Of a stretch of DNA of 64,000 nt, positions 1 through 64,000 are shown piece by piece. The position numbers and the translations under genes are program-made. The first letter of the stretch is position 1; each line of letters starts with the position of its first letter. The notes under the pieces are model-generated. The model did not search any database. It had not been told where the DNA came from and was given only the letters and a program-made list of their open reading frames with translations. This DNA is from Takakia lepidozioides (lineage: Eukaryota > Plantae > Bryophyta), in assembly GCA_030704615.1 (NCBI GenBank), contig CM060731.1, positions 75,764,001 to 75,828,000 on the forward strand, read 5' to 3'.

Positions 1-1500
1 TTGGAAGACATATTTGGGCCCAGCATACTTGGGGCCTTTTATTCTGGGTGGAAGACTCCGCCCCTCAGATGAAGTTTCTGATTAATCTTTTGATTTCCTT
101 GATGAGTTTCGACCCATGACTCCAAGTTGATGCAAAGTACCAGGTCCCTGCTAGCAAGATTTGGTTGGCAACTAATGCCCTACCTGTGATGGATAAGTCA
201 CAGGACCCCCAGTAGGCTAGGTTGCGTTTGAGCTTCTAAATTGTGGTACCTATTCGCTGCACTTCAGATAGGTAGATTCTGAATGTGTGCCCTAGTAACG
301 TGGTGGGCTCACCTTCTTTAAGCCACAGAAGCCCTAGATGTTGCCCCCAGGTTGGGTTGGCTCTTATGGCAGATTTAGAGATGTCTCCAAGAAGCATGGC
401 TTTGGTTTTGGACCAGTTAACTCTAAATCCAGAGACACTGCAAGAAGTGAGAGAGTGTACATTCTGCCGCAGATAGGGAGGGATCGTCTGCCTGAAGCAG
501 CAGAAATGTGTCATCTACAAACATGGAATCCTTTACCTATTTGTGGTGGTTATTTCTTGGGTTTTGCAGGTTGAGGCCTTTCACTTGAGTGTTATTGTCC
601 AGCATGTGACCAAGGGTATCAGCTACAAATAGGAAGAGAAAGGGCGCTAGAGGGCACCCGTGTCTGACTGAGCGTTGTAACTTGAAGGGCTTGGACAGAT
701 GCCCGTTGATCATGACTCTGCTGGTTGCTCCTTGAAGGAGAATCTGAACCCACTGGCAAAAGCCCAGTGGGATGCCTGATTTCCTTAGACCGCCATGAGA
801 AAAGACCAGTCTACCTTATCGAAGGCCTTTTCAAAATCCAGGAGCCAGAGGGCAAGTGCCTGGCCAGATTTGCTTGCATAGTGGTTAGCCTCCTGAGCCA
901 TGAGAACGTTGTCTAGGATGTATCTTCCCTTAACATAGCCTGCCTGACCAGACCTGATCATTGAAGGGAGAAGGGGCTGAATGCGGAGCGCAAGGGCCTT
1001 GGCAATGATCTTGTAAGCGACATTGAGCAGGGTGATGGGCCTATAGCCTTTATGGCATTGGCCATATCACAAAAGTCCTTGGAGATGGTCGACCAAAGAG
1101 ATTTGAAGAACTCTACTGGCATACCGTCGATCCCAGGGGCTTTGTTGTTGTTCAGGGCTTTGAGGGCATCCTCTAATTCTTCAGGGGTAAGACTTGCCTC
1201 CAAATCGAGCGCATCCTCTGCCTTCAGAGTTGTGGGGATGGTTTGAAGGCAAGCAACTAGCCTGTCTGGGTAGGCATGATCCTTTAAGTCTGCCTGAAAC
1301 AGAGAAGAGAAGTGATTGAAAGCAGTCGCGCACATTTGCTTGGGGTTGGAAGAAGTGTTACCAGGGAGATCCATATAGTCGGGAGATTGTCGACTGGATC
1401 TACGGAGCTTCACTTTTTGGAAGAAGTATTTGTTCATTTTTTCTCCCTTGGTTGACCAATTGATCCCTGCCTGCATTTTCATTTTGTTTTCTTGCTCTAT
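1..1500 (-). mobile_element. L1/Tx1-type non-LTR retrotransposon ORF2 (reverse transcriptase) remnant, running off the window start
   Basis: Minus-strand ORF 958-1482 has GEKMNKYFF and KAPGIDGMPVEFFK, typical of the L1 pre-RT region. The downstream minus strand shows RT pieces (DFEKAFDKVDW, SVRHGCPLAP) and SGFRVNWSK, broken by frameshifts and stops. Confidence 0.85.
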
Positions 1501-2443
1501 GTGGTAGCAGTCAAGGTTATGGCGTTACAGCTTTATTTACACGAAACATGAGGTATTTGAACATATGATAGAAAAACCCCAAATCCTGGGAAGGACAAAG
1601 AAGGGAGGAAAGGGAAGCAAGCTAAACTATTTAAACTATTTAAGCTATTTAAACTGATCAAACTGAGGTGGGTCACTCGGTATCTGTTCTACAAAGTTTT
1701 ACGAGTCAAATTGTGTGTGGGGTGATCGTGTGTGCTCAAGGAAGAGATGATCATGGTGCAACACCTGCATGGGTGGAATGTGCCATGTGTGTCTGCAGCT
1801 CCATGCCTCCTCAGGCTTCCCTCTTCTTCCATGCGTGAGTTTCCTTGCTGGGTTGTCTCTTTTTCAGAAGTATAAGACTGGCTAGCATATCTCTATCTTT
1901 ACCTGTCGATTCCTGTTCCTCACAGCCCTTCCCCATTGGCTAATGCAGTTTGACAAGCAAGCACTGGGGTTGGAATTAGAGTAAGGAAACTCAAACAAGT
2001 TGAAATTATGGATGCATTCTAGGCACAGCTGGAGCTGGAATGCTTCGAAACTTCCAGGGGAGGTGTTTTGCATAACTCCCATATGATACAGATGAAAATT
2101 GACTATGGTTGAGGCGGGGCCGAGATTTTGTTTTTTTTTGCTCTGGCTGGTGGACTAGACTCGGAAATTGCCCTGCCCATAGTTGCAGTACTGTGAGTTG
2201 AGATCTCACTGGGAGGCCGAATCTGCTAGACACGATTTGCAAGTTCTTCGACGCATGACAGTCTGAGGCGACCAGCTCACTTGAGACTGTGGTGTAAGAC
2301 TGGCTGTTCTGGAAGTTGCTACACGCACCAGGTCCACGGATTCAGAGTACCAAGGTTTTTTATTGATACATTCCGTCCTATTATTACATCTTGTGCTTAA
2401 GTCTGTTATCGTGTCATCTCACTGAACTTTACTCCCTCTCCCA

Positions 2444-3849
2444 ATGCATGAAATGCATGGATATAGAGACCATGACCAGAAGGCATACCTGTTAACAGCT
2501 GTTGATGTGAATGGGACAGAGGGTTTGCAGGTGACATATCCAGGATTTTCTTCATCCTCCCAATTTCTTATTTCAAGATGTTCTATCCACTCACAATCTA
2601 GACCTATTTCATGTGCTGCAAAGGAGAATAATCTGTCCAGAATTTGTCGTCGAGTATTTGTTTCTCCGGTGCTTCTGTGTTTGGCATCTGTTCTGCTAGG
2701 GCAGGTACAAGCAACACCAGAGCCTGCTATAGCTGAGGAAGTTCAGAATGAGGGTGTGGAACAAAGTGGTACTTTTGTGGATGGGGTTTTATCCTTGTTC
2801 AATCCCAACGAGATGACTAAATCAGGGAGAAAAATACCAAAAGCTTACGTGAAGAGTGTGAAGGAGGTAGTGAAAAGTTTGCGTGACTCTTTCAATGAGG
2901 ACCCAAAGGATGATGCAAAGTTCCGAAGGAATGCAGATTCTGCAAAGGAGGCAATTCGGGGGTACTTACAAACTTGGCGAGGGGCAAAAGTTGTGGCTAC
3001 GGAGGTATGTAACCATGGTCACCTGCTGTGCTTATTGCCATTTTTCACAGCGTTGTGTTTAGATGTGTTCCAGGGGACTACTCCCCTTGACTGATTATCC
3101 GTTGTCGTTCTCCCCTTCTTTCTTCTTTTCTTCCTGTGTGATGTCCTCCCCCCACAGCAGGCATAAGAAGCTTTGGTTTATACTAGAGGAAACTGTTTTT
3201 GCTTCTCTTATTGATTTTCTTCTCTTGTTCATTCTTCAGGCTTATCTGCTCTTGTCTGCAAAGTTCTTTCTGAGGGCTCACTCTGGTTTCTGGTGTTATG
3301 ATGGTCTTGTTTGATTGTTAAAGCTGTTGTTTCTCGGCCAAGGCTGTCTTGTTACCCTTCCAAAACAAGCCAGAAACTCAGTAGGTTTGCACCCACTGTG
3401 AGGAACTGATGAAGTCAGTAGGAACTCTTACGCAGGTGTTCAAGAAATGGTCGAATTGTCGTGTACTTGACTCTAAAAGATACAAGGCTGCAATTTCTTT
3501 GCTTTTTCTGTGATGTTCTTTCAAAATCTTTTCTTTCTTCTTTCCAATGGGTCGTTAACTGGGTTTAGAGATTCTTTGCAAGGGCTGCTTTCTTGCATCA
3601 GTTATGGTCTCTTCGTTCTCTTGTAGTCAGTGACCATTCAAATGTAAGCCTGGAGATTACTCTGCACTTAGATACGGTCATAGAATTTGGATTGTGGATG
3701 TGTTTGGGACAGGATTCATACCTGGCCCTGGAACGAGTATTGCGCATTCTTGGTGAGTTCTACTCAAAGAAGGGCCCCCGAGCTGCTTGCCAGAGGACAT
3801 AAGGACCCGTATTTTGGCAGACCTTAGTAAAGCTGATGACTCTCTCTGA
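2444..3849 (+). CDS. PSB27-H2: Photosystem II D1 processing/repair protein PSB27-H2 (LPA19), thylakoid lumen. N-terminal exon(s) uncertain; apparent 1-nt frameshift near 3786
   Basis: TKSGRKIPKAYVKSVKEVVKSLRDSFNEDPKDDAKFRRNADSAKEAIRGYLQTWRG, then a GT-AG intron (3005-3712), then DSYLALERVLRILGEFYSKKGPRA / LPEDIRTRILADLSKADDSL*. Twin-arginine signal (CRRVF + hydrophobic stretch + AIA cleavage site). Confidence 0.85.
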
Positions 3850-5441
3850 GCAATGCCAACCCCCCCCCCCCCACCCTCCCTTGAACCCCATCTAGAGATG
3901 AATATTGCTAGAAGAGCTGTAATTTGTGAGCCATCAGCCTTTAGAAGGAAAAAGGGGTGAAACCTCTCTCTCCACATTTCTTGCTCTGCTCCAGTCACAC
4001 GCTGTATTATCAGTGACAAAGAACTCTGATAAACCTGTACTCCCACTGCAATTCAACAGCAAGCCCACAAAATAGTGGTGTTCTCTATCTATTTGTTCTT
4101 TGTTACATTCAACAAATGGCTTCCACACTTGATAGAAAAGGAGATGGTGGAGCATGGTTCTGTTTGGGAAGAACCAAATATCCCATGCAACTTTTCTGAT
4201 TTAGGGTTTGGGACGCCACCCTTGCTACATCTGAAGAACATGGATCCTACAGACATGAGAATAGGGGTGTAAGCCGCTCTTCAAACATTGCCCCGTTTTC
4301 AAATCTTTCCTTTCATGTCCAACCTTGCCCTTTACAACAATTCTCACTCCCTTCCACAAGCTCTTTTGTGCCTCCAGAGTTACAATGTTCATGCTTATTG
4401 CCTTGTCATCTCTCTTCATCCACCAGTTGAGAAGAGAAAAGGATTGACTGCACATCTGGTCTGCTCTGAGTTACAATCAATGATACGGGCAGAGTTCAAA
4501 TGATGCCTTACTTACGTAGAATACACATGCAGAGCTCCTGACATGTTTGCCAAGTTGCTTGTACCAATTGTGGAATAAGAACTCTGCAAATTTTTAGATC
4601 TGTCACAAAATTTCTTTGAAAAATCACCACTTGGTTACAATTCTGGGAATTGCGCTCAGATGTGATTTGAAGTGGCAGGTCTTCAATGTTTGATCTTTCC
4701 GGATTGGAGGCATCACTTCCCACTTGGTGCTCCTTCACAGCTCATGGAAATTCACTTTAAACCCCAATTTAACCAAAACATTATAATCGGATCACTTAGA
4801 ACCAATCCTTTGACCTCAACTTTCATCATCTCAATACCTACTCTTTAACATGGCAAGCTAACTAAGCCTGGTCATTACAGCTCATTACAGACTCCATCAG
4901 GTGTCATCTGGTGAGAGCATTTGTCACGAAAAAGATCCAACACATCACAGTATTCAGAATTTTGGATGTAGACAAAAAACAAACAAACATTGAGTGACTG
5001 TGCTCTAAGTTTCTATTTCCTTTTCTTTGATAGACTTTATGTCATCAAGCTCCAGAAAATCCTATTTCCATCGTGCTATATGGACTACCTTGAACTCCAT
5101 GTGAACTACGGTGATTGATTCTTCATAACATAGTTTTGAAAGGGGACTCGCTTGCTATTCAATGTATCACTTCCTATGAAGAGTTAACAGTAACCTCAGA
5201 ATCGCTGTAAAATGGTAAACACTACTGTTTCTGAAAATGAATGTCACTAACACTATTCGAGTCCCTATTTGATCGTATATTCTCCACAACAACCTAAAGT
5301 GCCAGAATGTCAGGTTCAATCCATGGGCATAATATGATGGCATTTTGAGCACAGCCCACAAGCCCTGACATCTTCAGTGATGACCAGATATGGAGATTTA
5401 AGAGAGAGGAACAGGAAGGTGAGAGAGTCAGAGGCAGTAGA

Positions 5442-8400
5442 CTATCTTCTTTCCTTTTTTGATCTTTTTCGAGGTTGGCTGAGCGTTACTATAGATGCCG
5501 CTGCGGTGGGGGTCTCACTTGCTGGAGTGGATAAGTGCGCTGTTTCAGGGATTCCAACAGCCTTCCTAATTCCTGGTTGCTTCAAAACTGATCAGAGAGA
5601 AGATATGTTAGAGTACTTGGGGAGGGAGGAGGATTGAAAAAGAAAAGGAAAGAAAGGATGTGTCCTGTTGCACCCTACATAGTTCAGAAAAGTTGTGCCA
5701 AAAAATATGAGGTCAAATGCGTCCATTATGAACAACAACAGCTCCTGTGGACCACAAGATATTCAGGAAGCTTACCTGCAGTTTGCGCTAATGAGCACAA
5801 ATTTGCCGTCAGCCAATAGCAGAAGAGGGCCTACATAGAACACAAAAGGCAAACCTGTTCAGTCTCCTGCATAATAGATGATGCAAAGAGGGAAAGGTTG
5901 GTAGCGATACATGGAGATGTTGTTCATGCTGCCTCACCTTAGGAAAAGAAGCTGTCAAAGGAATTATCAATACAGCAAACCCCCGAAAGAACATTTTCAT
6001 TTTGCCCATCATTGGTTGTCCTTGCATGCCATCTGCTGCTCCCAGCTGCATCCACCCATCCATCTACTTTTAGAGAGCAACAAAGAGTACACGTAGCACG
6101 AAACAATTCTTCACATCCAGGTGCCCCCTGAATGTGAGTATATCATCCTTTTCTCACCCTAACGAGAAAAATGAAATGAATGAAATGAAATGGTGCTTTA
6201 TAACGTCCACGGAAAGCTCGTAGAGCTTATGGGACAAAATGGAAAGACAAACATGAGAGAAAACAGGAAACCAGAGTCAGAGATAAGAACTACTGTTCGA
6301 GTGATTGTCTAAGGGTGAATGCCTCGTGCAGGTAGGCTGCCAAGCATTTCTGATCCTCATAGTGAAAGACCTCACTGAGAGATTGGGTTCCACGGAATAG
6401 ACAATGGAATCTCCCACGGATCTCATAGTATAGAGGGAAATAGAAGAAGAAGTCTTTGGAAGTTACCCAACCTCACGACAAAGCTCCATTTCTATCGAGA
6501 AACATTCTTGGTTCTCCGAGATGATAGAATCTTAAGGCCCAATTACCTTTCGGCCTCTTTATCTCCTTCTGTCCTGAGGGCTTTGGGGCGGTTCAGGGTG
6601 GGCTCCCAGACTGGCAGATGGTGAAACCTGCAGCGGGAGGACCGCCTCTGTCCAGCTTGCACAGGGCGCAACCAGGAAATTGAAACTGATGTTGAGTTGC
6701 ATGTGGTCGAAAATCTTGATGAGTTTTTCCTATGGCACAAGAGGCTTGGGCACCTTAATTTTCAAAGTCTCCTGACATGTAGCTCCATGAGCTCCTTTCT
6801 AATGAGTTGGTTGCGGTCGTGCTTGGATGTGATGTCCACCCCTTCTGGGTTCACTGGCAATAGTGAGGCAATAGAGAGTCCATGGCGTTCAAAAAAGGTA
6901 TCCACACAAACATACCAGGATTGTTTGAAGCCTGCATTTTTGAGTCTAATAGAAAAAGAAAGTGAGAAACAGAGAGCAGTACAATACCTCCACAGTCAAA
7001 AGAGTAGCAAGGCCACTAAGAACAGGCAAGATGAACAGGCTGTCTGGAGTGGTGAGGTCCGTGAACCACAAAGCCCCCCCTTCCTTGAATGAGGGTACTT
7101 TCTCTGCCATATTTCTTATCTGCAACCATCCACCCTCCAACTTAGCACCCCATTTTCCATACTTGTATTTTCAAAGTGTAAACTAAGCTAATCAAAGGGA
7201 TCCAACTAGTTCAGCAGTAATTGGTCCAATTTAACCAGACACTCATTGCACTGTCAGCATGTGAGTGTCCAATGCAAAAGTAAGTGGAACTGGTATCCAC
7301 AGGCTAGACTACCATATCGGTTTTACTAGCTAGGGATGTCCCTTACAGGAAACAAGACACTAAGTGGGTATCCCACCAGTGCATATTAACTGTGAACAAA
7401 GACAAAAGGGTAGGTTATTCTTGAAGTATGCCAAGACCAACAACTAATTGAGAAATGAAATGAAATGAAATGGTGCTTTATAACGTCCGCGGAAAGCTCA
7501 TAGAGCTTATGGGACAAAATGGAAGGCATGAGGAACAAAACCAGAACCCAAGAATAAGAACTAATGTTCTAGCGATTGTCTAAGGGTGAAGGCCTCGTGC
7601 AGGTATGCTGCCAAGCATTTTTTATCCTCATAGTGGAAGACATCAGTGAGAGATTGGGTTCCACTGAATAAACAGTGAGAAAGGAGAAGAACGGCAAACA
7701 GAATGTTTACGTGCGCTACATATGCACACCAGGCCACATCCTATATCATCCTTCGTTGGTAAAGGCCCACACAAGGAAGAGGAACAGACTGATGCATAGT
7801 ATTTTCCCACAAAGTGAATACCATTGAAGTGTCCTTCAAACACAAGAACACAAGAAGAACCGGCCTCAAACTTCACAATTCCTCATAAAATATCGAAGCA
7901 GCGTGGACTTCTGTCAAGAGGCAGTCACAGAAAAACTCACAGCAAAGAAGAAACTTATGAAAAGGGGAGCTTGCATCAAAGCACCCATCATCGGTGTAAA
8001 AGGGTTGGTTTTGTGCCTGCCATTAACAATGCCCAACCACAGCCAGACACAGATTACCATTAAACATAATCCTATCCACACAACCTTAACCCCAAAAAAT
8101 GTCCGACTTGCAACTGAAGTTTGTTGACTTAATCATTCAGCAATATAAATCAGCAGATTTCTTACTTTTTGAAAAGATCCTTCATCCGCGCTTGATACAC
8201 CTCTGTAACCTTTGGATCATATCCCTACAACACCAAGCAATTGAGGATTGATTGTTCGTACCCTCAATGGTCTCCACCACACTTTGAATAGAAAAACAGT
8301 CAGAACAATGCAGCATATAGAAATGGGGCTGGAAACACCATGACCCAAGGGTCTAGTCCACACTCTACTCTTGATACTTCACTTCAAAGTGAATATCCAC

Positions 8401-9309
8401 AAGCTTGGAGAGAGAATGCCTGTAATAGATTCCACAAATCAGGGATAAGAAGAGAGAGCACAGTAAGCTTACACTTTCCTTGATGACATTGGTAATGCGC
8501 TCAAGTTCTGGTCTCAGCAGCTGCAAACAAAAATCATAAAATTACAACTGCGCAGTGCTAACCAGAGGCTGTCAGAAAATCTGGCATCGCTCTCTCAATC
8601 TGTCAGGGCACTACATATTCGTAAGAAGAGGCATTCACTGATAGGAATGAAAACAGTTATCAGGTTGCCAACACGCAGAACACATAATAGAGTCAGGGAG
8701 AGAGAGAATTGGGAAGGTCTCTATGCTGGTAAACAGTCAGCCTGCCATGGAAACAGAGTGTGTGTGTGTGTGTGTGTGAGGGAGAGGATGCACTTAGAAG
8801 ACATTGTTTGCCGTAGCCTTGTGGCCATTGACCCCGCGCCCAGCTTGAACAAAGGGACAGAAACTACCTTTGACAGGGGCTGACGCCGGTAGTATGACTT
8901 ACCCTGAAACAGACAGTTGATCCGAGTTCTCCAGATATCCTCTAGAAATCCCTTCACACAAGCATCAATCTGATGTGTGTGATTTGCCCAATAACTAGGC
9001 CCCAAAAGGGCCTGGGCTTTTGGCTCAGCCTCGAGATTTTCAAAGTTGGTAAACAGAGGTACAGGAAGAAATCCCTTGATGGATTGGAAGAGGGTGTCTC
9101 TCTGGTGAGAGTACCCAGGACAATGAATCGGAAAGTGAATTTTGTCTTCAGGTTGCCTACAGTTCAAAGGTAGGCTTCCCGCCCTGAATTGAAATTTCAG
9201 TCTAGTGCCGAGAGTGGGTAAACCCTTGAGGACATCCACAATGGCCTCCCCCATTTCACAGACTGGAAACAAGTTCAGGAAAATTTTCTGCCTAACTTCA
9301 TTCGTGTAC

Positions 9310-9355
<46 letters not shown>

Positions 9356-10831
9356 AATGAACAGAGACACCCACCGACAAGCGTGCTGTGGCCTTCATCT
9401 GGTACACCACCAATGGCAAAAGCAGCGAACGAATTACTACTGTGGTGGCGGCTATGGATAACCACCTGCAGGCACATTATCCAACATCCCCTCCACTTCG
9501 TTTCAAACTCTGGTTACTCGAGTCGTTTACTTCAACTTCACTGGACCTCACTTGCTACATTCACATCCTGAAATACAACAAAACCATGTCCTATCCATTG
9601 CTGGATTCTATCCGTCACTCTGACACTACTGGACACCTGGAAGCTGGAATGGTAGCCTTTCCAGAGGAGCCCACCAGCTAAGAAGGTTCTGAGCCGCTTG
9701 GCACGAGGTGGATGATTAACCTAATCTCAAATAACTGTGGAATATGTCCAATTTACAGCTGACAACCCAGCTGACCCCACCTCTCTCTCTCCACAAGACC
9801 ACCAGATCTGCCGTTACTTGTCAATCAATATTGCTCTACAGACTGTAAAAATTAGGTCTCCAGAGCCTCATCGTCCACAATACTCCTCACCTCCCAAGGA
9901 ACTAATTACAAGTACGAGAGTCTTATTACCAAGGCAGTCCTGTCTGCATGTGGATTGCATCAATAAGGTGCTGCAAAGCTGCTGTTGGGATCGATGAATC
10001 GGCAGCTGCTGCGGCCACCTCACTCACTGAAGCCACATCGGCAGCCAGACCATAAGTTACATCACTAACTGCATCGGTGACCCCAGCAAACCCTGCCTGC
10101 ACTGTGTCTCCTTCTCCAAAAACCCCCTCCCCCACTGCACCCCCTGAGCTTGAAAACCTCACATTCTTCGGAATAAGGCTCATCTGAGGCGGCCCGAGGA
10201 AACTCCCCACTCCATCGCCTCTTAATCCCAAGCCAAACACTGCACTCGACTGCCCAAATAAACACTTCCTTCCTCCTACATCTAGGATCGCAGGGAAATT
10301 AAAATTGTCTCTTGAGGGCTGTGTTTTATCTGTCATACGGCTGCTAACAACCCCTTCAAGTCCCAAAATCGTATTGAGGCTCTCAAGCCTGTTATCGCCC
10401 ACTCGCCTTGACCCAGAACCCCCCGCTGCGCCTTTTCTGTTGCGAGCAAACCTTCCCTGTGTAACCTCCTCGGATTGAGCACAGTACGCCTCCCAACCCA
10501 TGATCTCCCTCCCTGTCCGAATCGAATCGAATCCCTGACCCTTCTTCTCCTCTGACTCCTCTCTCCACAAGTATACACCTTGGCGATCGTCTCCAAAGTG
10601 CCCATTGCATTTATCCTCGCCGGGTACTCCAGACGAACCCTCCCTACAAATCGATCTTGCAGGCATTGTGATGCAGTGGAAAAGATGATCAGATAGGCCA
10701 TCACGGCAGGTGTTAGGAAAAGAGGGAGAGAGGAGAGGAGAGGAATACCAATTCGAAGAGAAGCAGGGCAAATGAGTGCGCTCATTCTGCGTGCGTGTTG
10801 CCAGCTTACGCAGTAAATGCCTGATCGTCAT
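5442..10831 (-). CDS. OXA1: Mitochondrial inner membrane insertase OXA1 (YidC/Oxa1/Alb3 family), about 9 exons
   Basis: Exon 1 starts with the Arg-rich presequence MTIRHLLRKLATRTQ and ends ...LQHLIDAIHMQTGLPW (9930). Later exons: WLSIAATTVVIRSLLLPLVVYQMKATARL (9375-9465), LRPELERI (~8500), GYDPKV (~8200), TNPFTPMMGALMQAP (~7980), IRNMAEKVPSFKEGGALWFTDLTTPD (~7050), MKMFFRGFAVLIIPLTASFPK (~5990), ALFCYWLTANLCSL (5776-5830), LKQPGIRKAVGIP...stop 5442. Confidence 0.9.
6168..6945 (-). mobile_element. 5'-truncated non-L1 LINE (RTE/L2/RTEX-like C-terminus) with (CATTT)n tail, internally inverted, in an OXA1 intron
   Basis: Minus strand: YYEIRGRFHCLFRGTQSLSEVFHYEDQKCLAAYLHEAFTLR plus the tail at 6168-6190, and SWYVCVDTFFERHGLSI...LIRKELMELHVRR at ~6770-6945. 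The middle part (TKLHFYRETFL...ALGRFRVGS.TGRW..REDRLCPAC) reads on the plus strand. Confidence 0.75.
7393..7680 (-). mobile_element. Second short 3' copy of the same LINE family, with (CATTT)n tail
   Basis: Closely similar to 6168-6400: aaatgaaatggtgctttataacgtcc.cggaaagctc.tagagcttatgggacaaaatgga ... cagtgagagattgggttccac. Confidence 0.85.
8757..9300 (-). mobile_element. 3' fragment of an RTEX/L2-like LINE with (CA)n tail, in an OXA1 intron
   Basis: Open minus-strand frame GTRLKFQFRAGSLPLN...EDKIHFPIHCPGY..QR...LLG...VKGFLEDIWRTR, a zinc-knuckle-type LINE C-terminus, followed by (CA)n at 8757-8778. Confidence 0.6.
9309..9355. repeat. Compound microsatellite (GT)n(GA)n
   Basis: Directly visible. 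Confidence 0.95.
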
Positions 10832-12095
10832 CTTCTCTCTCCTCTAAACCTATGACATCCCTCTCTCTCTCTCTCTCTCTCTCCGCTGAGGGGGAATCTC
10901 AAAGTCAATGTCTTTCTAATTCTTTCACACCATCTCTCGCTCACCTCCGCTTCCCAACGATCTAATTAGGGTTCAGGGTTTAAAGAGATGGTCGAAACCC
11001 CAAGACATTTGATATCATTCAACGTTTTTCCTTGTCTTCTCTCCGCCTTCTGAATGTTTTTCCTTCCTCAACCAACAAGGAAAGGAAGGAGAAGAACTCA
11101 AAGCTGCCTCCAGGATGACCTCATTTACTTAGGATTGCTGGGGATTGTGCTCTGCAATGTGTTTGCCTTCATGCGAAACATAAGAGAACATGAACTGGAA
11201 ATGACACCACTTTTATGAGATCTGATGCAAGGAACTGGTTCTATGAGAAATATAACTAAAAATGGACTGTAGCTGAACATGTAAATTAGATCCTGATTCC
11301 ATCCACTTCACAATTTGAAGCAGCAAGATGTGTTGCAAGGAAAGCACCAGTTTGTTAATTTCCATCCATACTTTGCGTCTGTAATTCCCAAAGTTATGTG
11401 TGTGCCACCCCTCTCAAGCTTCCATAGTTTCGCGGTGCAGAAAGCTAGATACTCGAGGCGTCAGTCGGATGCTACTGCAGGGAGACAGTCACAAGACAAA
11501 CATGAAGTTTTACTGAAAAAATAGCTGGCCAGTGACGTCGTAAACGAAGGAAGCCTCGGGCACTTGATATAGACACCTTTTGAATGCCTAAAATAACTAC
11601 AATAATTTCAGGAAGTAACAATTGTGTGACCCCTAACATCCGGGACCGACTGCCTGAAGAGCATGAAGGTCCCTGCGGTTTTCCGGGCCTCTCCAGCCTC
11701 ATCCGTCAACACCTAACTAAAGAAGAAAAACCTCAATTTCTCCTCGCTTAAAACTAAATTGTGACGCACATACCTAGACAGCCACGGGCCTGCTACATCA
11801 TCCAATCAATTAGACAAGAAAGCTCCGCTGTGACTGACTGCCCCAATCCACTCATCTTCGATTGATTGCCATCTCATTCTGCCAATTCTATTTGTTTTCC
11901 CAACAGGGAAAACCCTCATGACAGCGGCAATCCGCATTCTGCAGGTCACGAGCTCGACAAACAAGTTTTTCCGTCTTCAATTTCTCAGGCCACCAAAACC
12001 AGCCAACCACCACACTAATGCTACAAAACACCTTCGACTGTGAGCTGGAATCAACCCAAAGCAGAGAGGTGCTAAGGACCTCAGGACTTGCTCTG

Positions 12096-17913
<5,818 letters not shown>

Positions 17914-19087
17914 GTTCGGCCAATCTTGTACGCAAGATATAGGAACGCTTTCCCAACTGACTCATACAATCGCAACACAATTCCGGAGCCTCGACGCTCC
18001 TCGCTTTCAGATCGTCTTCCTCCCACCCCCGCTCTTGCCAAAGCTCCGCGACAGGCAACAGTGATGCGCAACAGGCCTACCAACACCTACCCTGGGTTCC
18101 AACCAGAACCCAACCCTGGTTCATCCTTTGTCCGTTACCTTTACTATCCTTGCCTCGCACACGAGCCAGGAGGTTCGGCTTCGGCCTACCGCACTCCCAA
18201 GCCTGTAAAATCAGGCTCGGTAACGTAAATGCTCCAAAAGAACAGGAGGTTCGGCAAAACTCAGCTTTTACATTCCTCACTCTGATTCTAACTAAGCGAC
18301 GTGGCCCCATGTGGTTCAAAGTACCCAGTCCACAAAAATGCCAAAACAAGACACCTGTCGAATTCCCATTAGTTTCATCCAGGCAGTATCAGCCATGACG
18401 GCACCTACCGCGAAGCGCGGAAGCCGAGTCCCCGCGGCCAACGGGGTCTATCCTGCGTGTCGGGCAGCTATCCAGCTGACCGGATTGACGAATGAAACCT
18501 ATGGTGCATCCCCAGTGTACACCATATCACAGTCTTGCATCCATCGAGCTAACTATCATCCATCCCACGAAGAGGGGTAGCACTGCCAAAAAGCAAATCG
18601 GAAGGTCCAAAAGGGGGCTGAAGGAGGTCCACGTGTGGCTAGTTGGCGCCGGCGGGAGTGCCGAGCTGCACCAAATCCATACCATACCGTATGTGTATCT
18701 CTACCACATACGATGTACGTATATACAGTATACGTAGGCAGGTGCAATGTGTTTTTAGTTTTTACGTTTAGACCCATTGATGCGAACCAATCGCAGAGCA
18801 GAGATTTGGAAAAAGATTTGAAATCGTTTATCGCACCCATCTACCAGGGGTCTTGCGGTTTCTCTGCAATCTAAATCTGCCACGTCACCTGGAGGCTCTG
18901 GCAGCTGTGTGGGAGGGAAACAGAGTGAGCTTGCAGTGAGCTGGGAAGCGATGGCGATGGCGTTGAGAGCGTGCAGGTGAGCCTGAGCAGCAGAGTATTT
19001 ACTTGATGCGGGGCCCGGAAGCTGTTTTCTGTCATTTGTAAGATCTGCATTGCGGAAAGAGTGGCGGTTGGAGAGCTGAGGGGCGGC

Positions 19088-22000
19088 ATGAGGGGGTGGC
19101 ACTGCGGGGGCAGCAGCCTGCAGAGGCCCGCCCTGCTTCTGCTTCAGCTCTGTATGTCTTTCTCTCTTTCTCTCACACACACCCGCACTCTCTCTCTCTC
19201 TCTCCTTTTGTGTCCTCGGATCTTTCTTGCTCATTTCTTCTGTTTGCAGCTTCTCGTGCCTGCGTTGGCACTTGAGCATTTGTATATGTCCCAACCACCT
19301 CTAGGCACCTTCACCACACCAGCATTTGTCCCTCTTTCATTTGCATATCATATGTAGCCCTTCGTCTTTCATTGACCTACCCTACCTTGTGAGGGATCAA
19401 TCTACTAGACTAGTTTCGAACATCCAGATGGAATGTTGTGACCTTTTGCTGGGACCGTGTACTTCGTGTGACCGTGCGTTAAAATTCAAGCAGGCAACGA
19501 GGGAAATGCCTGTCATTGGTCTCGAACGTACATTGGAAGTTTTGAGAAGTCTTGTGACATTCTTGGGAGTGAGTATCTCCCAGAGAATCGCAACTGGCGC
19601 GTGCACAGATGTAGAGGAAGAGATGGAGAGGGATTGTGGAAGGAGATGCCACCAATGCAGCAAGAGAGTACTTGTAGAGGAACTCTTTGCTGTAATAGAG
19701 ATAGGGCCGTAACAATGCTGTCAAGGTTTCCTTCAACAATTCCAGCGCATTGCATCTCACTCATGAACTTATTGTAGAAGGTAGGAATCAGAACACTGAA
19801 GTATTTAACCCTAGAGTCTGCCCTTCTGATGTTGCCAACCCTCTTACATAATATTTTCCTCTTCTTGAATTTCTCCAAGTTGAATTCGGAGTTGTTTTTT
19901 ATGGTCAAATAGACATTCCAAGAAATTTATTTGAATTAGTGGTTATTTTTCTTCATTATTTTATTACTGCCGTGAGAGGTAGATTTGGTAAATGCATTCT
20001 ACCTTATGATCACAGGAGGTATGTGCAAAAGCAACTCTTGAGTACTAAGATTCTGGTTAGCAATTGTATGCATTAGGGCTCTTTATACTCATTGATGTGC
20101 TGGAATTTCCTTTCTCATGAACAGTTTACATTGTACACAAACCAGCTCCAAAGATCCGGATAATGATGAAAATTCCTGTTTGCCACACTCAGGCATGTTT
20201 CAGGACCACTGCTGTTTTCTCATGCCATGCCAACTGAATCCCTCTGCTGCTACTGTAATCTACTGGACATTAGACATTCTGTCTGCTTTTTCTTCCCTTT
20301 TTTGAGTTCAGAAGCCTCACATTGGTAGGGACCGGATAATTGTTGCGTCACAATTGTTTTTCCATCATTTTCTCATTGGAAGCTTTTTGTGCTATGCACA
20401 GGCATATTATGTCGACTGCAGGTCTTATGCTTGGCAAGCCACCATACCAGCCGTGGACACCACTCAAGGTCTTCACACTCACATACGCTGTATAATGGCC
20501 CTTCCGCTGCACCCTTCTCTTCATTCACCCCTTCTCCCTTTGTGCTGCCAACCTCCCCTCCCCCCCAGCAACACCCCCTATTTCCCCAAGTACTGTGGCT
20601 TCACCCCCGTTCGTGTTGCCCCCGAATGGTGCCCCCAACAGTGGGCCCTCAGGACTTATCCCCTTTATGGCACCTTCTCCTCTTGTGGTTCCTATCGTCA
20701 GCAATCCATCTCCGCCCATGTTAACAGGTAAATTTTCCAAGTCGATATATTTCAATTGATTTGTACCAGAGAATGTCTGTCAGGAGAAAGTAATCTAAGT
20801 CGTTCCTAAGCATTTCCTTCAATGTGACCCAAGATAGGAAAATAAACTGGTTTATCCTCCCTGTTCTTTGGTTCCTCAAAGGCCGGATTTTGGAATCGTT
20901 AAGCAAAGGCAGGATCTCCCCCACACTGTTGCAATTGGAGGCAGAAAGATGGGGAGAGATCAATTTAGGCTCGAAGTTGTCGAAGGAGACTAAGGAAGAA
21001 GGAGAGACATTGAGCTTCATAGACTAGGGAAGAAGCAAAAGGAGTAGAAAAAAGAGGAAGAAAAAGCAAAAAAAACAGGGGGCCCGAGGGCCAGATTAAC
21101 ACAAACCCACTCCCAAAAACACCAAACAACACCATAAGAGAAAGTGCCTTTGTGCAGGAAAATTCTAGACACTTTGGTCCTCAAAGTTGATTGTCAGAAA
21201 AAACCACCATGAAACAGAAGACAGTAAAAAATAAAGAAATATGACAATGTCCAGCCAAGAGAAAATACAGTTAGAATATCTAGTCATCAGTTGTTGGTTT
21301 TTGTGCAGAAGTGTGACTTTTTCCCCTGCATGGGCTCTGTGCACCTTGTTTCAGTAGATTCACTAACTATAGGACTGGAGATTTGTAGAGTAACAAAATT
21401 TTGGGAATGGGGCAGGTCTGTGTCCTCTCAACTTTTCTGTGGTGGAGGAAACACTCATTCGGACTGCTGGTGACTGCCCAGAGCCTTTAGCCCTCTATGT
21501 TGGGAGCGTCATCTGCTGCCCACAGTTCGAAAGTTTAGTTCAAATTTCTCTTGGTCAGCACAGCTTGGAATCAGGCTCTCTTGTCCTGAACAGCACAGAA
21601 GCCACATACTGCTTCTCAGATACGTTAAATCTTTTGATCAGTTTGGGTGCCAACAGTAGTTTGCCTGGGCTGTGCTCTGCCCAACCTGCTAATTTAACTG
21701 GAGGTTTGTGTCCGGTAACCATGGTTGAGGACTTCGAGCATCTTGTGAACACAACTCGATTTCTAGATGCATGCAAATCAGTTGACCCTCTGAAAGAGTG
21801 CAGCGAGGAGCCTATCTGCCAGCCGGTTCTTACAGATGTCGCAATCCTGTTAGCTGGTGGATTCGTGAACGCATCAGGCCAAGCATATGAGGCCATTGTG
21901 CCACCAGGTCAACAGCAAATGGTGGATGACTGCCAAGGTGTTGCGCTTGTCTGGCTAGCTAGTCAGCTGGGCCCTGAGGCCTCCAACACGATGCTTCGCA

Positions 22001-23888
22001 ATCTCTTCAGTTGCAGGGTTAATAAAGGTGTCTTTTGACCCCCTTATGTTAATGCGTGTGTGTCAATATTGTCATTATCTGGAAGAATTGTTTGAAGTTT
22101 CTTTGTTACTTTTCTCATAGGACTCACCATTATTCTTCAGGATTTGGAACTCCACCTCCTTATCAACTGCAGCATGCTGCTATCATTAAGTCTATTGTCA
22201 CTAATAATGGGTTCTCATACTGTGATTTGCTTTTAACTCCGAGTTCTCCTTTTGCAGAGTGTCCACTGGCATTTACTGATCCAACCCCGGTAGCCAAAGC
22301 ATGTGGCTGTGCTACATCATCCAACAAAACTTGTTGCAGGGCCCTGGACAGCTACTTGGCAGGGGTGCAGGAGCAGATGTTGATAACCAATTTGCAGGCA
22401 CTACACTGTGTGACAAACCTGGCGTCCATGCTCCAAAACATGTCTGTCTCCACCAATATCTACTCTGTCTGCCAGATTGACCTCAAGGATTTTTCTTTAC
22501 AAGGTGCATGCCTATCTGTTTGCACATCACTCAGCTGTCTGTGCCAGTTTGTGTTTCCCTTCGACAGACGGTAGACTACTAGCTATAAACTTCATCGATG
22601 TTTATTAGCTGTACAGGGTTAGCGAGCCAAGTTGTTTGCATGTCACATTTGAGCCTATGAAAGGTTGCAAGCTTTGAAATGTGTTTCATGCTTTGAGCTT
22701 TATTACAGGAGTTCAAGTTTGCATTGACTGTCAGATTCTCATCTGTTTTTGTGGGTACTGTGCCCTTTTGTGTCTCGTTCACCATCAAGCAGGCTTAGGA
22801 GGACAAGGTACTCACATTTGAACAACACAATTCTGAGATTCACTTGAAGGGATAAAAGCCATTGCTTGTGTAGAAAGATATCAGTCTACTCTACATAAGA
22901 CTTTGCCAGACCTTAGAAAGTGGGCTTCATTGACAATCTGTGCATAACTAATAATGTTGATTCAAAACATGTTCAAGTGAAGAATTGCTAATGCTCAGCG
23001 ATTGTTGTTGTCTGTTTGTCTTTCATGTAATGCCCCAAAGGCATTCCTTAACCTTGGCAGAGACCCAAGGCTGTTCGGTATCTTTGACAGCCCTTGATTT
23101 ACACGTTGATTGGCGCAGGGTGCCTGCTATCAAGCTTGCCGTCAGATATAGTGAGCAATGTCTCGGGCATTGACTTCACATGTGATCTGAATGACAACAT
23201 CGCAGCTCCTTGGCCTCACTCCCTTTCTGCTACATCCTCTTCCTTCTGTGGTCAAGGTCAGTGTGACTCTCATTGCAATGTGTGCGCATGCACATATTTA
23301 ATCTTGGCCTGACAACTATGGATCAGTTACATATCGCTCAGGATGAGAAGAAATAATCTTATCAGGCACACTTGTTACTAGGTTGTAAGACATTGTGATA
23401 ACTACTGTATATTGTCCTTCTCAGAACTTCGTCTCACCAGCAAGCTAAAGAGGGGTAGGAAGAAAGGTCATTGTCATTTTGAGTCTCTTAAATGAGTTTT
23501 GGCCATGAATGTGTGTGCAGCCCCCGCAGTGCTGCCAGCAGCACTGCCAGGAACATCTGGAGCTCCCTTGTACATTGGTGAGTATCTCCTTTCTATTTGA
23601 AGCATCTACTGGATACAAGAGTTGTATGGATAGTGACTGTTGCTTTGTTACCTGATCTTTTCATCCGGTCCTTTCCCCACCCTGAGCCAGACCAACAGAA
23701 TAACATCACCAGACAAGAACTCCTGGCTTTTCAGAGATGGTTCAGAGATGGTTGTGACGTTGCACTGATTCACATTTGTATCTACAGGTTTTCGAACAGG
23801 AAACAAACTTCTGTTCGCATCATTCATCATCATTGTTCTGTTTTTACAGACAGGAGGAGATTTGCATTTGATACTTCCCCTTCTGTAA
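19088..23888 (+). CDS. GPI-anchored SPARK-domain protein (At1g61900-like); apparent 1-nt frameshift in a C-run at ~20560-20566
   Basis: Putative signal exon 19088-19151. Pro-rich exon ending FMAPSPLVVPIVSNPSPPMLT. Then GLCPLNFSVVEETLIRTAGDC...VICCPQFESL, CPLAFTDPTPVAKAC...CCRALDSYL...QEQMLITNLQALHC, GCLLSSLPSD...SGIDFTCDLNDNIAAPWP, and a hydrophobic last exon (LLFASFIIIVLFL...LILPLL*). First-exon assignment is less certain. Confidence 0.8.
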
Positions 23889-25399
23889 TTTTACATTTTC
23901 TCACTTGACCCCTTTTTCAGTCATTTCCCACATGTAGCATGTAGGCGGTTTTGGAAGGTCCTATGAGAGTGTTAAGCTTAGAGTAGAATCACTAAGTATT
24001 CAATAGAAGTATTTTGGAAAATAGTGAACCCTTCATCATTTACTGAGTAGATGAGAAACAAAAATGCCAAATAGCATTTTATCCTCACATCTCCAGAGTG
24101 ACAGTCTGGAAATATGCCACAGCCACAGTGCAAAGTGGTCTGTACTCATACAAGCTTTGTAGTTCTTCAAATATGGGTGTAGAGAGGCTGCCTATTTGTT
24201 GCCTGAACAGAGTTTAGCTTTGCTAGAATTGGTGCAAGGTACAGGAACATAGTGAACCGGGAGCTATTTGTTCGATGAGGCCCTGCTCAGGAAGAGATTA
24301 TCACATTGATTTTGGGACCAGGAATTTTGGACAGGACACTATGAAATATAGATAAGAGCTCTATTTTTCAGGGTCTTCAATCGAACCTCCACTCAGCACT
24401 GCAAACATCAGGTTGGAAGTTGACCCAGTATTTACCTGAGCAGAGAACCTTCATTTGAATCATATGATCTAAGCTGACTTTTGTACGCTTCTTATCTGTC
24501 AGACATTGTCACAACTGCCCGGTGGAGTGTCCATGTAATTATAGTGCATCACTCAATCATGGGTTGGAATGTGTCTCTCACATGTCTTCCCAGAAGGGAG
24601 GAGATGCATGCTATGTAATGTAGCATAGGCATATGGGTTATTCTTCAATAAGAGGTAGATGGTTGGTCCTATGCAAATAATGCACAAAGAGGGTTTGAAC
24701 TTGGACTTGGAAGTAATATAGTTGGCTACTTGGAGAAGCAATGTAGGTATTGACTTCCAATCTCCCCCAGTTTCCAGCTGTGTATTGGTTGTCTCGAATT
24801 ATTCAATTTGAAGTAGAGACTAGAGACTCGGAGTGTCCGAAGTTACTTCCTTATACTAAAAAACCTAAAAGTGATTTTATTTGTCATTTATTTACATGAC
24901 GTTTCTAAATTGAAACAACATTGAGTGTAATATGTCCCTAGTGTGGCCTGTGCTGTTGAGCACATGTAAATGCCAAAGTTAAAATAGCAATACATTTATG
25001 ACCATGTGAACTAAAACACAAATGGAGGGCCAACAATTCAATTTGCTGAAGTTTTAGTCACAAGACCACAAGTCCAAAAATAATGAAATTGCCTCCATGC
25101 ACCCTTACTCATCAAGGGCTTTCCAACAGTACCAAGACCCCTGGCGGAGGCCTTGTGGTTTGGGAGATTTACGCTACAAAACAAACCAAACCAAACAAAC
25201 CTAAGAGGGAGGGCAATGGCTCTCTTGCTTTGGCAAAACAAGAAACAGAAGACTAGGGATCATGACTGAGCACGACACACCAATCGGTGCCTTGACATGG
25301 TGTAAGGTCATTTGACCACATTTTTTCGTTGACTTCAAGATGATGCAAAGTCTCTCTCTACAAGAGAGCCAACAAAATATCTTGCTTAATTTATTGATA

Positions 25400-25440
25400 C
25401 TAGGGTAGCCTGTGCCGTTGGCCCAAGTGTCCAGTGTCAT
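25400..25440 (-). mobile_element. Putative Helitron 3' terminus (degenerate hairpin + CTAG followed by T)
   Basis: Minus strand reads cttgggccaacggcacaggctacc-CTAG-t. Confidence 0.45.
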
Positions 25441-25654
25441 CTAAGTCCAACTGCAATCCCCTATGTATCCAGGGACCCTTAGGGTCACTGGAAATTCGGG
25501 AAAAATAGCAAAGTGGGCTTTCCTGGAGGAGTGATTGGCCCTTCACATGGGAGATGTGGAATTTCAAGTACTTTTGGTCGTTGGAAATATATATATAGGG
25601 AGACTGCAAAAATAGCATGAAAAGAAATAAATTGAAATAAATTGATTTTTTTAA

Positions 25655-26146
25655 ATTCGTGGATAGCTCAATTCTTTAGAGTTGCCAAGATTGCCACCTT
25701 CAAAGCTCAATCTTAAAGTTGGATGTCCAATCATGTTGCTGCGTGATATAGCTTCAAAACGTGGGCTTTGTAATGGGTCACGACTCATAGTCACACGTCT
25801 CAGTGATCGCGTCATTGAGGCACGCATTTTAACTAGTACACATTCTGGAGAAACAACATTCATCCCCAGAATCACATTACAACCTACCACATCAGAGATA
25901 CCTTTTAAGTTCACTCGAAGACAATTTTCAATGAAGGTGGCTCTTGCTATGACAATCAACAAATCACATGGACAATCCGTAAAACATGTAGGTCTATATC
26001 TTCGAACACTTGTATTCTCTCATGGTCAATTATGTGGCACTCTTTCGGATCACATCAGCACATTCGTTGACAGTCCTTCTCCCCGATCAAAATGTACCAA
26101 AAACAATGAATATTGTATATACATAAGTATTAATATAAACTTCTAA
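25655..26146 (+). mobile_element. Helitron RepHel fragment (C-terminal Pif1-family helicase)
   Basis: [17 protein letters not shown]...GLCNGSRL...FIPRITL...FKFTRRQF...[11 protein letters not shown]...VFSHGQL, with a frameshift after GQL. Confidence 0.9.
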
Positions 26147-27119
26147 CTCTTTCACAAAATTCAAATCTTTGACTCACATTACATTGTTGCTCATTTTGTT
26201 GTTCATTCATGTACCACACATTTCTTTGTAACTTAACAAACATCAAACTTCATTTTAGTATATCAATTTCAATTCTTCACACATTAGCATTGACATAAGG
26301 GACACACCGCAGTAATAGGTCCTCTAAGCCGAATAGGTGTCCGCGGTTATAGGTGAGCAGATCCTGAAGCGTGAGCAGAAATCTGCTCATGGAATTTCTG
26401 CTCACACTGTAGCAATCCCCATATGAACTGAGGAAATTGAATTGCTTCGGCATAACAAAATAATTTCTCAACACGAAACTCTTGTCGGACATTGTTTGTG
26501 TTAAAAAACCTGCATGCTTTTGAACCAATATGGAGGGATATGAACTCAGGGATTTGAACTGCTTCACATGGATGTGTAAGTATTATTTGTCGCTGTTGGG
26601 ATATCAAATCAAGTTCAACCGTACTCTTCCTCATAAAATCTTCCATTATACCACCATAGTTATAAGTCGAGTAGAACTAGTTGTCAATATCTCTCGTTGA
26701 ACAAATCATTTTCGCGTTGCGAAAGAGTTTGAGATATCCAATGTCCATCTACTATTGCAACATTATTCTATTTAGGAGATGATTTTCATAAGGCAAAAGG
26801 GTTTGGAATATCCAATTTTGACGTCATTCAAGCACTATATCCCATTCTTGATTTTCTTTTATTCGAATCATATCTTTTAATTTAAGCCAGACACAGAAGG
26901 TGAAAGTTGACGTTATATATAGGATAGCTATATAAATTGATAGGTGTTCTACTGTATACATACAATATATTACTTGGGTTAGCCTTGTCTCGATTTTCGC
27001 TCCAGATAAGACAATAAAATAGGTCTCCGCTCGTTGACGAATCAGTAAACGCACAAGATTTAGAAGATCAGAGCGTGGAAGAGGAATATAATCCCGATGC
27101 AGTGTCATCATTTGATGAC

Positions 27120-27464
27120 ATGAGGATTATCTCGAAGAAGTGTCTTTGTTTCTTCATTTTATGGTTCCCACTTCCTCATATGATGCTGAAATTTATAATA
27201 CTCTGCTACGTTTGGATTTGGATGACGATGATATCTCTCATAACAGGGGTGTACCGATGTCCATGCTATAGCTTCAAAACTTCCTCTATTGGTGATCTAA
27301 ACATTGGCTCCACTGAGGAGCTTTGTCCAATCTGCTTGGAGGCATTTGTTCCCAGTAAGCTCTTTCGCAAACTTCATAATTGTGGCCACCACTTTCACAA
27401 GGATTGTATTGACACATGGCTTCAGCTACATGCTCTTTGTCCAATGTGTAGAGGTAGGCTTTAG
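27120..27464 (+). CDS. Small RING-H2 (ATL-like) E3 ubiquitin ligase ORF with an N-terminal hydrophobic segment; could be a fragment or TE cargo
   Basis: CPIC-x15-CGHHFHKDCIDTW-x6-CPMC gives all eight C3H2C3 ligands, preceded by hydrophobic FIILCYVWIWMTMISLI. Confidence 0.65.
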   Translation: MRIISKKCLCFFILWFPLPHMMLKFIILCYVWIWMTMISLITGVYRCPCYSFKTSSIGDLNIGSTEELCPICLEAFVPSKLFRKLHNCGHHFHKDCIDTWLQLHALCPMCRGRL

Positions 27465-28255
27465 AGAGAAGACTCCGACCGAAGCCGGTAACTAAGAGCC
27501 ACTTCACCTTACGAGGATGGGCCCTATTAGGTAGGTTTTATATATAACGTCTCTGATGTTCAGAAGATTTGGGAGATGATTACAATTTCGTACGCAAAAC
27601 GTTGTTATGTTTTAAGTGTTATTTCGATGCTTGCAATCCTGTCATACTTGATTCCATCATATACATTCCATGACAAGTTTCGATCCAGGCTCCTTATGGA
27701 TGTTGTTTAACATTCTAGTGATAAGTGTGTTTTTATGTGTATGAGGCTGGATGTTAATGCTTAATGTTGGGGCTCCAAAGTTAAAGAGTTGTGTTAAGCA
27801 TGCGTGAAGAGCTATGATCTCCTGAAATATCAAGATATTTACGTCATATCTTAAGGAGCAAAAATTATACCTAAATCTAAACCCTACACGGCATCAAATT
27901 TTGGATGTTGGATTGTTGGGTGATGGGATTTCATATAGAAAGTTTCGACTAAAGCTATACCTCTAAGGGTTTCTCAATGCGAAACCCACCGCGGCTTAGG
28001 TTTGTGCTCATATCACCAAATATTTCTCAATGCGAAACTCGCAGCCACTGCTATAGCTTTAGGGTTTCTAGCTACACTATTGAAGGTTTTGCCTCGCTGA
28101 ACTGACGCAGATGTACCGTATAAATGCACCAATCCTCTATACTTGCTTATGGCTTTATTTCGTTTTGAAAACATAAAATTCCTATAACCGAGGTTAAAAA
28201 ATATAAAACTCCCATGACCGTGGGTTGTGCTCACGCGATATACACCCCCCCCCCC

Positions 28256-28450
28256 CCCCTTTAGTGGTAAATACAAGCCGGCAATCTCTTAGGTAAATTG
28301 TTTTGTAAATTTCCTAAGGTATCAATTATCGGTAGGAAATTCTGGGGAACCATTCGGCTAGCATGTAACTGCCTGCCTGTTCGTTGCCCCTTACTAACGT
28401 CCGAGAAATCATTTGAGTTCAACCAGCCAGTGGCCCGTCATTCCGAGCAC
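28256..28450 (+). repeat. Left part of a ~240-bp tandem repeat array that resumes at 51331
   Basis: Homologous to the units at 51331-52012 (taggtaaatt...aatttcctaaggtatcaattatcggtaggaaattc...gagttcaaccagccagtggc...cattccgagcac). Confidence 0.9.
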
Positions 28451-30111
28451 ATATAAATGATGTCAGCCAGAGCTAGCTTAAATAAGAGCCTCTTCCCTTT
28501 GCAGGTACTGTCCCCTTTCAGGGGTTGGGCTCTATCAGAACCAGAAACAGTTACGTAGTGGCAAACTGACCACTTTCAATCTTTCTTTTGTTGAGGATTA
28601 AGGTTGTAAGTGACGTAATAACTGTGAAGTGTAGGGTGTGTAGGAGTGGGGTGGTGTAATATTTTAACAAAAGTTTGAGGTTTCTTTGAGAACTTGAGTG
28701 TTGTGGCAATGTGCTCCCCCTCTGACACCAACGGTAACGATAATCAAACGGGCAGTGTTCCGTCCATGGTGACGAAGGGCTAAGAGGAGCGGTCCATATT
28801 TTTCACGTTTATACATAATTGATTGGTCTCTATCATGACAAAATGTAAATTGTATTACATGAATGGTGAGGGAGGGATGTGGACCCGTTAGTATTGTTGA
28901 TGAAAGAGGTAGTCCATAGATAAGTAGAATATCAGGGCATAACCTTGCTAGACAATGACATGGGATATAGAGACAGGTGTAGGGTAGAAGCCATGGAGGT
29001 ATTGTATGGTCCGGTGGTCTACCTTGAAATGTACTTGCATTCATTTGATGAGCTTAAACCATCTGGATTTAGGATGTGACAGAAGAAGTTTTTGAAGATG
29101 CCAAACTCCTTGGTTATGTTTGGGTATATGTAGTATGGGGTGCTTACAATGGAGAAGCAGGTGTGGCCGTGTGTCTACTTTGGGGGTTTGTGCGTCGCAT
29201 AATATGCAATGCTTGTTAGGATATAATAAAGGTCAGAATAGATTTCTTCTTTGATTACCCATGTATTGGCCGTACATCGGAATCGTAGTGTTTGTATGAT
29301 GTGGACATCAGTAATTATATGAGAGGTTCCAAAAGTGGTTGGACATGACATGCATTAGGTGTGGGGAACATGCCCATTTTGATATATGTTTTTGTGTAGG
29401 TGCGGGATACTTGGATTTGTTGTTTAGTTTCTTGTGACATATGTGTGTAGATCTCGTATAGGTGCGATAGCAGGGAATCTCGCCGTAGTTGAGACGAGCC
29501 AAAATGGATATGCGTATGCTAAGTGAATAGGATCAGCTGAGGGATTTACAGAAGGCTGAATGGAGCCGAGCTGAGCCATATGGTCTGCAATGTCATTTTC
29601 CTAATATGTGTGTATCGGAGCGAACTTTATGTATATGGATTTGTAGCGGGAGGAATGAAGTAACATCAATGATTGCTGTAATAAGGTTAAGGTCTAGATG
29701 GTGTATTTGTGTAGAAGGTTTGAGGATTTGATTGGTGAGGAGGTAGAGAGAGACTTCCATAAATAGGTAATAAGTTGAGCCTATGGGTTGGTGTTGATTT
29801 TTTAGGGCATCATGGATACCCATGAGTTCTGCGCGTAGGATATTTTGGCGTCCTGGTAGTCTTTGTATGACCTCAAGTTATCTTTAACGGAATAAGTGCC
29901 ATACCCTGCTTGCGCCTCTTTGAGGGAGCCATATGTATATATCCATTGTTGAGGTGGGAATTTCAGAGGAGAGGACGTTGCGAAGTCTAGGATCGGTGGT
30001 ATGTATGTTGGTGGGCAATAGTGTCCAGAGTGGTCTTGGGGTCGCCAATTTCCATGCTTTGTCTAGGTTGACTCGAGGATATGTGCATGGTGAGGGGGTT
30101 GGTGAATATAC
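28451..30111 (-). mobile_element. 3' part of a Dualen/RandI-like LINE (RNase H + CCHC finger + restriction-like endonuclease), degenerate
   Basis: RNase H motifs LPGRQNILRAELMGIHDAL and IHIHKVRSDTHILG. Zinc-finger remnant at ~29140-29210. RLE region PPWLLP...PDILLIYGL...IHVIQFTFCHDR...KREKYGPL...VGVRG. Confidence 0.7.
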
Positions 30112-30732
30112 CATTGTTGGGCGGGTATATCCTTAGGGTATAAATAAAATATTTTTTGTCAAATCATATACCCTCCGGATATGGATAAATTGAAATCTCA
30201 AAAATTTATTTACCCTCTGGGTATGGATAAATTAACTTTTCAGATTTCTATATAACCCCCGTGTAAGGATATATATGCCAAAATATACCTTGAGGGTATG
30301 AATAGTTTCCGGGTATGGATAGTTATTTCAATTAATATATAATTTAATGGTTTTTTAAATTACGATGTTTTCAAATATATAAAAAAGGAAACAATCTATA
30401 GAAAATTGATGAGATATTGCATAATATTTTGGTTTTAATTCCCAATGCAAACTTGAGAAAGGAGGTTTGAGATTCGAAAAATATGTCGATATCAGGAGTT
30501 TCTTCTACGTCAAGAAAGTGGCCATCCATTTGCTGCCTACGAATGGTATATTTTGCTGATGACATACTCGTTCAAGGATCCATACTCATGAACTCGAAGA
30601 ACCAATTTCCGTGTCAATAGTGGCTATCCTACCATATCTACATTTATGAAAGACAACTCAATTATATCCTAATTCCTAACTCCTAATGCTTATATACCCT
30701 GATTGGATATACATACCCTTCAGTAAAGTAGG

Positions 30733-31102
30733 GTAACAATGCGTGTGCAAGCCTGGGAGCTCTGGAAAAGGGGAAAGAGGTCCATGGTGACATTGTCAAA
30801 GCTGGAATTGTACCAGATGCCATTCTGAAGACTGCCTTGGTGGACATGTATGCCAAATGTGGGTGCATTAAGGATACAAATGGAGTTTTCAACATTATAA
30901 CTGAACGACATGTGGTGTTGAGGAACGCGATGCTTGCAGGGTATGCACAGCAAGGGCGCGAGATGGAGGCTTTGGAGACCTATGATCAAATGATGGAGGA
31001 AGGGGTGAAGCCCGACCACATCACGTTTGTGTGCATTTGCAGTGTGTGTGCAAGCCTGGGAGCTCTCGAAAAGGGGAAAGAGGTCCATGACATCGTCAAA
31101 GC
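30733..31102 (+). pseudogene. PLS-class pentatricopeptide repeat (PPR) gene fragment
   Basis: ACASLGALEKGKEVHGDIVKAG...TALVDMYAKCGCIKD...VFN...VVLRNAMLAGYAQQG...EAL..YDQM.EEGVKPDHITFV...CASLGALEKGKEVH; truncated at both ends. Confidence 0.9.
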
Positions 31103-31426
31103 TGTTGTCAAGTTAAATAAACATAGTGTGAAACTAACTAGAATAAATCTAGTTATTTAACACTTGGTATTAGTTCAAGTGTTAAGTCAGGTGTCAAGTT
31201 TAGCTTGACATCTGAACCATCTTATCTTCACGAGCTCGTTAGTCGTGCGGCTCATATCTCTCGAGTTGAGCCTGCACGACCGAGCTCCCTCGTTGCTTAG
31301 CATCTGAGTGTACTTATGGAGGGAGAGTAGGATGTTGTGGGGTGGAGTCCCCATAGCTTGGGGTGCCCCTGGCTTGACTCTTATTTTAACGAGTGATTAT
31401 ATTGTATTTCGTATTTTGTGTCAACA
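31103..31426. mobile_element. Probable LTR (TGTTG...CAACA) cutting the PPR fragment
   Basis: Starts tgttgtca and ends tgtcaaca (inverted termini). No matching TSD. Confidence 0.5.
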
Positions 31427-34400
31427 GCCAGTGTGAGTTTAGTTTTCATTTCACTCGAGAGAGATGCTTTGTCTAGATTTTTGTAGTGCTAAGCTAGATA
31501 GAGTTCTTTTATGTTAGCACTATGTCGATGGTATTTGAAGTAGGGAAAGCACAACTCCTAATGAGTGGTTAAGGTAGAAGTCATTGATGCCAGTTTTGTT
31601 TGCGGTATGGTACGATGGCGTGCATGGGAGGCACAACACAGGATGTCAAATAAGAGGATGGAGGCTTGGACAGCCTCGTAGGCTCTACGCATGATATACA
31701 AAGCCGGAGTAGCAGTTGTGCGGACAAACAGCTCGGCAGGTTGTTGCTTGCAAGTTGGTGAAAGAGCAAAGCGGCTTGTTCAAAGTGGGCCGTGAAAAAG
31801 CTGGTGGAGTGTTGCTTGTGTCATAAATGTTGTCAGAATCTGAAGCCTAGCATGTTTATGTGCACAAGAAAAAGAGTCTGGTGATCAGCCCGTAGTTAGC
31901 CTCCCAGTAGCATATTGGGCGGTGAAATCTTGCAACAGGGGCTAGCGGTTGCTGCAACCTGGTGAGACAGTGCAGGCACAAAGAGGGGCTGGGCGGCGTT
32001 GAAGCAGCCACATAATACAGTCGTGGAGCTTGCAGGGTAGCCAGAGTAGAGGAATACACCCGAGCTACAAGATGCTTGGTCGGACTCTTAGACCCTGTGT
32101 AGCCAGGAACATTTAAGACCGAGTTTTGTTGTATGAAGCTTTCACAGTACTCTAGTAGGCCACACATAAGGAGGCTATTAATGGCGTGGCCCTCGCCAGG
32201 CACGGCACAGCAGGCTGTAGTGGTGCAATTGTTTCTAGCATGGCTGTCGGTTGGAACGTCGTGACAGGCCTGGCTAGTGCAGTAGCGGCCTCACCAGTGC
32301 TAGGAAACAACATATGATGGTTTTGAAATCGAATGATGCTATATGGACCAGTTCAGTTTGCTTGACAAGAAGATCACGAAGAGGACTGGCGATTTGTTTG
32401 ACGGATTCTTTGAACGACGAGACGAGGCAGTTGCTGTCGAGTTCGAGGACACTGGGCTATATACTCCACAGAGTCGTTTGGTTAAATGTGAAGAGACAAA
32501 TGGCACACAAAAATGGGCAATGCGCACTTCAATGATGGAATGACTGAGTGATCAGTCCTGTGGCAAGATGAACATGACGGATCTTGAGACTGTTGGAGAC
32601 CTGCAAACAGTGGAGTTTGGATGGCCTTGACTCTAGGAAGGTGTGAAGAAGATTGACAAGCTCCTCCGCCGTGACCAGGTTGTGGTGATCTCATTAATCT
32701 CTGTGTTTTTCATGGTGGGCTATTTGAATTGGAACTGATCAGGGATAGTTTTGTCTGCCATTCGAATACCAACGTTCAACGATATGGCTGGCCACCACGT
32801 TGAAGTTGAAAAATGGTGGATGGCTGTGAAGTTGATTAGTTAATTCAAATGAGGGCCAATTGCTCTTGAATCGCTGGCCGAAGGAGTGTCAGGCTCTGAA
32901 CGGTTGGGGGATTTTGCGGGCACTCGCAGGGCACTGTATTTTGAACTTGATGGGAACCTACAGGGAATCGCAAAAACAAAATATACAGAGTCTGTTTGGC
33001 CATATCTTTGTCATATGAGCTTCGTTTGACGCAGTTTTTGGGGGGATACCTACAGATTGTGGAAATCTACATATTCAGACATATTCAGACATATTCAGGT
33101 TTTAGTTTTTTGGACTCTGCCAAAAATCTATGGAATTTTTTGAGTGTGAGTGTGAGTGTGCTATGAAAGATCCACAATTCTGTTTCTAGAACCTGTTGTG
33201 GTCTACATGAGAGACAAGTCTGTGGATGTCCACCTTGTATGGCTGGGGGCAATGAGGACGTAATTGAAGGGCATGTCTCTTCTCTTAGCCTGTGCACACA
33301 ATGAGACAAGATTTATGTTTCTCAAGGAACTCAGACTGATTTGAGTGGAGAACAGTTGGACGAGTTGATTGCATACTGGAAGTCAGGCATTAGCAATAGA
33401 CAGCAAACTGCTGTAGTTGGCATTGAGGGCCTCAATATTGCTTTGGACAGTCAGAACTCTGTTGGAGCAAGCAGTTCTGCAGCTGTAGGTGAAATACCAA
33501 AGTGGGTGGAAGCTAGGCTTGGAACACAGCCAAAGACAGCCCCGGGGACCAAGGTGTTCAGCCACAAGGCCATGGTATACTGGAGCAGAGGAGCAGGAGC
33601 TGCACAAGTTTTTGCAATCAGACGTGGTTGCAGCCGGACACGCTCTGCACGAGGCAACCACGAACGTGGGTTCATTAACAACGAATAGTTTGTTCTGCTT
33701 GAAGGAGATGCAGTCATTCGCAACGAGGACACCCGCAACCGTCTCAAAGCTTTCGAGTTGAAGACTGTCAGACCCTACCTTTATTTTCTTTAGTATTCAG
33801 TGAGCGGGGGATAGAGGAGTATTATTTTGTCTCTACCTGGCAGAGAGAGGAGGAGGGTTGGTTAGAGCGAGCTACTGTAGCTTGGGATAAGGTTAGTGGC
33901 AGGTTTCTGGATATAGATATACCTCCCACACCTTACCATCATGGAGAGCGAGGCACTTCGAGAGAAGTCTGGCAGTTGATAGCATAGATCAGAATTAGAT
34001 CTTGCTTGGTCGGACCTCTATTCTTCCCCTCCCTCTCTTTACTATTTTCATTACTTTGTACTTGTAGTTGTCAAAGCCTCTCTTGGTGGAGGCCAGTCAG
34101 TCCGGGGTTTTTGGGCTGGGGTATTCTGCAGGAGCAGCACTGCGGAGGGATTTTGGTGTGGGGGTATTGATGTTTTGGTTTCTTGTGTTTGGATCCCCCC
34201 CACACCTGCATGCTTGACTGTGCGCCATGTTGGTTTTGTGTGGGCACTTGCTTTCATAGGGATTAGGCCGGATTTGATCACCGGTCAATCCTAGAGTATG
34301 CTGTCGGTGGTGAGGCTGGAGTGATGACCAGCCAACCATAGGAGTTCTTGCGGTGGATGCAGGTGCAGGTGCCCTTAGCCACTGGGATATGACCCTTAAT

Positions 34401-34435
34401 CCGCAACAGGTGCTCACCCGTGTCACTATTAGAAT

Positions 34436-37400
34436 TAGTACTAGAGCCTTAAAGTGTCACGTGGGGGAGGTGCGGGTTGTGAGTGTCATCACGGAGTTAC
34501 CCAAGGGTTTTGAGGGGAGTACGGCTACAGGCAGTAGCAGTGAGAACAAGATGAGGTGTTCGATTTAGACCACCCTCACCTCCACCCTCAACTAGTGCAG
34601 AGTCTGACACAGACTCGGAGGTTTCATCAACAGGTGTGCAATTTCCTTTGCCATTGTTGTGGGACGACATGGAGGAGATGTATGGAGCTACCAAGGGGCC
34701 TCGTAGGTACTCTGGAGCTGTGGGCACAATCGAGCTGGATGACTTTATCCAGGAGTTCGACAGCTGGTGTGATTTGCAGCAGATGCGCAATCCACAGCTG
34801 TTCACCCCATTCATGGCGTGGAAGGGACTGTTCCAACATTTGGAAGGCCCGCCTATGGACGATTACGACGAGTTTAGGCGAGGACATGAAGCAGAGATTG
34901 AGGAGTAGAGGATGTATTGGTCACCTGACTACGTCTCCATTACTCGAGGCACGACGCGACCAGTAGCTGCATCAGTACCAATATCTCCCACTACCAGCAC
35001 TAGTAGTGGAACAAGTAGTGCCGGTACTTCTGCAGAAGGTGCTACTACTCCTCCTGCCACGACTACAACACATGTGCCTAGATTCAGTCCGGTGGTGGAG
35101 TTCTTCCAGGAGTTGCAGATGAACTACCAAGGCGTACGCACAGAGAAGCTGCAAAGTTTGCAAGACTTCCAGCACAAATCCAGTGAGAGATTGCGAGAGG
35201 CCTACACTCGTATGAGGCGCTTGATAAGTGTGACCCAAGGGGTTACTGAAGCTCAGGCAGTCCAGCTCTGGTATGGAATTTTGGACAAGGAGCTCGGGAG
35301 AAGGGTGCGGGATGCAACCCTGTTACAAGCGGCCCAACCCACATTAGCAGATGTGTTTCTACTGGCTGAGCGGATTGAGCTCAACATGGTGGAGGAGCGA
35401 GTTGTTACCATTGGATTTGGCAAGGACATGTGTGCACAAGGCGCAGCTGCTAGCCAATAGGCACAAGGGACTGCCCAACAGTGTGGTAAGGGGGGCAATG
35501 TTGCCCAACCCAAATTCCATGGAGCTTACAGGGGATCTCAGGTGCAGAGGCCAATAGCTTCTTTTGCAGGCCAACAGCAACCAGGGGTGGTATGTTGGAC
35601 ATGTGGAGGATCCCATGTCAAGAAAGATTGCCCAGAGAGTGACAAAGGGCTGGCACAAGCACAGCCTGCACAGTTGCAGTGTGGGCATTGTGGCAAGTAT
35701 GGACATGGAGATGCCCAGTGTTATGACTTGCACCCTGATTTGCGGCGAGACCAGTTCCAAGGGAACAATGGTGGCCAAGGGCAAGGTAGAGCACCTCAGA
35801 GAGGACGAGGTGGTCAAGCACGAGGTGCAGGACGAGGGCAAGCACAGTATGGCCAAGGACGTGGAGGTCAGGGCGTTGACCAAGGCATGGCCAACCGGCT
35901 TCAGCAGCTAGAACAAAGGCTTACTGCCATGGCCACAGCTCAGGTGGTACCAACTCCAAGACCTGAGGGTCCACCTCATGTTCCTCCTCAGCAGCGTCAT
36001 CCTGACAGAGTAGACATGGGAGGCATGGGATTTATGTGTGGGGCAGCACTACCACTAGTGCAGGTACAGTCTGCTGCAGCCGTCACTCAAGGAGCAGCAC
36101 GAGTTCCTGAGCCATGAGGTGCAGAAGTGGAGTTGGATCCAAAGCGTGGGGAGGCAAGCCGTCAGGCTAGGTTGCCTCAATCATTCATCTTGGCGGAGAT
36201 AGTGTCAACGACATCCATGGCACCTAGTTCTCGCCCGACGGATACCGAAGTAGAGGCTGTTATTGTGCCATTAGGGAGAGCTATACGTGCAGCACTGACA
36301 CCTGCTGCCAAGGCTAGTGCAGCCAGTGTATTGTTGGGGGCGGCCACCTCTGTGTATCAGGCCCCACTGTTCTCGGCAACCATGATTGCAACGCCGGGGG
36401 TAAGACCAGCTGCAGTGTTTAGACTAGCAGCAACACTCTGCGAGAGTGGGGAGGTCACTTCATCTTCTGCGGAATTAGTGGAAGATGTAGTGGCAGAGGG
36501 ATCCTCCGATTTGAGGGTCAAGACTGCCACAACTGCGCCATGACAAGCTGCAGCTGTCAGGTTGACGGAGTTGCCAGCTAGGCCAGCCTTTGAGCGCGCC
36601 ATGGTGACACCTGGAGTTGTCTTGTTAGACAACCAGGATGGCATTTTCTCTTTGAGTGGACCGGCAGGCAAGAGGTACCGGCCACCGCGGGTCTTGTTGG
36701 ACTCGGGAGCTCAGCCACTGATGTTGGGAAGAGCTGTTATTGCAGGTTTGGGCCTCATGGAGGCAGATATGGAGCCTTGTTCTTTCCAGATACAGACATC
36801 TTTGGGAGGATCAGAGGGGCGCATGATTTGGAGCGGGTTGACCCTATTCACTTGGTAGTGGCAGGTTGGCCCTGCCAAGGGCATTCATCAGCCGGGTATG
36901 GCAATGGGTTACAAGACTCAAGGTCACGCCTGTTTTGGGAGATGCTGAGGGTCCTGCGCTATTTACTGCTTCAGCAGACAGACTCTCCGGCATATATCTT
37001 GGAGAATGTTCCATTGATGGGTGATTCTCGGGCCAAGGTGATGGCCAGTGTACATCAAGTGCGGTCTTGGCTTGGGTCAGCAGTATTGCTGGATGCAGCT
37101 GCAGTGGGGTCACGGGCTCATCGCCCACGACTATGGTGGACCAACTTGATGCCACCTGCATTGCTCAAGCGTGCATTTGGTGGGGTGCAGTGGCCCTCTA
37201 ACAACATTTGATGGGGTGTAGCGGCCAGCACACCTCACATTGGATAGCATTTTGGACATAGGGAGGCAGTTCAGCGTGTGAGACACGTTGACCGTTCGCC
37301 TTTGGCAGTGGTCAACAAGGTGGGTCAACCACAAGTAGCATTACCTACACTGCTCAGCTTGCCAGGATCGCATGCTTTCCGGGATAGTGGACTTGGCCTC

Positions 37401-40400
37401 CTTTGGGATAGCCAGTTGCAGCAGTTAGTGGAGCCCAATGCTGACGAGTGCGAGCGGGCAATGGGTTTTACCACTGGTACCACGGCGGTGCCATCTCTTT
37501 CTGAGGCATCACGTCGTCAGGTGTTGGGGCAAGCCATGGATTTCAATTGCTTGACCTGGATTATCAGCTTGGCTATGGCTGAGCAGCGCAGAGTACGGAG
37601 TACACTTCCCTTGATAGTCTCTCTGCCTACCGAGATGGTACATGCAGCGAGTGGGGGTGAACAGGTGAGGATCACAAGGTGCAAGCTGCATCCATGGCAC
37701 ACGTGGGAGGTGCTCGAGGTTCAGAGGGAGTTGGCAGCCAAGGCAGCGGTGATGGATGAGGTTGGGGATTTTTCTCGGGTTGAGGAGGTCCTTAAGGATG
37801 GGATGATGGGGCAGGATGAGACATTGTCACTGACAGAGCATGCAGTGGTCACTGCTCAAGAGGTTGCAGCATAGCAACCACGGGACGCGTCTTCTATCTC
37901 TAAGCCTGCTGGACTCAAGGTTGCAGTCACGGAGGACAACTGGGAGCCTGATGTTGGACCCATAGTCACCGGAGGAGAGAGACAACGTATACGGCGGTTC
38001 TTGAGGGCTTACAGGAACTGCTTTGCCTTCAGTTTGAAGGACTTGGGAGCACTGAAGGGTCAAGAGATTCACATTGAATTGGCCACTAACACGCCAATCT
38101 TTTGGAGACCCTATAGATACAGTGACATGGAGAGGTCCTTGATTCAGATGAGGACTCGGGACCTTTGGGAGGTTGGTTTGGTGGAGCTATCTGGTGGAGA
38201 GTATGATTCAGCCACAGTGATGCCAGCCAAGAAGGTTGTCTATGGCAATTGGATGGAGAGACGTATGTGCGGTGATTACCGGCCTGTAAATCGTCAGACC
38301 AAGTCCGATAGGTATGCCATGCCAACACCAGAGGAGATCTTTGATGCCATTGGGCATGCCAAGGTCTTTAGCTCTTTGGATTTACGATCCGGATATCACC
38401 AGTTGCCGATCAAGGAGGCGGATAAGTAGAAGACGACATTCTGGGGGATCAATGAGCACGCGAATGATTGCCTATACCAGTGGCGGTTCTTACCATTTGG
38501 GCTTAAGAACGGTCCTGCAGAGTTTCAGAGAGTCATGGACAGGATTCTAGCAAGGGTGGAGTTTGCTCGGGGCTACATAGATGACATCATCATCTTTAGT
38601 GCTACGGTGGAAAAGCATGAGAGACACCTTGAGGTGGTATTTGAGCGCTTGAGGGCGCACGGATTGAAGTTGCATCCGAGGAAGTGCAAGTTTTTCCACA
38701 ACCAGATTAAGTATCTGGGTCACATGATATATCCTGGAGGATTGGGGGTACAACAGACTAAGGTAGAGGCCATTGCACAGATTCCACGCCCCACGGATGT
38801 AAGCAGAGTTCGAGCTTTCATGGGGTTGGCAAACTATTATAGACGGTTTGTCAAGGGATTTAGTGCCATTGCAAAGGCTCTAACCAAGCTGACCAAGGTG
38901 GACCAGGAGTGACAGTGGGAAGATGAGCAAGAACGAGCTTTCCAAGAGCTCACCTCAGCGCCCATCTTGAGACGACCTATCAGGGGGCGTCCTTTTCAGC
39001 TGCATACAGATTGGAGCATGCTAGGGCTTGGAGCGGTGCTCACACAGGTGGATGATGAGGGAAGAGAGTTCGTAGTGGCTTATGCCAGCCGCTCGAACAA
39101 CGCTGCCGAGGCTAAGTATAGCTCATATGAGGGAGAGTGCTTAGCTTCAGTGTAGGCCGTGGCACACTTCAGGTGCTATCTATATGTCAATCTCTTCATC
39201 CTTGTCATGGATCACCAGCCACTCAAGTGGTTGATGGAGTCAGACAAGCTTATGGGGAAGCTTGCACGGTGGGCACTCATACTTCAAGAGTATGACTTTC
39301 AGGTTGTGCATCAACCGGGTTTGGTCAATCGGGATGTGGATGGGTTGAGTCGCAATCCATGCACGAGCCAGCAAGATGACACTGGAGCTCGGTGGCATGG
39401 TGAGACGGACGAGGAGATGATGCCCGGATGACATGCATCTGCATTTCTGTGTATCTTGGCAGCGGAAGCCCAGGTTGGAGCTACAACAGGGATGAATGTA
39501 GACCGAGTGTCTGAGGACCCTGAGGCCAGCAATGAGCAAGGTGGCGCCAAAGATATACATGAGGATTCAGCTGTGTTGGACTATCTCCGCACTGGGGGCA
39601 CGGCAGCCACTGTGATTGCCAAGGAGAGGGATCGGATCCTACAACGAGCCAAGAGGTTCAAGTGGGAGGGGACACACCTGCTTCGAGTGTGGGAGGATGG
39701 TCGAGTGAAGATTGTGCCTCACCCAACCCAGCGGGCACGGTTAGTGCGGCATGCCCATGAGGAGTTGGGGCATTTTGGGGTGCGACGCACTCATAGTCTA
39801 CTACAGGGGTAGTATTGGTGGCGTGGTATGCACACAAAGGTGCAACAATTTGTGGCTAGGTGCATGGTGTGTGACAGGGTGCGTGCTTCATTCAACGCCC
39901 CTACACCACAATTGCACCCTCTTCCGATCATGGGATTGGGCTACAGGTGGAGTCTTGACTTCGCAGGGCCGTTGCTATTGACCATGCGCCACAACAAGTA
40001 CGTGTTGGTGATGGTGGAGCACTTTTCCAAGTGGATCGAGTTGGTTCCATTGCCTGATAAGGCTAGTGAGGGAGCTGCGTATGCATTCTTGGATTGTGTA
40101 CTTAGCCGATTCGGTGCTCCAGCTGAGGTACTCACGGACCAAGGGAGAGAGTTCTTGGGGGAGTTTCAGGCGTTGTGTGACAAGGCCTTGGTAGACCACC
40201 GCACCACTTCTCGGGATCATCCTGAGGCCGATGGCTTGGCAGAGAGGGTTGTTCAGACAGTGAAGAGGGGTTTGCGCAAGTATGCCTTGCAGAAGGGACA
40301 CCTAGGAGATTGGGACCTTCAGTTACCTTGGTTAGCCTTGGGCTACAGGTTCAGCAAACAAGCATCACTTGCCTCCTTCTCACCATACTTTCTTCTCTTT

Positions 40401-40794
40401 GGCCGAGAGTCGGATTTGTCTACATCCATTCGTAGAGAAGCTGCTACAGTTCTTAACCTTGACGATCCGGACATGTGGGCACGTGCATGTGATCAGCGTG
40501 CAGAGTTGTTCAAGCAAGTCATGCCCATGGCTTTCGAGAACCTTGCCATTGCACAACATTGTGATACGTTGAGGTATGCTACCATACGTGGTGGGGGCTA
40601 TCGTCCTGGGGTTCGGAGATTTAACCCTGGTGACTATGTTTATCTGCAGCAAACTGCTCCTACGACCCTGGATGTGACTGCAGGACGTACTATTTTGAGG
40701 ATTCGAGAGGTGTTGCCCTCAGGAGTCCTGATCTTGGAGGGTCGGGATGACATGATTTGGAAGGACCATGTGCGTAATTGCGCGCCATGTCACC
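34436..40794 (+). mobile_element. Ty3/gypsy LTR retrotransposon internal region: Gag(2xCCHC)-protease-DNA cytosine methyltransferase-RT-RNase H-integrase; decayed, 3' end lost or interrupted
   Basis: Degenerate iMet PBS tagtactagagcc (34436-34448). Zinc knuckles CWTCGGSHVKKDC and CGHCGKYGHGDAQC. Protease LLDSGAQ. RT RMCGDYRPVN, LDLRSGYHQ, YIDDIIIF. RNase H TDWS, YSSYEGE, DHQPL. Integrase HEELGHFG..CMVC, WSLDF, TDQG, GLAER. Domain order is gypsy-type. Confidence 0.93.
36816..37570 (+). pseudogene. DNMT3-like C5-cytosine methyltransferase domain inside the gypsy polyprotein (motifs IV, VI, VIII, IX, X; I-III deleted)
   Basis: LVVAGWPCQGHS (PCQ 36870-36878), SRLFWE, YILENV (37002-37010), DAAAVGSRAHRPRLWWTN (37122-37145), ERAMGF..GTT (37452), RRQVLGQAMD (37524). 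Confidence 0.92.
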
Positions 40795-43700
40795 TGTTAG
40801 AGGGCTGCTTGGTACTTAGACGCTTTTACGGGATCTGTGGGGTACCCTTAATTTTTACACAGACTGAGACCAACAGGAGCCTTAGGGGTGATAGCAACAG
40901 GCTTTAGGGGGGGAGATACACAGCCCGACATAGCCCATCATAGTCCGACACAGCCGACACAGCCGACACAGTCAGACACAGCCGTCACAGCTCCGTACAG
41001 CCAACACAGCCCGACACAGCCGACACAGCCCAACACAGCCGCCACAGCTTCGCACAGCCCTACACAGCCTGATACAGCCAGTCACAGCTCGGCACAGCTG
41101 GGGGACAGTTATCATTGGCAGGGAACGACTGTGGGGGAACGATATCTGAAAAAAGAACGTGTACTACAGGATTGACGGTTAGTTAGGAAAGCGGTTAGAA
41201 CAGCTTGTAGGTAGATAAAGCCAAGAGCGGGGACGTCTGGGAAATCACTTCTGGGGGGGACTTCTGGCATCACGGCTGGGAGATCAGGTGGGGAGCGCAT
41301 CTCTGAACGAAAAGATGGAGAGCACGAAGTAGGAGGAGAGACGATCTGTTGATGCTTGATGAATGCAAGCTGTAGAGTTATAATGTAGAGCAGTTTAGAG
41401 ACGCCATGGCTTCAGCCTGATACTTGATAGAAATTAATCTGATACATACTTCATACTCACACTGTGTAGAGAGACCTGAGTGAAGCTGTGGAATGGATGG
41501 ATGAGTTGATGGAACCTGATAGATTGCTGAAGCAATCTGATACTTAAATTGCCAACAGTAAGGGAACTTGCTAACATGAATACGGGAATGAATACAAATA
41601 GAAAACACCCCCATGATACACTAGCTGTAGGTCATGACTGATTGTTCTGAGCGGGCTGAGTGCTTAGAGATTTCCAACTCTTCTATCTTGGAGTTCCCAC
41701 CTCGGATAGCGAAGGGATGGGTGAGTAAAAGCCGCCCGAAATTTGGCGACCATACTGGGGAACTAAGTCTTGAACAACCAGATGTGACAGGCATCTAGTG
41801 GGATCATGGTGGTTGGAGAATTAAAGAATTTGATGTGAATCAAATTCCCTGTGAAACTGAGAAGGAAAGATTGTCCAAACGATTCTTTCAGAGGTTCTTG
41901 GAATTGCCAGACGGTTGTAAAGAAAACATTCTTAAAAGAGTGCATGATGCTGACCCTGAGTGGGGTCTGGAGAAGGGAGTGATAAAGATTTATCAGGTGG
42001 CCTGTAGAGGAAGAGCACGTTGGTTATCAACACTGGTTTATATGGAAAAATGGCGCCGAAAAATAAAATAAAAATGATAGCATTGCTATCCATTAAGCGA
42101 GTAGAGTTTGAAGGCTGGGAGGAAAGGAAGGTGAATGTTTATATTCATATGCATGAAGAGCTTGTACTGGTAAAGAATTGGATTCCAAAGGATATTCTGT
42201 GGATCAAACTCACACCAAGAACAGCTTTCCAGACTTGTTTGCCATATGGTTATATGGTAACGGAGACTTCTAATATAGCCAAGGGTGCATTGAAGCTTGA
42301 AAGAAACCCAGGCATATACGAGAGATACTACAGAAGAGAGTTTTGGTTACTGCCACATTAAAGAAATGAAAGACATGGGACATGAGTGATGAAAGAGAAG
42401 CTAGACTCCAGAGATATTAAGCAAAAAGAGAAAGTTATCTGAAAGCTAATTATCCATATCTTTGGGAGAGAGGAATAGACATAGGGGAATCATCTGGACC
42501 TCTCACACCATTAAGATCAGAGAGTACATCACCCATACCGGAAGAACTAGAGTTGGATGCCACTCCTTCTTTTTCTTTGCAAGAAAGATTAAGGGAATTG
42601 GTACGGGAAGAAGATCAATCACGAGGTGAAAGATCTGAGGTACATCCCTGAATAAAAGATTTGACAGAAATCTTTGATAAGAGTTGGCATGGAACACCAA
42701 AAGCACGAACTCCAGTTTCTGAAACGGAAGGTGAAGAAGGAGGAGAGGATGTGGCAGAGCCAACGGAGAGTTCAGACTCTCCAACCCCATTACAGTTGAG
42801 TTACATGAGTGAAGAAGAAACCCAAGGGCAGAACTTAGAGGATGAAAATAGAGAGAAGAAATTGGAAGAGGAAGAGTATGAAGAAGTAGACCCAACAGCT
42901 GAGGTTGAGACTACAACCAGGACATCCCAACCCGTTGGACCTGGATCAAGTGGAGCACTTGGATCACAGGCCAACAAAGGTGTCGGCTCAGGGGGATCAG
43001 GCGGGCAACCTGGATCTGGCTCTAGAGGGACAGGGAGTGTGGGAAGTAGTGCAACTGGAGCTGGGAATACTGTGAATATCGTGGGGCCAGTAGCAAGGAG
43101 TGCTCAGGGGGCACCACTTGGTGGGAGATCCACCACAACTACAACAGGTCCTCAAGGACCATCACCTGTCAGTGGGCAGAAGGTAGGGCCATAGATGGCG
43201 TTACAACCAACACGGGCAAAACCACCTTTTCCAATATATTCAGGAAAAAAGGATCCCGATGTACACATTAGCCAATTTGAGCACATGTGTATAGTGAACA
43301 ATGAGAATGGCGATGATGCCAAGATGAGACTGTTTCCTTGTTCCCTTATCAAGAAAGCAAGTGAATGATATGCAAGATTCCCTGATAATCATTTCCTAAC
43401 CTGAAATGGCTTGAATACAACATTCCGAAATAGGTTCAGGACAAGTAAAACTGAGGATGAAGTGTATGGAAGTTTACAACAGTTAAAGCAAAAGAAGCAT
43501 GAAATTGTTGAGGAGTATATGGAAAAAATGGAATTGTTGATGAAAAAGCTGGCTGCTGTACCAGCACCAGGTTTACAGAAGACTTGGTTTGTGAGTGGAC
43601 TAAGACCAGAGTTGCAAAAGAAAGTGGATATGTTACCCCATAATACAGTGGAGGAGGCATTTGAAACAGCAAACAAAATTGAGCAATTGGGAATGCTCAG

Positions 43701-46700
43701 GAGAGAGAAAATGGATGATGAGGACTCTGAGGATGAGTCAGATGAAGAAGAAGAGCAAGAACTGAAAAGGAAGAGTAAGAGAAAGGAGAAGTTGAAGAGG
43801 GATAAATATGAGAAAAAATTAGAAGAAATCTTGAAGAAGTATGCCACAGAGGCTGCAACACATTGGAGGAAGGGTGTTTGGTGTGCAAAGTGCCAGAATG
43901 AAGGCCATACCACCATTGAATGCCACATGAAGGAGAAACATTGTACTATCTGTAAGATGGATAACCATTCTACTGAGAATTGTTACTACAACAGAAAGAC
44001 AGCTGCAAGAGAACCTAGGCAAGTAAGGGTGCATCAAGTGCAGCCCCAGCCAAGAAGAAACAGTGATCAGGACCACTATGGTAGGCCTGGTGGTTATAAC
44101 AATGGCATGGAAGGGAGAGGTAATTCAAGAGGGGATTACCAAGGAAATTCCAGAGGTAACTATCAGGGTAATCCAAGGGGGAATTACCAGCCAGGGAATC
44201 AGGATTACAGAAATAATCCTAGAGCAGACCAAGGGCGAGGACCCAATGGTGAAGAACTGTGTTACTATTGTAATCAGCCAGGACATCGCAAGGCAGCCTG
44301 TTCATTCTGGATTAGACACCAGAATGAGATGAGAGCTCATGTGAATGAGGGCCCAGTGGTGGCGGCTCACATGGTTAGGCCATGTGTTGTACCAGAAGTA
44401 AGTACAATGATAGTAACGAGAAGCAAAGCCAAACTAATACCTCCAGTAGTTGAGGAAGATGATGATAATGAAGATGACAGTGATGTGCCTGAAGATGATG
44501 AGGCTTGGAGAGATGAGAAGGAACTGCACAAGGAGGTGGTAGATTTCATAAGGGAAATGCAGAAGAGTACTGATATTCCTATGGCAGATTCCTCTGATTC
44601 TGAAAGAGAAGAGGAAGTGAGTGAGGATGAAGGGAAGAAAGAAGCTGCAGACATGTAGAGTAATGAAGGGACTTTGGCTGAAGTAACATGTCAGACCAAA
44701 GCATAGATTACTATTGGACAGCTATTGGCTGTGGCACCTTATTGTAGACACGGGCTGTATCAAGCAATCAATCGAATTGCCCATGTGACAGAAAACACAG
44801 ACCTGAACAGCAAGGTGACCAATTATAATGTGAAGCCGGAAGGGCGAGAAGCAGTCATGGACTTTGATGATTCTATGCCAGTAATCCAATTGAGAATTGG
44901 AAGCACAAAACTAACTGATGTACTGATAGATGGAGGCTCTGGAGTGAATATCATGACAGACCAATTAAGGCAGAAGTTTGGTCTAAGTAACATGAAACCA
45001 GCCCCATTTACAGTAACAATGGCAGATCAAAGAAATGTACAACCATTGGGATTGATAAGAGGAGTTAAGATACAGATACAAAAGATGATCTTTATGATCA
45101 CGGTAACTGTGTTGAAAATGGATGAAGTCATGGAGGCTTACTCCTTATTATTGGGACGTCCGTGGCTGAAACAGGCCAGGGTATTCCATGACTGGAATTC
45201 TCAGTTACTAACTGTGCATAATGGGATGCACAAGATACAAATTACCACTAAGAAATATAGTAGATTACCTGCTACGAGAAGACCTTGAGGGGTCAGGGAG
45301 TATGACTGGAGGGGAGGACTGGATGAGGAACAGGAAGCTACTCTGTTCGCTGCACACCCAGAGTGGGAGCAGGTTGCAGAGATGCAGCTGGAAGGCCTAA
45401 GTTGTTTAAAATGTATCTGTTGTGGTGTAGTGACAGCAATACCAATTGAAGAGGAAACCAGCAGTTACCCACCACATTTCTATGAAGAAAGAGAATGAGA
45501 AATGGAAATCCTAGAGGAACCAGCCACTGTGAGTTTACAGGATGAAGTGGTGACTGGTTGAACAATCACAGCTGTTGAGCAGGTGAGAGAAGTGAATGTG
45601 GGAACTGAAGAGGAACCGAGGATGGTGAAGGTAGGAGCTGATTTGGAGCCAGAATTCTTTGAGGAAGCTAAGAGTTTGTTCATCAAATACAGAGATGTAT
45701 TTGCTTGGAGCTACGAGGATCTAAAAGGGATACCACCTGAGATCTGTCAGCATAAGATTGAACTGGAACAAGGGTCAGTACCAATTAAACAGGCAAGGTA
45801 CAGAATGAATCCCAACTATGCACAAAAGGTTCGAGAAGAGATCAAGAAGTTGGCTGAGGCTAAGTTTATATACCTGATAGAGTATACAACTTGGTTGTCA
45901 CCCATTGTGATAGTTCCCAAGAAGAATGGTAAACTGAGAGTTTGTGTGAACTATAAGAAGTTGAATGCTTGCACGAAGAAAGATCATTTCCCTTTGCCAT
46001 TCACAGAAGTGGTATTGGACACTGTGGCAGGCCATGAGATGTACTCATTCATGGATGGCTTCAGTGGTTATAATCAAGTGCAAGTGGCAGAAGAAGATCA
46101 GGGAAAGACAGCTTTCATCACAGACTGGGGTGCTTATGCATACAAAGTCATGCTTTTTGGACTTTGTAATGCACCAGCAACCTTTCAGAGAGTGATAAGT
46201 GAATCTTTTCATGAGTATCTGGATGATTTCATGCAGGTGTTCTTTGGATGATTTCAGTGTGTACAGCTCTAAGAATGAGCACTTGCATAAATTGGAGTTA
46301 TGTTTGGCCAGATGCAGAATGAGAGGTCTGGGCCTAAATCCAGAGAAGTGTACTTTATGTGTGAACTCAGGGGTGCTTCTGGGACACATTGTGTGTGAGA
46401 GGGGACTTCTTGTGGATCCCAGGAAGACAGAGGCCATTAAAGCCTCACCACCACCAGTAAATGTTATGAATCTAAGGAGATTCCTTGGACAAACCAGTTA
46501 TTACAGAAGATTTGTCAAAAGGTATGCACAGATAGCAGCACCATTGAGCAAGCTTCTGAAGAAAGATGCAGTGTTTGCATGGACAGCTGAATGTCAACAG
46601 GCTTTTGAGGAACTTACATTGTCAGTAAAAACTACACCTGTGCTGATTAACCCTCACTGGCATGTAGTATTTCATGTTCACTGTGATGCCTCAGGAGAAG

Positions 46701-48373
46701 CGTTGGGAGCGGTGTTAGCCCAAAATGTTACAGGAAATATAGATTCACCTATGTACTATGTTAGCAGGTTGATGAACAGTGCTGAAAGGAACTATAGCAC
46801 AACTGAAAGAGAAGCATTGGCAATGATTTATGCAGTCAAAAAATTCAGGCATTACCTATTGGGAAGAAAGTTTATGTTTTATGTGGATCATCAGGCTCTG
46901 ATATATCTGGTGAACAAACCTTTAATAAGTGGAAGGATAGCGAGGTGGTTAATAATCTTGCATGAGTTTGAGTTCGAAGTTGTTTACAAGCCTGGCCGTT
47001 TGCATCTTGTGGCAGATCACTTGTCACGACTAACAACAGGAGGGGCCGCCACAGGAGTAGACGATCAATTACCTGATGCGAGTTTATTTGTAATGGAGGT
47101 GCAAGGAAGTGCAGATGAATGGTTAGATTGGCAGTGGCCAATCAGATACTACCTTACTCATGGTCAGTGCCCACCTAGTTATGGTAAGGAGCAGAGGAAG
47201 AGAATCGCTATCAAGGCTTTACCTTATACTATGGTAGGAGGCAGAATGTATAAGCTAGGACCTGATGGAGTACTTAAACGATGCTTGTACCACCATGAAG
47301 TAAATAAAGTTTTGGAGGAAGTTCATAAAGGAGTGCCTGGAGGACATTTTGGAGAAGAAACTACCAGTAGGAAGATACTACTTGCAGGTTACTGGTGGCC
47401 TACTTTGTTCAAGGATGTACACAAGTATTGTCAGAGTTGTGATGAATGTCAGAGGCTAGGACCTTTGCAGAGATCTGGAAAAATGGCTTTGCATCCTACG
47501 ATGCCTACTGAACCATTTCAAAAATGGGGACTAGACTTTGTTGGACCAATTAACCCACCAGCCAAGAATACACAGAACAAGTACATAATTACAGCCACTG
47601 ATTATACTACGAAGTGGGTGGAAGCTAAAGCTTTGAGGGACAACACAACCAAGTCTACAGCAAGGTTCCTGTATGAGAACATACTTACACGATTTGGCTG
47701 TCCCTTGGAATTTATCAGTGATCAGGGAAGTCACTTCATTAATGAGACCATTGATCTATTGACTAAAGAGTTCATGATTGTGCATAGGAAGAGTACAACG
47801 TATTACCCACAGGGTAATGGTCAGGCAGATGCTACCAACAAAATACTATGTACTATCTTGACTAAGATAGTCAATGCAAACAGAATGGGCTGCTGACAGC
47901 TTTGTGGTCATACAAGACTTCATATAAAGTCACCACTAAGTATACACCATTCCAATTAGTGTATGGTATGGAAGCTTTACTTCCAGTGGAATTCTTGTTA
48001 CCTACTATGAGAATGGAATGGGGAAAGAGAATGGAATTGGAAGATTCAATTAAGGTCAAGAAACATGAATTATACCATGTGGAAGAAGTACGTGCTGATG
48101 CAGCTGATAACATGACCAGAATTCAGATGAAGAGGAAGGAACAGTTTGATGAAGACAAGTTAAAAACTTTTAAGACGAGAGATTTGGTTCTCTGGTTGCA
48201 GAAGAAGGGGAAGATTAAAGCTTCTAAGCTTAAATCACCATGGAATGGACCTTATGTCATACAGAAGATGTATGATAACAACACCGCCATGTTACAAACC
48301 ATTAACAAAGAGATGTTGGGAAGAGTCAATGTCAATAAGTTGAAGGGGTACAGTGGTATCCATGACAAACCAT
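40795..48373 (+). mobile_element. Second Ty3/gypsy element (non-chromovirus, Athila/Tat-like) inserted in the integrase C-terminus of the DNMT element; 5' LTR ~40795-41741, no 3' LTR
   Basis: TG start exactly where the WKDHVRNCAPCH frame ends. PBS tggcgaccatactgggga (41744-41761). Gag with CAKCQNEGHTTIEC, CTICKMDNHSTENC and CYYCNQPGHRKAAC. Protease LIDGGSGVN. RT FMDGFSGYNQ/LDDF. RNase H CDAS, YSTTERE. Integrase GHFG, WGLDF, SDQG, GNGQ. Confidence 0.92.
41744..41761 (+). promoter_or_regulatory. Primer-binding site of the second gypsy element (tRNA-Arg-type, inferred)
   Basis: TGGCGACCATACTGGGGA resembles the TGGCGACxxxGCTGGGGA tRNA-Arg PBS of Ogre/Tat elements. Confidence 0.6.
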
Positions 48374-48950
48374 TGTAACACGATTTGCATGTTGAAACGC
48401 ATAAGCAATCACGGGCTGCGCCAGTGATACCAATGGAGTATGGAGCACTTGTCGCTAGGCCGAGCGTATATGACCAGGGCGGGCAGTACAAGCGCGACAC
48501 AGCCTATCACAGCCTATCACAGCCCATCACATCGTCACACAGCCTATCACAACCCATCACGGCGTCACACAGCCTATCACAGCCCATCACGGCGTGACAC
48601 AGCCTATCACAGCCCATCACAGCGTGACACAGCCTATCACAGCCCATCACAGCGTGACACAGCCTATCACAACCTACCACAACGTGTCACAGCCTATCAC
48701 AGCTTACCACAGTATGACACAGCCTGTCACAACTCAACACAGCTTACTGGGATTACACAATCCATAGGATCAGTGACAGGTGGACGTGGGTTAACATCCG
48801 GAGAGTGGCCGGCGGAAAAGTGGACGGAGGCACGTTTAGAAATGGACACGTGGACGTCAGGGCGAGACACACAGCCGGACATGAAGTGCAAGAACGGGTG
48901 TCATCAAGAAAGAAGACAAAATTGACCGTCAAAGTACCTACCTGGTACAG
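48374..48950 (+). mobile_element. Truncated LTR of a third, related gypsy family, with an ACAGCC-core tandem repeat
   Basis: TGTAAC start immediately after the integrase with no PPT. Repeats at 48495-48745. Unique sequence differs from the LTR at 40795. Confidence 0.6.
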
Positions 48951-49598
48951 CAACTAATTGTGGGCCCATTAATGCATTCAGTACCAGGGTAACGGAATCA
49001 TTTTCGAGTTCAGAAAAGGGAATTAAATTACGAAACCAATCACAGAGCCAACAGCAAAATCATCAAGCAGTTCATTCCTTCATAAAAACCTCCATATCAT
49101 TGTGCAGTGCCTTGGGGAGTGTTTAAAGCTACACTTCTTATGAAAGGACCATAGCAAGAAAATGAGTGGAAGAAGGTCTAATGAATTAGGATGTTCCAAG
49201 ATAAAATGATAGATTTTGAAAATTTCTCACATATCTCATAAACTAATTTTTAGGGCTACATTGTGGTTTCCACGTATAACGGTGACCTTCCTACTGGACA
49301 ATAAAATCCCTATGTGAATTGAAGTTTTCCACCACTCCATTTGATTCCATATAGTCCACAACCTTACTTTGGACATCATACATACTTTTACGTTTGGACT
49401 TCATTCAATGCTCAAATCTCCATGGATTCCAAAAAAAAAACCACCGTTGTTTTCAGCACAGAATAAGGATCAATGATCATGTCTAAACTGTCAAAATGCA
49501 CTTATATCCCACATCCATGTCAGTCCTTCTATGTGGCACTGCATTCGCAGAGAGCTTGGGATGTCCATTTTGGGTGGACCGTAGCATGCTTTGACCTG

Positions 49599-49801
49599 GG
49601 AGGTGTAGTGCCAGAGGGATCCTCGGATTTGAGGGTCAAGACTGCCACAGCGGCACCATGGCAAGCTGCAGTTGCCAGGTTATGGAGCTACTAGTTAGGC
49701 CAGCCATTGAGTTCGCCATGGTGACGCCTGGAGTTGTCATGTTAGACAACCAGGATGGCATTTTTTGTTTGAGTGGACAAAAAAAAAAAAAAAAAAAAAA
49801 A
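49599..49801 (+). mobile_element. Second, diverged fragment of the DNMT-gypsy family (Gag-protease linker) followed by a poly(A) run
   Basis: Colinear with 36481-36661 (gagggatcctc.gatttgagggtcaagactgccaca...ttagacaaccaggatggcatttt...ttgagtggac). A-run at 49779-49801. Confidence 0.9.
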
Positions 49802-50611
49802 GAAAAAAAGTGGCATGGACGAATTTTGGCCCGTCAGCATTGCACAAAACGAGCTGCGCTTCTTGAGTTGACTAGGTACAAAGCACTAAACCGGCTGCAG
49901 TCCTGATTTAGGGTGAGGCTGCATGCGGCGGCCCACCCTATCTCACTTCATTTTTAGGTTGTGCGGGTGGCGCCGTGGCAGCCCATGGGACGTGACCCCC
50001 CAAAAACAGAATATTCTGCCGGAAAATCCTCCCTGAGCCCCACATGAAGTCCGGTTGTTGGTCCCAAAACAATATTGCACTTAGGGCCAAAAAGTTTCCT
50101 AAGAATTTACTATTTTTCTCATTGTGGAGCATTGGCATGACACCCACACATCTACCGTCCGGTTTTTTCAAAAAGTTAGGAAATATTGCACCTCGTTTGG
50201 AGGCTCATATCACCATTCAATTTTTCACCTTTTGTACCCCCACATACACCCATACAAAGCAGCCCATAGAAAAAAACCCTCATATGGCCCTAAAACTTGC
50301 AAGGACATAGTCATGGTACCAGTGCATTGGAATTTGTAGGTCTCGAAGCAATGAAAATTACAAAAAGCCAGCATTTATTTTGGTCAAACCTTTTTTTGGT
50401 AGGAGTATTGTGTGGAAGCTCAAATTCAAGGTCCAAAGGCATTATAATATTTCTATTTCTATGGCGGAATCATGCCAAATTTGGAGGGGTTATACATAAC
50501 CAAGCTAGGTACATTGAATGTTGTATGGTTGAAACCTATGGATGAAAGGCATTTTAGTCTTACGGGGCACCAAAAATAGTCAAAATGTTGAAAACGGGCT
50601 TGGGAGGTTAA

Positions 50612-51051
50612 CCCCTAAACGCCAGCCGGCCCAAAATTGGTCGTTTTTTTTACACAAATAGTTCTGCCAGGAGCAGATTTTGACCTTTTTTTGTTTTTTT
50701 TTGCTGTGTGCACTGCGTGTCTGCATCAGGATGGTCCATGCGAGACTGATTGCCTAAAACGTGCTGGATGGCCACCACGTTTTCGGGTTCAGCAGGCCGA
50801 GTTTTTTTCCATCCCGACATGCAAAATCCCATTTTGGTGTTTTTGTTTTTGCACAAATTTCCAAAAATGGACCCACTCTCGCGAAGGTGGGGTTTTGGCA
50901 CTAGTTGTCTGATTGGCTCCAAAATTGGGCAGGGCCTGCCAGGGGTAGGTGGCTTCATATTGTCCGGTCATTTTTTCAAAATTTACGTTGGTTTTTCTGG
51001 CCGGGCCCGCTTTTTGGTAAGAAGTCAACCAAGGCTGCCGGCATTTAGGGG
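50612..51051. mobile_element. piggyBac-like MITE (TTAA TSD, CCCC...GGGG TIRs)
   Basis: ttaa|cccctaaacgccagccggcc ... aggctgccggcatttagggg|ttaa. Confidence 0.75.
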
Positions 51052-51248
51052 TTAAGAGTTAAATATTAAATATTAAATATTATTAATTATTACACTAGCT
51101 CCGGCTGACGTCACATATATATATACATACATATATGTATATGTATATATATATGCCACACCAGGGTATATATATATCAGTATACCCTGATATACCCGCC
51201 GGACATATCATGTAACCAAATAATATACCCGCCCAACAGTGGTTTTAC

Positions 51249-51327
51249 TATGGTTGTGGGGCCAAACAACTCTCTTAGTATTTGATCTTGTTGTCCAAAG
51301 AAGGTGGGCGTTATTTGTAAGGTACAA
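51249..51327 (-). mobile_element. 5' remnant of the Dualen-like LINE split by the TIR block
   Basis: Minus frame TLQITPTFFGQQDQILRELFGPTTI joins in frame to VYSPTPSP at 30111. Confidence 0.6.
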
Positions 51328-51330
51328 AGC

Positions 51331-52012
51331 ACCAACAAGCTAAGTGGGTTGGGGAGTACGTTGCTTCCCTTCGGTGATAACTACAAGTCGTCAATTTTTT
51401 AGGTAAATTTCTTTGTAAATTTCCTACGGTATCAATTATTGGTAGGAAATTCTGGAAAACACTCGGCTCGCATGTAACTCGATACCCATTCTCCTCGTTC
51501 GTTGTCCCTTATAACCAACATCCCGGAAATAATTTGAGTTCAACCAGCCAGTGGCCTCTCATTCCGAGCACCAACATGCTAAGTGGGTTGGGGAGTCGGT
51601 TGCTTCCCTTCAGTGGTAACTACAAGCTGTCAAATTTTTAGGTGAATTTCTTTGTAAATTTCCTAAGATATCAATTATCGGTAGGAAATTCCGAGAAATG
51701 CTCGGCTAGCATGTAACTGGCTGCCCATTCTCCTTGTTCGTTGCCCCTTACCAACGACCCGGAAATGATTTGAGTTCAACCAGCTAGTGGCCCCTCATTC
51801 CGCCCTCATTCCGAGCACCAACAGGCTGGCCCCTCATTCCGAGCACTAACAGGCTAAGTGGGTTGTGGAGTCTGTTGCTTCCCTTCAGTGGTAAACTACA
51901 AGCCGTCAATTTCATAGGTAAATTTCCTAAGGTATGAATTATCGGTAGGGAATTCCGGAAAACCACTTGGCTAGCATGTAACTGGCGTTCTCCTCGTTCG
52001 TTGACCCTTACC
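51331..52012 (+). repeat. ~240-bp tandem repeat, about 3 units
   Basis: Units begin caaca.gctaagtgggttg.ggagtc at ~51333, ~51572 and ~51847. Confidence 0.92.
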
Positions 52013-53300
52013 AAGTCCACTCACTCCTTTCCCGGAACATTTTTCCTTGCTTCAAGGTTACCGGGCCCTCGCCTTTTTGAACTATATATATACATGATAG
52101 ATTATAAATAATTAAATTTATTAAAACAATAAGCAATGAAGAAGAGATGGATGGAAAGTGAACAAGGAAGAGGAAGGCTGTAAATTTAAAAACTAATGAA
52201 GGAGGAGGCAGTACGCTTGGGTGGGGTAATAAGCAGTATTGGGCGAATCTACCCCTTTTTGGCCCTGTCCCTTCAGGCCCAGACTTTGCATCGTGTTGAA
52301 GTCAATGGAGAAAATATGGTCAACGGACCTTACACCGTGTCAAGGAATATGACGGGTCTAGAAAAAGCTCTCACGAATAAACCACGTGGTAGATTGTCAA
52401 AATTGTTGCTTCAATGGACAGAGCCTCTCGCGGTTTGCGGCTTGTTTCATGTGCGCCGGTTCCGGATATTAAAAACTTTTGGTTTTAGATATAGGCCGGT
52501 TCCGGGTATTAGCCGTGAGGACTGAGCAAGGAGCTGATTCCAACACTTTCGGTATATCTTTCAGTCACCTTTACGTTCTTCAGGTCGTGGTCGTTGAAGA
52601 TGGGTAATTTTCGTCTGCATGTGTTGATCTAGTCAACTCCGAGTGAAGGTACGTAACAGCCGTGCTTGCTGTATAATAAAAAGTATAGACGTCAGAATTT
52701 GGTGCAGCTAGGAGTCGCGAGTCTTTGGTGGTGAAGCCCTTTGTCTACTTACTTCATTTCACATCCTCCTTGCAGGATGTGTCATCTGAGAGTCTCACAG
52801 TCTTACTCCTCCTGACAACCGTCAGGCATCATTTGGACTCCAAACCTCTATAGCTCACTCAACGCAATTTCTATTTGTTCTTATTTTATGCTAACTGTTA
52901 CATTAATCATTAAGACCTTCACCAGTTGTTTGCGGACAATGTTCGTGTACGTTATGAAGTTTGTGATGGTGTCCCAGCTGTGAAAGCATTTTGAACGAAA
53001 CTATTCATCGAAGAAGTAAAGATGGTTTGTCTGCAAAATTTGTTTCAAACTGGTTCCTTAGCCCTAGTGTAAGTCTTTGCCCGCGGAGGTGGTTCGGATG
53101 CAACAAGAAGAAGGGGCGCGGCCTTACTCATGCAGAGATGCAGAAGTTGAGCTGACTGTTTCTCATGACTGCTACATGAGCTACTTTCCGTTTGGTTGAA
53201 TTTTCGGAGCAGACAGCATGTACTGTCCGCTCAACTTTGACCAGCTTCCCCTTGAAACATTCTCTGATCTGGCGCCTTCCGAAAGCTGTCTGATGCTGGT

Positions 53301-56188
53301 ATGAATGCCCAGATTTGTCGTCCAGGTGCCAGCTTTGAAGCCTCGTCCACCAAAATGCCGCCCCTTGAGTCCCACAAATCTGTTGCGCCCCCATTCCTGG
53401 GCGATGGCCAGCGGAGAGTGCATGTCTTGCTACTTCCGTATCCTGCTAGAGGGCATAGCATTCCACTGGTGCATTTTGCTATGAAGTTGAACAGCTTTGG
53501 AGTCACCGTTACCTTTGTAGATCTGTACCAACATTTGTCCGTGGATCGTGTCTTCGAAAGCCTCCATGCTTTGGACAGCATGCGTGTGGTAACTTTAGGA
53601 GTGCCCTCGGCAAAGGGCGCAGCTATGGAGCCACTGCCGTATGTGGACGAGATTGACAATTTGGTTGGGGATACGGAAAAGCTGGTGGAGAATCTCACAC
53701 ATGAAAATCCAGAATCTCCCCCGGACTGCATTGTCAGTGATATGTTCCTGGGATGGACACAGGCAAGTCGTTTCAACTAGTCGTTTTGTTTTATCATACT
53801 ATTTTAAGGTGTTCACATCATGTATCTAATGAATTATGTTCTAGCACAGTTCTGGATCCCTCACAATCTCACTGAACCAGGGGCTGTTACTCCACTTAGT
53901 TTAATTTGTCAGGTTAGGAACTACGCAAGCTGGAACTTAGATTAGTTTGTCTGGTATATAGCATTGGCTTTCAAAATCAAGAATGCTATTCAGGATTTCT
54001 GAGTTCCAGTGTTCACTGTAGCCTCTTCTAGCTTCAAAAGATTTGAGCCGTCACAGCTTTCTTGCATTTCCCTTGTTTGGGTTTGTAAGCATAAACATGA
54101 CAGTGTGTGTACCGTATCATGACCCATTTAATCTGGCTGGCCACCACAGGCTGTGGCGAACAAGTTCAAGATACCGAGGTATGTCCTGTTTGCATCTCCG
54201 GCAAATGGATTGGCAACCCACCTACATTGTCCTGCACTTCTTGCGCAAGGGGTGTTGCCAACAGACCCTTCAAGAGCTGAAGAACTTGTCTATGATATTC
54301 CTGGCGTTCCACCCACAAAGTTGGAGGATCTGCCTTCACCTGTCCAAGCCCACACTTCATTTATGTTATGGTATATAATGAATGGCGAACAGATGATGCA
54401 AGCTGCTGGGATGCTCATCAACACCTACTATGAGTTGGAACCTGTCTGCATTGATGCTCTACGGACTCACAGATTTGGCACTGGAAAGACACAGGTCAAC
54501 ACTCTCCTTTGTTCCTGTTCAAGTGTAACTCTGTGAAGCTCTTTCTGTACTGGCTGGCTAGTAGAATGGGTGCTCCCGTGATCTCTAGCTTGCACTCAAA
54601 TCCTTTGGGAAAAATTGCCCAGATTATTCTTGGCCAGTGGCCAGTGTCATCTGGTCTTCTGTTTCTGGGTTCTCATTCTCTCATAAAGGGTCTGGGCTGC
54701 ATTAAGTGGTGGTGCACAACTGAATACTTGATAAAGGTGCAAATAAAGGGACAAAAAATCTATATATTCAAGCTTTCAATTGTCTCTTATGTCTTGTCGC
54801 CAGTGACTCAATGAAGGTGCAGGTTGGTCGTCTTTTGAGCATGCTGCCAGTCGGTCCAATGCTCCCTGCTACCTACTTCAGCAAATCTACTCCGGACAAT
54901 GTACAGAACCCCTCGAAAGCAAGACATCCATGTCTGAACTGGCTAGATGCACAGCCTGAATCTTCCGTTATCTTTATCTCCTTTGGAAGTGTTGCTGTCC
55001 TCCCTATCCATCAAATCCATGAGCTGGCTCTGGGTTTGGAGGCAAGCCAGCAGCGTTTCCTTTTGGTAGTCAAAACCCGAAGTGACAAGACAGACTTTAC
55101 GGAGGTCTGGCTCCCACGAGGGTTTGTAACATGCACAGAGGAGCGTGGATTAGTGGTAAATGGGTGGGTCCCGCAGCTGGAGATCCTCTCAAGTCCAGCT
55201 GTTGGTGGCTTCCTAACACACTGTGGCTGGAACTCGTCGCTGGAGAGTATATGCAGAGGTGTACCAATGCTTGCATGGCCCATTCAAGCTGAGCAGTTTA
55301 TGAATCGCAGGTACGTTGTTGCACCCTACTTACATTTCGTTGTAGGCCCTGTTGCAAGTCCAGCACTCACCCCAGACGTAGACACTATCTACAGATCTTC
55401 TTGTTTCTGTCTTGTCAACCTTCTTCTCTCGGATCTGGAACCAGGGTGGAGAGAACAGCTTGATTCTAAAATGTTGTGTTTACAAGGATGTTCAGATTTT
55501 CATCTTGCTTCAGACAGAGAGGGATGCAGAACTCTACGGATACATGCATTTGAAAAGGGTCTCTCTTCTACATTTTCTTGTAACACAAGGATACAAAGAA
55601 CTTGACAAGCTTTGGATGTAGTACATTATACTAAGGAAGGAACCAATTCTACATTCCTAATGGTCCTATGATCGTCATTATGTTCGATCTTGTATTAGAC
55701 CTACTGGTTGCTTGAAATGCCACATTATATGGGGGGGGCCTGAATCTGTCCAATAGGCTGACAAATCGAGCACCCAGGTATAGCATGCTACAGCTCAATG
55801 CAAACCTTCTAGAAATACGCAGACCTGGGGCTTGATATTCCTATTTATGTCTATTGTGTTTGTGTCAAAAGTACAAAAGTGGGCAAATGCCAACATCTGC
55901 AGGATGCTTGTGGATGACCTGAAGGTTGCCGTTGAGGTGTTCAAGAGGCCAAATAAGTCTGTTGGAAAGGAGGAGGTTGAGAGGGCTGTGAGGTGTCTGA
56001 TGGAGGGTCCTGAGGGGAAGAATGCTAAAATCCATGTTGAGAGGCTGAAGGGATTGGCCACAGCAGCAGTGGAAGAGGGAGGGTCAGTGCCGAGGAACCT
56101 GAAGAAATTTATTGACGAGATCAAGGCTTGGAACTACGATTCCTACGTCTTGACCCTCGACAAACCAGCCACTAATGGTGTCTCATGA
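53301..56188 (+). CDS. Family-1 UDP-glycosyltransferase, 4 exons (53301 or 53355-53762, 54150-54493, 54823-55310, 55903-56188)
   Basis: HVLLLPYPARGHSIP, DCIVSDMFLGW, LINTYYELE, VGP, CLNWLDAQPESSVIFISFGS, and the PSPG box WVPQLEILSSPAVGGFLTHCGWNSSLESICRGVPMLAWPIQAEQ. C-terminal GGSVPRNLKKFI. Confidence 0.95.
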
Positions 56189-57597
56189 TCTACTACATGT
56201 GTTGGGACCTATTTTGGTTATTATACCAGGAAAATACAGATCATTCTGGTAAGTTATGCATGTTAGCAATGCCAGTAGAGCCTTTCAAGGTGAAATATAC
56301 CATAAGTAGGCCTGCTTCTGCAGCCCCCCCTCTCTTTCTCTCTCAATCACCACAATTTTATTCTTGCACCACCATTACATGTAGTTTAGAAGTTTCTCTT
56401 TTATGTGTCATGTCTTTTCTATGGGTAAGTTCTTCGCAACAACATGGATTCTCATAATACAGCATGCAAGTTGTGAAGCAGAGTTTATGCCTAGGGTTTT
56501 AACTTTTCAGTGATTTTGTCCAGTGGATACAATTGGAGAGCGTGTCTTTGTATCAGTTTAGAATCACCCACCAAGAGCTACCACATCACAATTCCAGCAC
56601 TCAACTCACACTCACCATACATGCCATTACATTGAAGCCATGAGTTGCATATCGTTTGAGCTAGAGCATATCCCCTTCAAGAGCACAGGCCCCCAAGTTA
56701 AATAGCCAATGTGTAACCTACAAAGAATGTAAGGTGGTGTTTATACATTGGAAACAAGGCGTGAGATACACGGAGGCCCTGCCATTGTTTTACTGATATC
56801 ATTTCTGGGAGCATATATTCTTTTACTTAAGAGGACTAAGTATGCCTTCCCAGAGTTGTTCCAAGTTGTTTTCATTGTAGCCATTCGAGGGGTCGCCTAA
56901 GGTGAGTGGAGGACTGGCAGCCCAAAAATTCACTTCCGATTTTGCTACAAGATAAATCCTTGGAATCTACAAATTAGCAACGATGAACATGTTGGGAGTG
57001 AATTTCAGGCTGAAATTCGATGGGATTTCAGGGGTCAGATGTACTCCTCTACCTGAGATTCTCCTCTCATCTCCAGGTTAGAGAGGGCCCCCCTTAAATC
57101 ACTGGCTACCCTTAAATCACTGGCTATCCTGTGGATAGCTTGGAAGCCTGCGATCCTTTTGGCATTCGGATAAACCTATATTTCGGCAGTGTGGCGGTTC
57201 CATGGCTGGCCCTGTCCGCCCTTGACTAGTCTAGGTTCAGGGCAGCCCGGATTGCTTCAAAATGAGTGGACATTTTTTGCCCAAGTTGTAAAAAATTAGA
57301 AAACAAAGTATATTATTAATCTGAAGGTGGTTGCTAGAACATTAGGGGGTTAAGACTTAAGAATACAAGGAGAACACAACTGCGGCAACCAGTCCACATA
57401 GGGGGAATAACTCTCACAGCCCCTAGGAGGAAGCTGAAGAACTGCTTGACTTTATTTCAAAAGAGACTACATTATGCTGCTGGTGTATATATGTAAATAT
57501 CTTTAAGAATCTCTACATGCAGAAGCCATGTCTGCCGAAGATCTATGCAAGCCTAATATAGACAATGTCACTGCATAATGGAGGGAACTGCTAACAA

Positions 57598-59691
57598 TCA
57601 CTTGTTTGCAGGAGTGAATTTCAATGAGACACTATTGACACAGTGCCTGGCATCAGTTGGAGTTTTGAAGCCCTCCCCTTTGAAGACATGGCCCATATGA
57701 CCCCCACAAGCAGCACAGGTGATCTCTATGCGGCGTCCATCGGGATCAGGCTACATGCACCCCCCAACCCCAGTTAATCACCTCCCTAAGACCTCCCAGG
57801 GAGTGTAGCTGAAATACTTCACTGCACTGTCTCAAACTGCTTTTCGATCTGAGGTGCCTTAGTAAAATGTGGGAGTCCCTGCACTTGCAATTTGTCTCAG
57901 ACTTAAATATTCAAGCCTCTCGAGCAAAGCCCCTTCAGCCCCTTTCCTGCCCCTCTTCCTTGAGCCGAGGACTGACATACATTAGAATTCCTGTTGGTAG
58001 TACTAACTCCCAATATATGCCCCACCGACATCATTCACGGCTGCTGTCTTCTCACAACACTCTTTTTAGTCAGTCTTCATACCTCCACATCTCTCTCACA
58101 TACTAACAAGTTGGACCTTAGGCCACACCAGCTGCACATATGCCTCAACAAAGACTTGGAATTGAGGTCAGCATAATGAGGGATGGAAGTGACATGTGGA
58201 TCTGTAGTGGGGTATGATGGACATACCGTTTCCTTGATGGCACCAGGCAGGCCTTCAAAGAACGCAGGCCATCCACAACCTGAGTCAAACTTTGTGGTTG
58301 ACTTATAAACAGGAGTTCCACAGCCAGCACACTCGTAGACCCCTTCTTCAGAAAACTTGTTATACTTTCCAGTTCCTGCCCATCTGTTGGGTCCCCAAGA
58401 CATAAAAATGAACATCAGCAAGTGACACCATTACATACAGTCGTTACTTTGTCCCAAAACCATGCTTTTCAGTTCCAAACTGGCAATGTGATTTGGGTGA
58501 TGCCAACTATGCTCATAAAGGTCAGGACGGACAACATTGCATCCTTGCCCTCCTAGCTCTGCAAAGCACCTAAACCCCTACAAAAAACCTGGGACTGATT
58601 GCAGGCATGGCCAAGTAAACACCAATAAAATCAAGCCACAGTCCCAGGTGCCAATGAACCAACAGAGGAACTTCCACCAATTTCTATATAAACACTTGGG
58701 GAAAACCAATAATTTTTCAGTAAAAGGTCCAGAGCCTAAGGCTGACATAGAGGTGAATGAAACTTGTGTGATTTGCTGACACCACTACATATAGGGGAGA
58801 CACAGAAAACGAAACAGAGTCCAGATCAAGCCTTCATGAATTGAATCTCACAATCCAGTACACCTCCAAAAATAGCCTTTTGTTGCAAAGACAGAATCCT
58901 TTAAGCTGAGGTTCCTCTTAACCAAGACAATCAGTACTGAAGTCAGCTTGTATTATTGGCGAAGGCATTCCTCTCATCATACATCGTTCATTCACCAACA
59001 CTAACTGCGAGGTCTTCACCCAATTCTACCTAACTTACAGAATCCCTCAATCAGCCCAACATGCTATATTTAGCTGTCAGGCTGCGCTTTTCGGTCCCGT
59101 GAGCTTCTTCGCTCTCTTCTTAGTTTACAATTGACGATCAAAGAAAGCTGCGACAGCACCGTGCATAAGCTACAGGAGATGCTCTCCAGGAAAGAATAGA
59201 GAAGTGAACGACCAGCAAAGACCTTCTCTTTGGCGAAGACAGCCTCCCGTCCGACCCTCTCAATTACACTCCCAGGAGATTCCAACTTCGTAATCCAACT
59301 CAAAAACAAACCGTGCACATGCACAAATACAAGGAATAACATAATTTCAAGCAATCGACAACACATTAGTGAAGACAAATGCAAAGAAGCCTCACTCGGT
59401 GCCTTTTTGACGAAGAATTCTAAACTGCTCCGGGCTCAAAACCGTTCTCCACTCCTCCTCCGATTTCTCCGATTTCTGAACTTGGGTGTCGGATCCTCCC
59501 GCGGCCATGGTGATGCCCTGTCTATGCCCGCTCCCCGCGCCTCTGGAAGTGCGAATGCCCTGAAACAAATTCGCACTGTTGCTTACTCCGCTGGAAGACA
59601 ATCTCGCTACTGATGCTCTGGAGGTCAGGCTGAAGACAGAAGAGGAAGGGACGCGGTAAAACGCTTGCAGCGTCGCGGGCATGGCCGCCAT
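57598..59691 (-). CDS. MSRB: Plastid-targeted peptide methionine sulfoxide reductase B (2-Cys type); exons 59396-59691, 58227-58383, 57598-57750
   Basis: Ser-rich transit peptide. [24 protein letters not shown] | [28 protein letters not shown] | [35 protein letters not shown]. Confidence 0.96.
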
Positions 59692-60049
59692 ACCCCCTCC
59701 TTCTTCCCTCTTTCTCTTCTTCCTCTTCTCTGCGTGCTCAAGGGAAGCCTTCTCTTTCGGTTATGTCACTACTCACTAATCAGTTACTAATCAGTAACTA
59801 ATCAGTGATTAATCAGGACTTCTCTTTGTATTAGCGTCTTCTTAGAATCCATATTAGTAATTTATCCTGATTAGTAACTAACTAACAGCAGCATGGCTTA
59901 TTCCGCTGAACCGGCCACCTCGAAGCTAATAGTAACTCACAGCACGGCCACGTGTCAGTTAGTGACTGTCGGAACGTCGCTCTTTTCTGTTCACGATGAC
60001 TGGATGAGAAAGTGGACACGTCAGTAGATGAATACCTTAAAAAAAGGTT

Positions 60050-63000
60050 TCATTTCGTTTTATATATATTTTGTTTCCATGGAAACACTAGCCCCAGCAA
60101 CTGGGCCTTGAGGGAGAAAACAAGCGGCTTGACGCATAATGGCTCCACCCTCCAATATAAAATATATAAGACAACACTAATGTGAATGATGATATTTAAC
60201 AACGTGATTTGGCAACTTTGAAAGCTATGTATGTAGGTTTGTGATCTGTCCAATATGTTTCTGTAACTCCAGATATGCATTGTTGGTTTGGTGTATTTGT
60301 CCAAATGTGATCCAATTGTGAACCATATATTGTAGTAGCTTGCATAAATTGAAGTGTCATGTTAATCGTCTTCATAAATTGTAACAGTTGCTTTGACATT
60401 GATGAATTGTTTTCTAGCATGTTAATATTAAAGCGATGGAGGTTTGTAAATGACAATAATGTGGATAGCTCTTCTTGTATTTTTGTTGAAAGTATCAGCA
60501 CCATAAGATGAAAATATTTCATACGATGTTAACGATACTATTTTGTCATATAATAGCATTGTACAATGGCTACCATGAACAGCCACATGCGAATATTTTT
60601 TGGTATCTATGAATAAGTTTATGTCAGAAGTTTTTGGATTAAAATGTGTTTCATTAAAACATAAAATATGAGCTGCTTGTAAGTTGTGATTTGCACATAT
60701 ATCTTCTCTATGTAATAACAACGATCTAGTATTTAAATGTTGTATAAGAACATGTGATTGTGTATATATGGTTGAAGTTGGAATGATCAACTCCCATTTT
60801 GCTGTTGTTTTCAATCTTTGCATTTCTTCTACCACACCATTATCAACATGAAAATTTGATAATTGTAAATTTGATAGGAGATACAAATTTTATTTTTAAC
60901 GTATTCGAGACAAAGCTGTATAACTTAAACCATGTTTATGTCTGTTGGATCAAACGCCAAATAGTCTAAAGTGTATTGGTGGTGCTTGGGAGAAATCTCT
61001 AGTGATAATAACATCAATATTACCAAAGTAAGAATTATGAATTTGTTTTATTGATCTCAATCGTTGATCAGCAAACGCAAGCATCCGACCACCTACAAAG
61101 ATACTTCATCTAATACCATAAGTTGTAGTTCATAAATTTTTTTACTAATGTGTCTAATCGTTCAGAACCTAGCGATGGCAAATCTTTGCAATTAAGAGGT
61201 ATGCTTAGTCCTGAATGGATTGTTGTTCCATCTATATAAAGCGGCATTTCCAGTATATGCCATGAGAATTGTTTTTTGTTTAAGGGGGTCAGATTGTGGA
61301 TGTCTATTGTAAAATCTCAATAAACCTTGAATAATAAGCAACAAAGTAAATGTTTTTCCGGTTCCTGCCCCCTGTTAAAAACAAGTGCAAAGGTTTATTG
61401 GGAAATAAATGTTTTCTACACATACAATCATCGAAAATTGCACGTTGTTTTATATTAAGTTTTCGTAGTTGTGCATAAAATTCTGTTGTGGAAATAATGT
61501 TATCAGACGCAGAAGAAATATTCGCATCAGGCACTGTTGATAAACCAATTTCAGGGTGCAAATGAAATTCAGTAGCTATGTCATATGGTTCTATCCCAGT
61601 ACTACTTATTAATGATTGTGAAATGGATTCTGCATCTACATTAGTATCAAGAAAGTTATTCATCCATATACTAGTATCATTGATTTTGGCTAATTCGTGA
61701 GCATTTGTCTCTAACATACTCCAAGATGATGTATTAGTATTTTCTATAGAAAACTTGTATATGAATTTATTACATATTAATGAAATAGTTGATTCATGAT
61801 TCATATACGCATCATGCCAAGTCTTATGGTTGTCTTTTTGAGATTCTTCATTTTTTATGAATGGATGAAAAAGTAAAAGTTCTCGATAATAATTTTCGGA
61901 GTCTCGATGCTCATTGTAATGCACATATCTAATGATATGAGATTTTTTACGACGCTTTATATTATTATTTTCCATTGTATAATCTGCTACATATTCAATG
62001 AGACTTAAATGATTTAATGTAGTTGGGCGATCTATGTATTTTATCGATACCATATGAACACTTTATATCCGTAGATTCAGGAGAGAGTCGTCGTAAATCT
62101 TTATCAGCTTTCAGCACAAATGCCCGTTCTTGAGGCGGTGATGTGTTTAGAAATATAAAAGTTCTGGATGAATGATATAGTGGTATAGATAAGACAACGT
62201 ATGCAGCTAATTGAGCGGACATTTGCTGGGCATTCAAGAACACATTTACCATCTTACGGATTCTAACATTTGCATCAACTTGTTCTGATTTATATTTTTC
62301 TATTGTACGAAATTCATTAGTAATAGTTTTATCTATCTTAGTTAAATAAGAAGTACAATAACTTGCTACAGCATAAGGATCGAGAATATATTGTGCATCA
62401 ATATTAGCTTGCCACAATGGGCCAGCGTGGATACCAAATGCATTAGTACGGATATCTTTACATGTTCTATTTAAAAATAAAGTAGGTTTTTGCAATCTAA
62501 TACGCAACGCACATATATATGTATGTAATAATGAAAGGAAGTCATCAAATGAAATATCTATACCCATATCCATTTTATTTAACTCAGTAGATATTTGAGT
62601 TGATATCAATGTATAATGTTTTAAATCCTTTTTTGTTTAATTCTTCAGTGAAGGTTCCAAAATAGTAATACAAATCATTGGGGGCAATGGATAGTGAAAA
62701 CGACATATAGCTTGATTTTTTTTTTCTACATGTCCGTTTGTGTCGATGGATTTGAGCTTCACGAAGACTAGGTGGAAGAACATTACTATCAGATGTTATA
62801 TATTTATCCACAAAATCTTTAATTATCTTATTTTGGTCTATTCCATAAATGGGTGCATTAGCTAACATTCCATGGTCATGTTCACTATCTCTACTTTGAA
62901 ATTTTGTAACATAGAAAAAATCACGTAGGGGTCCAAAAATGGTATGATCTTTTTTACATAGATGTCTAAAAGCACCCATTCGATGATCATAATATCGAGC

Positions 63001-63860
63001 ACATGTAACGGGGTCGGATCGGACTAACTTGGCAATGTGTTTAGTTTCTAAGTTTTGTATATTATCCGGAAGTGTGTGTTGACATCCTGGTGTATGCAGC
63101 AGAGTGATGGTCCCAGTTTTGGCTAGAGGTTGTGCTTTTGCACTTGTTGTGAAAAGTTCTAATTTTTCATAGTTGAGAGAATGAAGGATTTCTAATAGTG
63201 GTGTCCATTTACTTTCAGCACTTGTGAATGTGACAAAAAAAGTAGGGGGTCCTAATTGTCGAATCATTGCAAAAGCTTCTTTTTGAAGACGAGCCAAGTA
63301 ATCGGGCGATGTTCGTAATCGTTCTAGATCTCTACAGCCTAGATCTGAGCGCAATAGCTTATTCCAAATTTGGTTTTTCAAGGAGATCACATGTCTTTAA
63401 TTGTCTACCATGAAGTTTACCTTTACAAATACGAATCCAAGAAGATGAAGTAACCCAATGAATTAATACTTTTATAGCTTTTAAAAAAAAAATCGGAATA
63501 TGTCATGCAAAATCATGGTCTTTATGCAATAGTTCCCACTGTGCAATATCTTGATAAGATAAAGCCGACCAATTTGATTGAGGATGTCCAAAAAACAAGC
63601 TAGGAAAATTTAATTCTTCGCTATGAATATCTTGAAATAGACCTAATGGTTTGAAATCTTGACTAGGAGCTACCGTCAAAAGATCATCTTGAAATACTTG
63701 GATTTGTTCCGAAGTGAGAATATTTTCCACCAAAGTATCACTAGTAATATTTTCGATAACTTCCTCACAATTATCTCGAGTATTTTCGATAACTTCCTCA
63801 TAACTATCTTCATTAAGATAATGTTTTTGATTATTTTGTTCTGTTTGACGCAGGATCATC
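60050..63860 (-). mobile_element. Helentron-type Helitron remnant (Rep/HUH, Pif1 helicase, C-terminal AP endonuclease)
   Basis: Rep: SEELNFPSLF, MIRQLGPPTFFVTFTSAE, DPVTCARYY, FQSRDSEHDHG, YCTSYLTK. Helicase: LFLTGG.GTGKT. APE: HLNTRSL, CFNETH, IYKPPS, TTIYGSQLDHIW, YWTDHKP. Many frameshifts. Confidence 0.88.
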
Positions 63861-64000
63861 CCACTTTTTCAAAACTGATGCGTGGTCTCTTCTTGAGGGA
63901 GGAGCCAATAAACCCCCTTACGAGGCCATGAGGGCAAACAGTTGCAGAGCCCCAGCCTGAAGACGAGAGAGACAGCTTACATGGGTTTGAACCCCAGACC

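Follow-up and report, generated by a model that had tools for sequence, protein, structure and literature searches.

In this lineage of Ty3/gypsy retrotransposons, a DNMT3-like cytosine C5 methyltransferase (MTase) closes the Gag-protease frame and a conserved in-frame stop codon divides it from the reverse transcriptase (RT). The element was recognized in a 64,000-nucleotide stretch of the genome of Takakia lepidozioides (the window), in which one copy with an MTase domain between protease and RT is flanked by land-plant genes. Probably, though with considerable reserve, the stop is read through, the MTase is packed into the particle at coat-protein level and it methylates the element's own cDNA before insertion.

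The copy in the window

The window copy (Table 1) is dead, as MTase motifs I–III are deleted and 11 premature stops interrupt the coding sequence. It cannot itself methylate cDNA, insertions or host chromatin. Four of these stops (34906, 35458, 36115 and 36541) are located in the gag-protease frame, which starts with MEEMYG at 34669 and contains two zinc knuckles at 35593–35721. The MTase-pol frame has eight stops. The one at 37872 is a conserved feature of the family, not a sign of decay; the others are found within the MTase (37209 and 37245), the RT (38427), immediately upstream of and within RNase H (38910 and 39153) and upstream of and within the integrase domain (39429 and 39810). The D/D/E residues of the integrase are encoded at 39957/40137/40242. 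As the sequence-only reading had stated, this copy encodes its MTase in the same frame as RT, RNase H and integrase. Gag and protease are out of frame with it because of the deletion at ~36817–36821, which removed ~275–282 codons (compared with the proteins P0001 and P0011). Contigs diverge from the window sequence at 36816 (46 in run X1 and 3 in run X5). The protease of the relative L078 matches Asp_protease_2 with an E-value of 2e-4, below the cut-off.

Table 1. Features of the window copy and its neighborhood.
Feature	Position	Strand	Evidence or remark
5' part of the repeat (leader)	33110–34668	+	Depth step in run X1
gag and linker	34669–36621	+	tblastn with Marchantia P0011 Gag and knuckle
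Aspartic protease, N-terminal half, gag frame	36622–36816	+	LLDSGAQ at 36694
Deletion and frameshift junction	36817–36821	+	Remaining protease, linker and MTase motifs I–III missing
DNMT3-like C5 methyltransferase, motifs IV, VI, VIII, IX and X	36822–37583	+	Pfam, solved-structure matches, motif reading
Conserved in-frame stop TAG CAA CCA, candidate readthrough signal, Gag-PR-MTase/RT boundary	37872–37880	+	Alignment of relatives
Reverse transcriptase, YIDD at 38574	37995–38864	+	RVT_1, E 8e-25
RNase H	38940–39314	+	RT_RNaseH_2, E 1e-21
Integrase, H2C2 and D-D-E	39675–40794	+	rve, E 2e-13
LTR-like stretch TGTTAG...CCAACA of a different, interrupting element	40795–41557	+	Sequence reading
Second gypsy element without MTase	43405–48378		Follows the interrupting element

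The bounds first given to the element, 34436–40794, had to be revised. The repeat begins near 33110, where the summed contig depth in run X1 rises from ~1e4 to 2.7e5 (33112–33164), and the right edge is a truncation by another element at 40795, a position at which contigs have loose ends. Because of this truncation, the PHD finger and the 3' repeats of the relatives are absent from the window copy; no PHD finger match was obtained anywhere in the 64-kb window. Searches of this copy for an LTR pair, a tRNA gene, a self-primer/PBS pair and a terminal half-palindrome were negative. Contigs mapped on 32900–34480 did not reveal the left end of the host family, and the upstream region aligns to the relative L023 only in a weak match of 60 nt. 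A leader motif at ~34320–34400 is also present in the distant relative L078. The coding-like stretch at 33150–33770 has no match in Pfam, family loci or family proteins.

Identity and conservation of the methyltransferase domain

All five MTase motifs reported between protease and RT were located (GWPCQGHS at 36864, ENV at 37002, RPRLWWTN at 37122, ERAMGF at 37452 and LGQAMD at 37524). The PF00145 search that had been proposed as a check gives a match at 36816–37208 with an E-value of 4e-11 and 43 bits (cut-off 22). The best solved-structure matches are DNMT3A/B/C (E 2e-6), and M.HhaI is matched with 4e-4; the C-terminal piece (37248–37610) searched alone has no such match. Compared with the PDB, the family profile yields E-values of 3e-25 for DNMT3A, 5e-13 for DRM, 2e-7 for HhaI and 2e-6 for DNMT2. 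An AlphaFold model (pLDDT 84) has DNMT3A/B as its top Foldseek matches. Fold and profile thus agree with the assignment as DNMT3-like and non-permuted. Copies with motif I, which the sequence-only reading had suggested looking for, exist: relatives carry motifs I to X in non-permuted order in an intronless domain.

The top 150 family-profile matches are transposon-type or bare MTase domains. The host plant DNMT3 proteins PpDNMT3a/b have the same DNMT3-type catalytic domain but bear a C-terminal DUF3444 (accessible text of PMC6453930), which is absent from the family proteins in Pfam scans. A host DNMT3 or DRM gene is ruled out by this absence, by motifs that are not permuted as in DRM and by the position of the domain inside a transposon.

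The catalytic Cys is kept in 38/38 full-length domains and the motif VI Glu in 36/38. Between families, pN is 0.21–0.36 and pS 0.64–0.75 (near saturation); dN/dS is ~0.08–0.22 in 12 pairs from different families, whose dS is almost saturated, and 0.38–0.69 in three pairs of decayed sister copies. Judged from these substitution values, the family MTase, including its catalytic motifs, is under purifying selection. No footprint of self CG methylation was detected, the observed/expected CpG ratio being 0.48 in the window element versus 0.18 in the neighboring MTase-free gypsy. By CpG depletion, methylation by the element and by the host could not be told apart.

MTase-bearing relatives are present in Marchantia, Calypogeia, Sphagnum, Closterium and Klebsormidium, and in chlorophytes with the MTase moved behind RNase H. 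The window MTase is 61–67% identical to Calypogeia, Marchantia and moss-type copies and 41% to that of Klebsormidium (RT, 43%). The exception in prokaryote and viral collections is L082, a contig assigned to a cyanobacterial bin; all other matches to the MTase there are weak and partial. Among the genes annotated as 'DNA methylase' in Sphagnum and liverwort genomes are some that encode these transposon proteins.

A host DNMT3 fragment captured only once, contamination from an alga or chimerism of the contig might explain why the window copy lacks motif I and why no contig spans the whole stretch. These explanations are refuted and have practically no probability left: the family comprises 80 proteins from named and unnamed sources, 80 loci share the domain order, MTase bins equal gag bins in contig depth in the host runs, where the family is highly repeated, and the flanking genes encode PPR, SPARK, UDPGT and Psb27 domains. 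Furthermore, the nearest relatives of the window copy are bryophyte elements in quick, midpoint-rooted trees without host DNMT3 rows. The MTase belongs to the element and to the whole family, and the proposed persistence in land plants is borne out by land-plant flanking genes and land-plant relatives.

A conserved stop codon between methyltransferase and reverse transcriptase

The common frame in the window copy had led to the view that the MTase is part of Pol. This view is not supported for this lineage. An in-frame stop occupies the homologous codon in 50/50 rows that cover the end of the MTase as well as the start of RT (~41 distinct rows once 10 near-identical pairs are collapsed), and L082 also has a stop between the two domains. 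Stops at the other codons of the 34 preceding RT are found in at most 9/48 loci each. In L078 and L082 the matched coding region is otherwise free of stops. Four Marchantia proteins (1278–1281 aa), in which 7/7 motifs checked are present, have a common terminus past the MTase; in Marchantia, Calypogeia, Sphagnum and Klebsormidium the stop and the element ends were judged from protein ends only. The MTase is thus placed at the end of the Gag-protease frame.

The stop context of the window copy is shared by L001, whereas TAG CAG TTA is found in L078, TAG CAA TCA in L082 and TAR CAA CCC in the main moss-type subfamily, the largest one. CAA CCC departs from CAR YYA and TAA replaces TAG in 17/50 rows, which speaks against readthrough. 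The contexts mostly match or approach the readthrough-type UAG-CAR-YYA, and at the second codon after the stop the YY pattern is retained while the amino acid varies. Probably, the stop is read through to yield RT-RNase H-integrase-PHD, as suggested by this codon pattern. Alternatively, the stop is genuine and bypassed via re-initiation, splicing or a second promoter, with the MTase still in the Gag frame. In the main moss-type subfamily, an ATG two codons 3' of the stop would permit re-initiation, and no conserved, potentially stimulating RNA structure is present 3' of the stop (z +1.0 to −1.35). However, the ATG is absent at that place in the window copy, L001, L078 and L082, and across families both frame and CAR-YY pattern are retained, which renders such a bypass very unlikely.

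Since the domain sits in the Gag frame ahead of the stop, the MTase is predicted to be as abundant as the coat protein and to be packed in the particle. In the algal-type relatives P0054, P0055, P0063, P0071, P0113 and P0167 the MTase continues into RT without a stop, and in 70/150 representatives it is located behind RT/RNase H. Gag-level amounts are therefore not required for retention of the domain.

Termini, priming and insertion of related elements

Paired LTRs had been expected. The relatives instead show split repeats in the arrangement A-coding-B-A-B, which is complete in L023, L061 and L066 and partial in L006, L027 and L069; none of 20 distinct left ends begins with B. A check for target-site duplications, likewise suggested beforehand, revealed 4-bp duplications matching at 4/4 positions in 4/6 loci and at 3/4 positions in 2/6 (cross pairs, 3/314). 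The palindrome CAYGACA-GY-TGTCAYG at the B-A junction recurs in three sequence families with otherwise unmatched repeats and is present in L082 too. A polypurine tract is seen in relatives. The predicted RNA 5' end is complementary to the PBS over 14 nt in L004, L023 and L078, and the pairing in L082 has two compensated changes; it is poor (at least 3 mismatches) in 14/20 decayed moss-type loci.

Pfam scans of 13 + 9 + 20 proteins detected no tyrosine recombinase and an rve integrase instead. In Pfam scans of relatives, the integrase C-terminus carries a PHD finger and, unlike in chromoviruses, no chromodomain. Identity with DIRS/Ngaro elements is ruled out by the rve integrase, the missing recombinase and the 4-bp duplications. 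The split repeats and the duplications fit a circular cDNA that would be opened at the internal palindrome. Such a circle with two palindromes also predicts A-B-A-coding-B copies. None was seen (0/20), while 5/13 copies bear the additional unit on their 3' side (Fisher p 0.005), and the model leaves this unexplained.

This one-sided use of the palindrome is one reason to consider that the MTase is kept for integration: it might methylate or cover the uncut palindrome, thereby protecting it against the element's integrase, and perhaps choose which palindrome is cut. In favor of this role, each full A-coding-B-A-B copy retains one intact palindrome, and its core holds symmetrical CHG sites. On the other hand, the CG positions of the palindrome differ by family (CACG or CATG) and A-coding-B copies are common (8/13). 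A role of this kind is considered quite unlikely.

Comparison with known systems

The closest known system is KnitGypsy-Dnmt3 of Klebsormidium nitens (de Mendoza et al. 2018, PMC5890265), correctly named beforehand as a precedent. Like the present family, it has among its gypsy domains a Dnmt3 domain that is non-permuted, located between protease and RT (P0064) and under purifying selection, and its DIRS-like repeat layout (Fig. 4c legend) resembles the A-coding-B-A-B arrangement of the relatives. Its host is an alga, whereas the window host is a land plant; motif VI is EHV in P0064 and ENV in the window copy; and the DNMT is assigned to the Pol ORF in that paper, but here lies at the end of the Gag-protease frame before the stop. 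A PHD finger, self-priming and an integration model are not found in the text of PMC5890265 that was covered, and 'PHD' and 'Marchantia' are absent from those of its supplements that were searched. In yeast, the KnitGypsy-Dnmt3 domain, the closest one assayed, produced no methylation, a result its authors call inconclusive, while SymbioDIRS-Dnmt3 of Symbiodinium methylates CG de novo (PMC5890265). The latter is also a retrotransposon cytosine methyltransferase with A-coding-B-A-B repeats, but SymbioDIRS use a tyrosine recombinase instead of the DDE integrase, PHD finger and target duplications of this family.

The remaining comparisons refer to the accessible text of each source. In the EpiLTRs of Cymbomonas and Euglena, methyltransferases are accompanied by a chromatin reader, but these DNMTs are sister to DNMT4 and occur with chromodomains and DAM, unlike in this family (bioRxiv 10.64898/2026.05.21.726589). 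The Tf1/sushi group and plant Tcn1 resemble the relatives in having no tRNA-type PBS and an RNA 5' end complementary to the PBS; they are, however, chromoviruses with ordinary paired LTRs and differ from the PHD-bearing elements with split repeats (PMC6317226). In that survey of self-primed Ty3/gypsy elements, 'PHD' and 'Klebsormidium' do not occur in the text covered. The foamy virus DDE integrase cuts a palindromic 2-LTR circle junction, comparable to the step proposed here, but that palindrome is an LTR-LTR junction and normal ends are restored, whereas the palindrome proposed to be cut in the present elements is internal to the repeat and would yield a permuted insertion (PMC1180852). Two later papers, including the bioRxiv report, refer loosely to 'streptophytes'. 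Land-plant copies, the stop, the PHD finger or the end mechanism were not found in the literature covered, which lies mostly outside subscription journals.

Proposed mechanism

In the favored model, readthrough of the stop would provide a small amount of RT-integrase, and the protease would free the MTase within the particle. Reverse transcription, self-primed as in Tf1, would produce B-A-coding-B-A. After circularization, the DDE integrase would open a B/A palindrome to give A-coding-B-A-B or A-coding-B. The MTase may methylate the element DNA, so that a new copy arrives pre-marked, and the PHD finger may steer insertion to H3K4-unmethylated chromatin; these are the two weakest steps.

With the same anatomy, the MTase could instead work independently of replication or once it is complete, its targets being the integrated element, other copies or host chromatin. 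The sequence-only reading had raised such a transposon-encoded epigenetic writer as its second option. In its favor, an enzyme made at Gag level would be plentiful, the family is highly repeated in the host runs and the integrase bears a histone-reader-type PHD finger. However, the MTase itself lacks a chromatin reader, the PHD finger being encoded across the stop. Host DNMT3 and CMT already do such work in moss (accessible text of PMC6453930 and PMC10952607), and the Klebsormidium methylome is ordinary (PMC5890265). This action on chromatin is judged unlikely, and methylation of cDNA in the particle is preferred.

Extended to an old, large green-plant clade of PHD-bearing Ty3/gypsy elements, the model is tentative and rather doubtful as a whole. 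Such elements would carry a DNMT3 writer in the particle (in bryophytes at coat-protein level, with a readthrough stop), would be self-primed, with a circle opened by the integrase at an internal palindrome, and would deliver pre-methylated copies to H3K4-unmethylated chromatin.

Implications

The role of transposon-encoded DNMTs is a question left by de Mendoza et al. (2018), and they have so far been found in algae poorly amenable to manipulation. Because Marchantia has the family with several uninterrupted Gag-PR-MTase frames, a model plant is available for testing this role. Given the conserved stop, the MTase is expected to be a bulk component of the particle rather than a minor Pol domain. 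The ends of the relatives point to integration via an internal site of circular DNA, which would account for 'DIRS-like repeats with Gypsy domains' and for LTR finders missing such elements.

The copy in the window

The cytosine methyltransferase (MTase), protease, reverse transcriptase (RT) and integrase motifs named by the sequence-only reading were all found in place. PF00145, proposed there as a check, is matched (DNA_methylase, E 4e-11; Pfam), and RVT_1, RNase H and rve matches follow downstream. Among solved structures, DNMT3A/B/C match the MTase piece best (E 2e-6; M.HhaI 4e-4), in agreement with the proposed DNMT3-like character. As claimed, a single frame holds MTase, RT, RNase H and integrase, with a conserved in-frame stop between MTase and RT. 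Gag and protease lie in a different frame because of a deletion of 275–282 codons, which took out motifs I–III and the C-terminal half of the protease. Contigs from sequencing runs of the host diverge from the window sequence at 36816 (46 in run X1, 3 in run X5). Eleven of the 12 in-frame stops are premature and the integrase is interrupted by a different element. The feature is real and its family is widespread; the window copy is dead.

Features with coordinates (window positions unless a related element locus is named)
Feature	Position	Remark
Helitron pieces	25651–26146; 60400–63900	Pif1 2B, Helitron_like_N
~240-bp repeat unit	28257–28452; 51313–51998	one copy; tandem of three; 23 kb between
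PPR fragment	30732–31160	very high summed depth in host runs, which suggests a large PPR family
Coding-like stretch	33150–33770	upstream of gag; 127-aa open piece at 33305–33688
DNA_methylase match	36816–37208
Deletion	~36817–36821
Conserved stop	37872	between MTase end and RT start
Integrase interruption	40795
Second Ty3/gypsy element	40795–48378	no MTase; breaks into the first; RT 35% identical
ACAGCC tandem arrays	40935–41100; 48461–48770	after purine tracts
182-bp piece	49597–49778	87% identity to 36479–36661 (gag-protease linker); then poly(A) run
Hairpin over predicted transcription start	L023 1835–1855; L078 8826–8853; L082 7225–7252

No LTR pair was found for the second gypsy element. 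The 182-bp piece has the look of retroposed family RNA. In the host runs the coding-like stretch is just as repetitive as the element; it is linked to the element leader in other contigs and gave no match in the search. It may be an additional family ORF or belong to the end of a different repeat.

Host and abundance

Flanking exons carry Psb27, SPARK, RING, PPR and UDPGT domains (Pfam; 14 frames scanned, 8 host-type exons among them, 5 of these matched). The Psb27 exon is 67–70% identical to four proteins and 52–55% identical to five liverwort proteins (9 matches). The nearest relatives of the element are bryophyte elements (MTase 61–67%, RT-RNase H 74–76% identity), versus 41% and 43%, respectively, for Klebsormidium. 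In a quick RT tree it groups with loci of Marchantia, Calypogeia and the moss type at 96% support. Host-type flanks and bryophyte relatives support the assignment to a land plant.

In run X1, the summed contig depth is 2.7e5–1.2e6 over 33170–40981 versus 1.4e3 at 31868–32735. Summed depth does not translate into a copy number, and runs X1 and X2 come from a single sample, perhaps the source of the window. The MTase bins match the gag bins in depth in the host runs. The depth shows a repeated family carrying the MTase domain; the MTase is not a one-off capture absent from other members.

Family spread and conservation of the methyltransferase

A search with the window MTase piece yielded 80 related proteins among 857 candidates, with named matches in Marchantia polymorpha, Calypogeia fissa, Sphagnum troendelagicum, Sphagnum fallax, Klebsormidium nitens and Haematococcus. 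Of 130 relatives from a metagenome scan, 80 were retained; the main group is named moss-type because it clusters with Sphagnum proteins. Long loci have the order Gag-knuckle-PR-MTase-RT-RNase H-integrase-PHD. The MTase domain is full-length in 38 of 81 loci, and the motif I Gly and the catalytic Cys are each kept in 38/38. Between families, pN is 0.21–0.36 at pS 0.64–0.75. Against structures, the family MTase profile ranks DNMT3A first (E 3e-25), followed by DRM (5e-13), HhaI (2e-7) and DNMT2 (2e-6). DNMT3A/B are also the best structural matches of the predicted MTase of locus L078 (pLDDT 84). Motif VI is EHV in P0064 and other Klebsormidium-type proteins, and ENV is kept in land-plant copies.

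The profile search returned 485 clusters at E ≤ 1e-30. Among the best 150 of these, RT or RNase H precedes the MTase in 70 (named members Scenedesmus and Haematococcus), the MTase lies directly before integrase in 19, (Gag-)PR-MTase is found in 12, MTase-RT in 4 (Closterium), a bare MTase in 43 and other arrangements in 2. In a second architecture (P0079 from Haematococcus, P0173 from Scenedesmus and 68 more of the 150 representatives) the MTase lies between RNase H and integrase and a PHD finger is mostly present. Both quick trees unite these proteins in one clade (support 100); two elements of this architecture, P0158 and P0236, have a G-patch domain between MTase and integrase. In the plant-type element L082 (contig CADCWO010000201.1), neither frame is interrupted. 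Its assembly is circular, it is assigned to a cyanobacterial metagenome bin and its protein annotation is bacterial.

A conserved stop between MTase and RT

A stop occupies the homologous codon in 50/50 rows in which the end of the MTase and the start of RT are both present (the window plus 49 loci; about 41 distinct). The contexts are TAG CAA CCC (29), TAA CAA CCC (16), TAG CAA CCA (2), TAG CAG TTA (1) and TAG or TAA CAA CTC (2). The context in L082 is TAG CAA TCA; UAG-CAR-YYA is the readthrough signal of the tobacco-mosaic-virus type. In L078 and L082 the matched coding region is otherwise free of stops. The stop at 37872 in the window is not decay. Marchantia proteins P0011, P0353, P0360 and P0361 retain 7/7 checked motifs and share a common end point after the MTase, and several RT-integrase-PHD proteins (1033–1073 aa) start just before RT. 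Therefore, with the stop in all rows and protein ends and starts around it, this lineage has its MTase in the Gag-protease frame, not in Pol as had been proposed. Counted against this reading are the commonest context, with a final C in CAA CCC and an ATG after it, six algal-type proteins without a stop at the junction, and the search for RNA structure downstream of the stop, which found none.

Repeats and ends

The end structure is seen in relatives alone; self-primer pairing and palindromic ends were looked for in the window copy and not found. Instead of the paired LTRs expected earlier, L023, L061 and L066 show split repeats of units A and B in the layout A-coding-B-A-B. A polypurine tract precedes B. 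A ends in CA, followed by a primer-binding-type site without the tRNA-type TGG. This site is complementary to 14 nt within A, ~27 nt past a TATA-like box. No mismatch interrupts the pairing in L004, L023 and L078; L082 shows one mismatch along with two compensated changes, and 14/20 moss-type loci have at least three mismatches. Predicted leaders fold into the primer pairing (z −2.1 and −3.9). In the 3' repeat, the start hairpin would mask the primer sequence where it occurs a second time. Since the polypurine tract precedes B and the self-primer site follows A, B plus A is the true LTR.

Integrated copies begin at A (20/20 distinct left ends, without L066, whose left end is deleted) and end at B. 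Target duplications of 4 bp are exact in 4/6 loci and differ by one transition in 2/6, compared with 3/314 cross pairs. B and A meet in a palindrome, CAYGACA-GY-TGTCAYG, that L082 shares with three families whose repeats otherwise have no BLAST match to each other. The A-B junction is an exact end-to-end join in 4/4 loci, and divergence is alike for B pairs (0.06–0.10) and A pairs (0.06–0.11). Most simply read, these ends point to a cDNA circle that integrase would cut open at the internal palindrome. This reading does not explain why the mirror form A-B-A-coding-B was not observed among integrated copies of the relatives. Of 13 distinct tract-adjacent B copies (without L012, L028, L038, L064, L007 and L014, which are cut, deleted or rearranged), 5 run into A and 8 into the flank; one-repeat circles, double cutting, recombination or assembly collapse can produce the latter.

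Proposed mechanism and comparison with known elements

Bulk Gag-PR-MTase and a small amount of readthrough RT-integrase-PHD would build the particle. The particle-borne MTase would methylate cDNA synthesised there, and integrase, steered by the PHD finger, would insert the methylated cDNA. The closest solved relatives of this finger are those of CHD4, PHF12, PHF21A, KAT6A, KDM5 and UHRF1, which are readers of unmethylated H3K4. Putative methylation of the element's own cDNA forms part of this best reading, and the stop ending the Gag frame would give it a structural reason. PMC5890265 (de Mendoza 2018) suggests own-cDNA methylation for DIRS elements. Against it stand the Klebsormidium domain, which is silent in yeast (PMC5890265), and CpG depletion, which is weaker in the window element (observed/expected 0.48) than in its MTase-free gypsy neighbour (0.18).

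The family is probably the land-plant branch of KnitGypsy-Dnmt3, its closest known relative. The Klebsormidium precedent holds as far as the accessible text of PMC5890265 describes it: the elements work alike overall and KnitGypsy-Dnmt3 has the A-coding-B-A-B layout of L023, L061 and L066, whereas its DNMT sits in the Pol ORF. No publication describing land-plant copies, the stop, the PHD finger or the end mechanism turned up in the literature search. It covered the accessible portions of PMC5890265, PMC12344493, a 2026 preprint, PMC6317226, PMC10952607, PMC6453930, PMC13398078, bioRxiv 10.1101/363937 and PMC1180852, whose trees and figures may include land-plant sequences. This kind of element was already known. 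What surprises is its land-plant range, the placement of the MTase at the Gag level and the permuted ends, which make the role of transposon-encoded DNMTs testable in Marchantia.
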